Shown here piece after piece: positions 1-64,000 of a stretch of DNA of 64,000 bases (position 1 is the first letter of the stretch; the number at the start of each line of letters is the position of its first letter). The DNA is taken from the NCBI GenBank assembly GCA_048882965.1, contig JBHLRC010000001.1, positions 18,716 through 82,715 on the forward strand, read 5' to 3'. The notes below the pieces were generated by a model. The model saw only the letters and a program-made list of their open reading frames with translations. It was not told the DNA's origin and ran no database searches. The translations under genes were made by a program, and so were the position numbers. Source of the stretch: Candidatus Thorarchaeota archaeon (GTDB lineage Archaea; Asgardarchaeota; Thorarchaeia; Thorarchaeales; Thorarchaeaceae).

Positions 1-771
1 CACGTGATACCGGAAGCTCGTCTCCATTATGTGATTGAGGAGGGAGGAATGCAACCTAATGTTGTACCAGACTATGCTCGGTCTTGGTACTATATCAGAG
101 CTCCTGAGCGAGAGCAGGTTGACCACATATACGATTGGGTACTAAAGATAGCTGAAGGTGCGGCGCTCATGACACAAACCAAGTTGAAAGTTGAATTCAT
201 TGAAGGCCTCTCAAATGATTTACCTAGTAAGGGCCTCAGTGAGCTTGTAACAAACAACATGCGCGAGATTGGAGCACCAGATTATACAGATGATGAGATG
301 AAGTTTGCAGAAGAGATGGCAAAGACTGTTACAAGAGAGGCAAAAAGTGAACAACTCAGAGCCTCAAAACGACCCGGGTGGGAACAATTGGTAGAGAATG
401 ATGTCCATATCGATAGAGAGATTCATGATCCCTGGGATGATGGAATAGTATGGCCAGGATCAACAGACACAGGAGATGTAAGTTGGATAGCACCAACTAT
501 GGAATTCTCAACAGCTACAGCAACTCTTGAGGCTGCAGGACATGATTGGCAGTGGACAGCTTGTATGGGAATGAGTATAGGACATAAGTCACTGATATTC
601 GCAACAAAGGTAATGGCCGGGTCATCTGTTGAACTCATTACAAAGCCGGATATTCTAGAGAAGATTAAAGCGGAGCATGCAGAAAAAATGACTGGACGGA
701 AATACATCTGTCCTATTCCAAAGGATATCAAACCTCCGTTAGAGATTGCAAGAGAGCAAGCCTCAAGGTAA
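1..771 (+). CDS. M20-family amidohydrolase/peptidase (AbgB-like), C-terminal fragment; the 5' end lies outside the window
   Basis: Frame 1 is open from base 1 to the stop at 769-771. Segments NVVPDYARSWYYIRAP and AAGHDWQWT resemble the dimerisation and C-terminal lobe of M20 amidohydrolases. This is recalled family similarity, not a search result. Confidence 0.55.
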   Translation, partial: HVIPEARLHYVIEEGGMQPNVVPDYARSWYYIRAPEREQVDHIYDWVLKIAEGAALMTQTKLKVEFIEGLSNDLPSKGLSELVTNNMREIGAPDYTDDEMKFAEEMAKTVTREAKSEQLRASKRPGWEQLVENDVHIDREIHDPWDDGIVWPGSTDTGDVSWIAPTMEFSTATATLEAAGHDWQWTACMGMSIGHKSLIFATKVMAGSSVELITKPDILEKIKAEHAEKMTGRKYICPIPKDIKPPLEIAREQASR

Positions 772-819
772 ACCTTGCTACTAAAAACCACCTACAAAGT
801 CAATAGTCAACTCATCTGA

Positions 820-1335
820 TTAGTGGAAGGAAGAAATAATACTCCTGGCAATCATCTCAAAGGCTGTATTAACATTCATGTCAAGGCGAACTGATGTTTC
901 GATATAATCAACCCCCATCTCTGAGGCAATCTTCTTACCTTCCTCAGTAGAAACGACTCGCTCCATAGCTAGATCTGTTTTATTCCCAACCAGAATTGCC
1001 TTATAATCATCGAGATTTCGATCAACCTCGTTCTTCCATTCAATGACTTCATTGAGTGACTCCCAGGAGGTCACATCAAACATGAAGACGACACCCTGAG
1101 CTCCCAAGTAATAATTTGCGCGGGTCCGTTCTAAAAAGTCCTGAGAGCCCAAGTCCCAAATCTGGAGGTTGACAGAGTCGTCATCAACATCCATCTTCTT
1201 GTAAGCAAAACCTACACCAAGCGTGGGTGAGTAGTGTTCCCTAAAAGATCCAGTAGAATATCTAATGATTATGCTGGTCTTTCCGACCGACGCTGCTCCA
1301 ACCGTGACAATTTTCAATAGATAGGATGGACTCAT
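820..1335 (-). CDS. Rab/Ras-like small GTPase (Asgard-type eukaryotic signature protein)
   Basis: G1 is GAASVGKT, G2 is the T in YSPTLGV, G4 is GNKTD, G5 is ETSV. G3 is the non-canonical WDLGSQD. The ORF track extends to a TTG at 1407. ATG at 1335 (MSPSYLLKIVTVG) gives a typical Rab N-terminus; ATG at 1359 is an alternative. Confidence 0.85.
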   Translation of the reverse strand: MSPSYLLKIVTVGAASVGKTSIIIRYSTGSFREHYSPTLGVGFAYKKMDVDDDSVNLQIWDLGSQDFLERTRANYYLGAQGVVFMFDVTSWESLNEVIEWKNEVDRNLDDYKAILVGNKTDLAMERVVSTEEGKKIASEMGVDYIETSVRLDMNVNTAFEMIARSIISSFH

Positions 1336-1408
1336 GAACTGACACCATATAGGTTTCATCAATTTTCTTAGATAACAGTTCTTCAGATGGAAGATAACAC
1401 TGTTCAAG

Positions 1409-2995
1409 CTAGATAATAATCTCTTTGGGAATCAATATCCCACGTTGAGTAGCAAGGACAAGAAGTGTAAGCTTCGCAGCTGGTCCGAGATTTGCATATT
1501 CCACCATAATTCGTTCGAAGGTTTCTACTTTGTCCCTACCCACCCACTCAGTAGGTAGAAGATCAATTAATGGAGTTCCAGAAGCAGATTTAATCTGCGT
1601 GATGCTCTCTGACTTGTATATAATATGTCCACGTGTTACTAGAATATAGGCTAACTCCTCTAGAGCACTGTTCCAAGTAATCTGGAGGTTACTAGTTTCG
1701 ATTGGTCCCACATGTGGTTTAGTGGGGGTACTCAATATCTCAAGCCAGTATGCAAACTCCTCAAATCCCCTTAGGTCAAAAGCGGAATATCGATTGATGA
1801 TTCTCTGTGAGATCACTGTTGTGAGGTTACCAATATAGAGATTCAATTTGGCAGGATTTAATGAATTAACAAACTGTGCGAGAAGCTTCATCCACTCCCC
1901 GAACAGCATCATGAGCCGTTTCTGGTTCAGTCCTTCAAGAACCTTGAAATCAAAGTCGACCATCCATTTACCATCCTTGAGTTGTAACTGACTCAGAGCT
2001 TCAGGTGTCCTGCTGTTCTTCATCACAAACTGTAATGCATTCGTTGTTTCATTGATGCTGTAAGTCCCCTCTGCAACACGGATTGCTAACTCCAAAGCCT
2101 CTTTCGCAAGGAGGATTCTCCTCTTCTCAGGAGTTAACGCTTCGATGACACCAACTTCGATAAGATAGTCCAAGGCTCGTAGAAGTTCACTTTCGTCATA
2201 TCGGGTACCAAGTACAGCTAGAATTTCGCGAACAGTCCTACGACCATCTATCATTCCAGCTAGATGTGGAATAACACCAGCCATATCGGGATGCAGTGTC
2301 TTCAGGTCTTTTGTTTCATTGGATGTGGCCTGCGCATATCTTACAAACTGAGTTCCTGTGGTCATGAAGTCGTTGAAATTGAACATGTTTCGAAAGCGGA
2401 TTACTCGATGTGCCCACAATTTAGACAAATCAAGTACGACCTCTCTACGTGAGAGACCACTAATTTCAATTATCTCTTTAACATTTCTTGACCCGTTGAT
2501 GTGGCCCATAAGATTACTGTGTACAGATTCAAGTGAATCTGGTGTAGTTGTGAAATAAGGCACCCACGTTTCACCAAGAAGTCTGAGTGAGAGCTTCTCC
2601 ATCACTCGTTCCCCAAATGCTTCAAGGTATACATCGACAAAAGACGTTTCAAAACTGAATTCAAAGGGATCAACAACTTCAAGCCAATCAAGTTCAAACT
2701 CAGCCAAGAGGGAGTCCAGTATGTTGACTGAATCTTGTGTAAGCCGTTGAACACTTACAGCGATCATATTGGTTTTGACACCATTGATTAGAGTAAATAA
2801 TCGAGCACCATAATCAACTTGGACCACCGGTGCTTTTTCATCGAAGACCTCTTTTGAGAACATGTCAATAGCTGCAAAGAAACTGGAAGCCATTACAGGG
2901 TCCATATTGAGTGCTTTAGGGTCTAGCTGCATGTAGAACCTCGGACTTCCACCCTTGTCAGTTATCAGAAGCGCTTCGATTGCATGACTAATCAA
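1409..2995 (-). CDS. Multidomain protein with an N-terminal Roadblock/LC7 (MglB-like) domain and two internal winged-helix-like repeats
   Basis: The N-terminus (AIEALLITDKGGSPRF...ASSFFAAIDMFSKEV...GARLFTLINGVKTNMIAVSV) fits the Roadblock/LC7 pattern. Two similar internal repeats are HINGSRNVKEIIEISGLSRREVVLDLSKLWAHRVI and MIDGRRTVREILAVLGTRYDESELLRALDYLIEVGVI. The start is TTG (no in-frame ATG before the conserved core). The gene ends directly upstream of the GTPase gene. Confidence 0.6.
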   Translation of the reverse strand: MISHAIEALLITDKGGSPRFYMQLDPKALNMDPVMASSFFAAIDMFSKEVFDEKAPVVQVDYGARLFTLINGVKTNMIAVSVQRLTQDSVNILDSLLAEFELDWLEVVDPFEFSFETSFVDVYLEAFGERVMEKLSLRLLGETWVPYFTTTPDSLESVHSNLMGHINGSRNVKEIIEISGLSRREVVLDLSKLWAHRVIRFRNMFNFNDFMTTGTQFVRYAQATSNETKDLKTLHPDMAGVIPHLAGMIDGRRTVREILAVLGTRYDESELLRALDYLIEVGVIEALTPEKRRILLAKEALELAIRVAEGTYSINETTNALQFVMKNSRTPEALSQLQLKDGKWMVDFDFKVLEGLNQKRLMMLFGEWMKLLAQFVNSLNPAKLNLYIGNLTTVISQRIINRYSAFDLRGFEEFAYWLEILSTPTKPHVGPIETSNLQITWNSALEELAYILVTRGHIIYKSESITQIKSASGTPLIDLLPTEWVGRDKVETFERIMVEYANLGPAAKLTLLVLATQRGILIPKEIII

Positions 2996-3140
2996 GTCAT
3001 ATCACCGGCGAATTATCAAGCTGTATAGTGAATATTAGCTTACCTTGGTTATAGAGTTACAATGATTTTTCATCTCAGAAAACCTTTACAGTAAAGTTGC
3101 GAATAATTCTAGATGGTTCGATTGATGGAGATTGTATAAA

Positions 3141-4253
3141 ATGAGAACCTGCCCTAAGTGTGGTAGAGCAAATCAACCTACTCGTAAGTATTGTATTCGG
3201 TGTGGAGGAAGTCTGTTATCAGTAGAAAAGAAACCTCAGGCAATTTCAGAGCCTGACGTAAAAGTAGAACCTCAGGCTTCAGAAACTCCTGCGCCGCCTC
3301 CTTCGACAAGTGAAGCAAGAGTCACTACAGATGATGAGTGGGTAAAGCCAAGTCAGGTTTCTAGAGACAGGGTTCGAAGCGCCGCAGGTACATTAAAACC
3401 AAAATCTGAAATGGAGAAAGCGATGGAAGCCTTTGCCAAAGCTGATGAAGTGGGTATCGAGGAGGAAGGTGAAGGTATTATAGAAACAAGAATGCTCAGA
3501 GCTAGTGAGGTTCAAGAGCTCATGGGTGAAGTTGAGTCCCAACCTCAGATGAATGCTGCACCAACTAGTACACCTACTCCTGCGGCACCACCACCTGCAA
3601 CCTCAACACCACCTCCCTCGGGACCACCTGGTGCTGCACCTACAAAACCAGTGGCACCGCCTGGCGCAACGCCTACCGCTCCTGCAACTCCTGCGACACC
3701 GCCATCTGGTCCCGTACAGGAAAAAGTGACCACACCAAAACCCAAACCTGTAGCACCCCCTCCAATGCCAGAAGCAAAGGCGGTGATGCCAAGACCAACA
3801 CCACCTCCCTCAAAACCAGCAGTCAAACAGTCCCCAGCGTCTATTCCCCAGATTGAATCAATCATATCATCTCTACCGGACCCAGCATACCGGCAGGACC
3901 CACAAATTATTGGAATTGTTAATGACCTAAAGAATCTGTATACCGAGCTGGCACAGTTCAACTCTGACTTAGATACAGTACGTACACGGCTTGAGTCTGA
4001 GGTGCAAGACTACTGGAATATTGCAGAAGTAAAGAGGATTCAATTTGAGAGCCTTGAGGAGCAACTGCGACTAGCCAAACACGAATGGAATGATGTAACA
4101 AAGGTCTATCAACAAGCCGAGAAAAGAAAGAAGAATGAGATATCATCTCGAGAGAAACGAATAAAGGATATTGAGAAACGAATCGAGAAGACAGAGAGTC
4201 AGATTGAGAAACGTGTGAAGGACTTGGATAAAGAGAAAGAAAAACAAGGTTAG
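3141..4253 (+). CDS. Zinc-ribbon protein with a long Pro/Thr/Ala-rich linker and a C-terminal coiled coil
   Basis: ATG at 3141 gives MRTCPKCGRANQPTRKYCIRCG (CxxC...CxxC zinc ribbon). About 150 aa follow of P/T/A-rich low complexity. The C-terminus is heptad-like and K/E-rich (EKRKKNEISSREKRIKDIEKRIEKTESQIEKRVKDLDKEKEK). Confidence 0.7.
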   Translation: MRTCPKCGRANQPTRKYCIRCGGSLLSVEKKPQAISEPDVKVEPQASETPAPPPSTSEARVTTDDEWVKPSQVSRDRVRSAAGTLKPKSEMEKAMEAFAKADEVGIEEEGEGIIETRMLRASEVQELMGEVESQPQMNAAPTSTPTPAAPPPATSTPPPSGPPGAAPTKPVAPPGATPTAPATPATPPSGPVQEKVTTPKPKPVAPPPMPEAKAVMPRPTPPPSKPAVKQSPASIPQIESIISSLPDPAYRQDPQIIGIVNDLKNLYTELAQFNSDLDTVRTRLESEVQDYWNIAEVKRIQFESLEEQLRLAKHEWNDVTKVYQQAEKRKKNEISSREKRIKDIEKRIEKTESQIEKRVKDLDKEKEKQG

Positions 4254-4306
4254 AAACAAGAAGCCATTGAACACGCAAAATATCTGAAGAAGATTCTCAA
4301 GGATTT

Positions 4307-5269
4307 GTGATAGCAGTGGTCCAGATTAGATTTGGCGGTCTCAGTGGGGAGGACTGCAAGAAACTCGCCCGTCTTACCATAACTTCTAGAAAAAACACTC
4401 CTCTGGGGTCTGATAAGAGTGTGGACGAGCTTGCTAAGAGTATTGAGAATATAGTAAGTGATGATGCCTATCAGATACTAACGGCACATGATGATAGTAA
4501 TTTAGTAGGTTGGATGTATTATTATGTTGGATTCCCACTTATGGCCTTCATAAACGGCTATTACCCTGTCGTTGCAGAAAAGCCAAATTCCGAAGAGATT
4601 GCACTTGCGTTGATTGAAGCTTCAAAGAGGGATTTCGTGAAGAATGGTCACACTCGTTTGGAGATAGAAATAGTATTTCCAACTGAAGCACATCGATCAT
4701 ACTCAAGTAAGTTGGTCGGGTGGTACAAGAAATGTGATTTCCAGTTTGCTGCTGAAGAGATTCACATGAAGTCTGATCTCAATTCAATTGAATTACCGAA
4801 ACTTGATTTGCCCAAAGGATACACGCTGAGGAGATTCTCAGAAGTGTCTTTCGAGATGATAGAGGCTCCAGCCTTTCGTACTTTGAGGGAGAGCAAGGAA
4901 GGGCTGTTCCTCTCGTTGAGTAAACCAGAGCAGGATGTGACCATTCACTATTTCTTTGACAAATCTAAGCCCTATATTGAAGATGCATCATTGCTTCTTG
5001 AAAAAGAGGGAGAAATTATTGGATTTGTGATCACACGGGAGGGAGATGATGGCGAGCCAGACATAGGACCAGTTGGACTTGTACCTGATGCGAGAGGGAA
5101 GAGACTTGCTAGCTTCTTGCTTGTTGAAGTACTGAAGAGCCTGAAATCTAGTGGCTCAAACGGCGTATATCTTGATACAACACTGACTAATTATCCAGCT
5201 CAGAAACTCTACAGAAGATATGGTTTCAAGGATGTATACCACAAGCAGTTCTACTATTGGTCTCCTTGA
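4307..5269 (+). CDS. Tandem GNAT-family N-acetyltransferase
   Basis: GTG start. The C-terminal half has GNAT motif A context (VPDARGKRLASFLLVEVLK...AQKLYRRYGFK). The N-terminal half has a second GNAT-like fold (LVGWMYYY...WYKKCDFQF). Confidence 0.7.
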   Translation: MIAVVQIRFGGLSGEDCKKLARLTITSRKNTPLGSDKSVDELAKSIENIVSDDAYQILTAHDDSNLVGWMYYYVGFPLMAFINGYYPVVAEKPNSEEIALALIEASKRDFVKNGHTRLEIEIVFPTEAHRSYSSKLVGWYKKCDFQFAAEEIHMKSDLNSIELPKLDLPKGYTLRRFSEVSFEMIEAPAFRTLRESKEGLFLSLSKPEQDVTIHYFFDKSKPYIEDASLLLEKEGEIIGFVITREGDDGEPDIGPVGLVPDARGKRLASFLLVEVLKSLKSSGSNGVYLDTTLTNYPAQKLYRRYGFKDVYHKQFYYWSP

Positions 5270-5312
5270 TATCTAGCAATCTTGAGTTATTCCATTCAGA
5301 AGATTAAGAGTA

Positions 5313-6932
5313 ATGAAACAATACTATCTCATAAATTCCAAGTTCTTAATAGTCACGAAACCCTTTGGTAGTAGGGTGCTCATCTTGAATAGAAAGCTGA
5401 CAATATGTCTAATCTTAGCATTGTTTGCTAGTCCGATACTCGCGGTCTTTGTAAACGATGCAGGAACCATAACATATTCTCTAGTGGATAGAAACATCAC
5501 TTCTAATGCTGTGAGTCCTTTTCCTAGAGGACCTACTGTCAACATGGTGACTGAGAATTCCGCAGTAATCTTCTGGCGAACCGAAGGTCTGACAAACGCC
5601 ACAGTGAGATATGGACTCAATACATCGATTACTGAAATTGAAACGAACACTACGCTTGATACAGACCATTATGTTGCCTTATCAGGACTGGATATTGATT
5701 CAAAGTACTATTACAGTGTTATCTCAAATGGCATACAGAGTCCAATCTACAGTTTCCTCACAGCCCCTGCACCTGGTGACCCCTTCAAGATGATCATCGT
5801 TGGAGACAATCGACCTGGGACTACTATGGAACAACCTCCGGAGTGGGCTCAACTTGCAGAAATGATTGCAGCTGAGCAGCCCCATATTGTCATACATACA
5901 GGTGACTTTGTTAGGGAAGTAACAGAGAACGACGCAGACAATCTTTTGGCTTGGGATTATTTCACAAACATCAGTGACCGTATTGGGCACTATGCTCCGA
6001 TCTATGCAGTACTTGGTAATCACGACACTGGAGCTAGGACTGGAGAACTCAGACTAGAGTACTTTTTCGATGCGTTTGTTCAATACGATGAACCATCACC
6101 CTACTTCTCATTTGACTATGCAGGAGTTCATTTCACAATGTTGACATCAGAGGAGTACGGTAATGAAGGACGGATAATTGGTGATCAACTCACTTGGCTG
6201 GAGAATGACCTAGCAACCACAAGTAGTGAGATGAAGTTCGTTGTCATCCATCGTCCAATGTATCCAGTAGTACACGTTGACGACGCATATCTTGACATTC
6301 CTGCTGAGGAGAGGGAAGCATTGCAAACCCTCTATGAACAACAAAATGTTTCGCTCCTAATCACAGGACATGACCACTGTTTTAATAGACTGACTGTTAA
6401 TGGAGTTACCCAAATCATAGCTGGTGGCGGGGGAGCCCCACTATACGACCATCCAGTATGGGGAGGGGGGTACTATCACTATGTCAGAACAGAAGTGAGT
6501 CGTAATTTCGTAAATATAACAGCAATAAAATTGGATGGCAAAGGCACTCATAATTACCAGCTGCCTTACTCAGGGCCTATTGAGATTGAACATAGAATCA
6601 TACCGAGCGGATCTACAAAACCAGTAGGGACTATGCCGGTTATCTTCTTCAGCCAGGTGCCAGAAGAGAAGTTCTTCTCTTGGGACTCGGGTGAGAACCA
6701 AACTGAGTTGACTGGACTCCCGAATTCCAATGGTGAGCACACTCTCGATGTTTATGCAAAGAATACTGACGATGTCTGGAGTCATGCACAATATATCTTC
6801 ATAGCGACTGGAGCTACTGCAACTACACCATCTGGAGGTGGACCCATTGATCCATTACTACTCTTTGGTGGAATCGCTGTTGCAGGAGTGGTTGTTGTGG
6901 TTGCAATCATTATTTGGCTCAAACGTAAATGA
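5313..6932 (+). CDS. Membrane-anchored purple-acid-phosphatase-like metallophosphoesterase
   Basis: An N-terminal signal/anchor helix is followed by an FN3-like PAP N-domain (AVIFWRTEG...TVRYG...SKYYYSV). Calcineurin-like motifs are present: GDNRPG, HTGDFV, GNHD, VIHRP, GHDHCFNR. A C-terminal hydrophobic anchor is followed by KRK. Confidence 0.8.
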   Translation: MKQYYLINSKFLIVTKPFGSRVLILNRKLTICLILALFASPILAVFVNDAGTITYSLVDRNITSNAVSPFPRGPTVNMVTENSAVIFWRTEGLTNATVRYGLNTSITEIETNTTLDTDHYVALSGLDIDSKYYYSVISNGIQSPIYSFLTAPAPGDPFKMIIVGDNRPGTTMEQPPEWAQLAEMIAAEQPHIVIHTGDFVREVTENDADNLLAWDYFTNISDRIGHYAPIYAVLGNHDTGARTGELRLEYFFDAFVQYDEPSPYFSFDYAGVHFTMLTSEEYGNEGRIIGDQLTWLENDLATTSSEMKFVVIHRPMYPVVHVDDAYLDIPAEEREALQTLYEQQNVSLLITGHDHCFNRLTVNGVTQIIAGGGGAPLYDHPVWGGGYYHYVRTEVSRNFVNITAIKLDGKGTHNYQLPYSGPIEIEHRIIPSGSTKPVGTMPVIFFSQVPEEKFFSWDSGENQTELTGLPNSNGEHTLDVYAKNTDDVWSHAQYIFIATGATATTPSGGGPIDPLLLFGGIAVAGVVVVVAIIIWLKRK

Positions 6933-7110
6933 TAGGATATGATCCCAGAGAGAGTCTTTTGACCCTCCTCCATGGAACACGAAAGAATGAAAGGATGAAT
7001 ATAACTCAGTCCTTTCAGCATTGGAAAATTTCCTTGAAATTTCGTAATAATAGAAATTTCTAGTGAGACTTTGAAAAGCGAATCAAAATCGAGATGAGGC
7101 ATGAAAACCA

Positions 7111-7196
7111 GTTTGTCGCGCAGACCACAATGTAACTCAAAGTTTGTTCACACCTTATATTCAGACAATCCATGTACATAATCGTGATTTAAAATG
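7111..7196 (+). promoter_or_regulatory. Conserved 86-nt upstream block (copy A): distal ATGTA site, TATA box TTATATT (7155-7161), palindrome ATGTACAT (7172-7179), GTGAT Shine-Dalgarno, ATG
   Basis: Aligns without indels to 52339..52424, 70 of 86 positions identical by hand count. The TATA-to-ATG spacing (39 nt) and palindrome-to-ATG spacing (22 nt) are the same in both copies. The downstream coding sequences are unrelated. Confidence 0.7.
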
Positions 7197-7814
7197 AAAA
7201 AATCTGTAACTTCAATCACAACACGATTCAATCTGCTAACAGTAAGTGGAAGTTTATTCCTTGTTGGTGGAGTTCAATGGTTTCTTGGAATCCTTGCTGC
7301 AGAGTCATGGTATGATGGCTATAGCAGCCGCATTGACTATGTGAGTGAACTTGGAATAGGTCCAACTGCACTCATCTACAATCTTTCTGTCTTCCTGCTC
7401 GGTGCGTTCATGGTAGTTGGTGCGTTTTTCTTGTACAAATCTTCAGAGAAAAAACTCCTTCCAAGCCTTCTGACAATCTCAGGTATAGGTGCTATGGGCG
7501 TGGGTGTCTTTCCGGGGTATATGCAACCCATGCATAGTATTGCCACCTTGTTGGCAATCATGTTTGGTGCATTCTCAGCTATGGCATCATTCACACATCA
7601 GACCAAACCAATGTCAATCATATCATTGGTTCTTGGCCTAATGTCGCTAGTCTTGTCAATAGTCTTCATCCCCTATCTTGGCCTTCCAACTGGCTCAACT
7701 GTGACCTTCATGGGAATGGCGAAAGGGTCGCTTGAGAGGTGGGCAATCAATCCAATTCTTGCTTGGATTATTGGTTTTGGCGGATATTTAATGGGAAAGG
7801 AAGTCAAGGGGTGA
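7194..7814 (+). CDS. DUF998-like polytopic membrane protein
   Basis: About six predicted TM helices. The segment YSSRIDYVSELGIGP...IYNLSVFLLGAFMVVGAFF resembles the DUF998 family signature as I recall it. Confidence 0.55.
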   Translation: MKKSVTSITTRFNLLTVSGSLFLVGGVQWFLGILAAESWYDGYSSRIDYVSELGIGPTALIYNLSVFLLGAFMVVGAFFLYKSSEKKLLPSLLTISGIGAMGVGVFPGYMQPMHSIATLLAIMFGAFSAMASFTHQTKPMSIISLVLGLMSLVLSIVFIPYLGLPTGSTVTFMGMAKGSLERWAINPILAWIIGFGGYLMGKEVKG

Positions 7815-7833
7815 ACTAGAAGAAGAAATAGAA

Positions 7834-7856
7834 CGAAGAGGGAAGCACCCTCTTCG
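7834..7856. repeat. GC-rich hairpin CGAAGAGGG-aagca-CCCTCTTCG (member of a hairpin family)
   Basis: Perfect 9-bp inverted repeat starting 20 nt after the stop of 7194..7814. The stem sequence is shared with the hairpins at 9499..9520 and 10174..10197. Confidence 0.6.
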
Positions 7857-7935
7857 ATATTTCCATATTAATAAGCTTTAGTTAAACCATACCATCAAGT
7901 AGATAGCAGTAGGACTAATGATTTGGGTGAGAGAT

Positions 7936-8475
7936 ATGTCCGAAGAAAACAAGCATGTCGTTGTTCTTGACAGGAAAAATGAACTTTCTCCTCGTGTGGC
8001 ACTATTCTTTTCAATGATGGAAAGAACTCGAAGGACTCTAATTAGGAGGATTGAAACTCTCTCAAAGGAAACGATTGATTTCAGTCCACAGAAACAGATT
8101 GTTGAAACCATCGGTACACTACTTCTCCATATTGCTGCTGTTGAATGGGGATGGATCTTTGGAGACATTGCTGGAAAAGAGATGGATTATGAGAAGTGGA
8201 AGCATGGATTCTCTCTTAGGGAAAATATAGATCAGATAGAAGGAAAAGATGTAGAGTTCTATCTTACTCAACTCAGTGAAGTTCGACAGGAAGTACTCGA
8301 TTATCTGAAGACATTTGATGATGATAGTCTTGATGTAGTCATTCAATCTGATGATGATAAGGTGAGTGTAGAATGGATTCTCTTTCATCTGATAGAGCAT
8401 GAAGCTATGCATATCGGACAGATTTCTATTCTACGTAGATTGTGGAAAACTCATCAAGCTCAAGACAAAGAATGA
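7936..8475 (+). CDS. DinB-family (DinB_2/DUF664-like) metal-dependent protein
   Basis: The C-terminal HLIEHEAMHIGQISILRR motif and a four-helix-bundle-like layout with HIAAVEW fit the family. ATG at 7936 is preceded by GGGTGAGAG; ATG at 7918 is also possible. Confidence 0.65.
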   Translation: MSEENKHVVVLDRKNELSPRVALFFSMMERTRRTLIRRIETLSKETIDFSPQKQIVETIGTLLLHIAAVEWGWIFGDIAGKEMDYEKWKHGFSLRENIDQIEGKDVEFYLTQLSEVRQEVLDYLKTFDDDSLDVVIQSDDDKVSVEWILFHLIEHEAMHIGQISILRRLWKTHQAQDKE

Positions 8476-8584
8476 GGTTTAAAAGAAAGGCGCGATTGTT
8501 TGTTGTCGGAGTATTTCCTGACCTTTATTTTGCTTCATGACAGATTCGATTAAGGAGCATGATCTGATATAGGAGTCGGAATAA

Positions 8585-8947
8585 ATGGACTATCGATATC
8601 CAGAAGACCGTGAGTATCCTAGACGAGGGAGATATGGAGACACCACTCAAAGATGTGCATGGTGCGGGAACCCCACTAATTATGGCGACAGGATCTGCGT
8701 AGGAGGTCTGTTTAGACGTAACTATTGCTCCTTTACATGTCGAGCTGCAGGGGACTATTATTGTTTCATAGCGATTGGGATCATCTATCCGTTATTTCTA
8801 GTCTATTCCATCTGGGTCTTTCAAGCATTTCCGGGAACTCAAATCTTTGAGAACTTGTCATTCATGCTTATAACCTTTGGAGCATTGCCTACAATCTGTT
8901 TGTGGTCCTGTGTTTTTTGTGGTAGAAGTGAAAGAAGAAGAGCCTAG
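8585..8947 (+). CDS. Small membrane protein with an N-terminal TRASH/FCS-like Cys motif
   Basis: CAWCG...x19...YCSFTC resembles the CxxC...FCSxxC metal-binding pattern. It is followed by 2-3 hydrophobic helices. AGGAG lies upstream of the ATG. Confidence 0.4.
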   Translation: MDYRYPEDREYPRRGRYGDTTQRCAWCGNPTNYGDRICVGGLFRRNYCSFTCRAAGDYYCFIAIGIIYPLFLVYSIWVFQAFPGTQIFENLSFMLITFGALPTICLWSCVFCGRSERRRA

Positions 8948-9171
8948 ATGCGTCTTTCTTTTGAAAGAATCAGTTATTGCTTTTTAATGCCTAACCAATA
9001 GCATAGAATCCAATCGTTCCGGCTAATCAGCCATAAAGCCCAAGGCGGACTTGATGACGTTTTATTGCAGCATGAAAGTAGATTGCAATTCAATTACTTT
9101 TTTAAAAATATGATAAAATAATTATACAAGTTAAGCATGATACATCTGTTTCTATTCAGGGAGGTGTTTGT

Positions 9172-9480
9172 GTGGAAACGTGTGTTATGTTTGAATGGGA
9201 TACTCCAAAAGATGAGAAGCGGTGGAAGGGCTATTGGGACCATTCTCAGAAGTCCATACCCTACATTGAAAAAATGAAGAAAAATGATGTGATCAAAGAC
9301 TATAGCTTCTGGTCTGACAATACAGGCCATGTAGTCTTCCTCGTATTCTTTGCAGACGAGAATAGGTTTGCAAAACTATGGGGAGATGAAGAGTTTCAGA
9401 AAATCGCGAGTGAAGCAACCAACTATTACGATAATGCTCGTATACGTATAATGCGGCCTTCTGCTACAAGTCCATCTTAG
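9172..9480 (+). CDS. Hypothetical small soluble protein
   Basis: GTG start 6 nt after a strong GGAGGTG Shine-Dalgarno (9159-9165). No family recognised. Confidence 0.45.
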   Translation: METCVMFEWDTPKDEKRWKGYWDHSQKSIPYIEKMKKNDVIKDYSFWSDNTGHVVFLVFFADENRFAKLWGDEEFQKIASEATNYYDNARIRIMRPSATSPS

Positions 9481-9498
9481 AGATAAAAACAAGAGAGC

Positions 9499-9520
9499 GA
9501 AGAGAGATTCCTCCCTCTTC
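9499..9520. repeat. GC-rich hairpin GAAGAGAGA-ttcc-TCCCTCTTC (hairpin family)
   Basis: Starts 19 nt after the stop of 9172..9480. The roughly 33-nt core GAGCGAAGAG(a/g)GATTCCTCCCTCTTC(a/g)GAAAC is nearly identical to the copy at 10171..10203. Confidence 0.6.
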
Positions 9521-9599
9521 AGAAACCACCAATCTAGTACACTGCTGTGTCTTTAATAGGATTTATAGAAAATTGATTGGTTGAAAATTGAGGGATTGA

Positions 9600-10124
9600 A
9601 TGAGTTCTTCGTATCGGTGGTGGCTAGGATTCGCATTGGTTTTGTTCTGGGTAATAACCATTCTAACTCCCCTAGTAATTCTCCCTCACGGAATTACTTA
9701 CGATGGTAATATTTGGAGAATTGATGTAGCGTACTATTTCTTTTTTGGTGCTTACTTCCCACCATCGCCATATTCTGAAACATCTGGATGGATAAGTGGA
9801 CCTACCTATCTAGTAGCAGTTATGATGTTCTTACTGTTCTTCATAATTTACGCAATTCAGGTCACAATATATTGTTTCAAGCCCAAAAGACAGCGTTGGG
9901 CTATCCTATGTGGATTGCTGAGCTTATTCATTCCAGGAGTTTTTGCTGGATTTGGGATTCTTGGCGAGGTCAATATTGCAAGTGTAGGAGTGTATGTTGG
10001 TCCTTTGCCATTTCAGTTCATACTCGGTCTTTTTGTGATGAGGTTGGCAAAACCAGAACAAGCCATTCCTGAAAGAGAGCAATCCAATAAAGAGTATTCT
10101 TGGTTGGAAAATGAAGTAGTATAG
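9600..10124 (+). CDS. Hypothetical polytopic membrane protein
   Basis: 4-5 hydrophobic helices. GAGGGAT lies upstream of the ATG. No family recognised. Confidence 0.5.
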   Translation: MSSSYRWWLGFALVLFWVITILTPLVILPHGITYDGNIWRIDVAYYFFFGAYFPPSPYSETSGWISGPTYLVAVMMFLLFFIIYAIQVTIYCFKPKRQRWAILCGLLSLFIPGVFAGFGILGEVNIASVGVYVGPLPFQFILGLFVMRLAKPEQAIPEREQSNKEYSWLENEVV

Positions 10125-10173
10125 CACAATATCCTCATTTTGATGATATTCAAAATTCGAAAGAAAGAGTGAG

Positions 10174-10197
10174 CGAAGAGGGATTCCTCCCTCTTCG
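10174..10197. repeat. GC-rich hairpin CGAAGAGGGA-ttcc-TCCCTCTTCG; candidate terminator for the actin gene or a bidirectional terminator
   Basis: Perfect 10-bp inverted repeat between convergent genes. It lies 17 nt past the actin stop on the minus strand, where it is followed by a T-rich run (CTCACTCTTTCTTTCGAATTTTG). Confidence 0.6.
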
Positions 10198-10213
10198 GAA
10201 ACTAGATTGTATA

Positions 10214-11353
10214 CTAGATACAGCGGTGAATGACCTCGGGTCCTACTTCCTCGAACTCCTTCTTGGACACCCACATCTTCTGGAATGTCTTCAGTGAGCC
10301 GAGAATGCTTCCACCAATCCAGACAGAGTACTGTCTCTCTGGTGGAGCAATGATTCGGACTTCGATGTTCTCTGGGACTAGCTCGGTGATCTCCTTGTGG
10401 AGCCTCTCCTTGAGTCCTGGGAACATGGTTGAACCGCCTGAGAGTACTATGTTGGCGTATAGGTCACGTCTCAAGTCGACATCGCAAGCCTTGATGGCAT
10501 TGACAATGTGATCGTCGAGTGGCACGGTATCAAGACCTATGGCACTTGGGTTGAAGAACAACTCGGGTGCCTGGAACCTCTCTGCACCGACAGTGATTAC
10601 TTCACCGTCTGGTAGCATGTAGGGTTTGTCAACACCAGCCTTGTCAGCGACAGTCCTTTCCCTCTCGGGATCGAGAGCTACGTAACATAGCTTCTCCTTG
10701 ATGTCTCTGACAATCTCTTTCTCTGCACCACTCACAAAGGTGTAACCCCTCTGTCTGAGTAATCTGCGCAGATACTCGGTGATGTCCCTTCCTGCAAGGT
10801 CAATTCTCTGGATGGCATGGTTGATTGAAAAGCCCTCATAGATTGGTACTATGTGGGTGACACCATCGCCTGAGTCAATGACCAGACCAGTGGTTCGACC
10901 GGATGCGTACAGTGAAAGTACTGCCTGTGTGGCAACATACACTGCGGGCACACCAAAGTTGTCGAACATGACAGATGCCATTCGCTCTCTGTTCTCTCTA
11001 GGATTGAACGGTGCTTCTGTGAGAAGTACCGGATTCTCGCTGGGATCAATCTTGAGATCGTTATAGAATGTGTAACTCCAAATCTTCTCAATAGCGTCCC
11101 AGTCTTCTACGATTCCGTGTGCGATCGGATAGACCAGACGGAGTACACCACGGAGGTTGATAGCCTCTTCACCAATGTAGTAGTCACGTGTATAGTGGTC
11201 CACGTCAGTCATGATTGACTCGTAACGTGGGTAACCAATCAGTGTGGGCCAAACGCTGCGTGGCTGATCTTCGCCGGCGTAACCGTTCTTGCTTAGACCT
11301 GTACCATTGTCGATGACTACAGGCTTCGCGCCAAGAAACTCGTCTTCAGCCAT
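10214..11353 (-). CDS. Eukaryote-like actin (lokiactin-type Asgard actin)
   Basis: Full-length colinear match to eukaryotic actin hallmarks: [13 protein letters not shown](F)[91 protein letters not shown]-terminal HR. ATG start. Confidence 0.95.
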
Positions 11354-11608
11354 TTTTTATCGGTCCTCGTTTAGTGATTTGTTCAGCAGCTCAGAGCCAT
11401 TGAGACTCTGTACTGCTTTTCTGTTCTTGCAAATTCTATTTAAGGGTACGTCCGATGAAAGTCGACTTTTTCGAAAAGTATTTGAATTATGTATAATATA
11501 CCCGTATTTCAAGCCATTTTTGGCCATTTCTAGGCATTTATCTTCGAAAAGTATAATAATAAACTACAAATAATTACTAGCTAATATATCCGCGATAGGT
11601 GCTGAAAA

Positions 11609-12382
11609 ATGCTCAGAAGGCCCGTAGAAGATATTGTCCGGGAGGAGATTGAAACAGTCCGAGCCAGAAGGATAATCCTCGACCAGCTTGAGGGAGGACT
11701 GATGACGGGTGCAGAGCTCAGAGAGAAGATTGCCACTGACATTAAAGCGCAGATGGTTGCTGAGGGAGCTAGTAAGAAAGAGATTGCCAAGGTAAAAGTG
11801 ACAAGTCCCAAGCTCTATTATAACACGCAACGGCTTGAAGACCTTGGAATAATAGTGAGTTGGAAACAATCTCAGTATCGCCTCTTTGAGCTGGATCCCC
11901 GGGCAGTAATTCCTGTTAGGAGAGCTCTTGATATCACAAAACCACTAATGTATGTTACTTCGTTGAATAATCCCGAGGACCAGCGACCATTCGTACAATG
12001 GCTTGTGAACAACCCACACTTCAATCCCAAAAAACTACTTGTCTTTGTTGAAGCTGTTCGCTGGACCCGTGGAGTCTCTCGAATCATGGACCGATTCATT
12101 CCCGATGACGCGTTTCGTGTGTGGACCACCATATGGAGGGAGGTCCCTGAAGAGGTCATGGGCGGGGTAGATGAAACGGACTATGGGAATCTACAGATGA
12201 CATACGAGTTCATAGAAAATGAAATACTCAATCATCTGCCAACACATAACATTATTTTTGACCTTACATTAGGACCACCTCTCATAACACTGGCGATGGC
12301 AAAATTAGCAACCGAATATTCAACAACAGCATTTCATGTGTCGAGATATGATGCAGAAGATGCTGAAGTCAGCTACTACTGA
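11609..12382 (+). CDS. Winged-helix DNA-binding domain fused to a Rossmann-like (possibly CARF-like) sensor domain
   Basis: The N-terminus fits a wHTH (ILDQLEGGLMTGAELREKI...LYYNTQRLEDLGIIVS...YRLFELD). The C-terminal half has alternating beta/alpha character, with KPLMYVTSL, KKLLVFVEA and IIFDLTLGPPLITLAMAKLA. The last resembles the D-x-T-x-G motif of CARF/Cas02710-type domains. The domain call is tentative. Confidence 0.4.
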   Translation: MLRRPVEDIVREEIETVRARRIILDQLEGGLMTGAELREKIATDIKAQMVAEGASKKEIAKVKVTSPKLYYNTQRLEDLGIIVSWKQSQYRLFELDPRAVIPVRRALDITKPLMYVTSLNNPEDQRPFVQWLVNNPHFNPKKLLVFVEAVRWTRGVSRIMDRFIPDDAFRVWTTIWREVPEEVMGGVDETDYGNLQMTYEFIENEILNHLPTHNIIFDLTLGPPLITLAMAKLATEYSTTAFHVSRYDAEDAEVSYY

Positions 12383-12485
12383 AGGAAGTGATGCATTGAC
12401 AAACAAGGCAATTACCACGTTATCGTGGAATCCAATATACATCGAGCATCGACTTGACCTACTATCTAGGACAGTTCATACAACA

Positions 12486-13091
12486 ATGGCCAAAACTCCA
12501 AGGAACAATACAAGACTTCTGACAAAATGTGAGAGATGGGTTCAGGAGATTGGGTTAATTCAGGACGGATTGAAGAGGGTAAGAGAAAGTCTTCTTCCGG
12601 ACTTGGAGAAGACACTTGGAATAGAGTTTGGGCATAAGGAACTTCTTCAGGTTGCAATGTTTCAACCGAGTACAAAGAATATCTTTCTGGAGCTTGAGAC
12701 TCAGTATAGGAGAAGTAAGAATAATCCGCTTGACCAACACGAGTTCGCAGAAATGATAAATCTCAGTGAGATGGCAAAGGTACTTGCACTTGTTGGTGAT
12801 GCGGTCGTTTCATCAGCGGTACTACAGTACTTGTGGGAACCACACATGGGAAATGCTGGAACAATCACTCAGAGAAAGGCGGATATTGTGTCAAATGAAA
12901 ATATGGCCAAGCTTTGTGATGCATGGGGACTCTACGAATATCGCATCCACTTTGATCCAGACATCCCCAGCAAGTCGGAGATTGAACATGATAAGGGCAC
13001 TCTGCTAGAAGCGGTATATGGCATCATCTATATCGAACATGAGTACAAGAAGGTTGTCGAACTTGTGCATCACTTGATCAATATTCAGTGA
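12486..13091 (+). CDS. RNase III-domain protein of the Mini-III type (no dsRBD) with a roughly 100-aa N-terminal extension
   Basis: KVLALVGDAVVSSAVLQYL matches the Mini-III LALAYIGDAIFE motif. KADIVSNENMAKL matches SSRIVSAKSQAEIL. KGTLLEAVYGIIYIE matches STAFEALLGYLFLE. I chose ATG at 12486 because the longer ORF from 12336 overlaps the upstream gene. Confidence 0.65.
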   Translation: MAKTPRNNTRLLTKCERWVQEIGLIQDGLKRVRESLLPDLEKTLGIEFGHKELLQVAMFQPSTKNIFLELETQYRRSKNNPLDQHEFAEMINLSEMAKVLALVGDAVVSSAVLQYLWEPHMGNAGTITQRKADIVSNENMAKLCDAWGLYEYRIHFDPDIPSKSEIEHDKGTLLEAVYGIIYIEHEYKKVVELVHHLINIQ

Positions 13092-14586
13092 GGTCATACT
13101 CATCTTCACGGTATGTAGGAATGTCAGCAACAGGATATGTCTTTTCAAAACGCTTTCGGATTTTATCTGCAATACTGGCGTCGGCATATACACGTACTGA
13201 TGGAATAGTCTGAGCTTGTTGTTTCAGGATTTGCATGATTGGTCCTCCTTCTTGGGTTTCATCAAGGTTTACAATGTCAAAACCCTTCTCACCCCCAACA
13301 AGCAAGGGAATCTTCCCTAAGATCTTCTCTCCGATAGGGGGTGAAACAACATCAATGACAACACCTCCCACCTCCTCGGTCAACTCATTCTCTGCCTCAA
13401 TCAGTTTTGGAACATTGTGAAGCATCTCATGGAACAGTTTTTGGGTATCACTCTCGAATAATGCGAGTGGGCGTGATAGTACCACCTTGAACAACTTACG
13501 ATATCGAATTCGGGCAGCATATTCTCGTACAAAATCAATTGTTGACTCTTCCAGCCATCTGAAAATGTCACCATCAGTCATTCGGGTGAACAGTCCGATG
13601 CACTCATTCTTTGATAGGTCCTCCTCCTTCATCCTGAAATAGGTAGCCTTTGAAATCATCGCCTCAGCAAGTTTGACAGCGTGGTGTAAGTACAGATCAC
13701 TGAACATCCAAGACCGACTCAGAATCAAAGCTTCCAGAGAATGAATTGCTTTGAGCATGAATGCACGAATGTATTTGCCTTCCTTATTCTTCACAACACG
13801 ATTGGTCAGCATCACCCGCTCAGCAGGAAATATACCAAGTTGTACGCCGCTGAAATGTGCGTCGCGAATGAGGTAATCTGTCTTGTCGATATCAAGTGGG
13901 TGATCTACGAACTCTGAGAGCAGACCCATAACTGGGTCTTTTGTTTGACGTCTAAGTATGTTGACAATATCAGATGGATCTATCCCATTCTTTGTAAGGA
14001 CATCAGTTAGACTGCTATTTACTATCAGGAACTCCCCAAGGTCAAGATGGTCGAGTCCAACCCAGGCCTCAAGAGCATACTCAATTGTGTGAGAGGTGGG
14101 AGGATGACCAACATCATGAAGCAATGCGGTTGCTCTGAATAGTTTCTGGTGGTAGTCATCAAGAAGCTGGGAGAATGGTACAAAGCATGCAGTGTCTAGG
14201 TCATCGCAATAGTTTACTACACGAATCGACTTTTGTGCCAGAAAGTTGGTTCCAATGCAGTGTTCAAATCGCGTGTGGGTTGCTCCGGGATATACAAGGT
14301 GGGCTGGACCCAACTGCCGTACATATCGCAGTCTCAACATTTCCCAAGTGGAGATTATGTCAAGTTCCCAGGGTTCGAGAAGTATTGCACCATGGACAGG
14401 GTCCTGTACAGCTTTCTGTCGTGTGTGCTTCTCACCCAAGTTGATGAAATGGGTATGTTCATCAATAGCCTTCTGGATTCTGTCCCAGCTTGCTCCTTTC
14501 TGTTTCCGAGCATTGTCTATCTCAGCTTCTCTCAATCCTGTCAAACGAATGAGTCTGATGGCATCCGTATCAATTTCGTTGGACAT
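13078..14586 (-). CDS. HD-domain phosphohydrolase, SAMHD1/dGTPase-like (COG1078 type)
   Basis: HTRFEHCIGT, LLHDVGHPPTSH and DKTDYLIRDAHFSGV are the characteristic motifs of this HD family. Confidence 0.85.
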   Translation of the reverse strand: MSNEIDTDAIRLIRLTGLREAEIDNARKQKGASWDRIQKAIDEHTHFINLGEKHTRQKAVQDPVHGAILLEPWELDIISTWEMLRLRYVRQLGPAHLVYPGATHTRFEHCIGTNFLAQKSIRVVNYCDDLDTACFVPFSQLLDDYHQKLFRATALLHDVGHPPTSHTIEYALEAWVGLDHLDLGEFLIVNSSLTDVLTKNGIDPSDIVNILRRQTKDPVMGLLSEFVDHPLDIDKTDYLIRDAHFSGVQLGIFPAERVMLTNRVVKNKEGKYIRAFMLKAIHSLEALILSRSWMFSDLYLHHAVKLAEAMISKATYFRMKEEDLSKNECIGLFTRMTDGDIFRWLEESTIDFVREYAARIRYRKLFKVVLSRPLALFESDTQKLFHEMLHNVPKLIEAENELTEEVGGVVIDVVSPPIGEKILGKIPLLVGGEKGFDIVNLDETQEGGPIMQILKQQAQTIPSVRVYADASIADKIRKRFEKTYPVADIPTYREDEYDLTEY

Positions 14587-14646
14587 AGTCTAGAGACCCC
14601 ATCAAAGAAACCGTGAGCCTGTATTTAAGGCATCACAATCAAAGAA

Positions 14647-15228
14647 TCAAGTCAATTGTCGTGACCTTTTCACTCGTTCACGGGCAGGTATGTATTCCAG
14701 AGTGTTTTCTCGCTCCATGGCGCGGCAGTATTCATTTGGGTTGCAGTAACCCCACCGACGCATCATATTGCAGGATGTGGACCCTCGTGATCTATAGAAT
14801 GGAGCATCAATGAGGCTTGCTTTAGATAAATAAGTGGCCACGGTTTTAATGCTCTTCTTGGCAAAAGCTAATCTGATACAGGGGGGGCCTCGTTCAACTG
14901 TTTTCCATCGGATTATTTTGAATAATCGATACCAGAGAAGACACTTCTTTGCAACATAAAGTAGATCGCAGTTTGGACAGGTTTTATTGAATATGGACAG
15001 CTCACAGAGTTCATCCCTACTTTGTTTTGTGAGACCTGATCCTCTTAGGAGATGGAACTTGATTTGTGCAAAGAGTTCAGGTGTGAAAGAACCAAATTCA
15101 TGTATGAATTGTCGCAGTTCATCTGCAACGGTTTCTGAACTCTCGGTCCATAATTCCGTATCCAGCACAGGTCTGTATGTCTTCTCTCTCATAGCACAAT
15201 CACGTTCAGCAAGGATTGTCTTAAGCAC
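14647..15228 (-). CDS. Hypothetical Cys-rich protein upstream of, and co-oriented with, the HD hydrolase
   Basis: CPNCD...C...C...C...CNPNEYC spacing suggests metal binding. There is a 60-nt gap to the HD gene on the same strand. No family recognised. Confidence 0.45.
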   Translation of the reverse strand: MLKTILAERDCAMREKTYRPVLDTELWTESSETVADELRQFIHEFGSFTPELFAQIKFHLLRGSGLTKQSRDELCELSIFNKTCPNCDLLYVAKKCLLWYRLFKIIRWKTVERGPPCIRLAFAKKSIKTVATYLSKASLIDAPFYRSRGSTSCNMMRRWGYCNPNEYCRAMERENTLEYIPARERVKRSRQLT

Positions 15229-15336
15229 ATCAATTCATGTTCTAACAGACCTATGTAAATATGTAGCTGGCTCCGATGGAACAAGTTTTAATTATAATGA
15301 AGTAACCAGCATCTTCAGCCTAGAGGACACCACACA

Positions 15337-16344
15337 ATGACCAATCTTGAAGTTATCTCAAAGGTTACTTTCAAAGAGGCCATCACGTCTGTCGAGCTTG
15401 TTGACTTTACGGGAGATGGAAGAGCAAATCCAGTTGTTTCAACACTCAATGGTGATGTCATTGTCTATACAATCGAGAAAGGCGCTAACCCAGAGGTGAA
15501 TGAGATTGGTAGGGTTGGTGGATTACCTCCTTTGGCGGCCATGGGTATTGGAGACGTAATCGGTAACGGAAAACCAGACTTTGTGATAGGCGGATTGGAC
15601 AACATTATGCGGGTTCTTGTCCATATGGATGATGAACTGAGTGTCCAAGCAACCACTCCACTAGGTAGTCTTCCTACTGCTGTGGTAGTTCTCAATGTTT
15701 TAAGTGATGATAGGTCAGAAGTGGTTGTTGCCACAACAGATGGCAATCTACGATGCTATGGCTGGTATGATATTGCCCTGGACAAACTTGCTCATAAGGT
15801 GTTAGAGCGACCAATCTTCTCAATCCAGCCGCTTCATAGCAAAGGACTCCCCTATAGCAGGTTTGTCTTTGGAGATGATTCAGGATATCTCTTTGTATAT
15901 CAATACGCAGATGACCGACTTCACGAGAGAGCGAAAATCAGCGCGGGAGGAGAGATCGGACTTGTAGCAACAGGAGATATGACTCACAATGGTTACTCCG
16001 AGGTTGTTACTGTTTCTGATGGGAGAAAGCTAAGTCTGTTTGGGATAGTCAAAGGTGCTATAGAGAAGCATGATTCTGTCAAATCTCCTAAACCGGTCAC
16101 TTCAATCAAGATCGGTAACTTCTGGGAGAATGGGAATGGTCAGATAGTATCAAGTCATTCCAATTCAACTATTACAGTTCTGGGATTCGTAGGTAACAGA
16201 ATAGTTGAGGATACTTCATTGAAAACATCTCGCAAGTCCACGGAGTCGCATCTGGCAGTTGGAGATTTTGATGGCGATGCTAAGGTTGAGCTTGTACAAG
16301 CAGTTGGTACTAATCTATACCTGATAGATGCCTTTGAAGATTGA
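15337..16344 (+). CDS. FG-GAP/VCBS-repeat beta-propeller protein, apparently cytosolic
   Basis: Recurrent motifs are DFTGDGRANPVV, GDVIGNGKPDFVIGG, SDDRSEVVVA, GDMTHNGYSEVV and VGDFDGDAKVELV. No N-terminal signal peptide or TM segment. Confidence 0.7.
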   Translation: MTNLEVISKVTFKEAITSVELVDFTGDGRANPVVSTLNGDVIVYTIEKGANPEVNEIGRVGGLPPLAAMGIGDVIGNGKPDFVIGGLDNIMRVLVHMDDELSVQATTPLGSLPTAVVVLNVLSDDRSEVVVATTDGNLRCYGWYDIALDKLAHKVLERPIFSIQPLHSKGLPYSRFVFGDDSGYLFVYQYADDRLHERAKISAGGEIGLVATGDMTHNGYSEVVTVSDGRKLSLFGIVKGAIEKHDSVKSPKPVTSIKIGNFWENGNGQIVSSHSNSTITVLGFVGNRIVEDTSLKTSRKSTESHLAVGDFDGDAKVELVQAVGTNLYLIDAFED

Positions 16345-16349
16345 AGAGT

Positions 16350-16784
16350 CTAGTCAAGTTTAGGCATAAAGATTTCATTTGGTTGGAGGACTTTGATTGT
16401 CTTCACACTTGTATTTGCCTCAATCTTAGGAACAACATTCTCTTCGACCCAAGCCTTCACATTTGACCTTGCATCATCGATAGTTTCGCCTTCAGCGTTC
16501 ATATCAAATCTAATGAAAAGGTGGTAAGGTTCGCGTTCGGAAAAGTCCTTCTTAATCATAGCCCAGAATGCCTTTGATCCTGCAGGGACATCAATCCTAC
16601 CGAGAATCTCTGACCAGGATTTCCCCTCCATCCTTTTTGACACAATTGCTAGATCCTTGAGCTCTGGCAACTCTTTCAATGCTGTAAGGACTTTTTCTCC
16701 GGTCTTTTTGGTATCCGGAACCTGTTTGAATTCTGCAATTAGATAATGATCTGCTCTGAATTTGGCCATGAACTGGAACTCCAT
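16350..16784 (-). CDS. Hypothetical protein
   Basis: ATG-initiated 144-aa ORF with no overlap. No family recognised. Confidence 0.45.
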   Translation of the reverse strand: MEFQFMAKFRADHYLIAEFKQVPDTKKTGEKVLTALKELPELKDLAIVSKRMEGKSWSEILGRIDVPAGSKAFWAMIKKDFSEREPYHLFIRFDMNAEGETIDDARSNVKAWVEENVVPKIEANTSVKTIKVLQPNEIFMPKLD

Positions 16785-16839
16785 TCAGTGAATGATAAGC
16801 GGCCTGATTGACTTGGCTCTTAAGTATGATGGTGTGCAA

Positions 16840-17448
16840 TCAATTCGTCTTATTCATTTCAATTAATGTAGACTGATATTTGTAAAATCGGTATCCTGCA
16901 GTAGCTAGACCCATGAAACTGACGACTACTAGACCCCATAACAATTGATTCAGAATAGAGAAGACCACCAGAGTGAATAATCTCTCAGAGCGTGCACCTA
17001 AACCAATGTCCAAATCTTTTACACCCAGACTGGATGCTCGAGAGCGTGTATAACTTGTTAGCAACCAACCGGCAATGGCAATAATGACCCATAGTTCGAT
17101 TTGTAGACCGAGGAAGATAGTTCCTGAAAACGCAAGAACAATTGACAACAGAATCAAAATCTCAGATATTTTATCTACAACAGAATCAGTGAATGCGCCA
17201 AGGTCTGATGCAGAATTCATCTCACGAGCTATAGCCCCATCAACTCCATCAAAAAGACCACAGAGGAATACAAAGACTCCGAAGATAATGGAAGATCCTG
17301 TCAGATTTAGGGTCAAAGCAGCCACCAAAGCAAGGAGAAGACTGAAGTAAGTGACAGTATTTGGTCGAACACCAGATTTTGCCAACGGACGAGCTATCAG
17401 CATAACAAGACCCTTGAAGATTCGTCTGATTCTGAACCTGCTTGGCAT
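16840..17448 (-). CDS. CDP-alcohol phosphatidyltransferase family protein
   Basis: Signature D-G-x2-A-R-x8-G-x3-D-x3-D is present in FDGVDGAIAREMNSASDLGAFTDSVVDKISE. Polytopic membrane protein. I chose ATG at 17448 because the ORF extension to 17631 overlaps the upstream gene, which ends at 17453. Confidence 0.85.
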   Translation of the reverse strand: MPSRFRIRRIFKGLVMLIARPLAKSGVRPNTVTYFSLLLALVAALTLNLTGSSIIFGVFVFLCGLFDGVDGAIAREMNSASDLGAFTDSVVDKISEILILLSIVLAFSGTIFLGLQIELWVIIAIAGWLLTSYTRSRASSLGVKDLDIGLGARSERLFTLVVFSILNQLLWGLVVVSFMGLATAGYRFYKYQSTLIEMNKTN

Positions 17449-17452
17449 AGTT

Positions 17453-18460
17453 TTACGCCTCCGCGTGATATGGTACTGATTTGTAAATGACACTTCTGTA
17501 TAAACGACTCCGAGATGGAATTTGTGAGTCACCAAAGATAACAGAATCAGTGATTTCACAGTGCGCAGAAATTGTACTATTAGAACTGATGGTGACATTA
17601 GGTCCAATCGTACAATTTTCTCCAATCTCACAGCGTCGGGTAATCAAAACCGGTCCGCGAATTGCGGTCCCATTTCCGAGTTTGATTCCAGATTTCAGGG
17701 ATATGAAACCACCCACCTCTATTGTATCTCCTGGGGGAATATAGACTGACTCAGTATCTTGGAGGTCAATCAGACGAAGGAGGTGTTTATTTGCAGCAAG
17801 GACATCAGACAGAGTATCTATATCAAACCATGATTTTGAAACTTGATAGCTTCTTATGCGTCCGTTGCTTTTGATGATTTGTTCCAGAAGCTGAGCAACC
17901 CGTTCTTTCCCACTATCAAGCACAGATTTGCAGACATCCCTGATACTGGTATGGGCAACTAGCATCATAGCACTCCGGGTAATATCCTTCTCTTCTGAAT
18001 CAACAACACCGATGTGGGTTACAAGACCATCCTCTTCTAGATTCACAATAGTACCTGTTTCTGTATTATGTCCCACTGCAAGTGTCATGCTAGCTGGGAT
18101 TTTAGCGGCAAAATGGAAGTTTTGAATCCCTATCATACTATTGGTGTCTATCACAGCATCAACTGGTGATAGAAGGAAGTCGTCATCAAAAGTTTCAATG
18201 GCAGAGAGGAATGTCTGAAGTGGGCCTCTCTCGTAATCAGGAACATTCACAATTCTTGTATCAACATGATGCTCTGATATGAAGTCCTCAATCATCCCAC
18301 TTTTCCAACCTACTGCAATCACAATGTCTTTGATTCCAGATTGTTTGTATCGGTCTACTGCCCACTCCAGAAGTGTTTTACCAGCGATATTGACCAGAGC
18401 TTTTGGTATATTATCTGTCAGAGGACGCATTCGTTCTCCTTTTCCAGCAGCAAGTATCAC
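17453..18460 (-). CDS. Sugar-phosphate/alcohol-phosphate nucleotidyltransferase with a C-terminal left-handed beta-helix domain
   Basis: ILAAGKGERMRPLTDNIPKALVNIAGKTLLEW is the NTP-transferase G-x-G-x-R motif. Hexapeptide-like repeats occur in the C-terminus (IGENCTIGPNVTISSNSTISAHCEI). GTG start. Confidence 0.8.
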   Translation of the reverse strand: MILAAGKGERMRPLTDNIPKALVNIAGKTLLEWAVDRYKQSGIKDIVIAVGWKSGMIEDFISEHHVDTRIVNVPDYERGPLQTFLSAIETFDDDFLLSPVDAVIDTNSMIGIQNFHFAAKIPASMTLAVGHNTETGTIVNLEEDGLVTHIGVVDSEEKDITRSAMMLVAHTSIRDVCKSVLDSGKERVAQLLEQIIKSNGRIRSYQVSKSWFDIDTLSDVLAANKHLLRLIDLQDTESVYIPPGDTIEVGGFISLKSGIKLGNGTAIRGPVLITRRCEIGENCTIGPNVTISSNSTISAHCEITDSVIFGDSQIPSRSRLYRSVIYKSVPYHAEA

Positions 18461-18526
18461 TCCGTGGATGTTAATTCCTCCATAGAAAGACTATCGAACG
18501 GAAGTGCCATATGTGTGTTTGCAGGG

Positions 18527-19252
18527 ATGAATGTGGGAACACAATTGAGTGCCGAAATTATGCGAATTGAGGATCTAGAGAGATGTGATAGTGTCATAGA
18601 GAGAGCTGCAGAAGTGATTGCTGGAGGCGGTATAGTAGCATATCCCACAGATACGAGTTATGGACTCGGATGTGACCCTAGAAATCGTGAGTCTTTGGAA
18701 CGACTGATTGCTGTAAAAAGGCGTGACAGAGGACTTGGGTTTCCGCTGCTATTTGCAGATGAAACCCAGTGTGAGTTATACCATGAGTTTCAAGATTTGG
18801 AACGGATAATTGCAAGGGTGTTTTGGCCGGGTGCACTCACATTGATTGTGGAGGCAAGAACAAATGTTCCTGCACACATTACTGCTGGGAGGAGTACTAT
18901 TGCAATTAGGGTTCCGGATCATACAGTCCCGAGAGGAATATCTAGGAAAATTGGAGGTCCTATTATAGGTACAAGTGCCAATCGAAGTGGTGGACCTAGC
19001 CCATTCAATTTGTCAGTTGCATTGGAACAGCTAGGCGATGAAGTAGACCTGTACATTGATGGTGGGCCGTCTTCTGTGCAACACAACTCCACAATTATCG
19101 GAATTGAACAAGGCGAGATACCTGAAGGCCCATTAAATATCAAGGTATTCCGAGAAGGCGCTTTGCCCATTGTAGAAATCGAGGCAAATCTTAAGGTTCA
19201 CTCCGATGCAATGAGATTCTGGAGTGCACGTATAATTGAGCCGGATATGTGA
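18527..19252 (+). CDS. tsaC: L-threonylcarbamoyladenylate synthase (Sua5/TsaC/YrdC family)
   Basis: YrdC-domain motifs are present: GGIVAYPTDTSYGLGCD, AVKRRDRGLGFPLLF, WPGALTLIV, IAIRVPDH, GTSANRSGGPSP. I chose ATG at 18527; the ORF from 18341 overlaps the divergent gene. Confidence 0.85.
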   Translation: MNVGTQLSAEIMRIEDLERCDSVIERAAEVIAGGGIVAYPTDTSYGLGCDPRNRESLERLIAVKRRDRGLGFPLLFADETQCELYHEFQDLERIIARVFWPGALTLIVEARTNVPAHITAGRSTIAIRVPDHTVPRGISRKIGGPIIGTSANRSGGPSPFNLSVALEQLGDEVDLYIDGGPSSVQHNSTIIGIEQGEIPEGPLNIKVFREGALPIVEIEANLKVHSDAMRFWSARIIEPDM

Positions 19253-19797
19253 GGCGAGAGAGACTGCAAGAATACAATCTACTTGTGTCATGTCCAAGAG
19301 ATCGCGAGCGTGCGGCAACGTCGGAGATTAGATACTTCATTGGAGACCTACTTGAAGACGCTGATCTGAAGGTCTCTAGAACGCCAATCTCGGGGCTGCT
19401 CGCATGTAAGACATCACTAGATCCTTTCGAAGTGGTTCAGAGGCTTAGAGAGTTTGCGGTTGAAAACCCTTACCAGTTTCGTTTTGCCATTAAATTCACA
19501 CCTATAGAGGAATGTGTTGAGTCAGATATGGATAAGATTGTGGAAGCTACTGAGCGGCTTCTACCAAAGATTGGAGAAGATGAGAGTTTTCGTGTGACAG
19601 TCAGGCGGCGACATACAGAACTTGAGAACATGGAAGTAGTGAAGGCGGTCGCAGAAGTCATTCCAAGAAAAGTCAATCTTGATTCACCAGACAAGACAGT
19701 GCTAGTGGAGATTGTTGGCGAGTGGACAGGTGTTTCAATACTCGCTGATAACGATGACACCTTGTCTATTATGACAATGCGCGATGACTTGTACTGA
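19249..19797 (+). CDS. THUMP-domain RNA-binding protein
   Basis: The layout matches small archaeal THUMP proteins (YNLLVSCPRDRERAATSEIRYF...FRVTVRRRH...VLVEIVGEW). The GTG start overlaps the Sua5 stop (GTGA). Confidence 0.6.
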   Translation: MRRERLQEYNLLVSCPRDRERAATSEIRYFIGDLLEDADLKVSRTPISGLLACKTSLDPFEVVQRLREFAVENPYQFRFAIKFTPIEECVESDMDKIVEATERLLPKIGEDESFRVTVRRRHTELENMEVVKAVAEVIPRKVNLDSPDKTVLVEIVGEWTGVSILADNDDTLSIMTMRDDLY

Positions 19798-19798
19798 A

Positions 19799-20380
19799 TC
19801 AACTATCAAATGCCACAAGAGAGACCCTACTTGCAATGCAGCGAGAGAGAGCAGCTAATTGAGATTCAAGATCATTCGAATCTGAGATGGCTTCAATCTC
19901 CTCTTTGTTAATTTGGAATTGATTCCTTATTCGTTCGAACCGGTCTTTCGTAGGATTGAAGGGAGAAACGAGTTCTTGTCCTATCTTCTCGGTTAGACTC
20001 TGAATTGCTTCTTTCACAATTGAAACATTGTTCCCAACTACGACAACTGCGATCTCGTCAAGACCATCATAAATCCCGAGCAACTCAAGAGCTTTCCCAA
20101 TTTGTCGCTGAGCAGATGCAAAGACGATGATTTCCACATCTAAACTCCTGGAGAGCATATAATCCCCTTTTTGAGCATTGATTGCATTCTGCGCCGCTGA
20201 AAGGAGATGAGGCGTTCCTGAAATCAGTAAACCATTTAGTAATTGAATGGTGATAGAATCACTAGACATAGAGGTGGCTATTCGTACTAGTTCATTCTTG
20301 GTTAAGTTGTTAGAATTATGAAGTTCAGTGATTCCAACGACCTCGTCGCCATCCTCGTTTCCTAGTTTTTCAATTCTCAA
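19799..20380 (-). CDS. cgi121: KEOPS complex subunit Cgi121-like
   Basis: IQLLNGLLISGTPHLLSAAQNAINAQKGDYMLSRSLDVEIIVFASAQRQIGKALELLGI matches the recalled Cgi121 pattern (H-L..A...A...; E.l.y.sg.rqI..A). The start is uncertain: TTG at 20380, with no nearby ATG. Confidence 0.6.
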   Translation of the reverse strand: MRIEKLGNEDGDEVVGITELHNSNNLTKNELVRIATSMSSDSITIQLLNGLLISGTPHLLSAAQNAINAQKGDYMLSRSLDVEIIVFASAQRQIGKALELLGIYDGLDEIAVVVVGNNVSIVKEAIQSLTEKIGQELVSPFNPTKDRFERIRNQFQINKEEIEAISDSNDLESQLAALSRCIASRVSLVAFDS

Positions 20381-20395
20381 TATGTGAACCTCATA

Positions 20396-20977
20396 TCATA
20401 ACCGCTTGATGAAATAATCTGCAACAGTTGGTTCAAATCCTACTTCAAAAACGAGTTTGTCACGAATCTGTTTCTTTGAAAGGGATTCATCCTCAGCTTT
20501 GAAAAGCTTGACAAGGTCAATGATTGATGCACGATTCTCCCAAGGATACACAATCCAGCTTGTGGTTTCAACCATGAAGAAATCAGGTTTCACAGCGGAT
20601 GTCGGTTTATAGTGGAGCACTGCAGATCGGACTTCTTTGACACCTAGCTCCTTTACATGATTTATCGCATGCAGCAGTGTGTCTCCGGTGTCTGCCACCT
20701 CATCAACCAAGAGCATCCTTTTCTGCTTCATTGAACCAGTCAAAGGCTGTGTGATCTTAGGTTCTTTTCCCTTAGCACCAACATCGGTATAATACTCAAT
20801 GCGAATATTCTGTAGTGTGTTTGTATAAAGGACATCTGAGAGGATACGGGCGGGAATCCAACCTCCTCGGGCAATTCCTACAATGACATCAGGAATGAAT
20901 TGACTATTCACAATTCGCTCAGATAATTGAAGAGTGAGATTATACACATCACTCCAGCTTAAAATCAAATAATCCAT
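20396..20977 (-). CDS. Purine (hypoxanthine/guanine-type) phosphoribosyltransferase
   Basis: PRPP-binding motif MLLVDEVADTGDTL and an N-terminal IVGIARGGWIPARIL. Confidence 0.8.
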   Translation of the reverse strand: MDYLILSWSDVYNLTLQLSERIVNSQFIPDVIVGIARGGWIPARILSDVLYTNTLQNIRIEYYTDVGAKGKEPKITQPLTGSMKQKRMLLVDEVADTGDTLLHAINHVKELGVKEVRSAVLHYKPTSAVKPDFFMVETTSWIVYPWENRASIIDLVKLFKAEDESLSKKQIRDKLVFEVGFEPTVADYFIKRL

Positions 20978-21095
20978 CGTACAGCGCTCCGATTCGACCC
21001 TATGGATTTCGAGAGATAATCCCTAATTAATTAGTCTGATTAGATGTAACACAATCTAAATCAGAGAGTCCGTATTTGAAGAACGTGTGACAAGA

Positions 21096-22361
21096 ATGAA
21101 ACCGGACCTTCTCCTGACCGATATTGGACAGATAGCGACTTTGGCTGGACATAGCGAAAACCCAAAGATTGGTTCACAGATGAATGACGTGTCTATAATC
21201 GAGAATGGCGCGATTGCTATCAAGGATGGTAAAATCATGGCCGTAGGACCAACAAAAGAGGTTTTGTCACAGGTCACTGAAGAACCGAAACTACCAGCAA
21301 TAGAGTTTCCAGGCATGTTAGCGACCCCCGGGTTCATAGATAGCCACACTCATCTTGCGTTCGGAGGCTCAAGAGAAAACGACTTTGCAATGAAGCTAGC
21401 GGGAAAGTCGTATCTGGAAATCTTAGAAGCAGGTGGCGGTATTCTCAATACTCTTAGGTCCACTAGAAAGGCAACTCCAGATGAGTTGGTCAGCAATGCA
21501 TTCTCATATGGTGAGGGAATGCTGAGCATGGGAACCACGACTATCGAGGCAAAAAGTGGATACGGGCTAGATACAGAGAATGAACTAAAATTACTCAGAG
21601 CGGTAGAAACTCTCAAGGAAAAGCTACCTATCAATCTAGTATCAACGTTCTTGGGAGCTCATGCTATACCTCCAGAGTATGAAGGGAGGACTGACGATTA
21701 TGTGGACCTTATCATAGACGAAATGATACCTATTGTATCTGAAAATGGACTTGCTGAGTTCTGTGATGTGTTTTGCGAGGAAGGTGTCTTTGATATTGAC
21801 CAATCGCGAAGAATCTTACTTGCTGCGAGAGAGAAAGGAATGAAACTCAAGGTCCATGCAGATGAAATAGTTCAGCTTGGAGGAGCATCTCTTGCTGCGG
21901 AGGTCGGAGCAGTTTCAGCAGATCACCTTTTGATGGCCTCAGATGTAGGACTGGAGGAAATGGTGAAAGCAGGCACGATTGCGACACTATTACCAGCAAC
22001 TGCATTCAGTCTAGACACAGAATATGCTGATGCTCGTAAGATGATTGAGATGGGACTACCTGTCGCCTTGGCGACTGATTTCAATCCCAATTGCGCAAAC
22101 GAGTCACTATTCTTCACTATTGCACTCTCATGTTACAAAATGAAGATGAAACCAAGAGAGGCTCTTTCTGCTGTCACCATAAATGCAGCCCACGCCTTGG
22201 AAAGAGGAGAAACCCATGGAAGCATCGAGGCTGGCAAAGTCGCGGACATTCTAATTCTCGATTGTCCAAATCCGGAGTACCTCACTTGGAGATTTGGTGC
22301 CAACCTAGTTCACACAGTTATCTCAAATGGGCAAGTTATTCATACAAAATTGGGACCTTAA
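21096..22361 (+). CDS. hutI: Imidazolonepropionase
   Basis: PGFIDSHTHLAFGGSR, GTTTIEAKSGYGL, KVHADE and ALATDFNP are amidohydrolase-fold HutI motifs. ATG at 21096. Confidence 0.9.
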   Translation: MKPDLLLTDIGQIATLAGHSENPKIGSQMNDVSIIENGAIAIKDGKIMAVGPTKEVLSQVTEEPKLPAIEFPGMLATPGFIDSHTHLAFGGSRENDFAMKLAGKSYLEILEAGGGILNTLRSTRKATPDELVSNAFSYGEGMLSMGTTTIEAKSGYGLDTENELKLLRAVETLKEKLPINLVSTFLGAHAIPPEYEGRTDDYVDLIIDEMIPIVSENGLAEFCDVFCEEGVFDIDQSRRILLAAREKGMKLKVHADEIVQLGGASLAAEVGAVSADHLLMASDVGLEEMVKAGTIATLLPATAFSLDTEYADARKMIEMGLPVALATDFNPNCANESLFFTIALSCYKMKMKPREALSAVTINAAHALERGETHGSIEAGKVADILILDCPNPEYLTWRFGANLVHTVISNGQVIHTKLGP

Positions 22362-23890
22362 TTCTCATAGAGTGATCCTGTTATAGACTCAACCGATCCG
22401 ACTATATCACCAGTGTGCATTAGATTTAGAATCTTAGAGATATCAGGGGACAGGGGACGGTCATCTTCCAATTTTGGAACTACACCCCTGATTGTTTTGT
22501 AAGCCTCCTGGATAGGTTCTGATGGCTTTAAAGGAGCAAGATAATCCAGACCTTGACAGGCACACATATACTCGATTGCAATAACATTTTGCGCATTTTC
22601 AAGAATGTTTGAAGCTTTTCTAGCAGCTATTGTACCCATACTTACATGATCCTCTTGATCCGCACTTGTGGGGATTGAGTCAACACTGGCGGGATGGGCA
22701 AAAATCTTGTTTTCCGAAACTAAGGCGGCAGCTGTATATTGTGCAATCATCATTCCAGACTCTAAACCACCCTCAGTGGTGAGGAACGCAGGCAATTCAC
22801 TCAGATGAGGATTGACTAGACGGTTGATTCGTCGTTCTGAGATGTTAGCGATTTCAGATATAGCAATTCCAAGAAAGTCCATTGCTAAAGCCACTGGTTG
22901 TCCATGAAAATTACCTCCAGAAATAACAACCCCATCATCACCAAACACGAGGGGATTATCAGTTGCAGAGTTTATCTCGGTTTCAAGAACACTATACACA
23001 TACCTTATTGCGTCCAAGGAGGCCCCCAAAACTTGGGGTATGCATCGAAGTGAATATGCATCTTGTATCTTTCCGCAGTCAGCATGAGACTGGTTTATCT
23101 CGCTATCAATGAGTATTTTCCTCTGCGCTGCTGCAACATCAACCTGTCCCTCATGTGGCCTAATCAAGTGTATTCGCTCATCAGAAGCTACTCGAGTTCC
23201 GCGGAGAGCTTCAAGACTCATGGAAGATGCGATAGTTGCATCATGGATCAAACGCAGTGCATCGAATGTTGCTAAGACACCTACAGAGCTCATAGGTTGA
23301 GTTCCATTGATTAACGCTACACCCTCTTTGGCTTGCAAAACAAGAGGTTTGATACCTGCCTTTTTTAGAGCTGCTTTGCCACTCATGACCTTACCAGATA
23401 CTTCAGCTTCTCCTTCACCAATTAGGACTAATGCCATATGTGCCAACGGAGCTAAATCACCACTCGATCCGACCGAGCCCTTCTGTGGAACGACAGGAGT
23501 GACGTCTTTGTTTAGTAAATCCAGTAGGGTTCCGATGACCTCAAGGCGAACACCAGAGTAGCCTTTTGCAAGCGCATTTGCTCGTAGAAGCATCATCCCC
23601 CGAACTATTTCTCGTGAGAAGGGTAGTCCAACACCCGCACTATGGCTGCGAAGTATATTGACCTGAAGTCGTTCCAAGTCATCTTTCTTGATGGAAACAT
23701 TGGCGAGATCCCCAAAGCCAGTATTGACACCATAGACAGCCCTACCTTCCTTAATTGCAGATTCCACTACCGCACGACTGCTTTTGATGCCAGAGATTGC
23801 GGATTCATGTAAAATGACAACTTCATTGTATCGTGCTACCTGCACTACATCTTCTAGAGTGAGACTCTCACCATCAATCATGACTGGCAT
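22358..23890 (-). CDS. hutH: Histidine ammonia-lyase
   Basis: YGVNTGFG, the MIO region GSVGSSGDLAPLAH, NGTQ, and QDAYSLRC...NFHGQP. ATG at 23890 (MPVMIDGESLTL) fits HAL N-termini better than the extended ORF. Confidence 0.9.
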   Translation of the reverse strand: MPVMIDGESLTLEDVVQVARYNEVVILHESAISGIKSSRAVVESAIKEGRAVYGVNTGFGDLANVSIKKDDLERLQVNILRSHSAGVGLPFSREIVRGMMLLRANALAKGYSGVRLEVIGTLLDLLNKDVTPVVPQKGSVGSSGDLAPLAHMALVLIGEGEAEVSGKVMSGKAALKKAGIKPLVLQAKEGVALINGTQPMSSVGVLATFDALRLIHDATIASSMSLEALRGTRVASDERIHLIRPHEGQVDVAAAQRKILIDSEINQSHADCGKIQDAYSLRCIPQVLGASLDAIRYVYSVLETEINSATDNPLVFGDDGVVISGGNFHGQPVALAMDFLGIAISEIANISERRINRLVNPHLSELPAFLTTEGGLESGMMIAQYTAAALVSENKIFAHPASVDSIPTSADQEDHVSMGTIAARKASNILENAQNVIAIEYMCACQGLDYLAPLKPSEPIQEAYKTIRGVVPKLEDDRPLSPDISKILNLMHTGDIVGSVESITGSLYEN

Positions 23891-24040
23891 TTTATCCACC
23901 AGAGTCTTTTCTTGACTACATCTACTATTCAGTAGTTGCAGCTGGGAGAGGGTCATGGATGCTCGCTTTAGTAGTTATCGTTGAACATGGGAGTCTAGAA
24001 TGTTTGCTCTGATGGAGATTAACCCTTAGCAAGTGTGGTA

Positions 24041-26062
24041 CTAAGAGTCCTTCAGAGCATCTTTGACCAGTTTTTCAACAAAGCCGGTTTCTGGAATATA
24101 TGGAAGTGAAATCTGACCCTTCTTTCCAAGTCGTTGGTTCCATTCTATCACAGTTTCAACTGCGTGCTCATTTCTCGCCCAAGCACGCCGTGCAACACCA
24201 CCCATCACATCCCAGTCAAGTGAGGATCGGATGATGTTGTCAACTCGCTCGCTACCATCCAAGACCAAACCAAATCCCCCATTGATTGCCTTTCCTGTTC
24301 CAACTCCCCCGCCATTGGAGAGAACACAGAGAGTCATTCCGCGGGCTATATTTCCAGCCCAACACTGGTGCGCCATGTCACTCATGACATTGCTAGCATC
24401 ACGAATATTCGAGGTCTCTCTGAAGGGCGAGTCTGTCCCGCCTGTGTCATGATGATCCCTTCCCAACATAATAGGACCGACCTTCTTCTCTCGGACCATC
24501 TTGTTGAAGGCAAGAGCGATGTCCACACGTCCTAGAGCATCAGCATAGAGAATACGAGCTTGAGAACCAACAACGAGGGAGTTTTTCTCAGCGTCCCTGA
24601 TCCAAGCGTGATTGTCCCTGTCCTGTCCCCGACGGTCCGGATTGATTCTTGACATGGCCATCTTGTCAGTGGCTGAAAGGTCTTCATGTTTTCCGCTAAG
24701 ACAGACCCATCTGAACGGACCATATCCATAATCAAAGCATATGGGACCCATTATGTCTTCAACGTAAGAGGGAAATATGAACCCATCAGAGGTGTCTGTC
24801 CCATTTTTTGCTATGCCCTTAACTCCCGCATCAAAGACTGCTTTCATGAAGCTATTTCCATAGTCCCAGAAATGTGTACCCTTCTTTGTCATAGCTTCTA
24901 TGAGTTCGAACTGCTTACGAAGGGATTGGTCAACCAGCTGGTTGAACCGTTCGCGGTCTGTTCTTAGTAACTCACGACCTTCCTCGAATGTAACACCTTG
25001 AGGTGTATATCCGCCATCATAAACAGCATGACAGGAGGTCTGGTCTGATGCAAGCTCAATCTTGATGTCGTTCTGAAGAGCGTAATTCCAGAGGTCTACA
25101 ACATTCCCGTAGTATCCTATAGATACTGGTTCTCCACTGGCACGGTGCTCATCCACCCAGCCAAATATCTCTTCAAGGTCCGAAGAGTGTTTTCTAAGCC
25201 AGCCCTGTTTGGTACGTGTATCTATACGACTTTTGTCGACCTCAGCAATAACACCGATACCTCCAGCAATCTCAACAGCTTTAGCCTGTGCTCCACTCAT
25301 CCCCCCGAGCCCTGATGTCAAGAACACCTTTCCACTCAAATCGCCATCATCAGGGATTCCAAGATATAGTCGCCCTGCGTTCAAGAGAGTGATGTAAGTC
25401 CCATGGACAATTCCTTGAGGACCAATATACATCCAGCCTCCTGCTGTCATCTGACCATAATTCGCTACACCCATGGCTGTAGCATGATGGAATCCCTCAG
25501 GATTGTCGAACATCCCCACCATGAGACCATTAGTTGTGATTGCTCGTGGCGCAGTTTTGTGTGATGGAAAAAGACCAACTGGATGGCCTGAACTGACAAC
25601 AAGTGTTTGCTCATCGGTCATGGCTTCGAGATATTTTTTGATAAGTTGATATTGCATCCAGTTCTGACAAACCTGACCCGATTCACCGTATGTGACAAGT
25701 TCGTAAGGATATAATGCCACATCAAAGTCCAGATTGTTATCAATCATGACTTGGATTGCTCGAGCTTCAAGAATTCCCCTGTACTCATCAACTGGTTTCG
25801 CCTTGATAGCACCTGGCGGGCGATATCGATAACCGTAGATTCGACCTCTTGTCATGAGTTCATTAAGGAATTCAGGTGCAAGAGTTTCGTGGAGACTCTC
25901 AGGCACATAACGTAACGCATTCTTGACTGCAATGACTGTATTTGTGGGGCTCAAATCATACCCCCTGTTAGGAGCCCGTCGATAGTGCAAATCAAAGACA
26001 GGTTCTGGAGGAAGGCCTTGTGACAATTTGATGGTCATCGCTTTAGAAATGTCAAAACGCAT
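24041..26062 (-). CDS. hutU: Urocanate hydratase, long (about 670 aa) form
   Basis: Urocanase motifs are present: GMSGAQ, GPFRWVCLSG, MLGRDHHD. At 673 aa it is clearly longer than the roughly 555-aa bacterial HutU as I recall it. Confidence 0.9.
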   Translation of the reverse strand: MRFDISKAMTIKLSQGLPPEPVFDLHYRRAPNRGYDLSPTNTVIAVKNALRYVPESLHETLAPEFLNELMTRGRIYGYRYRPPGAIKAKPVDEYRGILEARAIQVMIDNNLDFDVALYPYELVTYGESGQVCQNWMQYQLIKKYLEAMTDEQTLVVSSGHPVGLFPSHKTAPRAITTNGLMVGMFDNPEGFHHATAMGVANYGQMTAGGWMYIGPQGIVHGTYITLLNAGRLYLGIPDDGDLSGKVFLTSGLGGMSGAQAKAVEIAGGIGVIAEVDKSRIDTRTKQGWLRKHSSDLEEIFGWVDEHRASGEPVSIGYYGNVVDLWNYALQNDIKIELASDQTSCHAVYDGGYTPQGVTFEEGRELLRTDRERFNQLVDQSLRKQFELIEAMTKKGTHFWDYGNSFMKAVFDAGVKGIAKNGTDTSDGFIFPSYVEDIMGPICFDYGYGPFRWVCLSGKHEDLSATDKMAMSRINPDRRGQDRDNHAWIRDAEKNSLVVGSQARILYADALGRVDIALAFNKMVREKKVGPIMLGRDHHDTGGTDSPFRETSNIRDASNVMSDMAHQCWAGNIARGMTLCVLSNGGGVGTGKAINGGFGLVLDGSERVDNIIRSSLDWDVMGGVARRAWARNEHAVETVIEWNQRLGKKGQISLPYIPETGFVEKLVKDALKDS

Positions 26063-26254
26063 TAGATCACTTCCAGTGGTTGTGTTTCTTTATACTGACT
26101 CCCTCATAAAATACTCGTTGAATTGACCCTAATCGAATTGATTGAGTGCAATCTTGTGATTCAGGCAATGGTTACAAAAATTAATTAGATAGTAAGTAGA
26201 GTATTTAATTTACATGTTATTCAATTTAATTATTGGTTAAAAGGGAGTGTGTAA

Positions 26255-26965
26255 ATGAAACAATTAGTAGGATTCTTGCTTGTCATTCTGTCAGTTGCAG
26301 TCTTTATACCAACAATGTCCTCTGCCGCGGAGGTATGGTCAGATGACTTTCAGGATGGAGATTATGTAGGCTGGACAGTCCTTACCGGAACATTCTCTGC
26401 TGAAAAACAATTCCTCCAGGGAGTGGAGTCTGAAGGATATCAATCAATTCAGCATAGTAGTTCAGTCGCGTATGGAAACTGGAGTTTTGATGTTTACCAC
26501 AATTCCTCCGTCGCCAGTCATTTCTATAGAGTCTATAGTTTCATGGCTGACGAATTAATAGAAGGATCAGTTGTGTACGCTGGTGTAATGGTCCCTCGCA
26601 ATGGATATAGCATAGATTTTGCGGCGCTAGGTGCAGATTTTAATAGATGGGAAAATGGAAGTCCTCTCACCCGTGGTGACTTTTCAATAACTTTCAGTGG
26701 ATGGCGAACTATAACCATCATTCGTGATCGTACGGGACACTTCGAATTCTATCTCAACGAAACTCTTGTTGAAGAAGCAGATGACACAACATACACAACA
26801 AGTGCGGTCTTCGGTTGGTGTTCCATGCCAGGAAATGCAATTGACAATATCATAGTCAGCGAATTTGAACCTAGTTTACTAACTATTGATCCGCTTCTCA
26901 TAGGAGCAGGAGTAGGGATAGCTGTCATCGTTATTGCAATTGTTGTATATTTCCGGAGAAGGTAA
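26255..26965 (+). CDS. Secreted/anchored ConA-like (LamG/DUF1080-like) domain protein
   Basis: Signal peptide (LLVILSVAVFIPTMSSA). WSDDFQDGDYVGWTVLTGTFSAEKQFLQG is typical of the start of a concanavalin-like jelly roll. C-terminal TM anchor followed by RRR. Confidence 0.55.
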   Translation: MKQLVGFLLVILSVAVFIPTMSSAAEVWSDDFQDGDYVGWTVLTGTFSAEKQFLQGVESEGYQSIQHSSSVAYGNWSFDVYHNSSVASHFYRVYSFMADELIEGSVVYAGVMVPRNGYSIDFAALGADFNRWENGSPLTRGDFSITFSGWRTITIIRDRTGHFEFYLNETLVEEADDTTYTTSAVFGWCSMPGNAIDNIIVSEFEPSLLTIDPLLIGAGVGIAVIVIAIVVYFRRR

Positions 26966-27060
26966 ACCCGAAGATTATCTCAAGGAGTCGAAGGTCGATT
27001 AATTAAACTCAATTTGGTCTTTCAAATCTTAAACAGATAGTATCAAAGGGATTGAAAGGT

Positions 27061-27465
27061 CTATACAATTGGCGGAACAAGTGTTTTGAATAAACTATCT
27101 TGTGGAAGATCATCAATATCTCTGAATGCAGTCCAGAGACCATCTCGAGACATAACACTCAGAGAGAATCCACCGCTATTCAGATGCAGGAGATATTCCA
27201 GATGTTGAATCAGATTTTGTACAAAACTCCTTACATCTTCCTCAGACTGAGGGTTTCGCTTAGAAGGAAGAGAGACCTCAACCTCAATCCTCCATTTACC
27301 TGTAGATTCGGAATCATAAACAGTAAGAATCCTGACCCAGTCATTTTGGCAGAGAACAGTTATGGATTCTTCACTCTCATCTAGTATGGGACTAGCAAGG
27401 GCGCGTTCACACTTCGACTTCAATTCGGAAAAGGTAGTCATTGTTGATAACACTCCAGAAGTCAT
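27061..27465 (-). CDS. Hypothetical protein, translationally coupled to the upstream wHTH regulator
   Basis: 4-nt ATGA overlap with 27462..27722. No family recognised. Confidence 0.45.
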   Translation of the reverse strand: MTSGVLSTMTTFSELKSKCERALASPILDESEESITVLCQNDWVRILTVYDSESTGKWRIEVEVSLPSKRNPQSEEDVRSFVQNLIQHLEYLLHLNSGGFSLSVMSRDGLWTAFRDIDDLPQDSLFKTLVPPIV

Positions 27466-27722
27466 TTCATTGTCAGTCCATATCGAGCAAAGACTGCTCT
27501 AGCCTTCTCCTGATTAACAACATACAGAGTGCGACGCATATCACCAAGATTAGGTACTTTCTGACAAATCGCCTTGTCAACCAAACGGTCTAAAGCAAAT
27601 GTGACTGTCCGAAGTGGTACATTTGCTTCCTTGCTGATTGACCTTGGAGGCAAAGGACCTCTCTTAGTTAAGCATTGTAAAACACGAAGAGCACTTTTGG
27701 GTAGTCTGATGGAAGTATGCAA
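27462..27722 (-). CDS. Small winged-helix transcriptional regulator (paralog 1)
   Basis: LRVLQCLTKRGPLPPRSISKEANVPLRTVTFALDRLVDKAICQKVPNLGDMRRTLYVV aligns along its length with 29083..29484. TTG start. Confidence 0.65.
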   Translation of the reverse strand: MHTSIRLPKSALRVLQCLTKRGPLPPRSISKEANVPLRTVTFALDRLVDKAICQKVPNLGDMRRTLYVVNQEKARAVFARYGLTMK

Positions 27723-27950
27723 TATTTACACCAACATGAAAATCATGATTACAGAGGTTTTGTATGCATGTTACGTCCAATGTTCAGAAACTGACGGAAA
27801 ATCTCAAGCACCAACGTAGTTTTCTGAACAAATAGATTCGGAAAATAGCCGAAGACACTGTGTTTTTTAGAAGCAGGGGGTTCTCAAGAAACCGATTGAT
27901 AGAAAACTGTTAACGAATTGATTTCAGAACACCTGATGAGGCTACATACT

Positions 27951-29081
27951 ATGAGTAGCGTTTGGACAAAAGCAAGGAAAAATACTCCTGAGATTGATTG
28001 TGGTCTCTGTGGGTACACAACTTGTGGAGCCTTTGCCCGTCTAGTAGTAGAAGGAGATGCCAAGATATCAGCATGTCCAGTTCTCAACCTGCAACAATAT
28101 GCAGATCAGAGAAACTCACTTGAAATCCTATCGAATGAAACAAAGAGCACTGAGAAACCAGCACCCGAACAGCCGGAAGGAGGAGTCTTATTGTCAAAAC
28201 CTTGCATGGACTCTCCAAATCTTCTGATGGCAGAAATGAGAATTTTCAATGGAGTTGCTGCAGGTGACCCAATGAAGTATGGTGTTCTTGATCCTGCAGT
28301 TCTTTGTTGGTTATTGGATTGTGTTTCATCGAGATATCAGGACATGAAGTGTAGTAAAGATCTTGCTTATGCATGGGGGAACATGGAAGAAATCAAGGTC
28401 CACATACTCAGGGATGGTAGGATTAGAATGCGGCGAGCGAGGGGAGCTAAGCATGCCCTTGACTCATTTAAGATAATAGAACGTACTGTCATGGGAGCAA
28501 TAATCTGCAATTGTTGTGGTCGAGATTTATTTACTGTATTGTCAGGCTTTGCTGTTCCAACTGGTTTGAAACACACAGTACTTGATGCTGGTAGTACTGT
28601 ATCTCTCAATCAAGACATGAGTGATTGGACACCTCAGAAACAGGATTTGAAAATAAAAGCGATCGACCAAATGATGAGCCTACTTGACGAACTTCATTCA
28701 GATTTAATCAATCAGCTGAATTTGATGGTTTTGAGAGATGTAACAAATGAGAACTTCCCAGATATTCGACCAAAGATATGCAAAATGATCAGTTTAATGG
28801 TTGATTCCATGGATCAAGATGTCGATATTGTATTCCTTAGAGGATTGGCTGTTGCATTCTTCATTAGTAATGCAATGGATGCGCTGAATGTATTGAATGG
28901 ATTACTACTGGAGGAACGAGCACCTGAAGCACTTATTGTTAATTTTCTCGAAGACGCCAAGAAGATGTCACTTCTCAACCATGAAGTGGAGTCACTTGAT
29001 GTTTCAGAAATATTACCATTTGCACATAGTCTACGTGTCGAAAGAGCAATACAGCTTTATGACAAATGGAAGAAGAAATGA
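27951..29081 (+). CDS. Protein with an N-terminal RnfB/AcsC-type putative Fe-S cluster domain and a C-terminal domain of unknown function
   Basis: CGLCGYTTCGAFARLVVEGDAKISACPV matches the C-x2-C-G-x3-C...C-P motif of the 'putative Fe-S cluster' domain found at RnfB and corrinoid Fe-S protein N-termini. The rest is unrecognised and helical at the C-terminus. Confidence 0.6.
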   Translation: MSSVWTKARKNTPEIDCGLCGYTTCGAFARLVVEGDAKISACPVLNLQQYADQRNSLEILSNETKSTEKPAPEQPEGGVLLSKPCMDSPNLLMAEMRIFNGVAAGDPMKYGVLDPAVLCWLLDCVSSRYQDMKCSKDLAYAWGNMEEIKVHILRDGRIRMRRARGAKHALDSFKIIERTVMGAIICNCCGRDLFTVLSGFAVPTGLKHTVLDAGSTVSLNQDMSDWTPQKQDLKIKAIDQMMSLLDELHSDLINQLNLMVLRDVTNENFPDIRPKICKMISLMVDSMDQDVDIVFLRGLAVAFFISNAMDALNVLNGLLLEERAPEALIVNFLEDAKKMSLLNHEVESLDVSEILPFAHSLRVERAIQLYDKWKKK

Positions 29082-29082
29082 C

Positions 29083-29484
29083 CTATGCTAGCTTACGCCA
29101 TGCCATAGGAGAGATACTAGCTACATATGGTGTGTCCTTGTATTTCTCCAACAAACCCTTTGCTTGTTCCATATTCACATGATATTTTGGACGACGCATA
29201 TCATGCAGATTTGGAATTCTTCGTAGAATCTTCTCTCTGAGTAATTTTCTGAGGGCAAAACTCACTGTGCGTGGAGCCATGTCTAGCTTTACGCTGAGTT
29301 CTTTTGGACACATGGGACCCTCACAGATCAGTGTACTTAGGATTGCAAACGTACTTTTCGGAGTTCTTCCAGATCGTAATGACACCTCTTTCAATCCACC
29401 TGTATTCTTTCGGTCAATTATGACATGGATGGATAGAATATCTATTTGCGTGAAATAAGCGGTTTTGAAATCTACAATAAACAC
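29083..29484 (-). CDS. Winged-helix transcriptional regulator (paralog 2)
   Basis: FAILSTLICEGPMCPKELSVKLDMAPRTVSFALRKLLREKILRRIPNLHDMRRPKYHV is paralogous to 27462..27722. The start is uncertain (GTG at 29484). Confidence 0.6.
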   Translation of the reverse strand: MFIVDFKTAYFTQIDILSIHVIIDRKNTGGLKEVSLRSGRTPKSTFAILSTLICEGPMCPKELSVKLDMAPRTVSFALRKLLREKILRRIPNLHDMRRPKYHVNMEQAKGLLEKYKDTPYVASISPMAWRKLA

Positions 29485-29586
29485 ATTATGGGTAGCTCAA
29501 AAACGAAGCATTCACTGCGGTTTTGGGACTTTCATAATAATATGCTACTGTCCCAAAACATATCAGGAAAATCGCATTGTTCAAGC

Positions 29587-29955
29587 ATGGTGAGTGGATT
29601 GGCCGGGATTGTGTTCTTTAGAACCACGATGCTCAATGAAATCGTAGAGTTCTATGTCACTGATGTTGGTATGCGTGTATGGCTTGAACAGGAGGATTGT
29701 GTTGTTCTTAGCCATGGCAATCTGCTCTTAGGATTCTGTGATCGCGAAACCCCTGAAATAGATGGAATGATCACATTCTTCTATCCAACAAAGGAGGATG
29801 TTGATGGGATGTATGATATGCTGAGCCATATAGCTACATCGGAACCTAGAGTTTCTGAAAAATATGAAATATACCAGTTCTTTGCTCAAGATCCAGAAGG
29901 TAGAGCAATTGAATTTCAGGCCTTTTTACGACCAATTGAGCCAATTGAATTCTAG
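29587..29955 (+). CDS. Glyoxalase/VOC-family protein
   Basis: Paired beta-alpha-beta-beta-beta pattern ending in YQFFAQDPEGRAIEFQ, which is typical of the VOC family. I chose ATG at 29587 over the extended ORF from 29446. Confidence 0.55.
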   Translation: MVSGLAGIVFFRTTMLNEIVEFYVTDVGMRVWLEQEDCVVLSHGNLLLGFCDRETPEIDGMITFFYPTKEDVDGMYDMLSHIATSEPRVSEKYEIYQFFAQDPEGRAIEFQAFLRPIEPIEF

Positions 29956-30189
29956 TGGGCTATAATGTCTTTCGAAAATGGCCGCACAGAGCCATCTGAA
30001 CAGCCAATGTAGATGAATTTCTTATCAGATGTCATAGCAACAATCCGTTGAAATTAACATCCATGCACAGGGTTTCTACCAAGTTTCTGTTTTCGTATAT
30101 TCGGAGAGTTGAGTCATCTGAGGCAGAATAGACAAAGCAGTTGTCAGATACAATTGTATATACATTTTACCGGATTTGGAAAGTCCCGG
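29956..30189 (-). pseudogene. Possible decayed beta-propeller (WD40-like) repeat remnant
   Basis: Minus-strand translations in two different frames give blade-like peptides: NVYTIVSDNCFVYSASDDSTLRIYENRNLVETL and IVAMTSDKKFIYIGCSDGSVRPFSKD. They are interrupted by stops. The upstream ORF ends in GWSPESSTLVAI. Confidence 0.3.
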
Positions 30190-30762
30190 TCAAATAGCAA
30201 CGAGCGTACTGCTCTCTGGGGACCAGCCAAGTTCTTTTGCAGTCTTCATTGCTTGACTGGCTTCAGAATATTTCCCAGTAATCCATAGAAGAACACGTAA
30301 TTGATTCCAGAGGTCGGGATTTTCTTTATCGTCTTTAATCTCAGCCTTTACACGTTTCACCATCTTTCTGTATTCTTTCTTTTCAAGTCGTCGTGATTCA
30401 TCGGCTTTCTTGAGAACATCTTGAATTTGTTGACTCAGAATACCTATTGGATGATTAACAAATTCATCAGGTCTGTCACGCATGAATTCATTGATGGCGG
30501 ATTTAGGGGTGTCCTTTACCCTCCAGAGCCCTCCTGTGACTAACTGTTTCTCATAATCATGCTGCATGAACTGCATTAGCTCTTGGAGGTTTTTGGTCAC
30601 TGGATGATCATCGCCGAGGGTTTTCATGCACCAGTCCAACTCTCTATATACAAGCTCACACCCGACATTGTAAAGCACACTTGGTGTAGCATCTAACTTC
30701 TTCAAGTCATTCATAAGGTCCTTGACCGTGTATAGTTTCCTATCCGGAAATTTCGTTGGCAC
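30190..30762 (-). CDS. Hypothetical helical protein, possibly the N-terminal remnant of a longer repeat protein
   Basis: 190-aa ATG-initiated ORF with no family recognised. See the adjacent candidate pseudogene. Confidence 0.4.
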   Translation of the reverse strand: MPTKFPDRKLYTVKDLMNDLKKLDATPSVLYNVGCELVYRELDWCMKTLGDDHPVTKNLQELMQFMQHDYEKQLVTGGLWRVKDTPKSAINEFMRDRPDEFVNHPIGILSQQIQDVLKKADESRRLEKKEYRKMVKRVKAEIKDDKENPDLWNQLRVLLWITGKYSEASQAMKTAKELGWSPESSTLVAI

Positions 30763-30851
30763 TGCAGATTCACCTACCGATGATAGCTAGTTTATCGTTA
30801 TTTTCGTAGATAAATTAACTCAGCGTGTAGTTTCTCCTTGCAAGATGATGG

Positions 30852-32195
30852 TCAATCGCCAATTCGTTGGACATATTTCTCGATATCGAATTTCCTTTTG
30901 AGACCCTTGTCATTCATGTACCGTACTTTTCCAAATACTTCACGTTCTTTCCATGCTCTATCATGTTTTCCAAAACACCAAGCAATACCAGTGTAACCAT
31001 TTGGGTCTCTACCATCAAGTTCGTACCTATCATTCAAGGTAATGCTAATCCTATATGCTTCCTCAGGAGAGTCAGTCCACTCTAGAATCTTCTTTCCCCA
31101 GTACATTCTCATATAACCATGCATCTTTCCGAATCTGGTCATCTCCTTTTGAGCCGCATTCCAATAGGAGTCATGAGTTGCTGCCTTTTCCAATTCATGA
31201 TAGGAGTAAGTGTATTCTCTGGAGTCTAGTGCATGAAGATCAAGTGTATCTTTTGCCCAGTTCGGGAGACATTCAATATTGTCATAATTCCCGTTGAAGA
31301 ACACGAAATTCATACTTAGTTCCCTCCGAACAATAAGCTCTTCGAGGTAAGTTTCAGAGCCTGGACTTTTAGTTTTCAAGACTTCAAGCGCTATTTCTAA
31401 GGGAGATATTTGACCAAAATGGAGATACGGACTCATATTCGAAAGGTGGTCTTGAGAGGGATCATTACGCAATGTGTCAAATACATCCAAATCAGTCTGG
31501 ATGAACTCCTTTAGCAGCTTCCGAGCCTGATTTGTGCCACCTCTGAAACGGATATCTTGGTTTATTCGGTTCTTAATACGAAGTTTGCGTAGAACATCAC
31601 TTATGTCTGTGAGTTCGATTGAGTCAACACCTTGTTCTTCGTATCGCTGTTTGACCTTCCGTTTTCTCAGAGGTTCTAGATTGTTGTCAATCAATCTTCC
31701 AATCTTTGGACGAATTGTTCCAGCTGAGTATTCCTCCTTCTGTGAAACAGTTTCAATAGGAACAACAACATTAGATTCGACTTGGATTAGTGGACAGTCA
31801 ACAGAATCAGCAACTTTTCGTCGCCATGCTCTTTGTTCTCGTTGATAATCTCTATCAACAACAACCAGAGATGCATCTTCAGCTAGAAGGGGAATTTCCT
31901 TTGTAGGATGAACCATATTTACTGTGAAGCCGACACCGCGTTTCATCAGTGACTGTTTTACTTCAGAGAGACCTTCGAGCATAAATCGATAATGCGATTC
32001 GTTGGCATAGGGATAATTGTCAAGCAGACAAAATGTCGTGAGGAGGGGTTTCTTGAGAAGATTAGATTGATCAATAGCATATTCCAATGCATGATTGTAT
32101 TCAGTCCTTTGAGAAGCTTGCATCCAATAGAGGACGAAGTCACCCATCTTCAATTCATTATCATTCAATTTTTGTAATCGATCAGTGCGAATCAA
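30852..32195 (-). CDS. phr: Class II CPD photolyase
   Basis: FVLYWMQASQR, NMSPYLHFGQISP and GKMHGYMRMYWGKKILEW...NDRYELDGRDPNGYTGIAW closely match class II photolyases such as the Methanosarcina enzyme as I recall it. Alignment of the N-terminus supports the TTG start at 32195. Confidence 0.9.
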   Translation of the reverse strand: MIRTDRLQKLNDNELKMGDFVLYWMQASQRTEYNHALEYAIDQSNLLKKPLLTTFCLLDNYPYANESHYRFMLEGLSEVKQSLMKRGVGFTVNMVHPTKEIPLLAEDASLVVVDRDYQREQRAWRRKVADSVDCPLIQVESNVVVPIETVSQKEEYSAGTIRPKIGRLIDNNLEPLRKRKVKQRYEEQGVDSIELTDISDVLRKLRIKNRINQDIRFRGGTNQARKLLKEFIQTDLDVFDTLRNDPSQDHLSNMSPYLHFGQISPLEIALEVLKTKSPGSETYLEELIVRRELSMNFVFFNGNYDNIECLPNWAKDTLDLHALDSREYTYSYHELEKAATHDSYWNAAQKEMTRFGKMHGYMRMYWGKKILEWTDSPEEAYRISITLNDRYELDGRDPNGYTGIAWCFGKHDRAWKEREVFGKVRYMNDKGLKRKFDIEKYVQRIGD

Positions 32196-32241
32196 TTCAA
32201 GTCACCAGTCCGATTTCACTCCTAATGAACGCTTAGTTTTC

Positions 32242-33021
32242 TTAGAGTGGGATCTGCCAAAGTAACCAAGGGGGAAGTGTAGCGAATAATCGAACATAAA
32301 TGACAAAGACCAAGGTGATTAGAGAAACGAGAACAACTACCCAGTCACTTTTCTTGAACCTTAGAACATTCATGTAAGTTCGTTTCTCACTTGCACCAAA
32401 TCCTCTAGATTCCATACTCTCAGCTATTGACAATGCACGTCTGATTGATACGATTATCAAAGGAACAATGATAGGAACAATGTTACGAATCCGTTTTAAT
32501 AGACTCCCTTTATCAAGTTCCACACCGCGGGCTTTCTGAGCATCCATTATCGCATATGCTTCCTGACCCAGTGTTGGGACATATCTCATTGCCATGCTCA
32601 TTGCAAATGCAAATTCGAACCTTACACGCATCTGAATAAGAGCTTGTGAAAGCTCATCTGGATGAACAGTAAGGAAGAATACAGAGAATGATGTCATCAA
32701 TGCAATGAGCCGAAGGGTAAGAGCCACAGAGTGTGAGAATGGATTAGTGTGTGTTGATAACAGTGTATTGAATACGATGATGAAGATCAAAAGCACTGAG
32801 ATACTCTTCATGCTGCGAGACCAACGTCGTAATGACTTGGCAGCCGCAATGATTGGAATAAGACAACAGATGATAAACAATAGAGGGATAATTGACAGAA
32901 ACAGGAGTGAAACCACTGCTAAAACCACAGACATAAACAGCTTAGCCCTTGGATCTAATCGGTGGATAACAGAGTCCTGACGTGTATACTGAAAGACCTC
33001 TAGAAACGAAATCTCATCCAC
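32242..33021 (-). CDS. ecfT: ECF transporter transmembrane (T) component
   Basis: CbiQ/EcfT-like polytopic protein with ARG...R motifs (DAQKARGV, ESMESRGF). It overlaps the upstream ATPase gene by 8 nt. Confidence 0.8.
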   Translation of the reverse strand: MDEISFLEVFQYTRQDSVIHRLDPRAKLFMSVVLAVVSLLFLSIIPLLFIICCLIPIIAAAKSLRRWSRSMKSISVLLIFIIVFNTLLSTHTNPFSHSVALTLRLIALMTSFSVFFLTVHPDELSQALIQMRVRFEFAFAMSMAMRYVPTLGQEAYAIMDAQKARGVELDKGSLLKRIRNIVPIIVPLIIVSIRRALSIAESMESRGFGASEKRTYMNVLRFKKSDWVVVLVSLITLVFVIYVRLFATLPPWLLWQIPL

Positions 33022-33838
33022 CTCCTAAGACCTGCACAACGACAGCTTCCAAGTCATCCATCAGTGTCAGCCTTTCAGGAACTTCTGGAAATGCAGCATG
33101 TAAATGTCTGGCAGTTTCTGTCAGTTGTGGTCTTGTGAGAGAACACCGCTCTAGCACATCGTCATTACTCAAAACCGAATTTGTTGCACCATCAGCCACG
33201 ATTCTACCATTTGCCATTGCGATTGTACGCGGAAAGTTCTCAATCACAAACTCGATGTCATGTGTGACCACAATCACAGCCTTACCTTTCTCATTCAAAC
33301 CCCTGAGCATCTTGGCAAGATTTTCCTTTTGTCGTGCGTCTTGACCAATTGTAGGTTCATCCAAGGAGAGGATTCTTGGTTCCGTAGCCAGGACCGAGGC
33401 GAGTGCGACCCGTTTTCGTTCCCCTCCTGACAAAGTGAAGGGGGAACGTTCTGAGAGGTCTTCGAGACCGAGATTGTTAAGCGTACGTTCACATTGCTCT
33501 CTAGCCGCCTCTTTTGAGTAGCCCAAGTTCTCAAGACTGAACAAAACCTCTCGCTCAACACTGTCGAGGAATAGTTGGTGATCGGGATTCTGCATTACAA
33601 GTCCAATCTGCCGGGCTAATTCAGCCACTGAGTAATGTTTTGTGTCAACGCCATCTAGAATTACCCGACCTTGGTCTGGGCGTAGTAGACCATTGAAATG
33701 TTTCACAAGTGTTGTCTTTCCAGCACCATTGCTTCCCACTATTGCGATACGTTCACCATCATCAATCTGGAGAGATACACCTCGCAAAGCTGTGTAAAGG
33801 CCATCATAGGCAAAATGCACATTCTCCAGGAGTATCAT
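33014..33838 (-). CDS. ecfA2: ECF transporter ATPase component
   Basis: Walker A GSNGAGKTT, signature LSGGERKR, Walker B ILSLDEPT. 4-nt overlap with the upstream ATPase gene. Confidence 0.85.
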   Translation of the reverse strand: MILLENVHFAYDGLYTALRGVSLQIDDGERIAIVGSNGAGKTTLVKHFNGLLRPDQGRVILDGVDTKHYSVAELARQIGLVMQNPDHQLFLDSVEREVLFSLENLGYSKEAAREQCERTLNNLGLEDLSERSPFTLSGGERKRVALASVLATEPRILSLDEPTIGQDARQKENLAKMLRGLNEKGKAVIVVTHDIEFVIENFPRTIAMANGRIVADGATNSVLSNDDVLERCSLTRPQLTETARHLHAAFPEVPERLTLMDDLEAVVVQVLGGG

Positions 33839-34677
33839 CTCTGGTTGACCTCCTGAACAAGTTCGGCTAGTTCAGCACCTGTGAGTGGCACTTTGGTGAG
33901 GTTGATTCCGTGGTTTCTAAGTCGTTTATAGAGTTGAGTTGCTTTGGGAACTCCAATGCCAATTTCTTGGCAACGATCCATAGTCAGCACTTCTCTTGGT
34001 TCACCATCTGCAACTATACAACCCTTGTCCATCAAGATGATTCGTGATGCATCCTTCGATACAAGGTCAAGTCGATGCTCAACAAGAACAACTGTCATGT
34101 CACGCTTGTTTAAATCTGAAATCAACTCAAGAATCGTTTTGGCACTTTGCGGGTCCAGATTGGAGGTTGGCTCATCAGCAACTAGCACCTTTGGTTTGAG
34201 TGCTAATGTGGCCGCCATGGCCACACGCTGTTGTTCACCACCGGACATTTCATGGGGATGTTTATCTCGTAGGTGGTCCAAATCCAACATATCTATCAGT
34301 TCCTCAACCCTTCGACGCACCTCATCTGGCTCAATACCAAGATTCTCCGGGCCAAAAGCAATCTCCCGTTCAACATTAAGTGTCACAAGCTGGTTTTCTG
34401 GTTGTTGAAAAACCAATCCAGCAGTAGGAGCAAGTTCTGCTACATTGTTTTCCCGAGTGTTCTTGCCATCAACTATGACGTTTCCAGCTATGTAACCACG
34501 ATGAAACTGGGGGACCAAACCATTCATTGCTCGACACAATGTTGTCTTCCCGCAGCCACTTGGTCCAGTGACAACAATATATTCGCCCTCATCAACACTG
34601 AGATTTATCTTCCTCAGAGCCAGAGAGTCCGCTCCCAGATACTTGAAACTGAAATCTACGAACTCTATCAAGGGCAT
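33835..34677 (-). CDS. ecfA1: ECF transporter ATPase component
   Basis: Walker A GPSGCGKTT, signature MSGGEQQR, Walker B VLVADEPT. Confidence 0.85.
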   Translation of the reverse strand: MPLIEFVDFSFKYLGADSLALRKINLSVDEGEYIVVTGPSGCGKTTLCRAMNGLVPQFHRGYIAGNVIVDGKNTRENNVAELAPTAGLVFQQPENQLVTLNVEREIAFGPENLGIEPDEVRRRVEELIDMLDLDHLRDKHPHEMSGGEQQRVAMAATLALKPKVLVADEPTSNLDPQSAKTILELISDLNKRDMTVVLVEHRLDLVSKDASRIILMDKGCIVADGEPREVLTMDRCQEIGIGVPKATQLYKRLRNHGINLTKVPLTGAELAELVQEVNQR

Positions 34678-34689
34678 ACTGGTATCCTC

Positions 34690-35694
34690 CTATGACTGAT
34701 TCCCAGAAGACCTGGTCTTTGCTTCAACAGCCCCCCTAATGAGCTCTACCGAATGGTCCATAGCCTTCTCTAGGTTACATTTCCCATTGGCGCCTGCCGC
34801 ATTAGCATGACCTCCTCCCTTACCCTCGATTAATTCACCGATTGGCTCCATTATATCAGAACCAAGACTGATTCCTGTTCTTTCGGAGAACTCTCTAGTA
34901 CTGCGAGAGCTGAAACGAACAACATCCTTAGATGGACTTCCACCAATAATTGCAACATCTGCTCCTAGTTCGATTAGTCCTCTGCAGGCACTTGCCTCAA
35001 ATGCATTGATCTTTGAAAGAGCCAAGATCCAGTCACCAACAAGATGTACCTTCACCCTACCTGCAGCTTTTAGTCGGGCAATTCTTTCCGACCTGTCTGG
35101 TTTGATTATAAGAGAACGAACACACCGTTCATAGTCAGCACCTGCAGTGATGAGATTAATTGCTGTCGATAGCGTTCCAACGTCTGCATAGAAGAACCGA
35201 CGCGTATCAAAAATTATACCCGTCAGTAATAGATTAGCAGTGTCTTGGTCAATCTGGATACCAAAGTCAGAGTAGATCTTGGCAATAATCTCACATGTGG
35301 ATGACTTTTCCTCACTCACGATTTGATGTTCCGAGATACTATCAATCTCAGGAGTGCGTTCATGATGATCAATGACAACGGTCATGCTAGGATTATTAGG
35401 AATATCTTGAAGAGAACTCCCAAGTTGGAATCTACTATTGGTGTCCAGAAGAATGAGAAGGTCATGAGATGACTCAGGAGTACTTGTTATCTCTGTCTGA
35501 GGTGCGAAGGTACTCAATACCTGATTAGACAAACGGCTGATATCATCTGCAGCTAGTTGGTAGGTGCCATCCGGATTAATTTTCTTATAGAGTCTGGCAA
35601 AAGCAATCATCGCACATATAGCATCAGGGTCGGCGTTCTGGTGTCCCATAATGAGTGGTTTCTTAGAACCTTTCAGAAGGGACACAAGACTCAT
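34690..35694 (-). CDS. DHH/DHHA1 phosphoesterase (NrnA/RecJ-like)
   Basis: DHH motifs HQNADPDAICA, DHH (IDHHE) and DHHA1 GGGHANAAG. Confidence 0.8.
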   Translation of the reverse strand: MSLVSLLKGSKKPLIMGHQNADPDAICAMIAFARLYKKINPDGTYQLAADDISRLSNQVLSTFAPQTEITSTPESSHDLLILLDTNSRFQLGSSLQDIPNNPSMTVVIDHHERTPEIDSISEHQIVSEEKSSTCEIIAKIYSDFGIQIDQDTANLLLTGIIFDTRRFFYADVGTLSTAINLITAGADYERCVRSLIIKPDRSERIARLKAAGRVKVHLVGDWILALSKINAFEASACRGLIELGADVAIIGGSPSKDVVRFSSRSTREFSERTGISLGSDIMEPIGELIEGKGGGHANAAGANGKCNLEKAMDHSVELIRGAVEAKTRSSGNQS

Positions 35695-36002
35695 TGTTTC
35701 TTCATCTCCGCCAGCTGATTCTCAAGCCATTCTACTCCAAAATCTGTAGCCTCTTGCAGCAAATCATCAAGTGAATGACCAGTATCGAACAGTTGGCGTA
35801 TCTCAAGCTGGACATCCAAGTCTAGTTGATTATCCATGAGGTCCAATGTACAGCTAACAAATAGAACATCAATACTTTTCTCAGGAATCTTCTTCAAAAT
35901 GAGTCTGCTAATCTGTTCCTCGCATTCCTCTGTTAGATGTTCAATGACTTCCTCAGACAGTTCAGGAAGTCCTATACTAATTGTAGGACTCATCATTCTC
36001 AC
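35691..36002 (-). CDS. Small acidic archaeal protein (DUF3194-like) of the prefoldin/Pcc1 neighbourhood
   Basis: 4-nt overlaps with both neighbours. The family assignment comes from gene context and recall only. Confidence 0.4.
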   Translation of the reverse strand: MRMMSPTISIGLPELSEEVIEHLTEECEEQISRLILKKIPEKSIDVLFVSCTLDLMDNQLDLDVQLEIRQLFDTGHSLDDLLQEATDFGVEWLENQLAEMKKQ

Positions 36003-36361
36003 TGGAGACGGAGATTTCGCTTAGAAAGCTCAAGTTGAATGGTCTTCTGAAGTTCGGTGAGTTCTGGTGTTAGAGTTTCAAGTTTCTTCTCTGCTTGCTC
36101 AATACCTTTCTGGAGGCTTTTGGTTTCAGACTCGAGTTCATCAACCATAGCAGGCTTTTCCACTCTGAACATGACCTGACCAACAGCCTTGTAGGTTACC
36201 GTATCATCAGGTTGTTTCTTCAGATTTTCTAAGGTTTCATTCAGTTGTCTGACCCGTTCCTTGTAATTTTCAACCATGTTGGCAAATGCTTCTTGCTGAC
36301 GCCTCAGATTATCGTATTTCCTAAGGTCTTTCTCCAATTCTGGGGGGATGTTCTGCGCCAT
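35999..36361 (-). CDS. pfdB: Prefoldin beta subunit
   Basis: 120-aa coiled coil - beta hairpins - coiled coil (TVTYKAVGQVMFRVEK), in the canonical position in the superoperon. Confidence 0.8.
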   Translation of the reverse strand: MAQNIPPELEKDLRKYDNLRRQQEAFANMVENYKERVRQLNETLENLKKQPDDTVTYKAVGQVMFRVEKPAMVDELESETKSLQKGIEQAEKKLETLTPELTELQKTIQLELSKRNLRLQ

Positions 36362-36445
36362 TATTGTCGATCTCCTCTCTTCATAAAGGGCTCATTTCAG
36401 ACTGCGCCTTATTAGTTGGGACTTAAGCGTTTTGCTTTGTCTGTG

Positions 36446-36706
36446 TTAATCCACTTGCTCAAGTGATCTGACACATGCAGAAACCCATGCAATGAATGAA
36501 TTCATTGCTGCACGTAATGCTGTGAGATCTTCTGCCTCTACCTCTATTATTAGAACGGATTCACGTAATGATACGGTTGTTGTGGCCCTATCTGAAGGAC
36601 CTGATTCAGTTTCAGGTAAGAGAGCTGCAAGTAGTATTTCCGCAGTTTCTATTGACTCGAGAGGAATCTCAATCACTGATTTCCCCACAACTAATTTTGA
36701 GCTCAT
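36446..36706 (-). CDS. pcc1: KEOPS subunit Pcc1
   Basis: 86 aa. AEILLAALLPE...LIIEVEAEDLTALRAAMNSFIAWV matches the Pcc1/CTAG pattern (A.D..aLRA..NsfLrw). Confidence 0.75.
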   Translation of the reverse strand: MSSKLVVGKSVIEIPLESIETAEILLAALLPETESGPSDRATTTVSLRESVLIIEVEAEDLTALRAAMNSFIAWVSACVRSLEQVD

Positions 36707-36707
36707 C

Positions 36708-37265
36708 CTATTCCTTCCTCCAAACCGATTTCACTCTGATCCGTGGACCGATTTCAACACCTTTTCCAGATAGATAGTGAGTCCAAAGAATCTTACCAGA
36801 AGGCATGTCTTCCAGCCAAATTAATGATGAGTTATCTTCATGATTAATATCATCAGGAGAGACAATTTCAAGCAATTCAAGGTTTAGAAAAGAAGCGAGG
36901 AGATTCCCAAGTTCTTTGGTCTTAACACTACTTCCAGTCTTTACGAAAACTCCTGCAGTTCGTGCGATCCTGTTGTTCCTAGCTGGAGTGATTTCGCGTC
37001 GGAGCTTGGCACTCTCAATCTTTATGGAAACAATCTCCTCCCCTACAGCATTCATGAAAATGAGAAGGCTGGGATTACCTTTCCACATTGATATCACTAA
37101 AGATGCATTTGCACCAGATTGACCAACTCTTGCTGCTAATTCGGTAAGCCCGATGCTCCCCCGATTGAATCGTTCAGAACCGGGAAGTACTGTCCATAAA
37201 TCCCGTGCAAAGGAACGCACTCGATTGGAAGTCTTCCGAGATGTGGTAATCAGTAAAGTTGGCAA
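36708..37265 (-). CDS. Brix-domain ribosome biogenesis protein (Imp4-like)
   Basis: LLITTSRKTSNRVRSFARDL is the typical archaeal Brix N-terminus. TTG start. Confidence 0.75.
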   Translation of the reverse strand: MPTLLITTSRKTSNRVRSFARDLWTVLPGSERFNRGSIGLTELAARVGQSGANASLVISMWKGNPSLLIFMNAVGEEIVSIKIESAKLRREITPARNNRIARTAGVFVKTGSSVKTKELGNLLASFLNLELLEIVSPDDINHEDNSSLIWLEDMPSGKILWTHYLSGKGVEIGPRIRVKSVWRKE

Positions 37266-37270
37266 AATAG

Positions 37271-37672
37271 TTACTCTTCTTCAGAAGGAGATTCTGTGTC
37301 GTTTTCAGACACCGTTTCTGCCTGAAGTTCAATCTCCTCTCGTTCAACATTGGGGAGGAAGTCAACAACATCTTCAATTTCCTCATCATCTCGAAGTGCA
37401 AGAAAGTCACCCGAAACTCTTTGGGCAATAGCTCTCTTTGCTGCTTTACCAGCGTCAGTATAAGGAACATAAGCTCCGCCAGCAAAAAGCAGGTTGCATT
37501 TGCTGCATTTCCACAAGCCTACAGCTTGTCTCTTGAGAGCTTTTGTAGCACAAGCTGGACAACGTGTTGGTTCCTTCCTTCGGTTGTCGATATCAAGGAC
37601 TCTGCGGCGTAATTTGGCACCATATCTAGATCCGAATCTTCCTGTGCTACCAACTTTTTTGGTTCGTGCCAT
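37271..37672 (-). CDS. rpl37ae: Ribosomal protein L37ae (eL43) with an acidic C-terminal extension
   Basis: MARTKKVGSTGRFGSRYG and the zinc ribbon CPAC...CSKC. About 45 extra acidic residues at the C-terminus. Confidence 0.9.
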   Translation of the reverse strand: MARTKKVGSTGRFGSRYGAKLRRRVLDIDNRRKEPTRCPACATKALKRQAVGLWKCSKCNLLFAGGAYVPYTDAGKAAKRAIAQRVSGDFLALRDDEEIEDVVDFLPNVEREEIELQAETVSENDTESPSEEE

Positions 37673-37797
37673 TTTCTGGTCTCCTTGTCTATAGGCTGCT
37701 GGAACCTATCAGTCGCCCAGCAGTTTTTCTTATTAGGATATCTATTTGCCCGCAGAATGTAGATGATTAGGATTGTGCCCTAACCATCCAGTTTTGT

Positions 37798-38634
37798 CTA
37801 TTCTGCTGATTTTACGGCTTCTTCGATTGCCTTATGAATGTCCTTGTGAACTTCAAGAGCCATTTCCATAGCCTGGTCTACAAGTTCTAAGGACATTGGA
37901 CCGGATCCGCCACCTTTTTGCATAGCAGTGAAGTTATCATCCCTATCGACAGCCATTGTCAATCTGCAGTCTTGAGCAAACTCCTCTTTCAGGATAGTAT
38001 CAAGGATTAGATTGTCCTCAATTTTCGCTACTGTGTGCTCAACTGCAATGTTGTTGACGGGTAGAGGCAATATCTCACCAGTGGCTACAACATTTTTCTC
38101 TTCCCACTTCATCTCAGGAAACTTGGTAGTGAGTAGAGCAGCATTAACTGCAATGGATGATGCATCAATGAGGTTACCATCGTACTCCATCGGGTATACA
38201 TCTGCAAATACCATGTAGACTTTTTTGCCTTCTTCAATGCAGAGTTTCTTAACATCCACAGTCTCAGACTCTCTTACACCCCTGTCTACAACTCGAGCCA
38301 GCTCGATGGCATCTTCCTTTGGGGGGCCAAGTTCGAATAACGGCGATGCGATAGGAGACATCTCAGCTGTAACCATGGTTACTCCTTCATCAGGAGAATC
38401 CGGATAAGGATCGCCTACAAGAACCTTCACACCGGCAACAACCGAGGTATTGCCCAGTCTGACTAAAGCTGAGCCCTCAGCTTTTGCTGGTACTACATTG
38501 GTTTCAATCTCTAGCTCTCGATATTCATTGAATGCACGACCATCAAGTCGTTCTCCCTTGCGAAGAAGGTCTGCAATAAACTCACGATCAATATGACTAA
38601 TTGTTTCAGAGCTGTAATCACCCATTCTACTCAT
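37798..38634 (-). CDS. rrp42: Exosome complex subunit Rrp42 (RNase PH-like, inactive)
   Basis: RLDGRAFNEYRELEIE...AEGSALVRLGNTSVVAGVK. 8-nt overlap with rrp41. Confidence 0.9.
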   Translation of the reverse strand: MSRMGDYSSETISHIDREFIADLLRKGERLDGRAFNEYRELEIETNVVPAKAEGSALVRLGNTSVVAGVKVLVGDPYPDSPDEGVTMVTAEMSPIASPLFELGPPKEDAIELARVVDRGVRESETVDVKKLCIEEGKKVYMVFADVYPMEYDGNLIDASSIAVNAALLTTKFPEMKWEEKNVVATGEILPLPVNNIAVEHTVAKIEDNLILDTILKEEFAQDCRLTMAVDRDDNFTAMQKGGGSGPMSLELVDQAMEMALEVHKDIHKAIEEAVKSAE

Positions 38635-39445
38635 CCTCCATCAAGGCGGCTTCGCCAAGATCTGTTTCTAGATCATCGTCGAAGTCATCATCATCTTCGT
38701 CGTCGTCCCCATCATCAGGTGCTTTCTTTACATACTCCCTACGAAGTGCCTCTTTTTGCAGTTCGTGAAGGTATTTGCAGGAATTAATTCCCATCTGCAT
38801 TGCTTCCATGAGTTCTCCTCGAGTGAACGATCCATCCTGTTGAAGAAGGGTTATTTCATCTGTGAGAGGTATAATTGCCATTGGCACATCACCCTGACCG
38901 TACTTGTCTTCTTCATCACCAAGGTCTACAATGAGTTTTCCATCAGCTTTACCAACTGCAACAGCAGGTACTAGGCTTTTCATTGGAATTCCTGCGTCTG
39001 CCAGTGCTAAGGATGCAGCATTGATTGCTGCACAACGAGTACCACCATCTGCTTGTATAACTTGAACGAAGACATCCACTACTGCTTTCGGAAATTCCTC
39101 AAGAAATAGTGCAGGTTTCAATGCATTCGCAATTACCATCGAAATCTCCTTCTCTCTTCGAGATGGAGCTGGCCGCTTTCTGTCGGGTACAGAAAATGTT
39201 GCCATCCGATATTCAACTCGTAAATATGCCCTATCGTTCAATGTCAGGTGTCTTGGATGTAATTCTCTCGGACCATATACACCTGCGATGATGTAGGTTT
39301 TTCCTTGTCGGATGGATGCTGAACCATTAGCTTGTTTGAGCACTCCAACCTTTAGCTCAATCGGTCGTAATTCATCAGGTCTTCGACCATCTATCCTCAA
39401 ACCCTCTGGACTAATCAAAAAATCGGGCTTTACTTCAGGACTCAT
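38627..39445 (-). CDS. rrp41: Exosome complex exonuclease Rrp41 (RNase PH-like) with a poly-acidic C-terminal tail
   Basis: RIDGRRPDELRPIELKVGVL..ANGSA....GKT.IIAGVYGPRE and ADGGTRCAAINAASLALADAG. The tail is DDGDDDEDDDDFDDD. Confidence 0.9.
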   Translation of the reverse strand: MSPEVKPDFLISPEGLRIDGRRPDELRPIELKVGVLKQANGSASIRQGKTYIIAGVYGPRELHPRHLTLNDRAYLRVEYRMATFSVPDRKRPAPSRREKEISMVIANALKPALFLEEFPKAVVDVFVQVIQADGGTRCAAINAASLALADAGIPMKSLVPAVAVGKADGKLIVDLGDEEDKYGQGDVPMAIIPLTDEITLLQQDGSFTRGELMEAMQMGINSCKYLHELQKEALRREYVKKAPDDGDDDEDDDDFDDDLETDLGEAALMEDE

Positions 39446-40389
39446 TCGTCATTCACTTCCTCTGTCTGTTTATCATTTTCTTCATCTTTTTCTTTAGCCT
39501 CAGCCTCGACCTCTGTTGGTTTCTCTTCTTCAACTTCAGTCACAGTTTCAGGCTCTGGTTCAGGTTCCGGTTCTTGTTCGGGTTCGGATGCAGGTTTTGA
39601 TTCGGATTCCACCTCATCGGGTGTTTCTGTTTCAGCAACCTCTGCCTCAGAAGTTTCATCGGAAACACTGATTTCTTCAGGTTCTTGTTCAAGCTCACTG
39701 CGACCCTTGATCTTTGCCATTTCTTCCGTAAGCATCTCACTAATTCGGTCAGTGAGTTTGGATGTGTGCGCTTGATCCTCAATGGTTCTAAATGCCTTAA
39801 TTGCTAGTCTGAGAACCTCTGTGCTAGGAGCACGTATCCAAATTCGTCCGTTCTGACCCACCATAGTTTGGATGTTCAAGTGATCTTTGATCATGTTTAT
39901 CATAGACCCTCTTCTTCCAATTATCCGGGGTATTTTAGCAGGACTCACTTTTAGAACCATGCCGCCTTGGAGAACTCTAAGTCCACGTCCTTTCATCCCA
40001 AGGAATGGACCACTTCCTCTGTCAAAAGCAATCACTTCAGCTGCAATCACGTCTCCGATATCCATGTATTCAGAGATATCATCAGAGTAAGGTCTCCTCA
40101 ACGCATTATTTGCATGAAGGGATGCACCATACGGTCCACCAATGTCTACTTTCCAATTGTTACCAGCCACTAGAGTTATTGTACCAACTACTAGATCACC
40201 ATCTTTTGGGATATAGGCACCCTCAAGAGCTACCACCTTCACAGTGTTTCCTCTGAGTTCTGCTAAACCCACGAGTGAAGAGAATATTTTACCACCCTCT
40301 TCATAAGTGCCAAAAGAGGCTCGGTATCTACCCTCTGCGAGTAACTGACCAGGGACCACTACTTCTCGTTTCTGAAAATATACTGCCAA
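39442..40389 (-). CDS. rrp4: Exosome RNA-binding cap subunit Rrp4 (S1 + KH) with a roughly 90-aa Glu/Pro-rich tail
   Basis: VVPGQLLAEG, an S1-like core (GDLVVGTIT...NWKVDIGG), a KH region (IPRIIGRRGSMINMI), then EPEQEPEPEPEPE. TTG start. Confidence 0.9.
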   Translation of the reverse strand: MAVYFQKREVVVPGQLLAEGRYRASFGTYEEGGKIFSSLVGLAELRGNTVKVVALEGAYIPKDGDLVVGTITLVAGNNWKVDIGGPYGASLHANNALRRPYSDDISEYMDIGDVIAAEVIAFDRGSGPFLGMKGRGLRVLQGGMVLKVSPAKIPRIIGRRGSMINMIKDHLNIQTMVGQNGRIWIRAPSTEVLRLAIKAFRTIEDQAHTSKLTDRISEMLTEEMAKIKGRSELEQEPEEISVSDETSEAEVAETETPDEVESESKPASEPEQEPEPEPEPETVTEVEEEKPTEVEAEAKEKDEENDKQTEEVNDE

Positions 40390-40449
40390 TTATTCAATCC
40401 CTCATTTTGTAATCTTTATGATTTTCAATTCATTATACTTTGTTTCCAC

Positions 40450-41184
40450 TCATCTGACGACTTCGATTCTTATTTGCCCCTTCGTCAGCTTATTGAGTTC
40501 ATCATAGAGTTCCTGTCTTTTCTGCGCAGGAATCTCAACAAGCCCAGTCCAAGACCCATCTTGACCCCATGATTGAGATTTAATCACACCAGCAGTTGCA
40601 ACCATATTGTAACCTTTACCAGAGAATGAGGCAGGTAGAGTGATTTGAAGTTTCACACTCTCAAATGAGATAGGTATTATCACACGGAGCGCTTTCACAA
40701 CAGTGGGAATCTGCTCATCCACACTGATGAAAGGATCAACATGGACCTTCGCTTCCTCCATAGCCTGTCGTATTCTATCAGGTGGATGGGGATGTCCGGT
40801 TTGGGGGTTCATAGCACGCTTGGCTATATGTTCTATGATGGTTTCTGTCTTTTCTGCAACAAGTTGTTCTCTCTGTTCGTGTGTTAATCGGAATTCACCT
40901 TGTTTGATTATCTCTGGAGCAATGTCAAAAATCTCATCAGACCCAAAGGCATCTTTAACAAGACTGTCTGTTGCATGTTCACCGCGTCTTGCATCTTCAT
41001 AGATTTCGAATGACTTTAGAATTTCTTCAAGGGGAATATCTTCACCGCGACGGTAATCAAATGCCAGATTTGGATCTACGAACAGTTCGAATCGAAGGTG
41101 ACCTTTTTGTATTCCGATGACTACTGCATCAAGATCAATCCATTTTTCGCCTGTTTTACGACCAGATCCTCCACCACTCATCAT
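40450..41184 (-). CDS. sdo1: SBDS-family ribosome maturation protein (Sdo1)
   Basis: FELFVDPNLAF...EIYEDARRGEHA...FGSDEIFDIAPEIIKQGEFRLTHEQR matches archaeal SBDS. Confidence 0.9.
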   Translation of the reverse strand: MMSGGGSGRKTGEKWIDLDAVVIGIQKGHLRFELFVDPNLAFDYRRGEDIPLEEILKSFEIYEDARRGEHATDSLVKDAFGSDEIFDIAPEIIKQGEFRLTHEQREQLVAEKTETIIEHIAKRAMNPQTGHPHPPDRIRQAMEEAKVHVDPFISVDEQIPTVVKALRVIIPISFESVKLQITLPASFSGKGYNMVATAGVIKSQSWGQDGSWTGLVEIPAQKRQELYDELNKLTKGQIRIEVVR

Positions 41185-41194
41185 AAGTCAACTC

Positions 41195-41941
41195 TTAGTC
41201 CTTTTTGGGCCTGGTAGGTTTGAGGAATCCCATAATCTCATTATCAGACAGTTTCTCAAAAGTGCGAGTCTTCACTGGGATTTTTACTATCTCAACATTG
41301 TCTGCTGTCAGTTCCTTTTCCGTGGCCTCACGGAGGGAACCTAGTGCTATCTCAATGGCTTCGTCAAGACTCAACTTTCGATTGTATCTCTGTTCGAGGT
41401 ATTCACCAGCTCGTGCAGCACCTCTTCCGATGATAGAGGCTAGAAAGCCCCAATATGTGCCCACTGGATCTGTGACATATAGTTTGGGGGAACCATCATG
41501 GTCAACTGAACCAAATATCATTGCAACACCATAGGGTCTCGCACCGCCTCCCTGAGTGAATTGTGCCTTTAAATCACAAATATGTTCAGCCAAAACTTCA
41601 GCTGGAACAGGTTCCTCATATGTTAACCAATATGACTGCGCCTTGACTCGTGCTTCTGCAATCAGTCTTCGGGCATCAGCCATCAAACCAGATGTTGCAA
41701 CTCCAACATGCTCATCAATCTTCGAAATCTTCTCCACACTATCAGGCTCTTGAAGTGGTTGTATTTTCTTCTCAGCAAGAAGAATAATCCCGTCGTCCAC
41801 AAGAACCCCTATTGAAGTAGCACCCTGTTCAACTGCTTTCTTTGCATACTCAGCAGCGAATATTCGTCCATCAGGACTGAAGATGCTGGTACTCATATCA
41901 TAACCAGCGCCAGAGATCCCAAACACAGTATCTTCCTCCAA
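41195..41941 (-). CDS. psmA: Proteasome alpha subunit
   Basis: YDMSTSIFSPDGRIFAAEYAKKAVEQG is the alpha-subunit signature. The TTG start is required to retain the conserved N-terminus. Confidence 0.9.
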   Translation of the reverse strand: MEEDTVFGISGAGYDMSTSIFSPDGRIFAAEYAKKAVEQGATSIGVLVDDGIILLAEKKIQPLQEPDSVEKISKIDEHVGVATSGLMADARRLIAEARVKAQSYWLTYEEPVPAEVLAEHICDLKAQFTQGGGARPYGVAMIFGSVDHDGSPKLYVTDPVGTYWGFLASIIGRGAARAGEYLEQRYNRKLSLDEAIEIALGSLREATEKELTADNVEIVKIPVKTRTFEKLSDNEIMGFLKPTRPKKD

Positions 41942-42148
41942 GCAATCACCAGAACAAAACGGAAGTCAGAACTATTCGAAGACATTCAATCTAACAATTC
42001 CGAAGAGTTGAGAAGACTACTTTGCTACCAGCCCGAGGCATCGCTGCCACTAGGCTCTAACTCGAAAACCAAGACCTATGCTCATAAAGCTTCTGGTGCA
42101 TCCGAATCTTTGCTAAGACCGATAAAGTCCAGCCATAACAAGTAGACT

Positions 42149-42559
42149 TTATTCTTGAAGAAGGTAGAGATAGACTACAAACCCAAGAGAGAGAACTACT
42201 GTTGCTGCTCCAACAAAGAGACCAAACATAGCAGTTGCCATTATTGCGATGAAAATAACGAGAATAATAACCTCAAGCCAACCAGCACGAATATTTGTCA
42301 ATATCAACCTCAGATTGATGACTGTTACTGAGAGAGAGATGAAAACCATTAGCATTACAAGTACTTCAATGAGAACAGTAAGAGCAGGATTAAGCTCATT
42401 TATTGCACCAACAGGACTTGAATCAATAACATCTGGAGAGGACCACGCCCAGAATGCTAATCCCAATATTATGAACACTACAGTGAGTAGTACCGTAATT
42501 ATGGTAGAGCGCAGCATATCGCTTCTTTCAGGAATATCATCGCTCACTGTTCTTCGCAC
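42149..42559 (-). CDS. Hypothetical membrane protein
   Basis: Four hydrophobic helices. No family recognised. Confidence 0.45.
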   Translation of the reverse strand: MRRTVSDDIPERSDMLRSTIITVLLTVVFIILGLAFWAWSSPDVIDSSPVGAINELNPALTVLIEVLVMLMVFISLSVTVINLRLILTNIRAGWLEVIILVIFIAIMATAMFGLFVGAATVVLSLGFVVYLYLLQE

Positions 42560-42638
42560 CGACCTTGAAACTCGAGGATTTACGTTTCACTCTTAAACAT
42601 ACCGACCGATTCAACGTGTCATATTATCAATGATTGGT

Positions 42639-43589
42639 TCAATGGTCATGCGTATGGTCATGCTCCACATTAGTCATCAACTGTTTCATAGTTACATCTT
42701 GAGGTTCGATTGGACCCTCATCAAGTTCCACATGGACCCTTTCACGTACTCGTTTAATCTGTAGAGCTAGTAGGTATGATAGAGCAGCCAGAATGCCTGC
42801 GATAGCACTTGGGGATACAAATACAACAAACGATGTTGCTATACCAACTAATTCAGCAACAAGAGCAATTACAAAGACTGCAAAAATGATTCCCCGGATA
42901 GATCTAACAAGTTCATTTGCTGCTGCTGCAGGAGCGACCATTACTGCATATACCAGAATTGCACCAACTGCCTTCGTGGCAAGTGCAATGGCTAGCGCTG
43001 AAATAATGAGCATGAGATAATGATATGCACGTGCGTTCATCCCGTGTGCAACTGAACCTTCCATGTCAACACTGACATACACAAATTCCTTGTTGAACAT
43101 CAATGTGATAAATCCAAGGAGAACTGCAGTACTTGCTAACATGATGACATCAAGATTGTTCAGAAGCAGAATGTCACCTATCAAATAGCCCCATATCTGA
43201 GGAACACGGTATGGAGGAATGTAGTACATCAAAAATACTGCAATGCTCATTGAGAGAGCAAAAGAAACGCCCACAGCCACCTCCATTTTTTGTGTTATTC
43301 CTGATTCTCCAGCATAACCTGTGAAAACGGCTACTAATACACTAAAAAGTAAAGCACCTAAAATTGGATTAAACCATGGAACTAGACCCGTATCCTGTAG
43401 GAATATTCCTAACGCAGTTCCACCTAAGGCAGCATGAGCAACACCAGATGCCATGAATGAAAGTCCCCGGAATACCATGAAAGTCCCACTGGCAGCTGCT
43501 ACTATGGCGATTAGAATTGATGCAACAATAGCTCGTTGGAGGAAAGGACTGTCTAGAATTAGCTGAATAATCTCAATCATGCCGATCAA
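42639..43589 (-). CDS. Metal (Zn/Mn-type) ABC transporter permease (ABC-3 family) with a His-rich C-terminal tail
   Basis: ZnuB/MntB-like polytopic protein (GVAHAALGG, AVGAILV). The tail is NVEHDHTHDH. Confidence 0.8.
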   Translation of the reverse strand: MIGMIEIIQLILDSPFLQRAIVASILIAIVAAASGTFMVFRGLSFMASGVAHAALGGTALGIFLQDTGLVPWFNPILGALLFSVLVAVFTGYAGESGITQKMEVAVGVSFALSMSIAVFLMYYIPPYRVPQIWGYLIGDILLLNNLDVIMLASTAVLLGFITLMFNKEFVYVSVDMEGSVAHGMNARAYHYLMLIISALAIALATKAVGAILVYAVMVAPAAAANELVRSIRGIIFAVFVIALVAELVGIATSFVVFVSPSAIAGILAALSYLLALQIKRVRERVHVELDEGPIEPQDVTMKQLMTNVEHDHTHDH

Positions 43590-44379
43590 TTCCTGAATCT
43601 TTAGTCATGCAGTAACGATGTCCTGAATATTCAACAATCCTTGCAGTTGGACCGTACACTTTTTTCATTAAATCAGGATCCATAACCGTACATGGCTCTC
43701 CAATCCCAATTACGGTATTCTTCAGAAGTAAGACATCCTGAACTAAAGTATGAATTGGATTGAGGTCGTGTGTGACCATGACTATGCTCACATCGTTCTC
43801 CTTGTGATATCTTCCCAAAGCCTCAACGATGAGGTCCTGACTCTCCACATCTGTCCCTGCCAGAGGTTCATCAAGAACTAGAATTGATCCCTCACTGGCA
43901 AGTGCTCTCGCCACAAGCACCCTCTGGCGTTGCCCTCCTGAGAGCTCTGGAAAAGGTCTGTCCCATAGGTCAGCCATGTCTACCTGCTCTAAGGCTTCCT
44001 TGGCCCTTTTGATATCCTTCGATGAAGCAAATCGTGGTGGTAGTTTCTTCAGAAGCCGACCCATTAAGACGATGTCCTTCACCTTCATGGGAACTGTGAG
44101 TTCAATTCGATCTCGTTGTGGAACATACCTCACTATCTTTCTAATCTTTCCAGAGTTTTTCACCGAATCATAACCATTGACCCTGATGTGCCCTTTGAAA
44201 GGTTTAATGAGTCCCAGGAAAGTTTTGACCAGAGTTGATTTTCCAGAACCATTAGGACCAATGATTGCCATGAAGCTTGGTGATTCAATTTGAAAAGTCA
44301 CGTTATGAAGAGCTAGCTCACCATTGGGATAACGTACCGCTAAGTCATTAGCTTCCAGCAAGGGAACCGAAGCCATCAA
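43573..44379 (-). CDS. Metal ABC transporter ATP-binding protein (ZnuC-like)
   Basis: Walker A GPNGSGKST, signature LSGGQRQR, Walker B ILVLDEPL. Confidence 0.85.
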   Translation of the reverse strand: MMASVPLLEANDLAVRYPNGELALHNVTFQIESPSFMAIIGPNGSGKSTLVKTFLGLIKPFKGHIRVNGYDSVKNSGKIRKIVRYVPQRDRIELTVPMKVKDIVLMGRLLKKLPPRFASSKDIKRAKEALEQVDMADLWDRPFPELSGGQRQRVLVARALASEGSILVLDEPLAGTDVESQDLIVEALGRYHKENDVSIVMVTHDLNPIHTLVQDVLLLKNTVIGIGEPCTVMDPDLMKKVYGPTARIVEYSGHRYCMTKDSGIDRHD

Positions 44380-44801
44380 TTCTTTCCTCCTATTAGGCTG
44401 ACCTCAACTTTGAGAACTTTCTTCTGCGCACGTAATTTTTTGAGGAAACCACGCACCACATCAGCATTCGCTGTAATAATCATCACTTCAACACAACTAC
44501 CATCACTAGTATGAGAATGTACTGTAGCGGAAATGATGTCTTTGAATTCATGTTGAACTGTCCTGATGTTCTGCCCATGTCCCTTCTTGTAATAGAGTGC
44601 GGTGATGACAGCAGTGACAATCCCCGTTACACTCTCTATTGTCCTATGTTCAGATAATAATGCTTGAACAGCATGGCGGACCAAGTCGGACCGATTAGCA
44701 AATTCACCCTCTTTGAGGAGTGTTTCTAGTTCTTCAAGGTCAGATTCTGTCATGGACACAGCAATGACAGAAGGTTTAGGTTTGTCACTCAACTTCGCCA
44801 T
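44376..44801 (-). CDS. NikR-like ribbon-helix-helix (CopG) regulator with a C-terminal ACT-like metal-sensing domain
   Basis: RHH N-terminus (VIAVSMTESDLEELETLLKEGEFANRSDLVRHAVQALL). The C-terminal domain has H...H.H...C (HEF...VHSHTSDGSC). 4-nt overlap with the ATPase gene. Confidence 0.65.
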   Translation of the reverse strand: MAKLSDKPKPSVIAVSMTESDLEELETLLKEGEFANRSDLVRHAVQALLSEHRTIESVTGIVTAVITALYYKKGHGQNIRTVQHEFKDIISATVHSHTSDGSCVEVMIITANADVVRGFLKKLRAQKKVLKVEVSLIGGKN

Positions 44802-44883
44802 AGAAAACAGCCCTACTGTTAGTAACTATTTCAAAATTATTATTAAGGATTTGGCTAGATGATGGATAGGAGCGATTGTTCTG

Positions 44884-45942
44884 ATGCGGAGGAAAGCAGT
44901 ACTCATTCCATTGATTCTGTTATTGTTGCCTTTTGTCATGAGTGAGGTAACGATTGATGTGCAAGCACAGCCGACCGTCGAAGGAATCATTGCAGTTTCA
45001 GTCACGTCTCTTGCAGGGATTGTTCAGGGGATTGGAGGGACCATATACAACACAACAGTCCTGATGAAGCAAGAAGCAGATCCTCATGCTTTCACAATAA
45101 CTCCAGAAATCCTCGATATTGCAAATAATGCAGACCTACTTGTCTTCACAGGTCATTTTCATTGGGAGGAGGATCTTGCAAATCAGACCTCGACCCCATA
45201 CATCACATATCACGATGCGGGAGCGGTGGAGAACTATGATGATTTTGGTGCAGAACTCTCGCCGATGCCAGGTGGCGGGTTGGGAGGAGAAGACGATAAC
45301 GAAGGAAATCCACATGGTTTCTGGTTACTCCCAAGCAATGCATTGGCTGTTGCTAATGCCACACGTTCAGCATTGATATCACTGAATTCAACCTATGCCA
45401 GTGAATTGAATTCGAACTTTGATGCGTTTGAAGAAGCTATTCATGAATTCGAGGAGAAGATAGGAATTCTTAGTGAGGATTATGGTTTCTCAGGCATGCA
45501 GGCAGTGGTTGTGTTCCCTGCTGAGGCATATGTGGCAGAAGCATTTGGAGTGACACCAGTCGCGGTCCTTCAGGTCGAAGAGATCACCATATCAGGACCG
45601 ATGCTTTATGATGTTCAACAAGCTCTCAAAAACGGTAGCGTTAACCTGATCATCGGTTCAGATATTTCTAAATTGCAGTCTGGTGGGGAGTTTGCGTACC
45701 AACTGCAAGCAGACTATGGTGGCATCCTTATCTGGTGGAAGACCATCTTCTTTGCAGAATCAAATTATCTCTGGATGATGAACTATAACCTAGACGTTCT
45801 GATTAGTGGTATAGAGCAAGGACCACAGGAGATTGTTGACAATACGCTGAATATTGGTCTTGCAGCAACGTCCGGTGTTCTCGGTATTCTTGTTGTCATT
45901 GAAACAGTGCTCTTGATAGTACGAGCAAGAGAAGAGAAGTAA
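44884..45942 (+). CDS. Metal ABC transporter substrate-binding protein (ZnuA/TroA-like) with a C-terminal TM anchor
   Basis: EADPHAF and GNPHGFWL motifs, an acidic loop (GGEDDNEGNPH), an N-terminal signal peptide and a C-terminal hydrophobic helix. Confidence 0.75.
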   Translation: MRRKAVLIPLILLLLPFVMSEVTIDVQAQPTVEGIIAVSVTSLAGIVQGIGGTIYNTTVLMKQEADPHAFTITPEILDIANNADLLVFTGHFHWEEDLANQTSTPYITYHDAGAVENYDDFGAELSPMPGGGLGGEDDNEGNPHGFWLLPSNALAVANATRSALISLNSTYASELNSNFDAFEEAIHEFEEKIGILSEDYGFSGMQAVVVFPAEAYVAEAFGVTPVAVLQVEEITISGPMLYDVQQALKNGSVNLIIGSDISKLQSGGEFAYQLQADYGGILIWWKTIFFAESNYLWMMNYNLDVLISGIEQGPQEIVDNTLNIGLAATSGVLGILVVIETVLLIVRAREEK

Positions 45943-45949
45943 TAGAGAT

Positions 45950-46303
45950 TCATTGAACTTTTGTACCCAGTCTCAGGTTGTATACAGCAAATTCTAACTC
46001 AGTCAGCTCATCTTGGAGTTTCTTATACTTCTCATCAAATTCATCAACACCAATAATTCCAGCCTTTTTATCAGTCACAAGCTGTTTGAGGGCTTTCTGA
46101 CGTTCGTGAATCTGTTTCTTCAGTTTCTCCCATTCTTCCTTATTTGATGTGATTGACGCGCCCCAACTCTTGCTTGCATTAGCATCTTGGTCGAGCTTGT
46201 GGACTATATCATCTAATGACTTCTTGATGGCTTCTGGATTGTCTGACTTCTCAGATTCACGGTCATTCAAAGTAATCACTATCGCATTTTGAAAAGGGTG
46301 CAA
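45950..46303 (-). CDS. Hypothetical coiled-coil protein
   Basis: The ORF has no internal Met, so it would need the TTG start at 46303. K/E-rich helical C-terminus. Confidence 0.35.
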   Translation of the reverse strand: MHPFQNAIVITLNDRESEKSDNPEAIKKSLDDIVHKLDQDANASKSWGASITSNKEEWEKLKKQIHERQKALKQLVTDKKAGIIGVDEFDEKYKKLQDELTELEFAVYNLRLGTKVQ

Positions 46304-46339
46304 TCGATATATGCCTTCAGTTTGCGCATGGATTGAGTG

Positions 46340-47272
46340 TCACATTAGTACTAGAAGAAGTGGAATTACAGGTAGCAAAAGGAGTGTGCCTATGGTCACA
46401 CTTGTTGAGGTAATTTCTACATCTAGATCAAATCCAGAAGCGTAGACTACTGTCAGGATTGCAGGGGGCATAAGAGATTCGAGAATGAGAACCTGAAGTG
46501 GAATTTGTGATAAGGTCGATAATAGGATAATTGGCAGAACCAATAGAGGTATTATAAACTGACGAACTGCAACAACATTCATAGCTGTTCTCAATTCAGC
46601 AAGAGAGAATCTAACACCAATACCGATACCAACCGATACTAGTGCGAGATATGTTGTGATTGGGGAATTGTATGATAAGACTAGTGCCAAGTCTGTTGGA
46701 AGTTCTAGGTTAAGTCCTACTAGAAACACAGAGAGTATTGCTGCTAGAAATGGTGGAAATGTGACTGCATCTTTTGCAATCTTTTTCCATTCAGTCCCTT
46801 TGCTCCCAAAAGTGGCACCCATGAAAGACCCGAGGGTTGCAAGAAGGACCATTTGTGTTAGTGAAAACATTACGACGAATGAAATTGCGCCTGACCCTAG
46901 GAACATCAGAGCTATTGGAAGTGGGACAAAGAGAGCGTTGTTGAATGTAGAACAGATATAGAGTGCCCCTTTGGTCTGATCACTGATTTCTATTGTTCGA
47001 AATCGTAGATTGATTAGTACAGGCCCAAGAAGGTGAATAATGAGTGTAATCGTTAGAAAGATTGGAATTTCTGAAAGTGATGTAGGTGTTGCTGTCACAA
47101 ACGTGTAAAAAATGAGGATTGGGACTAGAACATTGATGAGCAACGTGGTCAGATTCTTGTTAATGCTCTTTCCCTTTCCAGACAATCGAGCAATGAGATA
47201 GCCTGTGACAATAAAACCATAGAATAGGAATATCTGAGTCACTAGAACATCAACTGTCTGAATAACGACCAC
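46340..47272 (-). CDS. AEC (auxin efflux carrier) family membrane transporter
   Basis: Roughly 10-TM architecture in two 5-TM halves with a short central loop. Family recognised from overall pattern only. Confidence 0.6.
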   Translation of the reverse strand: MVVIQTVDVLVTQIFLFYGFIVTGYLIARLSGKGKSINKNLTTLLINVLVPILIFYTFVTATPTSLSEIPIFLTITLIIHLLGPVLINLRFRTIEISDQTKGALYICSTFNNALFVPLPIALMFLGSGAISFVVMFSLTQMVLLATLGSFMGATFGSKGTEWKKIAKDAVTFPPFLAAILSVFLVGLNLELPTDLALVLSYNSPITTYLALVSVGIGIGVRFSLAELRTAMNVVAVRQFIIPLLVLPIILLSTLSQIPLQVLILESLMPPAILTVVYASGFDLDVEITSTSVTIGTLLLLPVIPLLLVLM

Positions 47273-47320
47273 CAGTACTTCGAGCGCAACGATACACGGA
47301 ATAAACTATCGGATTAGGAA

Positions 47321-49102
47321 CTAGAGATTGCTCAAACCTAATTTCCTAAGTGCCTCAGCAGAAGGCCGGCCTGTTTTTCGGTCCCACTTTCGATATTCAT
47401 AATATTCGTCTAACTGTGAATCAACATCAGGTACGAAATCATCTGTGACACTCTCAGCGTGAGGGATCAGTAATGGTTTTGGTAATTTCTCATCCTCGGT
47501 TTTCAGCCCGCACTTAAGATTGAAGAGTCGTTTCATTGTGACAGCTCTGGCACCAATCTTCAGAATGTCTTCAAGTTTATAGGAGGACCCAATTGCCAGA
47601 TTTAATAGTTCAATGATTCTTTCGGGAGGAACAATGGCGAATTGACACATTATCACACAGTCGAAGAACGCTCTGAAATCCTGAAGTCTAGCTGCGGTCA
47701 TCCCTTTGCCTTCATTTTCCAATCGATCCCCTGCATTGATTCCTAGTTGACGGAACTCCTGTCCCATATCAACTGAATACATGTCACCCTCCATATGGGA
47801 TGCTCCTCGAGAAGCAATGGTATAGACTGTTGCCATTCCTGAGAAAGCACGGGGGTCATGATTTGGAATCTCCATACCCCTCACATGTAGCACAATGTCC
47901 TCAGCCGAATGTTTTCTAGCAACTGAAACAGCCCCCTCAGCCAAGATGTCACCCAATCCCTTTCTTGTTGCTATTGCATGGATTGTTTCAATGACTCCAT
48001 CAGGATCATCCCAAGTGAGCCCATAGTCTGCTTTTCCTATATCACAGAGATTCGTTGTAAATGCAATAGTGCTTCCACAGCTAATTGTATCCATCCCATA
48101 CTGGTTGCAGAGATGGTTCATGCGTGCTATCTTTTTGAGGTCAGAAATCAGTAAGTTCGAGCCAAATGAGGCAAGAGTTTGATATTCTGGACCTTCAATG
48201 CCAATCAGTTTATACTCAGGAATCGTGACCTTTCTTCCGCAGCCTATCGGACATGAGTAACATGCTGAACGCCCGGTCAATATCTCCTCCATGGATTTCG
48301 CATTAATCAGTTCAGAATCATCAAACTCAATCTCTTGGAAATACTTGATTGGCATGTCATTGAACATCATGGCGATATCAACATACATCGATGTTCCTTG
48401 GTCACTTAGCATAGACATCGCCTCACCAAGGATCTTTCTTGACTCATTCGCTAGTTTTTGAAACTCGTGAGGGCTATGAAGAACTGGTTTGGAATTACCT
48501 CCAACAACTATAGCTTTTAGCTTCTTGGAGCCCATTACAGCTCCAAGACCACATCGGGCAGAAACTCTCTCATTGGTTACAATGCTTGCGAACTTGACAA
48601 GATTCTCACCTGCAGGTCCTATACAGGCAACCTGAACATGACCATGTTCATTCTTCAATATTTCTTGAGTTGGTCCAGTCATCTCTCCCCACAATTCCAA
48701 GGCAGGGAGTAATGATGCACTTCCACTATCAATATGCAAGGTTACGGGACTCTCAGCTCTTCCCTTAATCAGAATTCCATCAAATCCTGAAAATTTTAGG
48801 AATGCCCCAAAATGGCCACCAACATGAGACTCGCCCCAAAGGTTTGTCAAAGGTGATTTTCCACATACAACATGACGACCAGTGCATGGAGCAAGTGTTC
48901 CAGTTAGAGGGCCCGTCATGAACAGGAGCATGTTCTCAGAACTAAGTGGATCAACACTATGGTCGAGATGTTGGTAAAGGAATCTTGATGCAAACCCACT
49001 TCCGCCAAGAAACTTAGTTGAAATGGTAGGAGGCGTTTCTAGTGTAGTAACCTTCCCAATCGATAAGTCAACAACCAGAAGTCGACCCATGTAGCCAGTC
49101 AT
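47321..49102 (-). CDS. aor: Tungsten-type aldehyde:ferredoxin oxidoreductase family protein
   Basis: N-terminal GRLLVVDLS.GKV, GLGAVMGSKKLKAIVV, C-x2-C-x3-C context (CYSCPIGCG), and about 590 aa in length. Confidence 0.85.
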   Translation of the reverse strand: MTGYMGRLLVVDLSIGKVTTLETPPTISTKFLGGSGFASRFLYQHLDHSVDPLSSENMLLFMTGPLTGTLAPCTGRHVVCGKSPLTNLWGESHVGGHFGAFLKFSGFDGILIKGRAESPVTLHIDSGSASLLPALELWGEMTGPTQEILKNEHGHVQVACIGPAGENLVKFASIVTNERVSARCGLGAVMGSKKLKAIVVGGNSKPVLHSPHEFQKLANESRKILGEAMSMLSDQGTSMYVDIAMMFNDMPIKYFQEIEFDDSELINAKSMEEILTGRSACYSCPIGCGRKVTIPEYKLIGIEGPEYQTLASFGSNLLISDLKKIARMNHLCNQYGMDTISCGSTIAFTTNLCDIGKADYGLTWDDPDGVIETIHAIATRKGLGDILAEGAVSVARKHSAEDIVLHVRGMEIPNHDPRAFSGMATVYTIASRGASHMEGDMYSVDMGQEFRQLGINAGDRLENEGKGMTAARLQDFRAFFDCVIMCQFAIVPPERIIELLNLAIGSSYKLEDILKIGARAVTMKRLFNLKCGLKTEDEKLPKPLLIPHAESVTDDFVPDVDSQLDEYYEYRKWDRKTGRPSAEALRKLGLSNL

Positions 49103-49112
49103 CCAATCACTC

Positions 49113-49799
49113 TCAGAAGTCCCTCATCATCTCCCATGTGTCCTGTTCATCTTCAACAACATCTTCAGGAAGTTCTATGGGTGTACCCGCTTGTTTTGCG
49201 GTCAGGTAAATCTTGCAGGCTCGTTCTAGAAGAATTGAGAGGAAGAGAGCATCCTTCAGATTCTTTGCCAAACATACTGCACCATGATTCGCAATAAGTG
49301 CTGCACTCCGATCCTTTAAGACTTCAACAACATTCTTTCCAAGTTGTTTTGTACCGGGCATTGCATACTTGCTGACTCGTATCCCAGCGCCCAATTTTGG
49401 CACTATCTCATCAAGTATTGGAGGGAGATTTTCATGAAGTATTGCCATTGCAGATGCGCACATACTATGGGTATGGACTACAGCCAATGCATCATTGCGG
49501 GTCCTATAAATCTCAAGATGCATTGGTGTTTCGACACTGGGATTTCTAGTCCCCTCGACTTCATTACCTTCCAAATCAATGACGACCACATCATCAATTG
49601 TCATTTCGGTGTAGTGAACTGAGCTCGGAGAGATAACAACGTGATCTCCAACCCTAAGACTCGCATTCCCAGAAGACCCAATTACGAGGTCATGTTTTAT
49701 CATCTCAAGACAAATGTCCAATAGTTCTTTCTTCTCCTTCTCATACACTTCAGTCACCTTGACCTGTAATTTCGTTCCATCGAGAGTAGTATCGATCAT
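49113..49799 (-). CDS. Class II aldolase/adducin-family protein (fuculose-/ribulose-phosphate aldolase-like)
   Basis: GSSGNASLRV, VVHTHSMCASAMA and ANHGAVCLAKNL include the Zn-ligand histidines. The start is ambiguous. ATG at 49799 gives a 50-nt overlap with the kinase gene. GTG at 49757 gives a GTGACTGA start/stop overlap and a typical N-terminus. Confidence 0.8.
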   Translation of the reverse strand: MIDTTLDGTKLQVKVTEVYEKEKKELLDICLEMIKHDLVIGSSGNASLRVGDHVVISPSSVHYTEMTIDDVVVIDLEGNEVEGTRNPSVETPMHLEIYRTRNDALAVVHTHSMCASAMAILHENLPPILDEIVPKLGAGIRVSKYAMPGTKQLGKNVVEVLKDRSAALIANHGAVCLAKNLKDALFLSILLERACKIYLTAKQAGTPIELPEDVVEDEQDTWEMMRDF

Positions 49800-51267
49800 A
49801 CTGCGCTGCACGGTCATCAGGTCGGAATACTTGTTTCCAACGCACCATGGCGTTAGAAGCATCATCCAAAGATGAGTAATAGCCAGCTCCAACGCATGCA
49901 CAAATAGCAGCTCCAAGGAGACTACCTTCAACCTGAATAGGTGTTTTGATAGGTCTATTCAACACATTTGCCAAGAGTTGTGGCCAGGTCTTTGATTGGC
50001 ACATACCCCCAACTGTCTTTACACCAGTTGATTGACCATATTTCTCCAGCTGCTCGACATTTCCTCGCATTGCAAAGGCGATATTCTCAAGGACTGCATG
50101 AATCATTCTAGAGGAATTAAGAGGAATAACTTGTGGTAAAGCTGGTTGGGGAAATATCATAGATGCCAGCTTCACATCTGTAATCTGTTGACAGTCCATC
50201 ACACTAGGACCAAGGGAAACGAAGGTTTCATCACTTCCTGGAGGAATTCCCTTAACTATCTCATCCAACTTATCGAATGTTTTACGTACACACTTCACCG
50301 GGTTCTGAGATCTTTCACAAAGGAGTCTTATCACCCATTCAAGTACTGCTCCTGTCAGAGTTGCATTGCTTTCTAGAGCCCATTGTCCCTCTATTATATG
50401 AGCACCAGTCCAAATCTTCTGGTCAGAAACACAGATAGGACTGTCGATAACCATCATTACTGGTGTAGTGCTTCCTGCAATGACTGTAATCTCACCTACT
50501 TGAGATTGACTCGCCAGAAGGGCACAATGTGTATCAGCTCCCCCCTGAACAACAGGGAGGCCTTTTGGAAGGCCACACTCTTTCTCTGCTGTCGATGTGA
50601 CCTCACCGATTACTTCACCCACTTTCCGTATCTCAGGAAGTATTGCAGGATCAATGTTGAGTGCTGAAAGAACATCTTCACTCCATTCGTTGGTTCGGAC
50701 ATCAAGTAAGCCAGTAGCACTTGCTGATGATGTGTCTGTTGCATAAATTTCTGAGAGTCTGAATGATATCCAATCACAGATTGGAAGAAGATGAGTAATT
50801 TTCTCATATATCTCGGGTTTTTCCTCCTCAAACCATCCTAGTCGAGAAGGAGCAAACATCATTGGAGGCCAGCATCCCGTAATCTCATGATAAGCTTCTC
50901 CAAGAGATTCATCAATAAGATACTGAGTCATTGCGCCACGAGCATCGATGTTGGGGCACCCATGTAACTCGTTACCATTTGAGTCAAGTAATACAAGACC
51001 ATGGCGCTGACTTGTTGTGGCTACAGCGTTGAGATCCGATTTCTTAATTCCAGAGTTCTTGATGGCGCTCTTGATAACTGTACAAACAAGCTTCCAGAAG
51101 TCGGATGGGTTGAATTCCTTTGCAATTTCTAGATCAGGAGGTGTGATGTAATCCCAGGAGGTTCGAGCTATACCAGGACTCCTTCCTTTAGCATCGACTA
51201 TCATACATCGTACGCCTGTTGTACCTGCATCAATCGCAGCAACCACCATAATTATTCCTCTAATCAT
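49750..51267 (-). CDS. FGGY-family carbohydrate kinase
   Basis: AIDAGTTGVRCMIVD, GGADTHCALLAS and VGGMCQSKTWPQLLANVLNRPI. ATG at 51267 (ATGATTAG overlap with the upstream stop) or at 51249. Confidence 0.85.
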   Translation of the reverse strand: MIRGIIMVVAAIDAGTTGVRCMIVDAKGRSPGIARTSWDYITPPDLEIAKEFNPSDFWKLVCTVIKSAIKNSGIKKSDLNAVATTSQRHGLVLLDSNGNELHGCPNIDARGAMTQYLIDESLGEAYHEITGCWPPMMFAPSRLGWFEEEKPEIYEKITHLLPICDWISFRLSEIYATDTSSASATGLLDVRTNEWSEDVLSALNIDPAILPEIRKVGEVIGEVTSTAEKECGLPKGLPVVQGGADTHCALLASQSQVGEITVIAGSTTPVMMVIDSPICVSDQKIWTGAHIIEGQWALESNATLTGAVLEWVIRLLCERSQNPVKCVRKTFDKLDEIVKGIPPGSDETFVSLGPSVMDCQQITDVKLASMIFPQPALPQVIPLNSSRMIHAVLENIAFAMRGNVEQLEKYGQSTGVKTVGGMCQSKTWPQLLANVLNRPIKTPIQVEGSLLGAAICACVGAGYYSSLDDASNAMVRWKQVFRPDDRAAQYDRYYSRWNEITGQGD

Positions 51268-52285
51268 AGACCTCTGGATTCAAGATGTTCGAGGGTTTCT
51301 CACCTTTAAGGAAAGCTAGGATACTAGTCACGATACTATCTGACTGACGTTTTACAGTTTCCATTGTGTTTCCACCCATATGGGGCATCACAGTAACATT
51401 GTCTAACTCAAGAAACTCATTATCACTATCAACAGGCTCCATGGAAAAAACATCTAAACCAGCTCCTGCAATAGTTCCATTCAAGAGAGCATCACGGAGT
51501 GCACGCTCATCAATAATTGAAGCCCGAGCTGTATTGATTAAAATTGCAGTCTTTTTCATCATCTGAAACTCTTTAGTACCCAACATTCCTTGAGTTTCGT
51601 CAGTTGATGGACAGTGTATCGAAACGATGTCTGAGCTCTTCAGGAGTTCATCAAGTTCAACCAGTTTCCCACCCACGTCCCTAACTCTATCAGCATCTGC
51701 ATACGGATCGGTAACAAGTATATCTACCCCGAAGGCTTCCAAACGTCTAGCAACCTCAAACCCAATTTGGCCAAGCCCGATTATACCCACTGTACGACCA
51801 AATAGCTCGAATCCCATGAGATGAGCGTACATATTTGCAAAGTCCTTGAAGTCATCCACGAAGAAATCATTATTCAGAAACCGTTCTGTAGCCACTATCT
51901 TCCTTGCCTGAGCAAGCATCAGGGCAATGGTGTGTTCAGATACAGCAATAGTATTTCTTCCGGGAACTGCTATCACAGGTATCTTTCTTGCTGTGGCAGC
52001 TTGTAATGATATGTTATTGGGATCTCCTCTGACTGATCCAACAAGCTTCACCTCAATCTGAGTGAGTATCTCCTCTTTCAACTCGTCGCCCTCTACTATG
52101 ACAATGTCATAGTTTCCATCCCTGATTGTCTGAAGAAGTGACTCACCCATGTGGAGCTTTCCAGTATCTAGCCAGCTTTTGTGGTCTACCTCTAGACCTG
52201 CATCCTGCAAAGTCCGAATACCTGATTCAGTGAATGGAGCAGTGATGAGAACTCGCAAATGGAAACCCTCCAATTTCAGATGCAT
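51260..52285 (-). CDS. D-isomer-specific 2-hydroxyacid dehydrogenase (PGDH-like)
   Basis: NAD motif GIIGLGQIGFEVARRL...V.DPY, then ARASIIDE..L...L....I.GAGLDVF..EP and HMGGNT. I chose ATG at 52285 because the extension to 52351 would run into the conserved promoter block. Confidence 0.8.
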   Translation of the reverse strand: MHLKLEGFHLRVLITAPFTESGIRTLQDAGLEVDHKSWLDTGKLHMGESLLQTIRDGNYDIVIVEGDELKEEILTQIEVKLVGSVRGDPNNISLQAATARKIPVIAVPGRNTIAVSEHTIALMLAQARKIVATERFLNNDFFVDDFKDFANMYAHLMGFELFGRTVGIIGLGQIGFEVARRLEAFGVDILVTDPYADADRVRDVGGKLVELDELLKSSDIVSIHCPSTDETQGMLGTKEFQMMKKTAILINTARASIIDERALRDALLNGTIAGAGLDVFSMEPVDSDNEFLELDNVTVMPHMGGNTMETVKRQSDSIVTSILAFLKGEKPSNILNPEVYD

Positions 52286-52338
52286 ACAGACTTGGTTCGT
52301 CCCTTTAAACATTAAGCGATTTAATGCTAAACAGACTA

Positions 52339-52424
52339 GTTTGTGCCGCAAACCACGATGTACCTCAAAGATTGTCCATGTCTTATATTCATTCTATCCA
52401 TGTACATACACGTGATTTACAATG
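52339..52424 (+). promoter_or_regulatory. Conserved 86-nt upstream block (copy B): distal CGATGTACC site, TATA TTATATT (52383-52389), palindrome ATGTACAT (52400-52407), GTGAT Shine-Dalgarno, ATG
   Basis: Indel-free alignment to 7111..7196 (70/86 identical by hand count) with identical spacing of all sub-elements to the start codon. Confidence 0.7.
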
Positions 52425-53168
52425 TCTGAATCTGCTATCACAATAACTAATCTGACCAAAAGGTTCGAAGATATCACAGCTGTCGACAATCTCAGTCTTG
52501 AGATTGGTTGGGGCGAGCTGTTTGGCATCCTCGGACCAAATGGTGCAGGCAAGAGTACAGTAGTAAACATTCTCAATACTCTTCTAGAGCCAACCAATGG
52601 TTCAGCAACGGTTGATGGACATGATGTTGTCTTTGACCCAGATAGTATTCGAAAAGTGATTGGTGTCTGTCCTCAGGAACCTGCGTTCTATCCCCATCTA
52701 ACAGGTAGAGAGAACATCACTCTCATGGGTGATATGCATCTCGTTCCTAAAGATGTTCTCGAGAGCAGGGTCAGTTCCATTGTTGAGAAAATTGGTATGG
52801 AGGATCATATCAACAGACCAGCAAAGGAATACAGCGGTGGAATGATTCGTAGGGTCAGTATGCTAATGGCGTTAGTCAATGACCCTAAAATTGCTCTATT
52901 AGATGAGCCGACTGTCGCGATGGATCCTAAATCCCGAAGAGCAGTCTGGGACTATATTAGAGAGTTGAAGATGCAGGGTAAAGCCATCATTCTAACAACA
53001 CACTACATGGAGGAGGCTCAGGAGCTATGTGACAGAGTTGCTATCATTGACGAGGGCAAACTGATTGCACTTGGATCTCCAACAGACTTGATGGAAGCAC
53101 ATCAAGCTAAGAACCTGGAAGAAGTCTTCCTGAAACTAACAGGTAAGAAACTGAGGGAGGATGCATAG
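52422..53168 (+). CDS. ABC-2-type exporter ATP-binding protein
   Basis: Walker A GPNGAGKST, signature YSGGMIRR, Walker B ALLDEPT. Confidence 0.85.
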   Translation: MSESAITITNLTKRFEDITAVDNLSLEIGWGELFGILGPNGAGKSTVVNILNTLLEPTNGSATVDGHDVVFDPDSIRKVIGVCPQEPAFYPHLTGRENITLMGDMHLVPKDVLESRVSSIVEKIGMEDHINRPAKEYSGGMIRRVSMLMALVNDPKIALLDEPTVAMDPKSRRAVWDYIRELKMQGKAIILTTHYMEEAQELCDRVAIIDEGKLIALGSPTDLMEAHQAKNLEEVFLKLTGKKLREDA

Positions 53169-53170
53169 AG

Positions 53171-54331
53171 ATGAATCTAAGAAGAATAATATCTTTAGTG
53201 AAGAAAGATCTGAAGAAAACACACAGAGAACCAGCTGTTCTTTTTCTTCTGATAATATTCCCCATAGTATTGACCATCATCTTTGGTCTTGCTTTTGGTG
53301 GAATTGGAGATGGAGGAACTACAAGCTTTGATGTAGGGCTCCTTAATCTGGATGCCACGAGTCCGCAAGCTGATTGGAGTATGGCCTTTGTTGACAATCT
53401 CACGTACTCCGAGGTCTTTGTTGTTCATACGTATGAGAATAATGCAACTGGTCAGTCTGCCCTTCTACAAGGTAACCTCGATGCGTTCATTGTCATTCCT
53501 GAAGGGTTTGGGGATAGTATAGTATCATACTATGGATCTCCTATTGATCCTAGTTCTTGGTTAAATACTACCATTGGACTCTACGTTGACAGTGGATCAA
53601 TGATGGCAGTATCGGCGGTTCCTCCTCTTGTACAGCAAGTTCTGATGAATACAGTGTTTGGGAGTGGTGCAATGACTTTGAGTCTGCCAATCGAGATTTC
53701 AAGTCCTGCATTGGTTGAATCAAGCACATTCTCTCAATGGGACTTCATGGCTCCAGGCATATTTGCATTTGCTTCAATTTTCCTGACAATGATTGTGGCT
53801 CAATCTATGACTTATGAACGAGATGAAGGTCTCTTGAAGAGACTGCGAACCACACCGGTTTCATCAGCTGACTACATGGTCAGTCAGACTCTGACTTACA
53901 TGATCATAGCAGCTGTTCAAGTAGCACTTGTACTAGCCTCATCGTTTGCTATAGGATATAGACCCGCAACTGGACCAGCAGGAATTGCGTTCACCTTTGT
54001 GATTGCTTTAGCATTCTCCTTGGTTGCAGTCGGTTTCGGACTGATTGCAGCATCCATATCGAAGTCCGCAGAAGTTTCAACGGGAGTGAGCTTCGCATTC
54101 ATCATGCCTCAGATGTTCTTTGGAACGTTCATGCCATTGGGAGGCGCAACCGAGGTTATTGCAAAGTTCATGCCCAGCAAGTACCTCACCGATACGGTGA
54201 CTACACTATTCCTCAGAGGTGCACCAATAACAACTCCTGTCATCTGGACTAATTTAGCGATTGTGTCAATTCTTGGTGTCCTACTTGTTGCTGTAGGAAT
54301 CATTCTATTCGAGAAGTTCGGTTCTCGCTAG
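53171..54331 (+). CDS. ABC-2-type exporter permease
   Basis: An N-terminal TM helix, a large extracytoplasmic loop, then five C-terminal TM helices. Starts 3 nt after the ATPase gene. Confidence 0.75.
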   Translation: MNLRRIISLVKKDLKKTHREPAVLFLLIIFPIVLTIIFGLAFGGIGDGGTTSFDVGLLNLDATSPQADWSMAFVDNLTYSEVFVVHTYENNATGQSALLQGNLDAFIVIPEGFGDSIVSYYGSPIDPSSWLNTTIGLYVDSGSMMAVSAVPPLVQQVLMNTVFGSGAMTLSLPIEISSPALVESSTFSQWDFMAPGIFAFASIFLTMIVAQSMTYERDEGLLKRLRTTPVSSADYMVSQTLTYMIIAAVQVALVLASSFAIGYRPATGPAGIAFTFVIALAFSLVAVGFGLIAASISKSAEVSTGVSFAFIMPQMFFGTFMPLGGATEVIAKFMPSKYLTDTVTTLFLRGAPITTPVIWTNLAIVSILGVLLVAVGIILFEKFGSR

Positions 54332-54361
54332 GAGTCCCTCTCGGGACTCCACTCCTTTTTT
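54331..54361 (+). terminator. Hairpin plus T-run terminator-like element
   Basis: GGAGTCCC-tctc-GGGACTCC, followed after 5 nt by TTTTTT. It begins at the last base of the stop codon of the permease gene. Confidence 0.55.
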
Positions 54362-54422
54362 CTAGTAGATTTATTATGGGGGTTTTGAAAGTGAATTTGT
54401 TATTCAATACTGAGGTGATTGT

Positions 54423-55100
54423 TTGAACCAAGAGAATGATTCTTCGGATGAAGATATGGTCGAGAAAGCAAAGCAGCTACTTCTGCTAACTGACCTCATT
54501 GATAAATATCCAAAGGCAGTGGCTCGTAGGGTTTCTGGATTGGTCTACCTCATCATTGCTGGAGGAATATCTTTTGCCACGCTAATCTACATGTCTCTGT
54601 TAAAATTTCTTGGACCTATTGACCCAGTACTGGTAAATCTCGTTTTTGTTGGAATTAGCTTATTCTTCTCATGGTTAGTGGCTTTTAGACTAGTATTACC
54701 ACTAACTCAATCATACCCAAAAGAGCCAGAACCAAAAGAGGGACAAAGAGCTCCCTTCATAGTTTGGGGGATTCTTGCGGTTGCTATCGTGACTGTTGCA
54801 CTGATAACATTCTCAACTAACAATGGCCTCTTTTTCATACCTATTTTACAAATTATCATGGGCACTGGTTTTCTTAGCAACTATGTTCTTGGGAGAAAAA
54901 GTGTAGAGGCGGATATCTTCACACGAGAACATCTTTACTTTTCACTTGCAGTTTTTTTCAGTATTATTCCGATGTTTCTGATTCTAGAACTTGCATATGT
55001 CTTACTGATAGTCGTTGATATGGGAGGAATCTATGTGATGGGAATCTATATGCTCATCACCTCTGAACGACTTCTTCTAGAGAGTAAAGGACAGGGATAG
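54423..55100 (+). CDS. Hypothetical polytopic membrane protein
   Basis: TTG start preceded at proper spacing by a strong GAGGTGAT Shine-Dalgarno (54412-54419). About six TM helices. Confidence 0.55.
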   Translation: MNQENDSSDEDMVEKAKQLLLLTDLIDKYPKAVARRVSGLVYLIIAGGISFATLIYMSLLKFLGPIDPVLVNLVFVGISLFFSWLVAFRLVLPLTQSYPKEPEPKEGQRAPFIVWGILAVAIVTVALITFSTNNGLFFIPILQIIMGTGFLSNYVLGRKSVEADIFTREHLYFSLAVFFSIIPMFLILELAYVLLIVVDMGGIYVMGIYMLITSERLLLESKGQG

Positions 55101-55102
55101 AT

Positions 55103-55453
55103 GTGAGTCTTGATGGGGACCTCCTATCAGCGTTGGTAGGGCTCATGGAGGAAGACCGTGAGACTATGGTCCCCACTAGACTCTCTATTCTGGTCTATCT
55201 CTATTTCACACAAAATGCAACATTCCCAGTTCTGCAGAAGAAGCTTGGTCTCACCTCAGGGAATCTGTCCAGTCATCTCAGGAAACTGGAAGAGTTGGGT
55301 CTGATTCGGATTTCAAAACGATTTGTTGATCTCAAACCTACAACTTTTGCTGTTCTAACCAAAGAAGGAGCTGAACAGGTAAAAAACCAGATGGCTCGGA
55401 TGCGTGAAGTAGTTACAATGGTTGTTGAAAAGGAACTAGAATCAGAGGAGTAG
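55103..55453 (+). CDS. Winged-helix (ArsR/MarR-like) transcriptional regulator
   Basis: LSILVYLYFTQNATFPVLQKKLGLTSGNLSSHLRKLEELGLIRISKRFVDLKPTTFAVLTKEG is a classic wHTH. The GTG start follows the upstream gene's stop (TAG at 55098-55100) by 2 nt. Confidence 0.75.
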   Translation: MSLDGDLLSALVGLMEEDRETMVPTRLSILVYLYFTQNATFPVLQKKLGLTSGNLSSHLRKLEELGLIRISKRFVDLKPTTFAVLTKEGAEQVKNQMARMREVVTMVVEKELESEE

Positions 55454-55774
55454 TTTCTGTAGTTTTAGTAGGTCTGGTACTTCACCTTTGGTCTTGAGTT
55501 TACCAGCAGAGTAAGCAGCCATTGGGCTCTCTGTTTTCTCAATAATCGCAATGAATACGGGTGAGTCCATCGTCACTTGGAGCTCTGCATCGGTTTCACC
55601 CTCTGCAACTTCAAGGAGTTCAGCATCTCCAATCCTCATGAACATCTTGGTATCAATATCAGGAAAGATGAACTGGAGTGTTTTATTGTATTTCTTGAAA
55701 CGCCGTTGAATCTTTGGATCTTCGAATTTTTCTCCAAGAGTTTCAAGCATCGCCAGTATCTTTTCTTTAGACAT
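55442..55774 (-). CDS. SCP2 (sterol carrier protein 2-like) domain protein
   Basis: The C-terminal AAYSAGKLKTKGEVPDLLKLQKLL matches the SCP2 G-K-L-K-x-x-G-D motif. ATG at 55774. Confidence 0.65.
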   Translation of the reverse strand: MSKEKILAMLETLGEKFEDPKIQRRFKKYNKTLQFIFPDIDTKMFMRIGDAELLEVAEGETDAELQVTMDSPVFIAIIEKTESPMAAYSAGKLKTKGEVPDLLKLQKLLL

Positions 55775-55885
55775 ATAGACACCAAGCAACCAGGACACCT
55801 AGCCTGAGTTATATTTTTCCAAAAAGAAATAGAGAGAAGAGAAGGTGAAGGTAGCCTGATATGTTTGTGATTAACGGAGTCCACT

Positions 55886-57049
55886 ATGTATGACCTCAAC
55901 CGGTTCATTTATCAATCATTTACTAACACGCGCGGTTCTATTTCGAGAGAGTGGATGTCATTGACTGAAATCGATGAAACAACTAAGAATGAACAAATTA
56001 GAGAGAATAGAGAAAAGGAAGTAAATTCAGCATACTATGTATGGGCGGGTGGTCTTGTCTTCACTGTGATGTTTACAATAGTAATCTGGGCTGTAGGAAA
56101 AGGTCTAGATCCAGTACTTTCTACACTACTTCCAGATCAGGGAGCTGCATGGTATTTTTGGAAACTACCATCTCGTGAATTTATGACAATGTTCATTGTT
56201 TGGAGTTTCTATCTCGCGCATCAATTCTCACTTTGGGGGGTAATATATTGGGCACAGAAGAACCTGACTCATCTTCGTGCAAAACCAACAACTGGACTTA
56301 CAAGATACAACCTAGTTGCACTCATAATCAACTTCTCTTTCATACTACTTCATCTTATCCAGACTCATGTCTGGTTTGATGGACTCGCACAGGATGTTCC
56401 AATTTGGACAAGCCAGGGCTCAGTCATTGTGATGCTAGTCATTATACTCATTATTGAAAATCCAAGACGGGGGCTCTTTCTGGGTAAGAAGATGGGCAAA
56501 CCAATGACTGCACGTGTTTCGGGCTTTTTCAGGAGAAACCATCCTTACATCATAGGTTGGGCCATTGTATACACATTCTGGTTCCACCCAATGGCATATG
56601 ACCCTCAGTTGATAAGTGGGTTCTTCTATATGTTCCTTCTATTCACTCAGATCTCACTAGCATACACTGTGGTACATATCAATAAGGGATGGATTGTCTT
56701 GTTGGAAAGCTTTGTGGGTATTCATGCCTTCATCGTGGCAACAACCACAGCATCACAAGCGGCTATCGGAATCTGGGTCATGTTCGCAACAGGCTTTGCT
56801 TTCATGTTCGCGTTCACATACATCTTCATTTTTGATGTACGGAGAGAAATACGGTGGGGTGTTATTGCGGCTTACATTGTGTCTCTCATCTGGATTTACT
56901 TGCCAACTCAGTTTGGGGGATACGGGAGAAACCTTAGCTACCTTATGCGTCTAGAGTTCCTTTGGATTCCAATAATTCTGTACTTGCTTGCAATTGTCTT
57001 TTCAGTACTGGTTTTTGGATATCTAAAATTGAGGAAGACAACATCATAA
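55886..57049 (+). CDS. Hypothetical polytopic membrane protein (about 10 TM)
   Basis: Long hydrophobic ORF with no family recognised. The start may be the internal Met (MSLTEIDE). Confidence 0.5.
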   Translation: MYDLNRFIYQSFTNTRGSISREWMSLTEIDETTKNEQIRENREKEVNSAYYVWAGGLVFTVMFTIVIWAVGKGLDPVLSTLLPDQGAAWYFWKLPSREFMTMFIVWSFYLAHQFSLWGVIYWAQKNLTHLRAKPTTGLTRYNLVALIINFSFILLHLIQTHVWFDGLAQDVPIWTSQGSVIVMLVIILIIENPRRGLFLGKKMGKPMTARVSGFFRRNHPYIIGWAIVYTFWFHPMAYDPQLISGFFYMFLLFTQISLAYTVVHINKGWIVLLESFVGIHAFIVATTTASQAAIGIWVMFATGFAFMFAFTYIFIFDVRREIRWGVIAAYIVSLIWIYLPTQFGGYGRNLSYLMRLEFLWIPIILYLLAIVFSVLVFGYLKLRKTTS

Positions 57050-57062
57050 GATTGAGAAAAAC

Positions 57063-57081
57063 GAGGAGGCTAATCCTCCTC
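57063..57081. repeat. Hairpin GAGGAGG-ctaat-CCTCCTC followed by AAACC
   Basis: Perfect 7-bp inverted repeat 14 nt after the stop of 55886..57049. The stem composition and the AAACC 3' flank resemble the 9499 and 10174 hairpins. Confidence 0.45.
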
Positions 57082-57229
57082 AAACCATTCTTACATTGCT
57101 CAAGATATAGTACTCTTTAGAACACGTGTTCCAAATAAAATAGTTAACGCTGTGAAGCCCCTGACAGAAAGATTATATCGTTCATCACGCTGGGGCTTCT
57201 GTAACTACAGTGCCTTGGAGAATACTCCC

Positions 57230-60200
57230 ATGGTCAGTGAGTCAGCAAAGAAACCCCAACAGAAGACAAAGCCAACAGATGTCTTAGTCATAGGAGGCGG
57301 TATGGCTGGCATTAATGCAGCTCTTGGTTTGGCCGACGGCGGACATATTGCACACATGATTGAGAAGACTGTGAATATTGGAGGGAACTATGTAGCAATC
57401 TACAAGATCTTTCCCGCGTTAGAATGCTCAGCCTGCGTTATGACTCCTCTCACCTCTTTTGTTGGTAAACATCGAAACATCAGGATACATCCTCTTGCAA
57501 CAGTTGAGAAGGTAACTGGAAAAGAGGGTGATTTCACAGTGACAATACGACAAAAGGCCAGGTACGTAAATCCAGACACGTGCACAGGCTGTCAGCTATG
57601 TATCAGGTCATGTCCTGTTGAGGTGCCTAACGAGTATGATTTTGGTTTGTCACTTAGAAAGGCAATTTACATGAATTTCCCGCAACAGATTCCACTTATC
57701 GCTACTATTGATCGGGACGCATGCATAGGTTGTGGAACCTGCGCCTCTGTCTGTCCGAATGACTGCATCATGTATGATGATGAAGACAAAGTCTATGAAT
57801 TGAATGTGGGGTCCATAATAGTTGCAACAGGGTTCGAGGAATACAAGCCTCTTGATTATGGTGAATATGGATATGGAGTATTTCCAAATGTTGTAACAAC
57901 TCTTGAGTATGATAGACAGACTCACCCGACTGGTCCGACAGATGCGCACATGGTACGACCGTCAGATGGCAAGGAACCCGAGCGAATAATGTTCGTGAAT
58001 TGTGTTGGCAGCAGGGATGTTAGGGAAAACATCAGTGGCTATAGCAAGCATTGCAACAGAGTATGTTGTTCATTCGGTTGCAAACTAGCTCAGGTCACGA
58101 GAATGCACTACCCTGAAGACCACTGTGAGATTATCTACACCTATATGGACATGAGAACAGCTGGAAAAGCTCTGGAAGAATTCCTGTGGGACACACAGAG
58201 AAATCAAGGTATCAAGTTCATACGAGGCAGGGTATCGGAGATTCAAGAAGACGCAGACACTCATGACTTGTTTGTGAAAATGGAGGATACTGAAACTGGG
58301 GAAATCATAGAATTGGATAAGATATCAATGGTTGTCCTCAATTCAAGCTTCAGACCTAGTCAAGGTTCAGAAGAACTCGCAAAGGTCCTCAAAATAGACC
58401 TTACTGAAGCAGGATGGTTTAAGGAGAAGCATCCTAATGTTGCCGCACTTGAAACCGACCGTCCAGGCATCTACATAGCAGGATGTGCGCACGGTCCTCG
58501 AGATGGAACAGATTCTGTCAATGAGGGGAAGGGGGCTGCAATGGCAGCTCATTCCATTTTACCAGTTCCAACTCCAGAGGCTCCACCTGAAGTTCCCCCA
58601 GCAGAAATCACTGAAGAACCACGTGTAGGCGTATTCATATGTCATTGCGGGGGAATAATAGGTAATGAGATATCCTCTCCCGGACTTGCAGAATGGGCGA
58701 AGGATTTACCAAATGTCGTATACAGCACAGACTACATTTTCATGTGCAGTGACCCAGGGCAGGCTCTTGTTACCCAAGCCATAAAGGACCATAAGTTAAA
58801 CCGAGTAGTTGTCGGATCCTGTTCACCGTTACAACATGAACAGACATTCAGAAGTGCTTTGGAAGCAGCAGGTCTCTCAGGATATTATCTAGTTGGTCCA
58901 GTCGGTCTCCGAGAACAACTAGCTCTTGTTCACACAAAAGTTCCACGTGAATTGCGTCAAGAAAAAGCACAGGACATGATTCGAAGTGCTGTTGCGAAGG
59001 CAATTAACAATGAGATTGTTCCATTAAAGAGGGTTAAGGTCACGCCTGTTTCCATGGTTGTTGGGGGAGGTGTGTCTGGTATGACTGCTGCTTTAGACAT
59101 TGCACGAAAGGGCTTTGATGTTATTTTAGTTGAGAAACAAAATCAGCTTGGCGGAAGGTTGAATGAACTTCATCGTTTGTTTCCAGAAATGGAGTCTGCA
59201 AAAGATATTGTCAGTGACTTAGTCGCTAAAGTAGAGAGGGAAAAGAGAATACAAGTACTATTTAATTCAAAGGTAGTCAAACGGGATGGGTCATATGGTA
59301 ATTATGATATTACAGTAGAGAATGTTGAAACCAAAAAACGTGACGTGCATCGTATCGGTTCAATGGTTATCGCAGTCGGCACAGATGTCTATGAGCCCAA
59401 GAAGGGTGAATATGGTTGGGAAGAGGTGCCAGAGGTTATCACTACCCTTGAACTTGAGAGAAAACTAAGGAATGGAGAGTTAAAGAAAGCTCCAAAGAAT
59501 CCTGTGTTCATTCATTGTGTTGGATCGAGACAAAATCCTGGAGAAGGCAATAGGTACTGCTCTAGGGTTTGTTGTTCTGCAGTGATAACGATGCAGAATG
59601 AGCTCAAGGAATTATTCCCGGATATCAAGATATTCTCTGCGTATAAGGAACATATCCGTCCATTTGCCAATGGAATGGAAGAAATGTGGAGAGAGGATAG
59701 GCAGAAGGGAGTAGCGTATCTCCGCTGGGTCCGTGAGAAACCAGTGACAGTTGAGAAAAATCCTGATGGTACCGGAGCAATTGTCACTGTCTATGACACA
59801 CTTTCTCAAGAAACTATCAAGATCAAATCTGAGATGGTAGTTTTAGCAGTAGGACTTGAGGCACCTCATGATGTCAATGAGCTAGTCAAGGCGATGGGAA
59901 TCAATCGAGGGCAAGATGGATTCCTATTAGAAATGCACATGAAATTCCGACCTGTGGAAACAACTGTTCCAGGTGTCTTTCTAGGTGTTACCTACGCAAA
60001 GAATGTGAGTGATTCAGTTAATCAGGCTCGTGGAGCTGCAAGTGAAGCTTCTATACCACTAAACCTAGGAACAGTAGAAATTGAACTGTTGACCGCAGAA
60101 GTGGACCAGGATCTCTGCGTGGGATGTGACCTCTGTCACTATTCAGACATCTGCCCATATGACGCAGTTTCAATGATTGAAGTGGAACCAGGAGTGAAGA

Positions 60201-60334
60201 AAAGCGTCACTGATGAGATGCGTTGTGAAGGATGTGGAGCATGCTGCGCAATCTGCCCGACAGGTGCAAGGGACCTCCGTTGGTGGCGTGAGAAGAGCTT
60301 CCTTGAACAGACTGAGGAAATGTTGAGGGAGTGA
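57230..60334 (+). CDS. hdrA: Tandem (duplicated) HdrA-like FAD/Fe-S flavoprotein
   Basis: The first module has DVLVIGGGMAGINAAL, two ferredoxin CxxCxxCxxxCP motifs, NCVGSRD, and the HdrA C-terminal Cys domain VGVFICHCGG...MCSD...VVGSCSP. The second module has VVGGGVSGMTAALDIARKG, FIHCVGSRQ..RYCSRVCC, and a terminal 2x[4Fe-4S] domain (CVGCDLC...CPYDA, CEGCGACCAICPTGA). ATG at 57230 is preferred to GTG at 57152. Confidence 0.85.
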   Translation: MVSESAKKPQQKTKPTDVLVIGGGMAGINAALGLADGGHIAHMIEKTVNIGGNYVAIYKIFPALECSACVMTPLTSFVGKHRNIRIHPLATVEKVTGKEGDFTVTIRQKARYVNPDTCTGCQLCIRSCPVEVPNEYDFGLSLRKAIYMNFPQQIPLIATIDRDACIGCGTCASVCPNDCIMYDDEDKVYELNVGSIIVATGFEEYKPLDYGEYGYGVFPNVVTTLEYDRQTHPTGPTDAHMVRPSDGKEPERIMFVNCVGSRDVRENISGYSKHCNRVCCSFGCKLAQVTRMHYPEDHCEIIYTYMDMRTAGKALEEFLWDTQRNQGIKFIRGRVSEIQEDADTHDLFVKMEDTETGEIIELDKISMVVLNSSFRPSQGSEELAKVLKIDLTEAGWFKEKHPNVAALETDRPGIYIAGCAHGPRDGTDSVNEGKGAAMAAHSILPVPTPEAPPEVPPAEITEEPRVGVFICHCGGIIGNEISSPGLAEWAKDLPNVVYSTDYIFMCSDPGQALVTQAIKDHKLNRVVVGSCSPLQHEQTFRSALEAAGLSGYYLVGPVGLREQLALVHTKVPRELRQEKAQDMIRSAVAKAINNEIVPLKRVKVTPVSMVVGGGVSGMTAALDIARKGFDVILVEKQNQLGGRLNELHRLFPEMESAKDIVSDLVAKVEREKRIQVLFNSKVVKRDGSYGNYDITVENVETKKRDVHRIGSMVIAVGTDVYEPKKGEYGWEEVPEVITTLELERKLRNGELKKAPKNPVFIHCVGSRQNPGEGNRYCSRVCCSAVITMQNELKELFPDIKIFSAYKEHIRPFANGMEEMWREDRQKGVAYLRWVREKPVTVEKNPDGTGAIVTVYDTLSQETIKIKSEMVVLAVGLEAPHDVNELVKAMGINRGQDGFLLEMHMKFRPVETTVPGVFLGVTYAKNVSDSVNQARGAASEASIPLNLGTVEIELLTAEVDQDLCVGCDLCHYSDICPYDAVSMIEVEPGVKKSVTDEMRCEGCGACCAICPTGARDLRWWREKSFLEQTEEMLRE

Positions 60335-60338
60335 GACA

Positions 60339-60914
60339 ATGGTCTCATTGGATGATCTGTTAGCTGGATGGGTAGTCCTTAATGATTTACTCGGAGATCT
60401 CAAGAAGAAGAACGTGTTTATCCCTGATTTGACCTATGCGGACCTCAGAAACTCAAAGATGAGTCTAGAGTATCTTCGCTCCTTCGAGAGCGAGCTGAAA
60501 TCCGGAGAACAATGTGATGCTGATGCACAACTCCAAATGGAGATGGAAATTAATATTCAGCGTCTTAGAGACACTCTGATGGTCTGGGCGGAGGAGAAAG
60601 AAGGTCTTGAGTATCGAGCGTCCTGGGAAACTCGCTTTTCTAAGGCGCTTGCAGGTGAGAGTGACGAGTATAAAGCTGAGTCACAGGTTCACATCTCAGA
60701 CATCCCACGAGAGCGAGATGTTGGATTCTTTCGCATCAAGTTGCCCGAGGACATTCCTGTGGAGATAGTTTCTGAGATCGCAGAAGATTGTATGGTGAAT
60801 ATCTCACTGGATGGAGAACGTCATTTGCAGGTCAGTGGAAAGAGAGAATGCGTAAGAGATGCTATGAAGAAACTAGGGCACATCTTCTATGGCGACAATA
60901 AAATGGCTAAGTGA
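60339..60914 (+). CDS. Hypothetical protein co-transcribed with the tandem HdrA
   Basis: ATG 4 nt after the hdrA-like stop. Helical N-terminal half and mixed C-terminal half. No family confidently recognised. Confidence 0.5.
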   Translation: MVSLDDLLAGWVVLNDLLGDLKKKNVFIPDLTYADLRNSKMSLEYLRSFESELKSGEQCDADAQLQMEMEINIQRLRDTLMVWAEEKEGLEYRASWETRFSKALAGESDEYKAESQVHISDIPRERDVGFFRIKLPEDIPVEIVSEIAEDCMVNISLDGERHLQVSGKRECVRDAMKKLGHIFYGDNKMAK

Positions 60915-60924
60915 ATTGAATAAT

Positions 60925-61800
60925 CTAGATGCCAAGAATCTCGTTGATTGGATCTAAGCTCACCCTGTTAAGTTCAAATCCAAGAGGTTCGGGATCAATC
61001 CCCATAGCTATGCCCAACACCTGTGTAACAAACAATGCAGGCAATTCCAGAGAATTCCCTTCGTCATCCTTTAGACCTAGTTGTTGAATATCGAACTGTG
61101 TGTGACATGCTGGGCAGTTTGTGACAACACAGTTTGCTCCCGCATCATTCGCAGAGATCATTTTCTCCTGCAGTATTTTTGTCGCTACTTCCTCACTCGC
61201 GATTAGGAGAGGCGAACCGCAACAACGAAGTTTCATGTCCCAATGGACACTCTTGGCCCCAGTCAGCTCGATTAGCTCATCCACTTTCCCGGGCAATTCT
61301 GGGTCATCAAAACCAGCAACGTTGGAGGGGCGAATTAAGTGGCAACCTGGATGGAACGCAACCTTGAGACCATCCAAACGCTTGACTATCTTCTTTTCAA
61401 TCTCATCCTTCAACTCATAAAGAACTTCAACAAAATGACGAATCTTCACTTTCCCTGTGTACTCCAGACCCAGTGGTTTGAGTGTTGTATTGACTTTCTT
61501 TCTGTAGGACGCATCATCATGAAGTACGTGATCAGTGTCCTTCAAAGAACCAAAGCAACCGTTACAGGGAGTCACAATGTCATGGCCCCTCTTTCCAGCT
61601 AAGGCTATATTTCGACCGGACATCGAGAGCCAGCTGTTCTCATCAATTGACTTGAGGACTACTGTCCCACAGCATGATGCTCCATCGAAGTCTATCAGCT
61701 TAATACCAAGCTCTTTTGCAACAGCACGCATAGATGATTCATAATTGTTGAACCTGCTGGGGATAGCACACCCAAGGAAAACTTCGTAGCTCTGGGTCAT
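60925..61800 (-). CDS. hdrB: Heterodisulfide reductase subunit B (two CCG domains)
   Basis: CCG motifs are present: GASCCGT, CNGC, HPGCH, RCCGSP, CPACH. Confidence 0.9.
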   Translation of the reverse strand: MTQSYEVFLGCAIPSRFNNYESSMRAVAKELGIKLIDFDGASCCGTVVLKSIDENSWLSMSGRNIALAGKRGHDIVTPCNGCFGSLKDTDHVLHDDASYRKKVNTTLKPLGLEYTGKVKIRHFVEVLYELKDEIEKKIVKRLDGLKVAFHPGCHLIRPSNVAGFDDPELPGKVDELIELTGAKSVHWDMKLRCCGSPLLIASEEVATKILQEKMISANDAGANCVVTNCPACHTQFDIQQLGLKDDEGNSLELPALFVTQVLGIAMGIDPEPLGFELNRVSLDPINEILGI

Positions 61801-61801
61801 C

Positions 61802-62320
61802 CTACTCTTCCTCCTCCAGTTTCATGAGCTTCGTTTTGTCCAGCATTTTCTTTGTATCTGCTATATTCAGTTCAGGAACAGGATCAAGTTCAAGATCATC
61901 ACGTTCCCAATCTGTAGGCTCATAGAGACGCCCTGTTTCATACAATGACTGTCTAGCGCCAACATAACCATCAGGCGTGATTCCCTTCTTGAAAGCCATA
62001 TTCTTTAGCCCAAACAGGATGTCTGTTATATCAATACCCTGCGGACAACGTTCTTGGCACGTATAGCATGTTGTGCATAACCAGACCATGTCGGTTTCAA
62101 GGACTTCCTTCAGTCCAAAGAGGAGCATCCGCATGACCTCATGGATTTGGATGTTCACCTTGTCAGATACTGGGCAACCAGCACTACACTTAGCACATTG
62201 GAAACAGGTTGTGAGATCTTGGCCCCCAATCAGTTTGGAAACCTCGTTGGTGAACTCAGCATCCAGTGTTTTGAACTTCTTTCCCTCAAATGACTTGAAT
62301 TGACCCCAAGACTCTGTCAT
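61802..62320 (-). CDS. hdrC: Heterodisulfide reductase subunit C (2x[4Fe-4S])
   Basis: CFQCAKCSAGCPV and CTTCYTCQERCPQGI. One-nt spacing to both hdrA and hdrB. Confidence 0.9.
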   Translation of the reverse strand: MTESWGQFKSFEGKKFKTLDAEFTNEVSKLIGGQDLTTCFQCAKCSAGCPVSDKVNIQIHEVMRMLLFGLKEVLETDMVWLCTTCYTCQERCPQGIDITDILFGLKNMAFKKGITPDGYVGARQSLYETGRLYEPTDWERDDLELDPVPELNIADTKKMLDKTKLMKLEEEE

Positions 62321-62321
62321 C

Positions 62322-64000
62322 TTAACGCCTCCTTGGTCTCAATGGACTTGGTCCAAGTTTGTCCGCGATGTCTGCGAACTTCCTAACCGTTTCAGCCCAG
62401 ATCGACCCTTCACTTGCACTAATGTGTGTGAACTGAAGACGCTCTGGTTCGAGTCCGGCTTTCTCAATGATTTTCTTTGCAATGGCAAATCTTCGTTCAA
62501 ATGAGATGTTACCATCAACATAGTGGCAGTCTCCAATATGACATCCAGAGATCCACACCATGTCTGCTCCGAGTCTGAATGCCTCCAAGATGTGCTGCAC
62601 ACTTATCCTACCGGTACACATCACTCTGATGTCCCTAACATTTGGCGGCTGTTGAAAACGGGACACACCAGCGCTGTCTGCCCCAGCATACGAACACCAG
62701 TTACAGAGAATTGTCAATATCCGTGACTCATTAGCAGGCATGTTTTCCAGAGCTGTTCGAATCTGAGAGATGATTTGGTCATCGGTGAAATGCTTCATGG
62801 TAATGGCACCAGCAGGGCAACCAGCGCCGCACTTTCCACAACCCTGACACAGAACAGGATTGGTCACCGCATAATCATGGCCCCCATCACCTGGAACCAC
62901 CTCGATAGCATTGTATGCACAGTTAATCTCACAGGTTCCGCACCCAACACATATTTCCGGATCCACAACGGACACGATTGCTTCAGCCTTACGGATTCCT
63001 CTGATGAGTGGAATAAGTGCCCTCGATGCAGCTGCCTGTCCTTCGTTGATTGATTCTCCAATACTCTTTGGTGCCGTAGCTGTGCCAGCCACAAAAACAC
63101 CATCAGTTTGAAAGTCAACAGGTCTGAGTTTCGGATGAGCCTCCATAAAGAAGCCAGAAAGGTTCAATGGAACCTTGAACAGCTCAGAGACCTCTTTGTT
63201 TGGTCTTGGTACCATGGCTGTTGCCAGTACAGTGTGGTCCACATCAAGTGTCAATTCAGCACCAAGGATTTGATCCATGACAGTGATGCTGAGTGCTTTG
63301 TCCTTACCCTTCTTGACCACTGGTGGCGAGTCACCATCAAACCGGATGAACACTACACCTTTCTTCCGAGCCTCTCGATACTTATCCTCTATGTCATAGA
63401 AGACTCGTAAGTCTCGGTAGAAGTGAAACACTCGTGAGTTGGGATACTTCTCAAGGAGTTCAAGGGTATGCTCCAAAGCCACCATGCAACAGATGCTAGA
63501 GCACCAAGTGCGGGACCCTTCGAGTGATGCATCCTCACGAGAACCTGCACAATGAATGACCGCAAATGTTTCACCATCTTCAAGTCCGTCTCCATTGGCA
63601 ATTCTCTTGCTGAACTCCACCTCAGTCATGACCTCGGGGAGTTTGTTAAGACCGTAGAGGCCCTTCTCTTCTAAGGCAACTGCTCCAGTGGCTACAATCA
63701 CAACACCGACTTTCAGCTCTTCCTTCTTCTTTCCAGTCTTGATGGTGACCTCGAACTCACCGATTGATCCCTTTGCTTCAACGACTTCAGATTTCAGCAT
63801 GAGTTTGATGTTCTCTTTCCCTGTGATTCTGGCTTCATAATCAGCTACGATTTCAGATGCGAGTCTGCTATCAGAATTAACCGTGGTGAGCTCATTGAGG
63901 AATCCGCCAACTCTGTCCTGTTTCTCGACAAGATAGATATTGAAGCCTTTCTTGGCAATAACATCAGCAGCCGCCATCCCAGCTACGCCAGCCCCAATGA
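62322..64000 (-). CDS. hdrA: Heterodisulfide reductase subunit A fused to a C-terminal MvhD/FlpD-like domain; the N-terminus lies outside the window
   Basis: The frame stays open past 63977 to the window edge (IGAGVAGMAAADVIAKKG is the FAD motif). Also present are HCAGSRE, WCSSICC, and ferredoxin motifs CVGCGTCEINC and CQGCGKCGAGCP. The MvhD-like part is ILCNWCSYAGAD...VMCTGR...ISGCHIGDCHY. Confidence 0.9.
   Translation of the reverse strand, partial: IGAGVAGMAAADVIAKKGFNIYLVEKQDRVGGFLNELTTVNSDSRLASEIVADYEARITGKENIKLMLKSEVVEAKGSIGEFEVTIKTGKKKEELKVGVVIVATGAVALEEKGLYGLNKLPEVMTEVEFSKRIANGDGLEDGETFAVIHCAGSREDASLEGSRTWCSSICCMVALEHTLELLEKYPNSRVFHFYRDLRVFYDIEDKYREARKKGVVFIRFDGDSPPVVKKGKDKALSITVMDQILGAELTLDVDHTVLATAMVPRPNKEVSELFKVPLNLSGFFMEAHPKLRPVDFQTDGVFVAGTATAPKSIGESINEGQAAASRALIPLIRGIRKAEAIVSVVDPEICVGCGTCEINCAYNAIEVVPGDGGHDYAVTNPVLCQGCGKCGAGCPAGAITMKHFTDDQIISQIRTALENMPANESRILTILCNWCSYAGADSAGVSRFQQPPNVRDIRVMCTGRISVQHILEAFRLGADMVWISGCHIGDCHYVDGNISFERRFAIAKKIIEKAGLEPERLQFTHISASEGSIWAETVRKFADIADKLGPSPLRPRRR

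Follow-up and report, generated by a model that had tools for sequence, protein, structure and literature searches.

The window analysed here is a stretch of 64,000 nt from Candidatus Thorarchaeota archaeon (GCA_048882965.1, contig JBHLRC010000001.1, positions 18,716-82,715 of the forward strand). It carries two minus-strand open reading frames, one of 195 aa counted from a TTG (820..1407) and one of 528 aa, also with a TTG start (1409..2995), which lie where a previous sequence-only reading of this DNA had placed them. The longer frame, whose start is preceded by GGTGAT, encodes an NPRL2/NPRL3-like protein, and the shorter one, downstream on the same strand, encodes a Rab-like small GTPase. 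Since most of the listed GTPase orthologues are 171 aa long and those that were read open with MSP.YL, the true start of the GTPase is assigned to the ATG at 1335, giving a coding sequence of 171 aa plus stop (820..1335, minus strand) that agrees with the Pfam Ras (PF00071) and PDB matches. With this start the genes are 73 nt apart, and a Shine-Dalgarno-like GGTG (1343-1346) is found 9 nt upstream of the ATG. The spacer (1336..1408, minus strand) contains the conserved element GAAGAACTGTTATCTAAGA, with its core at 1370-1379; in the aligned spacers of 14 loci the core AAC.GTTATCT is retained even where the large protein is just 53-59% identical. The element might conceivably act as an internal promoter. 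A tRNA scan and an Rfam scan of the window were both empty.

The GTPase resembles Rabs by all the comparisons made. In a Pfam scan it matches Ras (PF00071) with an E of 5e-46, against 6e-14 for Arf and 8e-4 for Gtr1_RagA, the latter with a score of 19.3 bits that falls below the Pfam cut-off of 22 bits. The best 60 PDB sequence matches are all Rabs (Rab35, Rab1, Rab3, Rab8, Ypt1 and Sec4; E 1e-35 to 1e-29), the best of them being about 40% identical along the entire G domain at an E of about 1e-35, and the orthologues carry the NCBI label 'Rab family GTPase'. Its switch I is also of the Rab type, and segments resembling RabF (LGVGF, LQIW, YYLGA) are present. Judged by sequence, the closest relatives of the G domain are the Rabs. 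The 171-aa protein lacks a roadblock domain at its C-terminus, whose sequence (...SIISSFH) contains no prenylatable Cys.

The canonical G1, G4 and G5 motifs noticed before are confirmed: the P-loop GAASVGKT (residues 13-20, 1276..1299, minus strand, as are all features below), NKTD (residues 118-121, 973..984) and ETSV (residues 146-149, 889..900), with SV[RK] replacing SAK in the last. In 120 orthologues of at least 60% identity the P-loop pattern G.{4}GK[ST] is kept in 118 and the switch I sequence YSPTLG (residues 35-40, 1216..1233) in 119, and the wider switch I block RY.TG.FRE.Y.PTLG..F shows at least 95% conservation in the two GTPase clades, A and B, described below. The G3 motif is non-canonical, as had been pointed out: DTAGQE is absent from the GTPase, which reads DLGSQ at residues 61-65 (1141..1155), or WDLGSQD at residues 60-66 (1138-1158) in its extended form. 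In the HMMER alignment Rab35 DTAGQE pairs with DLGSQD without gaps, and in Ras numbering Ala59 is changed to Gly and Gly60 to Ser while Gln61 is kept. A check of this motif across MAGs had been suggested, and it finds D[LM]GSQ in 116/120 orthologues and DLGAQ in a further 3; thus, the variant is neither a chance nor a sequencing feature. The motif occurs in both clades. Strong purifying selection acts on G3 and on the two switches. Hydrolysis may, as had been suggested, depend on the partner by way of the altered G3, and the one observation that bears on this is how strictly the motif is conserved.

The 528-aa protein begins with a domain of about 135 residues (residues about 1-135, 2591..2995), delimited by DSSP on the AF2 model, Foldseek and conservation, with strands at 6-13, 18-23, 57-61, 66-71 and 75-81 and helices at 33-51, 87-104 and 119-134. 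The strand order of this β-β-α-β-β-β-α-α topology and the absence of an N-terminal helix in the AF2 model identify it as a longin domain and not as Roadblock/LC7. The sequence-only reading had proposed a Roadblock/LC7 domain of roughly 95 residues; neither the family nor the length stands, while the placement in the wider superfamily does, the domain belonging to its longin branch and not to the Roadblock/LC7 group of MglB, LAMTOR and DYNLRB. Roadblock/LC7 domains have the topology α-β-β-α-β-β-β with a helix at the N-terminus, and the AF2 model opens with a β-β hairpin and closes with two helices. No Pfam model, Robl_LC7 or longin, matches the N-terminal domain by sequence. Residues 15-20 form the motif GG-x-P(R)F, in which P18 and F20 are invariant, P18 being located at the start of β2 within GG-x-P-[RK]-F.

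Two winged helices follow, the first at residues about 143-215 (2351..2569) with the motif INGSRNVKEII, and the second at residues about 236-287 (2135..2290) with the motif IDGRRTVREIL. They contain the internal repeat that had been noticed before: residues about 147-178 align with about 236-268 at 41% identity (BLASTP, E 7e-6), and both segments are modelled by AF2 as helix-helix-helix-β(-β) winged-helix units. The repeats had been regarded as a possible means of linking GTPase state to a further partner; they turn out to be winged helices of the NPRL type and not a new partner-binding invention. By hhalign the first aligns to NPRL2 residues 172-251, a stretch with the sequence YIDGFRHIQKI, and the second to about 288-315. 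Pfam HTH_NPRL3 touches the segment of the first winged helix in paralogues, below threshold, and the second winged helix gives weak PqqD-type matches. A PqqD/RRE assignment was considered and rejected, NPRL2 itself having the same IDG-x-R subtype of winged helix.

In a Foldseek search of the PDB each of the top 11 matches is a chain from a GATOR1/SEA-complex entry, with E 4e-6 to 4e-4 and 348-505 aligned columns, and among them are 9o5a_H, 9o5d_D, 8adl_S, 9h4q_T, 9v0j_A, 9o5a_C and 7t3a_C; 8adl_S is named as yeast Npr2 and the NPRL2 sequence is present in 9o5a, 9o5d and 9v0j. Matches to MglB, LAMTOR and Roadblock proteins are weaker, with E about 1e-2. With a profile built from 46 members of the family, human NPRL2 is the sole PDB sequence at E < 0.01 (E 0.0047), and hhalign against an NPRL2 alignment gives an E of 2.4e-5 and a probability of 75% over 130 columns that span both winged helices (NPRL2 residues 172-315), with an NPRL2 profile that is shallow, the homologue search with human NPRL2 having given vertebrate sequences only. 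In hhalign comparisons with NPRL2 neither the longin domain (local and global, E 0.23-0.88) nor the C-terminal region against NPRL2 300-380 (E 0.24-0.42) gives a significant alignment. The window protein has no Pfam match at all, and searched alone against Pfam, NCBIfam and PDB sequences it returns nothing or sub-threshold PqqD. In the family, HTH_NPRL3 matches 12/46 members, all below threshold, and NPR2 (PF06218) is touched by 1/46 (E 0.053); the curated NPR2/NPR3 models are not passed, and therefore the membership is that of a distant superfamily relative and not that of the Pfam family. A full-library profile search with the family found no more than 137 representatives; a Pfam scan of 10 distant matches found no NPR2 or NPR3 domain, and these are longin-only relatives or fusions, among them one with V4R, one with F420-hydrogenase-beta and a large protein with Ig domains. 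Thus, the 528-aa protein is an archaeal relative of the GATOR1 subunits NPRL2/NPRL3, built of a longin domain and tandem winged helices, in place of the enlarged MglB/Roadblock regulator first imagined.

The catalytic arginine of NPRL2, Arg78, we take from our own reading of the NPRL2 sequence to be on the β4-β5 loop. In the 46 members no Arg is invariant within longin residues 1-135: R65 is Arg in 35/46 and His in 11/46, and R19 is Arg or Lys in clade A only. By strand order R65 is on the β3-β4 loop, and the β4-β5 loop of the NPRL2-like family has no conserved basic residue, so that the loop of R65 is probably not that of an Arg78-type finger. An equation of 'DYGAR' (R65) with NPRL2 'KYSR78' was rejected, as the likeness is one of looks only, with His in 11/46 members and a different hairpin. 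The GP motif before β2 is confined to GAP-type longins (Traffic 2025); the family has its conserved Pro, P18, at what appears to be the position of this motif, but reads G-G-x-P and not G-P. The position of P18 can be taken as a hint towards the GAP-type longins.

Residues 287-528 adopt a confident helical fold in the AF2 model, and this C-terminal half, modelled separately, has no PDB fold match (Foldseek, best E 1.2). It consists of a family-specific helical domain (residues 288-421, 1733..2134, pLDDT 84-96) with the invariant motifs EKRRILLAKE (290-299) and DLRGFEE..WLE (407-419), a linker (422-443) of low model confidence, and a small helical domain (residues 444-528, 1412..1666). Some lineages have the latter detached or duplicated: in the B paralogue it is an ORF of its own, about 108-125 aa long, and profile positions 438-525 are matched by proteins of about 100-115 aa that stand alone. 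One may ask from these features whether the role of the large protein is that of an effector or scaffold, which would bind the GTP-bound GTPase and recruit nucleic acid, peptides or other proteins, with the GTPase as a slow timer whose switch II is stiffened. The most conserved motifs of the family, with R292, R293 and R409, do lie outside the longin domain, and the confident C-terminal fold, its mobile last domain and the weak similarity to PqqD/RRE-type winged helices can be read in the same direction. The PqqD matches are, however, all sub-threshold and explained by the winged-helix subtype shared with NPRL2, and to our knowledge every well-studied longin or roadblock partner encoded beside a small GTPase (MglB, GATOR1, FLCN) acts on the nucleotide cycle. 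We consider an effector unlikely, and think it probable that the 528-aa protein regulates the GTPase directly.

The earlier proposal that these genes constitute a dedicated pair is supported. Across informative loci, defined as genome loci with at least 700 nt of downstream sequence, the GTPase follows the large gene on the same strand in 65/71, and in 57/60 of the loci with at least 2.2 kb downstream; these counts are inflated by shared ancestry, since every locus belongs to a single class-level lineage (Thorarchaeia with its close relatives). The large protein and the GTPase are the sole genes conserved across all neighbourhoods, in which no DEPDC5-like gene and no third conserved partner was found. 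One paralogue subgroup (L022, L051 and L059) has no adjacent GTPase. In a neighbour-joining tree the GTPases fall into two groups that correspond exactly to the paralogue of the large protein, A or B, beside them, and both modules are present in 15/56 MAGs; the two-gene unit was duplicated as a whole into A and B modules, whose partners have co-diverged. The single lineage also invites the explanation that the adjacency is just inherited gene order of one archaeal class without function, the G3 variant being a neutral lineage marker. Against it, the pair has persisted while the rest of the neighbourhood turned over and the large protein fell to 37-40% identity, it survives the insertion of other genes between its members (L049, L068, L073 and L078), and it was duplicated as a unit with co-divergence; the strong purifying selection on the G3 motif and the switches likewise speaks against neutrality. 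The GTPase tree split and the neighbourhood turnover largely refute this explanation, which we regard as highly improbable.

We propose that two genes at this locus make up a signalling module of Thorarchaeota, composed of an NPRL2/NPRL3-like protein and its cognate Rab-like GTPase. In this module the longin domain would dock on the GTPase at its switch I/II face, perhaps as a homodimer or, if NPRL2-NPRL3 is a guide, paired with the B paralogue in a heterodimer. This contact would determine which nucleotide state the GTPase is in, and stimulated hydrolysis, known from GATOR1 and MglB, is the most probable way; the winged helices and C-terminal domains may couple the complex to other partners. 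That the two proteins interact directly is likely. The activity would most likely be GAP-like, an assignment which we make tentatively, and the proposal as a whole is in our opinion somewhat better than evenly balanced as the best explanation of the data. Counting against a GAP are a GTPase that is Rab-like and not Rag, a longin domain without an invariant Arg, and a motif of the form G-x-P. The proposal is further weakened by a longin domain that does not align with NPRL2 in sequence, by neighbourhoods that lack a conserved DEPDC5-like gene, and by the paralogue subgroup that has no GTPase beside it.

Eukaryotic longin regulators of Rabs are usually GEFs, and Ras G60A binds its GEF tightly. 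The NPRL2-like protein might accordingly be a GEF for the GTPase, like Mon1-Ccz1, TRAPP, DENN or BLOC-3, with the Ser-for-Gly switch II tuned for GEF-dependent release. A GTPase that is Rab-like by all sequence comparisons and a longin domain without an invariant Arg would suit such an activity, a substitution at the position of Ras G60 could plausibly alter GEF coupling, and longin platforms that act on Rabs are typically GEFs according to PMC3747258. The specific homology of the protein is nevertheless with NPRL2/NPRL3, which are GAP-type longins, and not with Mon1, TRAPP or DENN, and its conserved Pro appears to be at the position of a GP motif that is reportedly missing from non-GAP longins. 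A GEF is a possibility that we hold to be doubtful, and GAP-like regulation is kept as the preferred activity.

An extension of the GAP-like reading, which seems to us quite unlikely, is that the module is a prokaryotic forerunner of the GATOR1-Rag logic. The two co-duplicated modules would then supply a heterodimeric regulator acting on two GTPases, foreshadowing NPRL2-NPRL3 on RagA-RagC, by an Arg-finger-independent mechanism matched to the unique D-x-G-S-Q motif, in which the hinge Gly is moved by one position, and with the C-terminal domain as an input sensor. In eukaryotes the longin-domain GAPs GATOR1, folliculin and C9orf72-SMCR8 have central roles in nutrient signalling and in disease. 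The Thorarchaeota module is a small system, encoded as an operon-like pair and expressible in E. coli, in which an NPRL2-like protein has an obvious candidate substrate, and it makes directly testable what the ancestor of GATOR1 regulated and how. Furthermore, with the serine fixed at the G60 position nature has provided an experiment on the Ras-superfamily DxxG hinge.

In Asgard archaea it is a familiar pattern that a GTPase gene is paired with one for a longin or roadblock protein. Liu et al. (bioRxiv 10.1101/2020.10.19.343400) described the NPRL2-like family as early as 2020/21, in most Thor MAGs, and the asCOG category 'NPRL2-like longin domain' is also used in PMC9834061. The Asgard family of Liu et al., as far as that text describes it, has the same architecture as the window protein, a longin domain and an NPRL2-type C-terminal region, and the window protein, 90-91% identical to a Thorarchaeota AB_25 protein, almost certainly belongs to it. 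The adjacent GTPase, the DxGSQ motif, the A/B duplication and the extra C-terminal domains do not appear in the accessible text of Liu et al.; in the texts searched we found neither the adjacency, the fixed D[LM]GSQ, the duplication of the module nor the 287-528 helical domain, and a literature search for DLGSQ/DMGSQ gave nothing relevant.

In comparison with eukaryotic Rabs (Rab35, Rab1, Rab8) the window GTPase differs in G3, DLGSQD for DTAGQE, and in G5, SV[RK] for SAK. It shares the lack of a prenylation Cys with Thor-Rab (7EZB, PMC10933270), of which it is a different paralogue, since 7EZB is not among its 60 best PDB matches. FLCN-FNIP and C9orf72-SMCR8 are placed together with NPRL2 among the GAP-type longins, with the GP motif before β2 and an arginine finger (Traffic 2025), but they combine longin with DENN, which the window protein does not have, and they are not among its Foldseek matches. 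The MglA-MglB system likewise encodes a prokaryotic small GTPase beside a regulator of the Roadblock/longin superfamily. The window regulator is, in contrast, four times larger than MglB, with longin topology, without an N-terminal helix and without a Robl_LC7 Pfam match, and the GTPase is Rab-like and not MglA-like, lacking the intrinsic Arg beside the switch I Thr (it reads S-P-T). MglB does not contribute an arginine finger to its GAP activity, and a mechanistic analogy is possible, no Arg being invariant in the longin domain of the window family. Another close system is GATOR1/SEACIT NPRL2-NPRL3 (Npr2-Npr3), the GAP of RagA/Gtr1. The window family differs from it in the absence of an invariant longin Arg and of a DEPDC5-like gene conserved nearby, in its operon-like pairing with a 171-aa Rab-like GTPase that has no Rag roadblock domain, and in about 240 extra C-terminal residues without a PDB fold match. 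It has in common with GATOR1 the N-terminal longin domain followed by IDG-x-R winged helices, the best structural and profile matches, and, in 15/56 MAGs, two paralogues in one genome, A and B, comparable to NPRL2 and NPRL3; its conserved Pro may correspond to that of the GP motif.

Searches of Pfam and PDB with the single 528-aa sequence gave no match, and its homologues, from Thorarchaeota and a few other Asgard MAGs, are all annotated as 'hypothetical' (closest named relative, Thorarchaeota AB_25, 91% identity). In the AlphaFold2 model, built on 46 homologues (pLDDT 76.8, pTM 0.66), residues 1-135 form a domain of the order beta-beta-alpha-beta-beta-beta-alpha-alpha, the longin topology; as it lacks an N-terminal helix, it is not strictly the Roadblock/LC7 domain that the sequence-only reading had seen there. 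It is followed by two winged helices (residues ~143-215 and 236-287), which correspond to the ING/IDG-x-R-x-V-x-EI repeats recognised in that reading and match each other with E 7e-6, a very confident helical domain (288-421), a low-confidence linker (422-443) and a small helical domain (444-528). The C-terminal half modelled alone (287-528) reaches pLDDT 83 and pTM 0.81 and has no structural relative in the PDB (best E 1.2). The most conserved motifs of the family, EKRRILLAKE (290-299) and DLRGFEE..WLE (407-419), both lie in this half, and for that reason a role as effector or scaffold is possible.

The best 11 Foldseek matches against the PDB are all chains of GATOR1/SEA-complex entries (E 4e-6 to 4e-4, 348-505 aligned columns). 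The chain 8adl_S is yeast Npr2 by name, the NPRL2 sequence is present in 9o5a, 9o5d and 9v0j, and the chains of ~400-460 residues in 7t3a, 7t3b, 8fw5, 9o5a, 9o5d and 9v0j are presumably NPRL3. The structure search proposed earlier thereby placed the protein among longin/GATOR1 matches; MglB, LAMTOR and Roadblock proteins reach no better than E about 1e-2, with the similarity confined to the first ~105 residues. On sequence grounds the kinship with NPRL2 is independently in agreement with Foldseek: human NPRL2 is the sole match below E 0.01 of the family profile against PDB sequences, hhalign against an NPRL2 alignment gives E 2.4e-5 (probability 75%, 130 columns) with query 143-273 opposite NPRL2 172-315, both winged helices, and HINGSRNVKEI opposite YIDGFRHIQKI, and Pfam HTH_NPRL3 matches 12 of the 46 members, always below threshold. 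Weak PqqD matches reflect the same winged-helix subtype as the NPRL2-type helices. In the C-terminal region (1412-1666), IYG..I..I..ASG.PL.D is paired repeatedly by hhalign with human NPRL2 345-370, at non-significant values (E 0.24-0.42), and may be what is left of the final winged helix of NPRL2.

The partner is a Ras-superfamily G domain (Pfam Ras E 5e-46, Arf 6e-14, Gtr1_RagA 8e-4, below cut-off), whose best 60 PDB sequence matches are all Rabs (Rab35, Rab1, Rab3, Rab8, Rab10, Ypt1, Sec4; E 1e-35 to 1e-29). Its motifs, those previously quoted among them, are G1 GAASVGKT, switch I YSPTLG, G3 WDLGSQD, G4 NKTD and G5 ETSV; the C-terminus, ...SIISSFH, has no prenylatable cysteine. The HMMER alignment with Rab35 runs without a gap across switch II, with DTAGQE opposite DLGSQD, so that the glycine is indeed displaced by one residue; in Ras numbering Ala59 is replaced by Gly and the hinge Gly60 by Ser, and the catalytic Gln61 is kept. 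This change is no accident of this genome, since D[LM]GSQ occurs in 116/120 orthologues of at least 60% identity (DLGAQ in 3/120), and RY.TG.FRE.Y.PTLG..F in switch I and QIWD.GSQ.FL in switch II are at least 95% conserved across both GTPase clades. In the searchable literature we found no DLGSQ-type G3 motif described for a GTPase. As substitutions at the hinge glycine (Ras G60A, G-alpha-s G226A) prevent the movement of switch II that GTP drives, we infer that the fixed serine and neighbouring glycine suggest an altered switch mechanism. One B-type locus (L054, MAG SRP214966_co7_247) carries DLGGQ in a GTPase nested in the B clade, which may be a reversion or a hint of an Arf/Rag-like D-x-G-G-Q ancestor.

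Both open reading frames lie exactly where first placed. The larger one (1409..2995, minus strand) starts at a TTG preceded by GGTGAT, the first possible start after an in-frame TGA, and its N-terminus agrees with the orthologues. The longest reading of the GTPase frame (820..1407, minus strand) gives 195 aa from a TTG; because most listed orthologues have 171 aa, beginning MSP.YL in those examined, the start is assigned to the ATG at 1335, with GGTG 9 bases upstream and a spacer of 73 nt between the genes. This spacer (1336-1408, minus strand) holds a conserved element, GAAGAACTGTTATCTAAGA, with its core at 1370-1379, ~35-45 nt upstream of the GTPase ATG; the core, AAC.GTTATCT, is kept in three loci (L023, L035, L039) where the large protein is only 53-59% identical. 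The element could be an internal archaeal promoter of TATA/BRE type, from which the GTPase would be transcribed separately.

With one genome scanned per species, 79 loci were obtained in 56 MAGs. Where the downstream sequence extends for at least 700 nt, a D-x-G-[SG]-Q GTPase follows on the same strand in 65 of 71 loci, and where it extends for at least 2.2 kb in 57/60, in most cases with its G1 within about 100-180 nt of the large gene. The GTPase is not seen in L021 (a run of N) or in L077 and L079 (contig ends in a sub-clade with an inserted membrane-protein gene), and in a third paralogue subgroup (L022, L051, L059; 58-60% identical, PKF at residues 18-20) the place of the adjacent GTPase is taken by a convergent cysteine-desulfurase-like gene, the same MAGs also carrying a GTPase-linked copy (L041, L037, L042). 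All-versus-all clustering of every open reading frame left only the two genes common across the set, other neighbours being restricted to sub-clades, which bears out the proposal of a dedicated pair.

The family splits into two deep paralogue types, each with a GTPase of its own. Type A, to which the window copy belongs, is fused (about 526-535 aa); type B has about 415-425 aa and a separate frame of about 108-125 aa equivalent to residues 444-528 (L004 6275-6601, also L060, L068, L073, L077-L079). The 528-aa form may be a fusion derived from an ancestral split form, since the full library has many stand-alone proteins of ~100-115 aa that align with profile positions 438-525. A neighbour-joining tree of 66 GTPases splits exactly by neighbour type, and therefore both genes were duplicated as one unit, after which the partners diverged in step. 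Both modules are present in 15/56 MAGs, a minimum given that MAGs are incomplete; the window contains A only, and tblastn with an orthologue found no second close relative of its GTPase there.

In locus L003 (same contig as L049, MAG RBin_111) a 265-aa frame between the NPRL2-like gene and the GTPase (6724-7521) is a stand-alone duplicate of the NPRL2-like C-terminal half (SRRILMVREAFE ... GFEEFAFWLE ... YANLSPAACLTVIVLGRQ), and another, unrelated GTPase, whose G3 is of the D-x-G-G-Q kind (IDLGGQ), is encoded upstream. One B sub-clade has, before the GTPase, a gene for a ~420-460-aa protein (L068 5650-7026, L073 5702-6964, L078 5226-6512) that begins with a signal or transmembrane segment, has a transmembrane segment at its C-terminus and shares a conserved RDYWPT.GW motif; this protein could be a membrane partner of the module. 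In the window, a 373-aa protein is transcribed away from the NPRL2-like gene (3132-4253, plus strand), with a zinc ribbon at its N-terminus, a long low-complexity stretch rich in Pro, Thr and Ala, and a Lys/Glu-rich coiled coil at its C-terminus; it is placed outside the core module because its upstream conservation is limited to 13 closely related loci. Elsewhere the window contains metabolic genes of ordinary kinds (within 21087-26062, 47321-49102, 57152-60334 and 62322-63977), among them a histidine-utilisation cluster (amidohydrolase/HutI-like, aromatic amino acid lyase/HutH-like, urocanase), an aldehyde:ferredoxin oxidoreductase, a 1060-aa HdrA-like flavoprotein with Fe-S domains and an MvhD-domain fusion. 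tRNA and Rfam scans of the whole window gave no match.

The identities of both proteins, their linkage, their co-duplication and the fixed switch II variant are established. In the proposed mechanism, the longin domain would bind the GTPase at its invariant switch face and would set its nucleotide state. For the 528-aa protein we tentatively favour a GAP-like role, at a little less than an even chance, because the specific homology is to the GAP-type longin family and because the invariant P18, in GG-x-P-[RK]-F at the start of beta2 in the family alignment, stands where GAP-type longins, and reportedly only these, have their 'GP motif' (Traffic 2025). No arginine of the longin domain is invariant among the 46 members, R65 being His in 11/46 and R19 restricted to clade A. 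The family alignment has no conserved basic residue in the beta4-beta5 loop, where by our own reading of its sequence NPRL2 has Arg78; both absences count against a GATOR1-style mechanism. If the 528-aa protein is a GAP, it may instead act like MglB, which orders the GTPase's own catalytic machinery. A serious rival to the GAP-like role is that of a GEF, because the partner resembles Rabs, on which longin regulators usually act as GEFs.

Liu et al. (bioRxiv 2020; Nature 2021) looked for components of GATOR1 across Asgard genomes, and asCOG annotation now routinely uses the label 'NPRL2-like longin domain'. As distribution and architecture match, the 528-aa protein belongs to their published NPRL2-like family, and is not the much larger MglB-type regulator of the sequence-only reading. 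Their searchable text mentions no adjacent GTPase, G3 variant, paralogues or extra domains; the obligate pairing with a D-x-G-S-Q Rab-like GTPase, the duplication of the two-gene module as a unit and the C-terminal domain without known fold are apparently unreported. The main value of the module is that it offers a tractable system in archaea for studying how GATOR1-type GAPs arose and how they work, the pair of the window being a variant of the known theme of a longin regulator and its small GTPase.

Follow-up and report, generated by a model that had tools for sequence, protein, structure and literature searches.

Archaea are usually said to have no RNase III and to process their rRNA with a bulge-helix-bulge endonuclease (PMC8339473, PMC11404451). 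The locus described here, which lies in a 64-kb window (the whole stretch of Thorarchaeota DNA that was analysed), raises the question of why an archaeon would carry a gene with an apparent RNase III domain directly downstream of a gene for a CARF-like sensor protein, and what the two products might do together. The initial annotation had proposed two answers, a ligand-controlled dsRNA-cleaving module for defence and an Asgard-specific rRNA maturation factor with its regulator. Both were followed up here by profile and fold searches of the two proteins and by comparison of the locus across related genomes.

Gene structure and spacing

The 257-aa ORF called as gene 1 was confirmed (Table 1). 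For gene 2, the start proposed in the initial annotation, ATG 12486, was ruled out by family conservation and by the start codons of relatives. The ORF is also open from ATG 12336 and ATG 12360, both of which overlap gene 1 (251 aa at full length), and ATG 12360 is the choice of the gene callers (P0001). Conservation in the family begins at about residue 30 of the 251-aa ORF, the first 17 residues of an AF2 model started at 12360 had a pLDDT of <50, and in many relatives the ORF is closed further upstream. The start codon of the relatives lies 14 nt past the gene 1 stop, with TTG, ATG, and GTG interchanging, and a Shine-Dalgarno-like run (GAAGGAAG, 12381 to 12388) is found ahead of TTG 12396. 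Judged from these comparisons, TTG 12396 is the most likely start, and the two genes would therefore be separated by 13 nt rather than by 100 to 150 nt, as had been assumed. In all clades, gene 2 starts 14 nt after the gene 1 stop or overlaps it by 4 nt, and the two same-strand genes stay within -4 to +21 nt of each other throughout, while the flanks outside the four-gene core (actin, gene 1, gene 2, and an HD phosphohydrolase gene) vary.

Table 1. Features of the locus, with positions in the window and residues of the encoded proteins
Feature	Residues	Position	Strand	Remark
Actin gene (lokiactin-type)		10214..11353	-	Pfam Actin 3e-132; divergent neighbour
Divergent promoter region, actin (-) / gene 1 (+)		11354..11608	.	
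Two TTCGAAAAGTAT boxes		11470-11481, 11543-11554		
TTACTAGCTAATATATCCGCG block with TATA-like TAATATAT inside		11574-11594		
Gene 1, wHTH + CARF protein (CARF_m5 clade)		11609..12382	+	257-aa ORF; first gene of the operon
Gene 1 wHTH, ArsR/PadR-like, with long inserted helix (34-51)	1-106	11609..11926	+	
Gene 1 CARF-type Rossmann-like domain	107-257	11927..12379	+	
Gene 1 CARF conserved loop	T117-P127	11957-11989	+	
Gene 1 CARF Arg/Trp-rich insert	149-172		+	
Gene 1 CARF conserved loop	D218-P223	12260-12277	+	
Gene 2, RNase III-domain protein without dsRBD, 231 aa		12396..13091	+	likeliest start TTG 12396
Gene 2 N-terminal helical hairpin	36-94 of the 251-aa ORF	12441..12617	+	family-specific
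Gene 2 RNase III catalytic domain	86-251	12591..13088	+	Pfam Ribonuclease_3 at 1e-12
Gene 2 signature motif A-L-V-G-D	A151-D155	12786..12800	+	Ala at E40 position, Asp = D44 equivalent
Gene 2 motif H-D-K-G-T-L-L-E	H218-E225	12987..13010	+	Thr at D107 position, Glu = E110 equivalent
SAMHD1/EF1143-like HD phosphohydrolase		13078..14586	-	Pfam HD + HD_assoc_2; convergent neighbour

Gene 1 encodes a predicted winged helix-CARF protein

Homologues of gene 1 formed 111 clusters, all in Thorarchaeota-type MAGs and far beyond chance, with 98% identity to the closest relative. Sequence searches against Pfam, NCBIfam, and PDB sequences gave no matches for gene 1, including none to a CARF model, and the CARF domain was recognised only by a PADLOC model and by fold search. 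The PADLOC profile PDLC01987 (CARF_m5--CARF) matched residues 12 to 244 (E = 1.1e-22, 79 bits); the divergent ortholog in locus L075 matched CARF_m5 at 4e-14 and, weakly, Csa3. In Foldseek searches of the PDB with the AF2 model (pLDDT 88.9, pTM 0.85), the best 35 matches were CARF proteins without exception (E values of 1e-5 to 1e-3), among them Csm6 (6tug, 1.4e-5), Card1, Cam1, Cdn1, Can2, Sso2081, and Csa3, and the isolated CARF domains of Cam1 and Cad1 were matched with TMt values of 0.51 to 0.58.

The N-terminal winged helix that had been proposed was borne out by the model, in which the helices H6-16, H18-28, H34-51, and H66-78 are followed by the strands E82-87 and E90-95, and by Foldseek matches of this part to the ArsR-type protein SqrR and the PadR-type protein LmrR. 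It is well conserved, with 46 of its 106 positions conserved at ≥90%.

The ligand site of CARF domains is formed by polar motifs after β1 and β4 (D-x-T/S-x-G). In the CARF domain of gene 1, conservation is densest in the β1-α1 loop (8 of 12 positions), the β4-α4 loop (4 of 7), and the insert (14 of 24). Residues T117, S118, P122, E123, Q125, R126, and P127 after β1 and D218, L219, G222, and P223 after β4 are all conserved at ≥90%; the stretch with the D-x-T-x-G-like loop noted from the sequence, IIFDLTLGPP, makes up β4 and the β4-α4 loop. The domain does not end at ...AKLA, as first described, because the model places two more strands beyond this point. With the predicted fold, the clade profile, and the conserved loop motifs all fitting, we assign the C-terminal domain of gene 1 to the CARF superfamily.

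Among known CARF proteins, Csa3 (CRISPR-locus transcription factors, PDB 2wte) also has a CARF domain fused to a winged helix, but in the order CARF-wHTH, which is reversed in gene 1. Gene 1 further differs from Csa3 in that it has no CRISPR-Cas context, belongs to a separate family, CARF_m5, and gave no match to a Csa3 model. CRISPR-associated type III CARF effectors are associated with cas10/type III loci, whereas no cas genes accompany gene 1 in the 64-kb window. A further parallel is RtcR, a CARF transcription activator of an RNA-repair operon that reacts to RNA-derived signals and to proteins of its own operon instead of to oligoadenylates (PMC9650030, PMC7790460). As with gene 1 and gene 2, RtcR/RtcBA places a CARF regulator beside RNA-metabolism enzymes outside CRISPR immunity, although RtcR belongs to the bacterial sigma54 AAA+ enhancer-binding proteins, while the output domain of gene 1 is a simple wHTH and the enzyme beside it would be an RNase III.

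Gene 2 encodes a predicted RNase III domain with a reduced active site

Gene 2 homologues comprised 229 clusters, far beyond chance, and all those listed carried PF00636. In gene 2 itself, PF00636 matched residues 149 to 234 with 49.2 bits (cutoff 27). The AF2 model (pLDDT 89.6) showed an all-helical RNase III fold, and its Foldseek matches were all RNase III domains, including Drosha and bacterial nuclease domains (TMt 0.66 to 0.78), with chains of the mitoribosomal protein mL44 also among them. There was no dsrm Pfam match, and the protein stops at the last helix of the nuclease domain, in agreement with the initial description of a single RNase III domain without a dsRBD. Profile and predicted fold together identify gene 2 as a member of the RNase III superfamily.

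About 100 N-terminal residues had been taken as an unrecognised extension. Part of this stretch turned out to be canonical, since the α1/α2 helices (LEKTLGIEFGHKELLQVAMFQPS) align to Drosha, whose RIIID, α1 helix included, was the best phmmer match in the PDB. The unrecognised part is a hairpin of about 65 aa (AF2 helices H28-45 and H51-86 in model numbering, pLDDT 96 to 98), for which no Pfam family was matched. It carries the motif TPxNNTRLLxKxxRW, in which K64 and W68 are invariant and T59, R60, and R67 are conserved at ≥90%. A second addition, an insertion of about 30 aa, lies between α2 and the signature helix.

The active site was assigned by HMM alignment to Aquifex RNase III (checked against PDB 1yyk) and Mini-III, which placed the two catalytic motifs of gene 2 at LALVGD and GTLLEA. 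Classical RNase III has four catalytic carboxylates, E40, D44, D107, and E110 in Aquifex numbering (PMC8136814). The corresponding residues of gene 2 are A151, D155, T222, and E225, so that the D44 and E110 equivalents are kept, while E40 and D107 are replaced by Ala and Thr, and two of the four positions are acidic. The signature motif A151-L-V-G-D155 was invariant in 88 sequences, and D155 and E225 were invariant across all 88 Thorarchaeal sequences; H218, K220, G221, and T222 are invariant too. The A-D-T/S-E pattern was found in 48 of 56 family representatives, compared with E-D-D/N-E in eukaryotic RNase III; some distant relatives are also without E110 (P0308, and those with ADIS and ADTR patterns).

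The initial annotation had placed gene 2 in Mini-III, and with respect to the catalytic signature this holds: the reduced set Ala (E40), Asp (D44), Thr (D107), and Glu (E110) is identical in both, with LALAYIGD23 and STAFE106 of Mini-III corresponding to LALVGD155 and GTLLE225 of gene 2, and it is D23 and E106 that were mutated in the Mini-III structures deposited as 6tnn and 4oun. Like gene 2, Mini-III (class 4 RNase III; B. subtilis MrnC/YazC, PDB 4oun, 6tnn, 1u61, and 2gsl) has one RNase III domain and no dsRBD. Class membership did not hold, as no Mini-III structures were found in the Foldseek top 50 or at E ≤ 1 with phmmer against the PDB. Scores of the family HMM against RNase III proteins were marginal throughout (16 bits for B. 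subtilis Mini-III, 9.5 for Aquifex, and 3.8 for Bc Mini-III). Furthermore, gene 2 is longer (231 aa versus about 140) and, unlike Mini-III, has the canonical α1/α2 helices (LEKTLGIEF...LLQVAM), the hairpin, and the insertion. Mini-III has been reported from bacteria and plastids, whereas the gene 2 family is archaeal. Mini-III consists of the catalytic domain only, with no additional domains, carries an α5b helix and α5b-α6 loop in place of RBM4, and is an active dsRNase (PMC4357697).

Classical RNase III (Aquifex 1jfz/1yyk, Campylobacter 3o2r, Thermotoga 1o0w) and the RIIIDs of Drosha and Dicer share with gene 2 the catalytic fold including α1, as well as the GDA and EA signature motifs. These proteins gave the best Pfam, PDB, and representative-library matches of gene 2, which differs from them in lacking a dsRBD, in the E40-to-Ala and D107-to-Thr replacements, and in its extra N-terminal and internal helices. 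Taken together, predicted fold and sequence make gene 2 a classical-type RNase III domain and not a member of Mini-III. A special affinity to eukaryotic Drosha, which ranked first outside the family in phmmer-PDB, Foldseek, and exhaustive HMM searches, was considered and rejected. The apparent closeness arises because the scores of two domains are added; per domain, Drosha scored 20 to 31 bits, versus 43 to 56 bits for single-domain proteins of 140 to 270 aa, and the similarity provides no evidence of a special eukaryotic affinity.

RNase III-domain genes are also found in the rnc-asAgo-helicase clusters of other Asgard archaea (Bastiaanssen et al., bioRxiv 10.1101/2023.12.14.571608). Rnc in those clusters has a dsRBD and adjoining Argonaute and DExD/H helicase genes, unlike gene 2, which has neither a dsRBD nor an Ago or helicase neighbour and occurs with another partner in another lineage.

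The pair is conserved at a housekeeping locus

Co-occurrence of the two genes, on which their proposed link depended, was nearly complete: of 62 species-level genomes, 60 have gene 1 directly ahead of gene 2, and in the remaining two the locus ends at a contig edge. Wherever a related locus extends far enough, it has the actin gene upstream in divergent orientation (91 to 100% identity), and the HD gene, which overlaps the 3' end of gene 2 by 14 nt and matches 2hek (6e-33), 2o6i, and SAMHD1 (about 1e-19) in the PDB, is convergent in nearly all. The position of the pair between actin and HD is also fixed in two complete chromosomes.

No cas or defence genes were found within the 64-kb window, as had been noted for CRISPR-Cas genes; the context is one of housekeeping genes, and an Rfam scan of the window found nothing. 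A scan of viral contigs found neither gene 1 nor gene 2. Gene 1, gene 2, and HD diverge in step, their distance matrices correlating with r = 0.77 to 0.86. A mirror-tree analysis was also considered as a sign of interaction between gene 1 and gene 2 and was discarded, since the signal was no higher than with the HD neighbour and co-evolution beyond shared phylogeny was not detected (partial r of gene 1 and gene 2 given HD = 0.18). The best reading of these observations is a vertically inherited, Thorarchaeia-wide operon in a housekeeping context.

Outside this group, no CARF partner was found beside the distant members of the RNase family (loci L067 to L077), except in the Thor-like L075, and the nuclease therefore has no strict need of a CARF partner. 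One distant member, P0260, has a PCI-like winged helix of its own fused at the N-terminus and is predicted to contain a long helical stretch. P0260 was tried as a natural fusion of gene 1 and gene 2 and rejected, as its N-terminal wHTH is unrelated to that of gene 1.

Proposed function and alternatives

The reading we favour, which has about an even chance of being correct, is that the operon combines a ligand-sensing regulator with an RNA-processing nuclease and has been inherited vertically in Thorarchaeia. It retains from the initial annotation the idea of a lineage-specific RNA maturation factor with its regulator, with the difference that the lineage is Thorarchaeia rather than Asgard archaea as a whole. 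Gene 1 would be a transcription-factor-like, presumably dimeric protein, whose ArsR/PadR-type winged helix may bind nucleic acid, most likely DNA of the divergent actin/gene 1 promoter region, and whose CARF_m5 domain may sense a small nucleotide-like or RNA-derived ligand; gene 1 could thereby regulate its own expression. Gene 2, translationally coupled to gene 1, would act as a presumably homodimeric endonuclease with one Asp and one Glu per subunit, the reduced set seen in Mini-III, and its basic N-terminal hairpin would probably supply substrate contacts. It would most likely cut structured or duplex cellular RNAs in a specific manner, for example precursors of rRNA or tRNA or duplexes of sense and antisense transcripts. 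The CARF regulator may tune gene 2 expression to a signal from RNA metabolism, which would follow the logic of RtcR and Csa3, here at a locus without CRISPR.

An entire Asgard class has an RNase III-domain enzyme that is conserved universally and forms a subtype of its own, in which the minimal active site resembles that of Mini-III and the scaffold is classical with an extra hairpin. It is always coupled to a CARF sensor, and the locus is one of housekeeping genes outside CRISPR. If gene 2 is active, the closest prokaryotic relatives of eukaryotes would gain a new route of RNA processing. The pair would be, after RtcR, the second case in which CARF signalling serves core RNA metabolism.

Gene 1 could instead serve as a bound subunit of the RNase III dimer rather than chiefly as a transcription factor, the pair then being a split version of Csm6/Can2-like CARF-effector fusions in which the winged helix recruits substrate in place of a dsRBD, the ligand-bound CARF domain gates cleavage allosterically, or both. 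We consider such a complex rather unlikely. That the two genes are strictly adjacent and translationally coupled suggests production in stoichiometric amounts, the RNase is without a dsRBD, and the fused winged helix of P0260 is a weak hint in the same direction, although it is not detectably related to gene 1. RNase III enzymes that are specialised or lack a dsRBD have protein partners, as Mini-III does with L3 and Drosha with DGCR8, and gene 2 could resemble them in this. The CARF domain of RtcR, in addition, contacts the enzymes of its own operon in trans (PMC9650030). Against a complex stand the lack of extra co-evolution (partial r = 0.18), the ArsR/PadR DNA-binding type of the gene 1 wHTH, and the nuclease relatives found without a partner.

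A far-reaching form of ligand control, in which wHTH-CARF and the ADTE-type RNase III make up a ligand-gated dsRNA-processing machine, a core housekeeping component of Thorarchaeia under second-messenger or RNA-end-sensing control outside CRISPR, appears unlikely to us. In this reading, RNA processing might also be coupled to expression of the adjacent actin through the common divergent promoter. If true, RNase III would here be under CARF control for the first time, and a whole class would depart from the general absence of RNase III in archaea.

Gene 2 activity as such rests on the Mini-III analogy, because gene 2 retains only two of the four carboxylates that classical RNase III uses for catalysis. 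That catalysis has been lost, leaving a structural dsRNA- or ribosome-binding protein like mL44, which has an RNase III fold, would account for the loss of E40 and D107, for the mL44 chains among the structural matches, and for the further loss of E110 in distant relatives. We hold this to be decidedly unlikely, since the invariance of D155 and E225 in 88 of 88 Thorarchaeal sequences is hard to explain without catalysis and the same A/D/T/E set serves in Mini-III, described as an active dsRNase (PMC4357697).

It is quite improbable that the two genes have no functional link and act in separate pathways, their adjacency being frozen synteny in a slowly rearranging region. Actin and HD are equally syntenic, with no evident link to them, the mirror-tree gave no specific coupling, and there are RNase family members outside Thorarchaeia that have no gene 1 beside them. 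Tight same-strand spacing of the kind seen here, however, normally marks co-translated, functionally linked proteins, and it is kept in all clades (-4 to +21 nt) despite the differing outer flanks.

Defence genes tend to be patchy in distribution, mobile, and quick to evolve. A defence or abortive-infection module that cleaves dsRNA under the control of cyclic oligoadenylates, with a type III CRISPR system or a CBASS-like one elsewhere as their source, is hardly probable: it fits the CARF fold, whose nearest structural neighbours are cOA-binding proteins, the origin of CARF_m5 in a defence-oriented HMM library, and the diversity of CRISPR-related systems reported from Asgard genomes (PMC8730458), but the pair is universal and syntenic in a fixed position beside actin and a dNTPase-like gene, diverges in step with its neighbours, has a highly conserved gene 1, lies among housekeeping and not defence genes, and was not found on viral or mobile contigs.

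The divergent promoter region

If gene 1 regulates transcription from its own upstream region, as in the regulator-nuclease reading that we prefer, candidate operators would lie between actin and gene 1. Three blocks in this region are near-invariant at -142, -69, and -38 in 24 to 27 species (those with gene 1 at least 67% identical), and the box has only 3 matches in the window, against 0.64 expected. No conserved palindromic operator for gene 1 was found in the promoter region. The -38 block is most simply a BRE/TATA core promoter, and an operator role of the blocks is putative. The TTCGAWAAGTAT boxes are confined to one clade, and the other clade has in common only the TATA-like box at about -35 to -45.

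A winged helix-CARF protein is encoded by gene 1

The upstream gene of the pair (gene 1) had no match in Pfam or NCBIfam, and searches of the PDB sequences with its single sequence and with a profile were likewise empty. Its AlphaFold2 model, for which 59 homologues served as input, was confident (pLDDT 88.9, pTM 0.85). Residues 1 to 106 formed a winged helix, matched by Foldseek to ArsR-type SqrR and PadR-type LmrR, while residues 107 to 257 formed an alpha/beta domain for which all 35 best PDB matches were CARF proteins (Csm6, Card1, Cam1, Cdn1, Cad1, Can2, the ring nuclease Sso2081, VC1899, and Csa3; E 1e-5 to 1e-3, TM ~0.5 to 0.58 against isolated CARF domains). The domain order in Csa3 is opposite to that in gene 1. 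Independently of the fold search, the PADLOC model CARF_m5--CARF covered residues 12 to 244 (E = 1.1e-22), and it was also found in a divergent ortholog from another genome (L075; 4e-14, plus a weak Csa3 match). Since this model exists, the CARF clade of gene 1 is already catalogued.

Conservation in the CARF part was focused at three sites, i.e., the beta1-alpha1 loop TSLxxPEDQRP (8 of 12 positions at least 90% conserved), the beta4-alpha4 loop FDLTLGP (4 of 7), and an insert rich in Arg and Trp that lies between strands beta2 and beta3. The initial annotation, which had proposed a winged helix with a CARF-like sensor domain, was therefore correct on the domains. It had also picked out the beta4-alpha4 loop, in a motif that it took for the end of the domain, whereas two further strands follow. 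All 111 clusters of the family were Thorarchaeal, and no tail of weaker matches came after them.

Gene 2 encodes a predicted RNase III subfamily with a Mini-III-like active site

Gene 2, in an ORF that overlaps gene 1 and is open as far up as ATG 12336 (residue numbers refer to this 251-aa ORF), matched Pfam Ribonuclease_3 at 49 bits (cutoff 27), and its product had no dsRBD. NCBI labels the homologues "ribonuclease III domain-containing protein". To place the active site, B. subtilis Mini-III (4oun, 6tnn) and Aquifex RNase III (1yyk), checked against the PDB, were aligned to the family HMM. At the positions of E40, D44, D107, and E110 the family carries Ala, Asp, Thr, and Glu, respectively, which is exactly the pattern of Mini-III (LALAYIGD23, STAFE106), whose deposited structures have D23 and E106 mutated. 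A151, D155, T222, and E225 of gene 2 did not vary in 88 Thorarchaeal sequences. An exhaustive HMM search supplied 150 representatives, 56 of which have the N-terminal extension; 48 of these had the A-D-T/S-E pattern, whereas the eukaryotic two-domain enzymes in the set had E-D-D/N-E.

The likeness to Mini-III that had been noted for gene 2 held for these catalytic residues and not for membership. Residues 86 to 114 (LLPDLEKTLGIEFGHKELLQVAMFQPS) aligned, in a comparison with Drosha, to the canonical helices that open a classical RNase III domain and that Mini-III lacks. The AlphaFold2 model (pLDDT 89.6) contained a confident N-terminal helical hairpin (residues 36 to 94) with the conserved basic motif TPxNNTRLLxKxxRW, and an insertion (~30 residues) ahead of the signature helix. 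Foldseek ranked Drosha first, followed by bacterial RNase III nuclease domains, plant RTL4, Dicer RIIIDb, and mL44, with no Mini-III structure among the top 50 matches. By sequence and model the protein is therefore a distinct subfamily and not a member of Mini-III, which it resembles in the active site only. The top rank that animal Drosha took in the sequence searches was an artefact, as the scores of its two domains had been added up.

In Asgard archaea, rnc genes that encode a dsRBD and lie beside Argonaute have been described (bioRxiv 10.1101/2023.12.14.571608), and differ from gene 2 in family and context. No account of the gene 2 subfamily, or of an RNase III paired with a CARF protein, turned up in the searchable literature (the CARF classification paper apart).

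The two genes form a coupled operon that is syntenic across the class

The proposed start of gene 2 at ATG 12486 was wrong, as family conservation begins already at around residue 30 (LSWxPIxIE). In the clade of the window, TTG, ATG, and GTG interchange at a position 14 nt past the gene 1 stop, and in many of its species the ORF is closed upstream of this position. Other clades start gene 2 in a 4-nt ATGA/GTGA overlap with gene 1, or at +7 or +9. Upstream in-frame ATGs look conserved because they lie inside the conserved C-terminal coding region of gene 1, and a model begun at ATG 12360 had pLDDT <50 for its first 17 residues. With the TTG start and a spacing of 13 nt, the sequence indicates that the genes are almost certainly co-transcribed and translationally coupled.

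Features of the operon and its surroundings (window positions)
Feature	Position	Strand	Details
Ras-family small GTPase	820-1407	-	Pfam Ras 5e-46; typical Asgard eukaryotic-signature protein
Actin	10214-11353	-	Pfam Actin 3e-132; left of gene 1
Two identical TTCGAAAAGTAT boxes	11470-11481, 11543-11554		73 bp apart; upstream of gene 1
21-nt block TTACTAGCTAATATATCCGCG	11574-11594		Upstream of gene 1
Gene 1	11609-12382	+	257 aa
Gene 2	12396-13091	+	Most likely start TTG 12396, giving 231 aa; GAAGGAAG just upstream
HD phosphohydrolase	13078-14586	-	SAMHD1/EF1143-like
Beta-propeller protein	15337-16344	+	FG-GAP and BBS2/BBS7-like Pfam matches; BBSome-like, eukaryote-flavoured
Exosome cluster and SBDS	37798-41184	-	Two RNase PH subunits (Rrp41/Rrp42 type), Rrp4, then SBDS

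The window comes from an Asgard archaeon of Thorarchaeota type, and every close homologue of either gene came from a MAG with a Thorarchaeota or Promethearchaeota label. When GTDB species were scanned with one genome each, 62 loci were recovered, essentially all Thorarchaeota and including two complete chromosomes. In 60 loci gene 1 directly preceded gene 2, and the remaining two start at a contig edge; the pair co-occurs elsewhere. In close relatives (including L005) gene 1 was markedly more conserved than gene 2 (98% versus 83% and 87% versus 72% identity), and in one sub-clade identities were ~70 to 77% and down to ~50%, respectively.

The actin gene was divergent and upstream of gene 1 in all loci with available sequence, with 91 to 100% identity across Thorarchaeal loci (L001 to L066). 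Given the promoter region common to both genes, the CARF regulator could possibly act on actin expression as well. On the other side, the HD gene was convergent with gene 2 in nearly all loci, its 3' end overlapping that of gene 2 or lying within ~13 nt in the loci examined. The overlap is 14 nt here (13078-13091), and in relatives the extremes were an overlap of 4 nt and a gap of 13 nt. Judging from this arrangement, the two transcripts must overlap at their 3' ends, giving a predicted built-in sense/antisense duplex beside the RNase III gene.

Flanks beyond the four-gene core varied by lineage. Gene 1, gene 2, and the HD gene had correlated pairwise distances (r = 0.77 to 0.86), which fits joint vertical descent; no extra coupling between genes 1 and 2 beyond that with HD was revealed. 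The remaining window content was housekeeping (Ras-family GTPase, Sua5/THUMP/Cgi121, hut genes, exosome subunits, SBDS, transporters). No cas or defence genes were present in the window, as initially stated for CRISPR-Cas, and neither gene 1 nor gene 2 was present on viral contigs. Several relatives (L001, L075) retained the BBSome-like gene at a distance of two genes from the operon, and the exosome/SBDS locus (ribosome biogenesis, RNA decay) lies ~25 kb from the RNase III gene.

Upstream of gene 1, the TTCGAAAAGTAT boxes and the TTACTAGCTAATATATCCGCG block were near-invariant at fixed positions in ~24 to 27 species, with neighbouring proteins down to ~50 to 70% identity. Both were absent from the other Thorarchaeal clade, the sole common element being a TATA-like box. 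The block, at -38, is probably the core promoter.

A ligand-responsive RNA-processing operon is the simplest reading

The sequence comparisons establish the domain identities, the coupling of the operon and its synteny throughout the class; the function is what we infer. In the simplest mechanism, the winged helix-CARF regulator would respond to a ligand and control an operon for an endonuclease of RNase III type. This enzyme, with two carboxylates in its active site as in Mini-III, would act on structured RNAs of the cell and process them. RtcR comes closest as a functional analogue: its CARF domain governs an operon for RNA repair, is responsive to signals derived from RNA and not to oligoadenylates, and also binds the operon's enzymes (PMC9650030, PMC7790460). 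By analogy with this binding, the CARF protein may instead be a subunit of the nuclease. That the RNase III domain is catalytically dead seems unlikely because Asp and Glu are invariant and Mini-III offers a precedent. The defence role initially suggested for the pair is likewise unlikely because of its conservation pattern.

Distant relatives of the RNase III family

Distant family members (25 to 31% identity) had other neighbours and no CARF partner. A Methanomicrobiales-labelled MAG (L076:1536-2994) contained a full-length member (E ~1e-53 to the family profile) beside PolD and CofH, with an overlapping upstream 237-aa protein unrelated to gene 1. This may mean that the RNase subfamily occurs outside Asgard too, or the contig may be mis-binned. 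In one metagenomic lineage (L072:2-268, L073:2-205), a distant relative overlapped the 3' end of a Cas4-like PD-(D/E)xK nuclease gene (PADLOC Cas4 3e-12). Another distant member, P0260 (L067:346-1506; GCA_019058355.1; 386 aa; motifs LALIGDA...KGTLVEA), carries a PCI-like winged helix of its own as an N-terminal fusion, unrelated to gene 1, together with a predicted long helical region.
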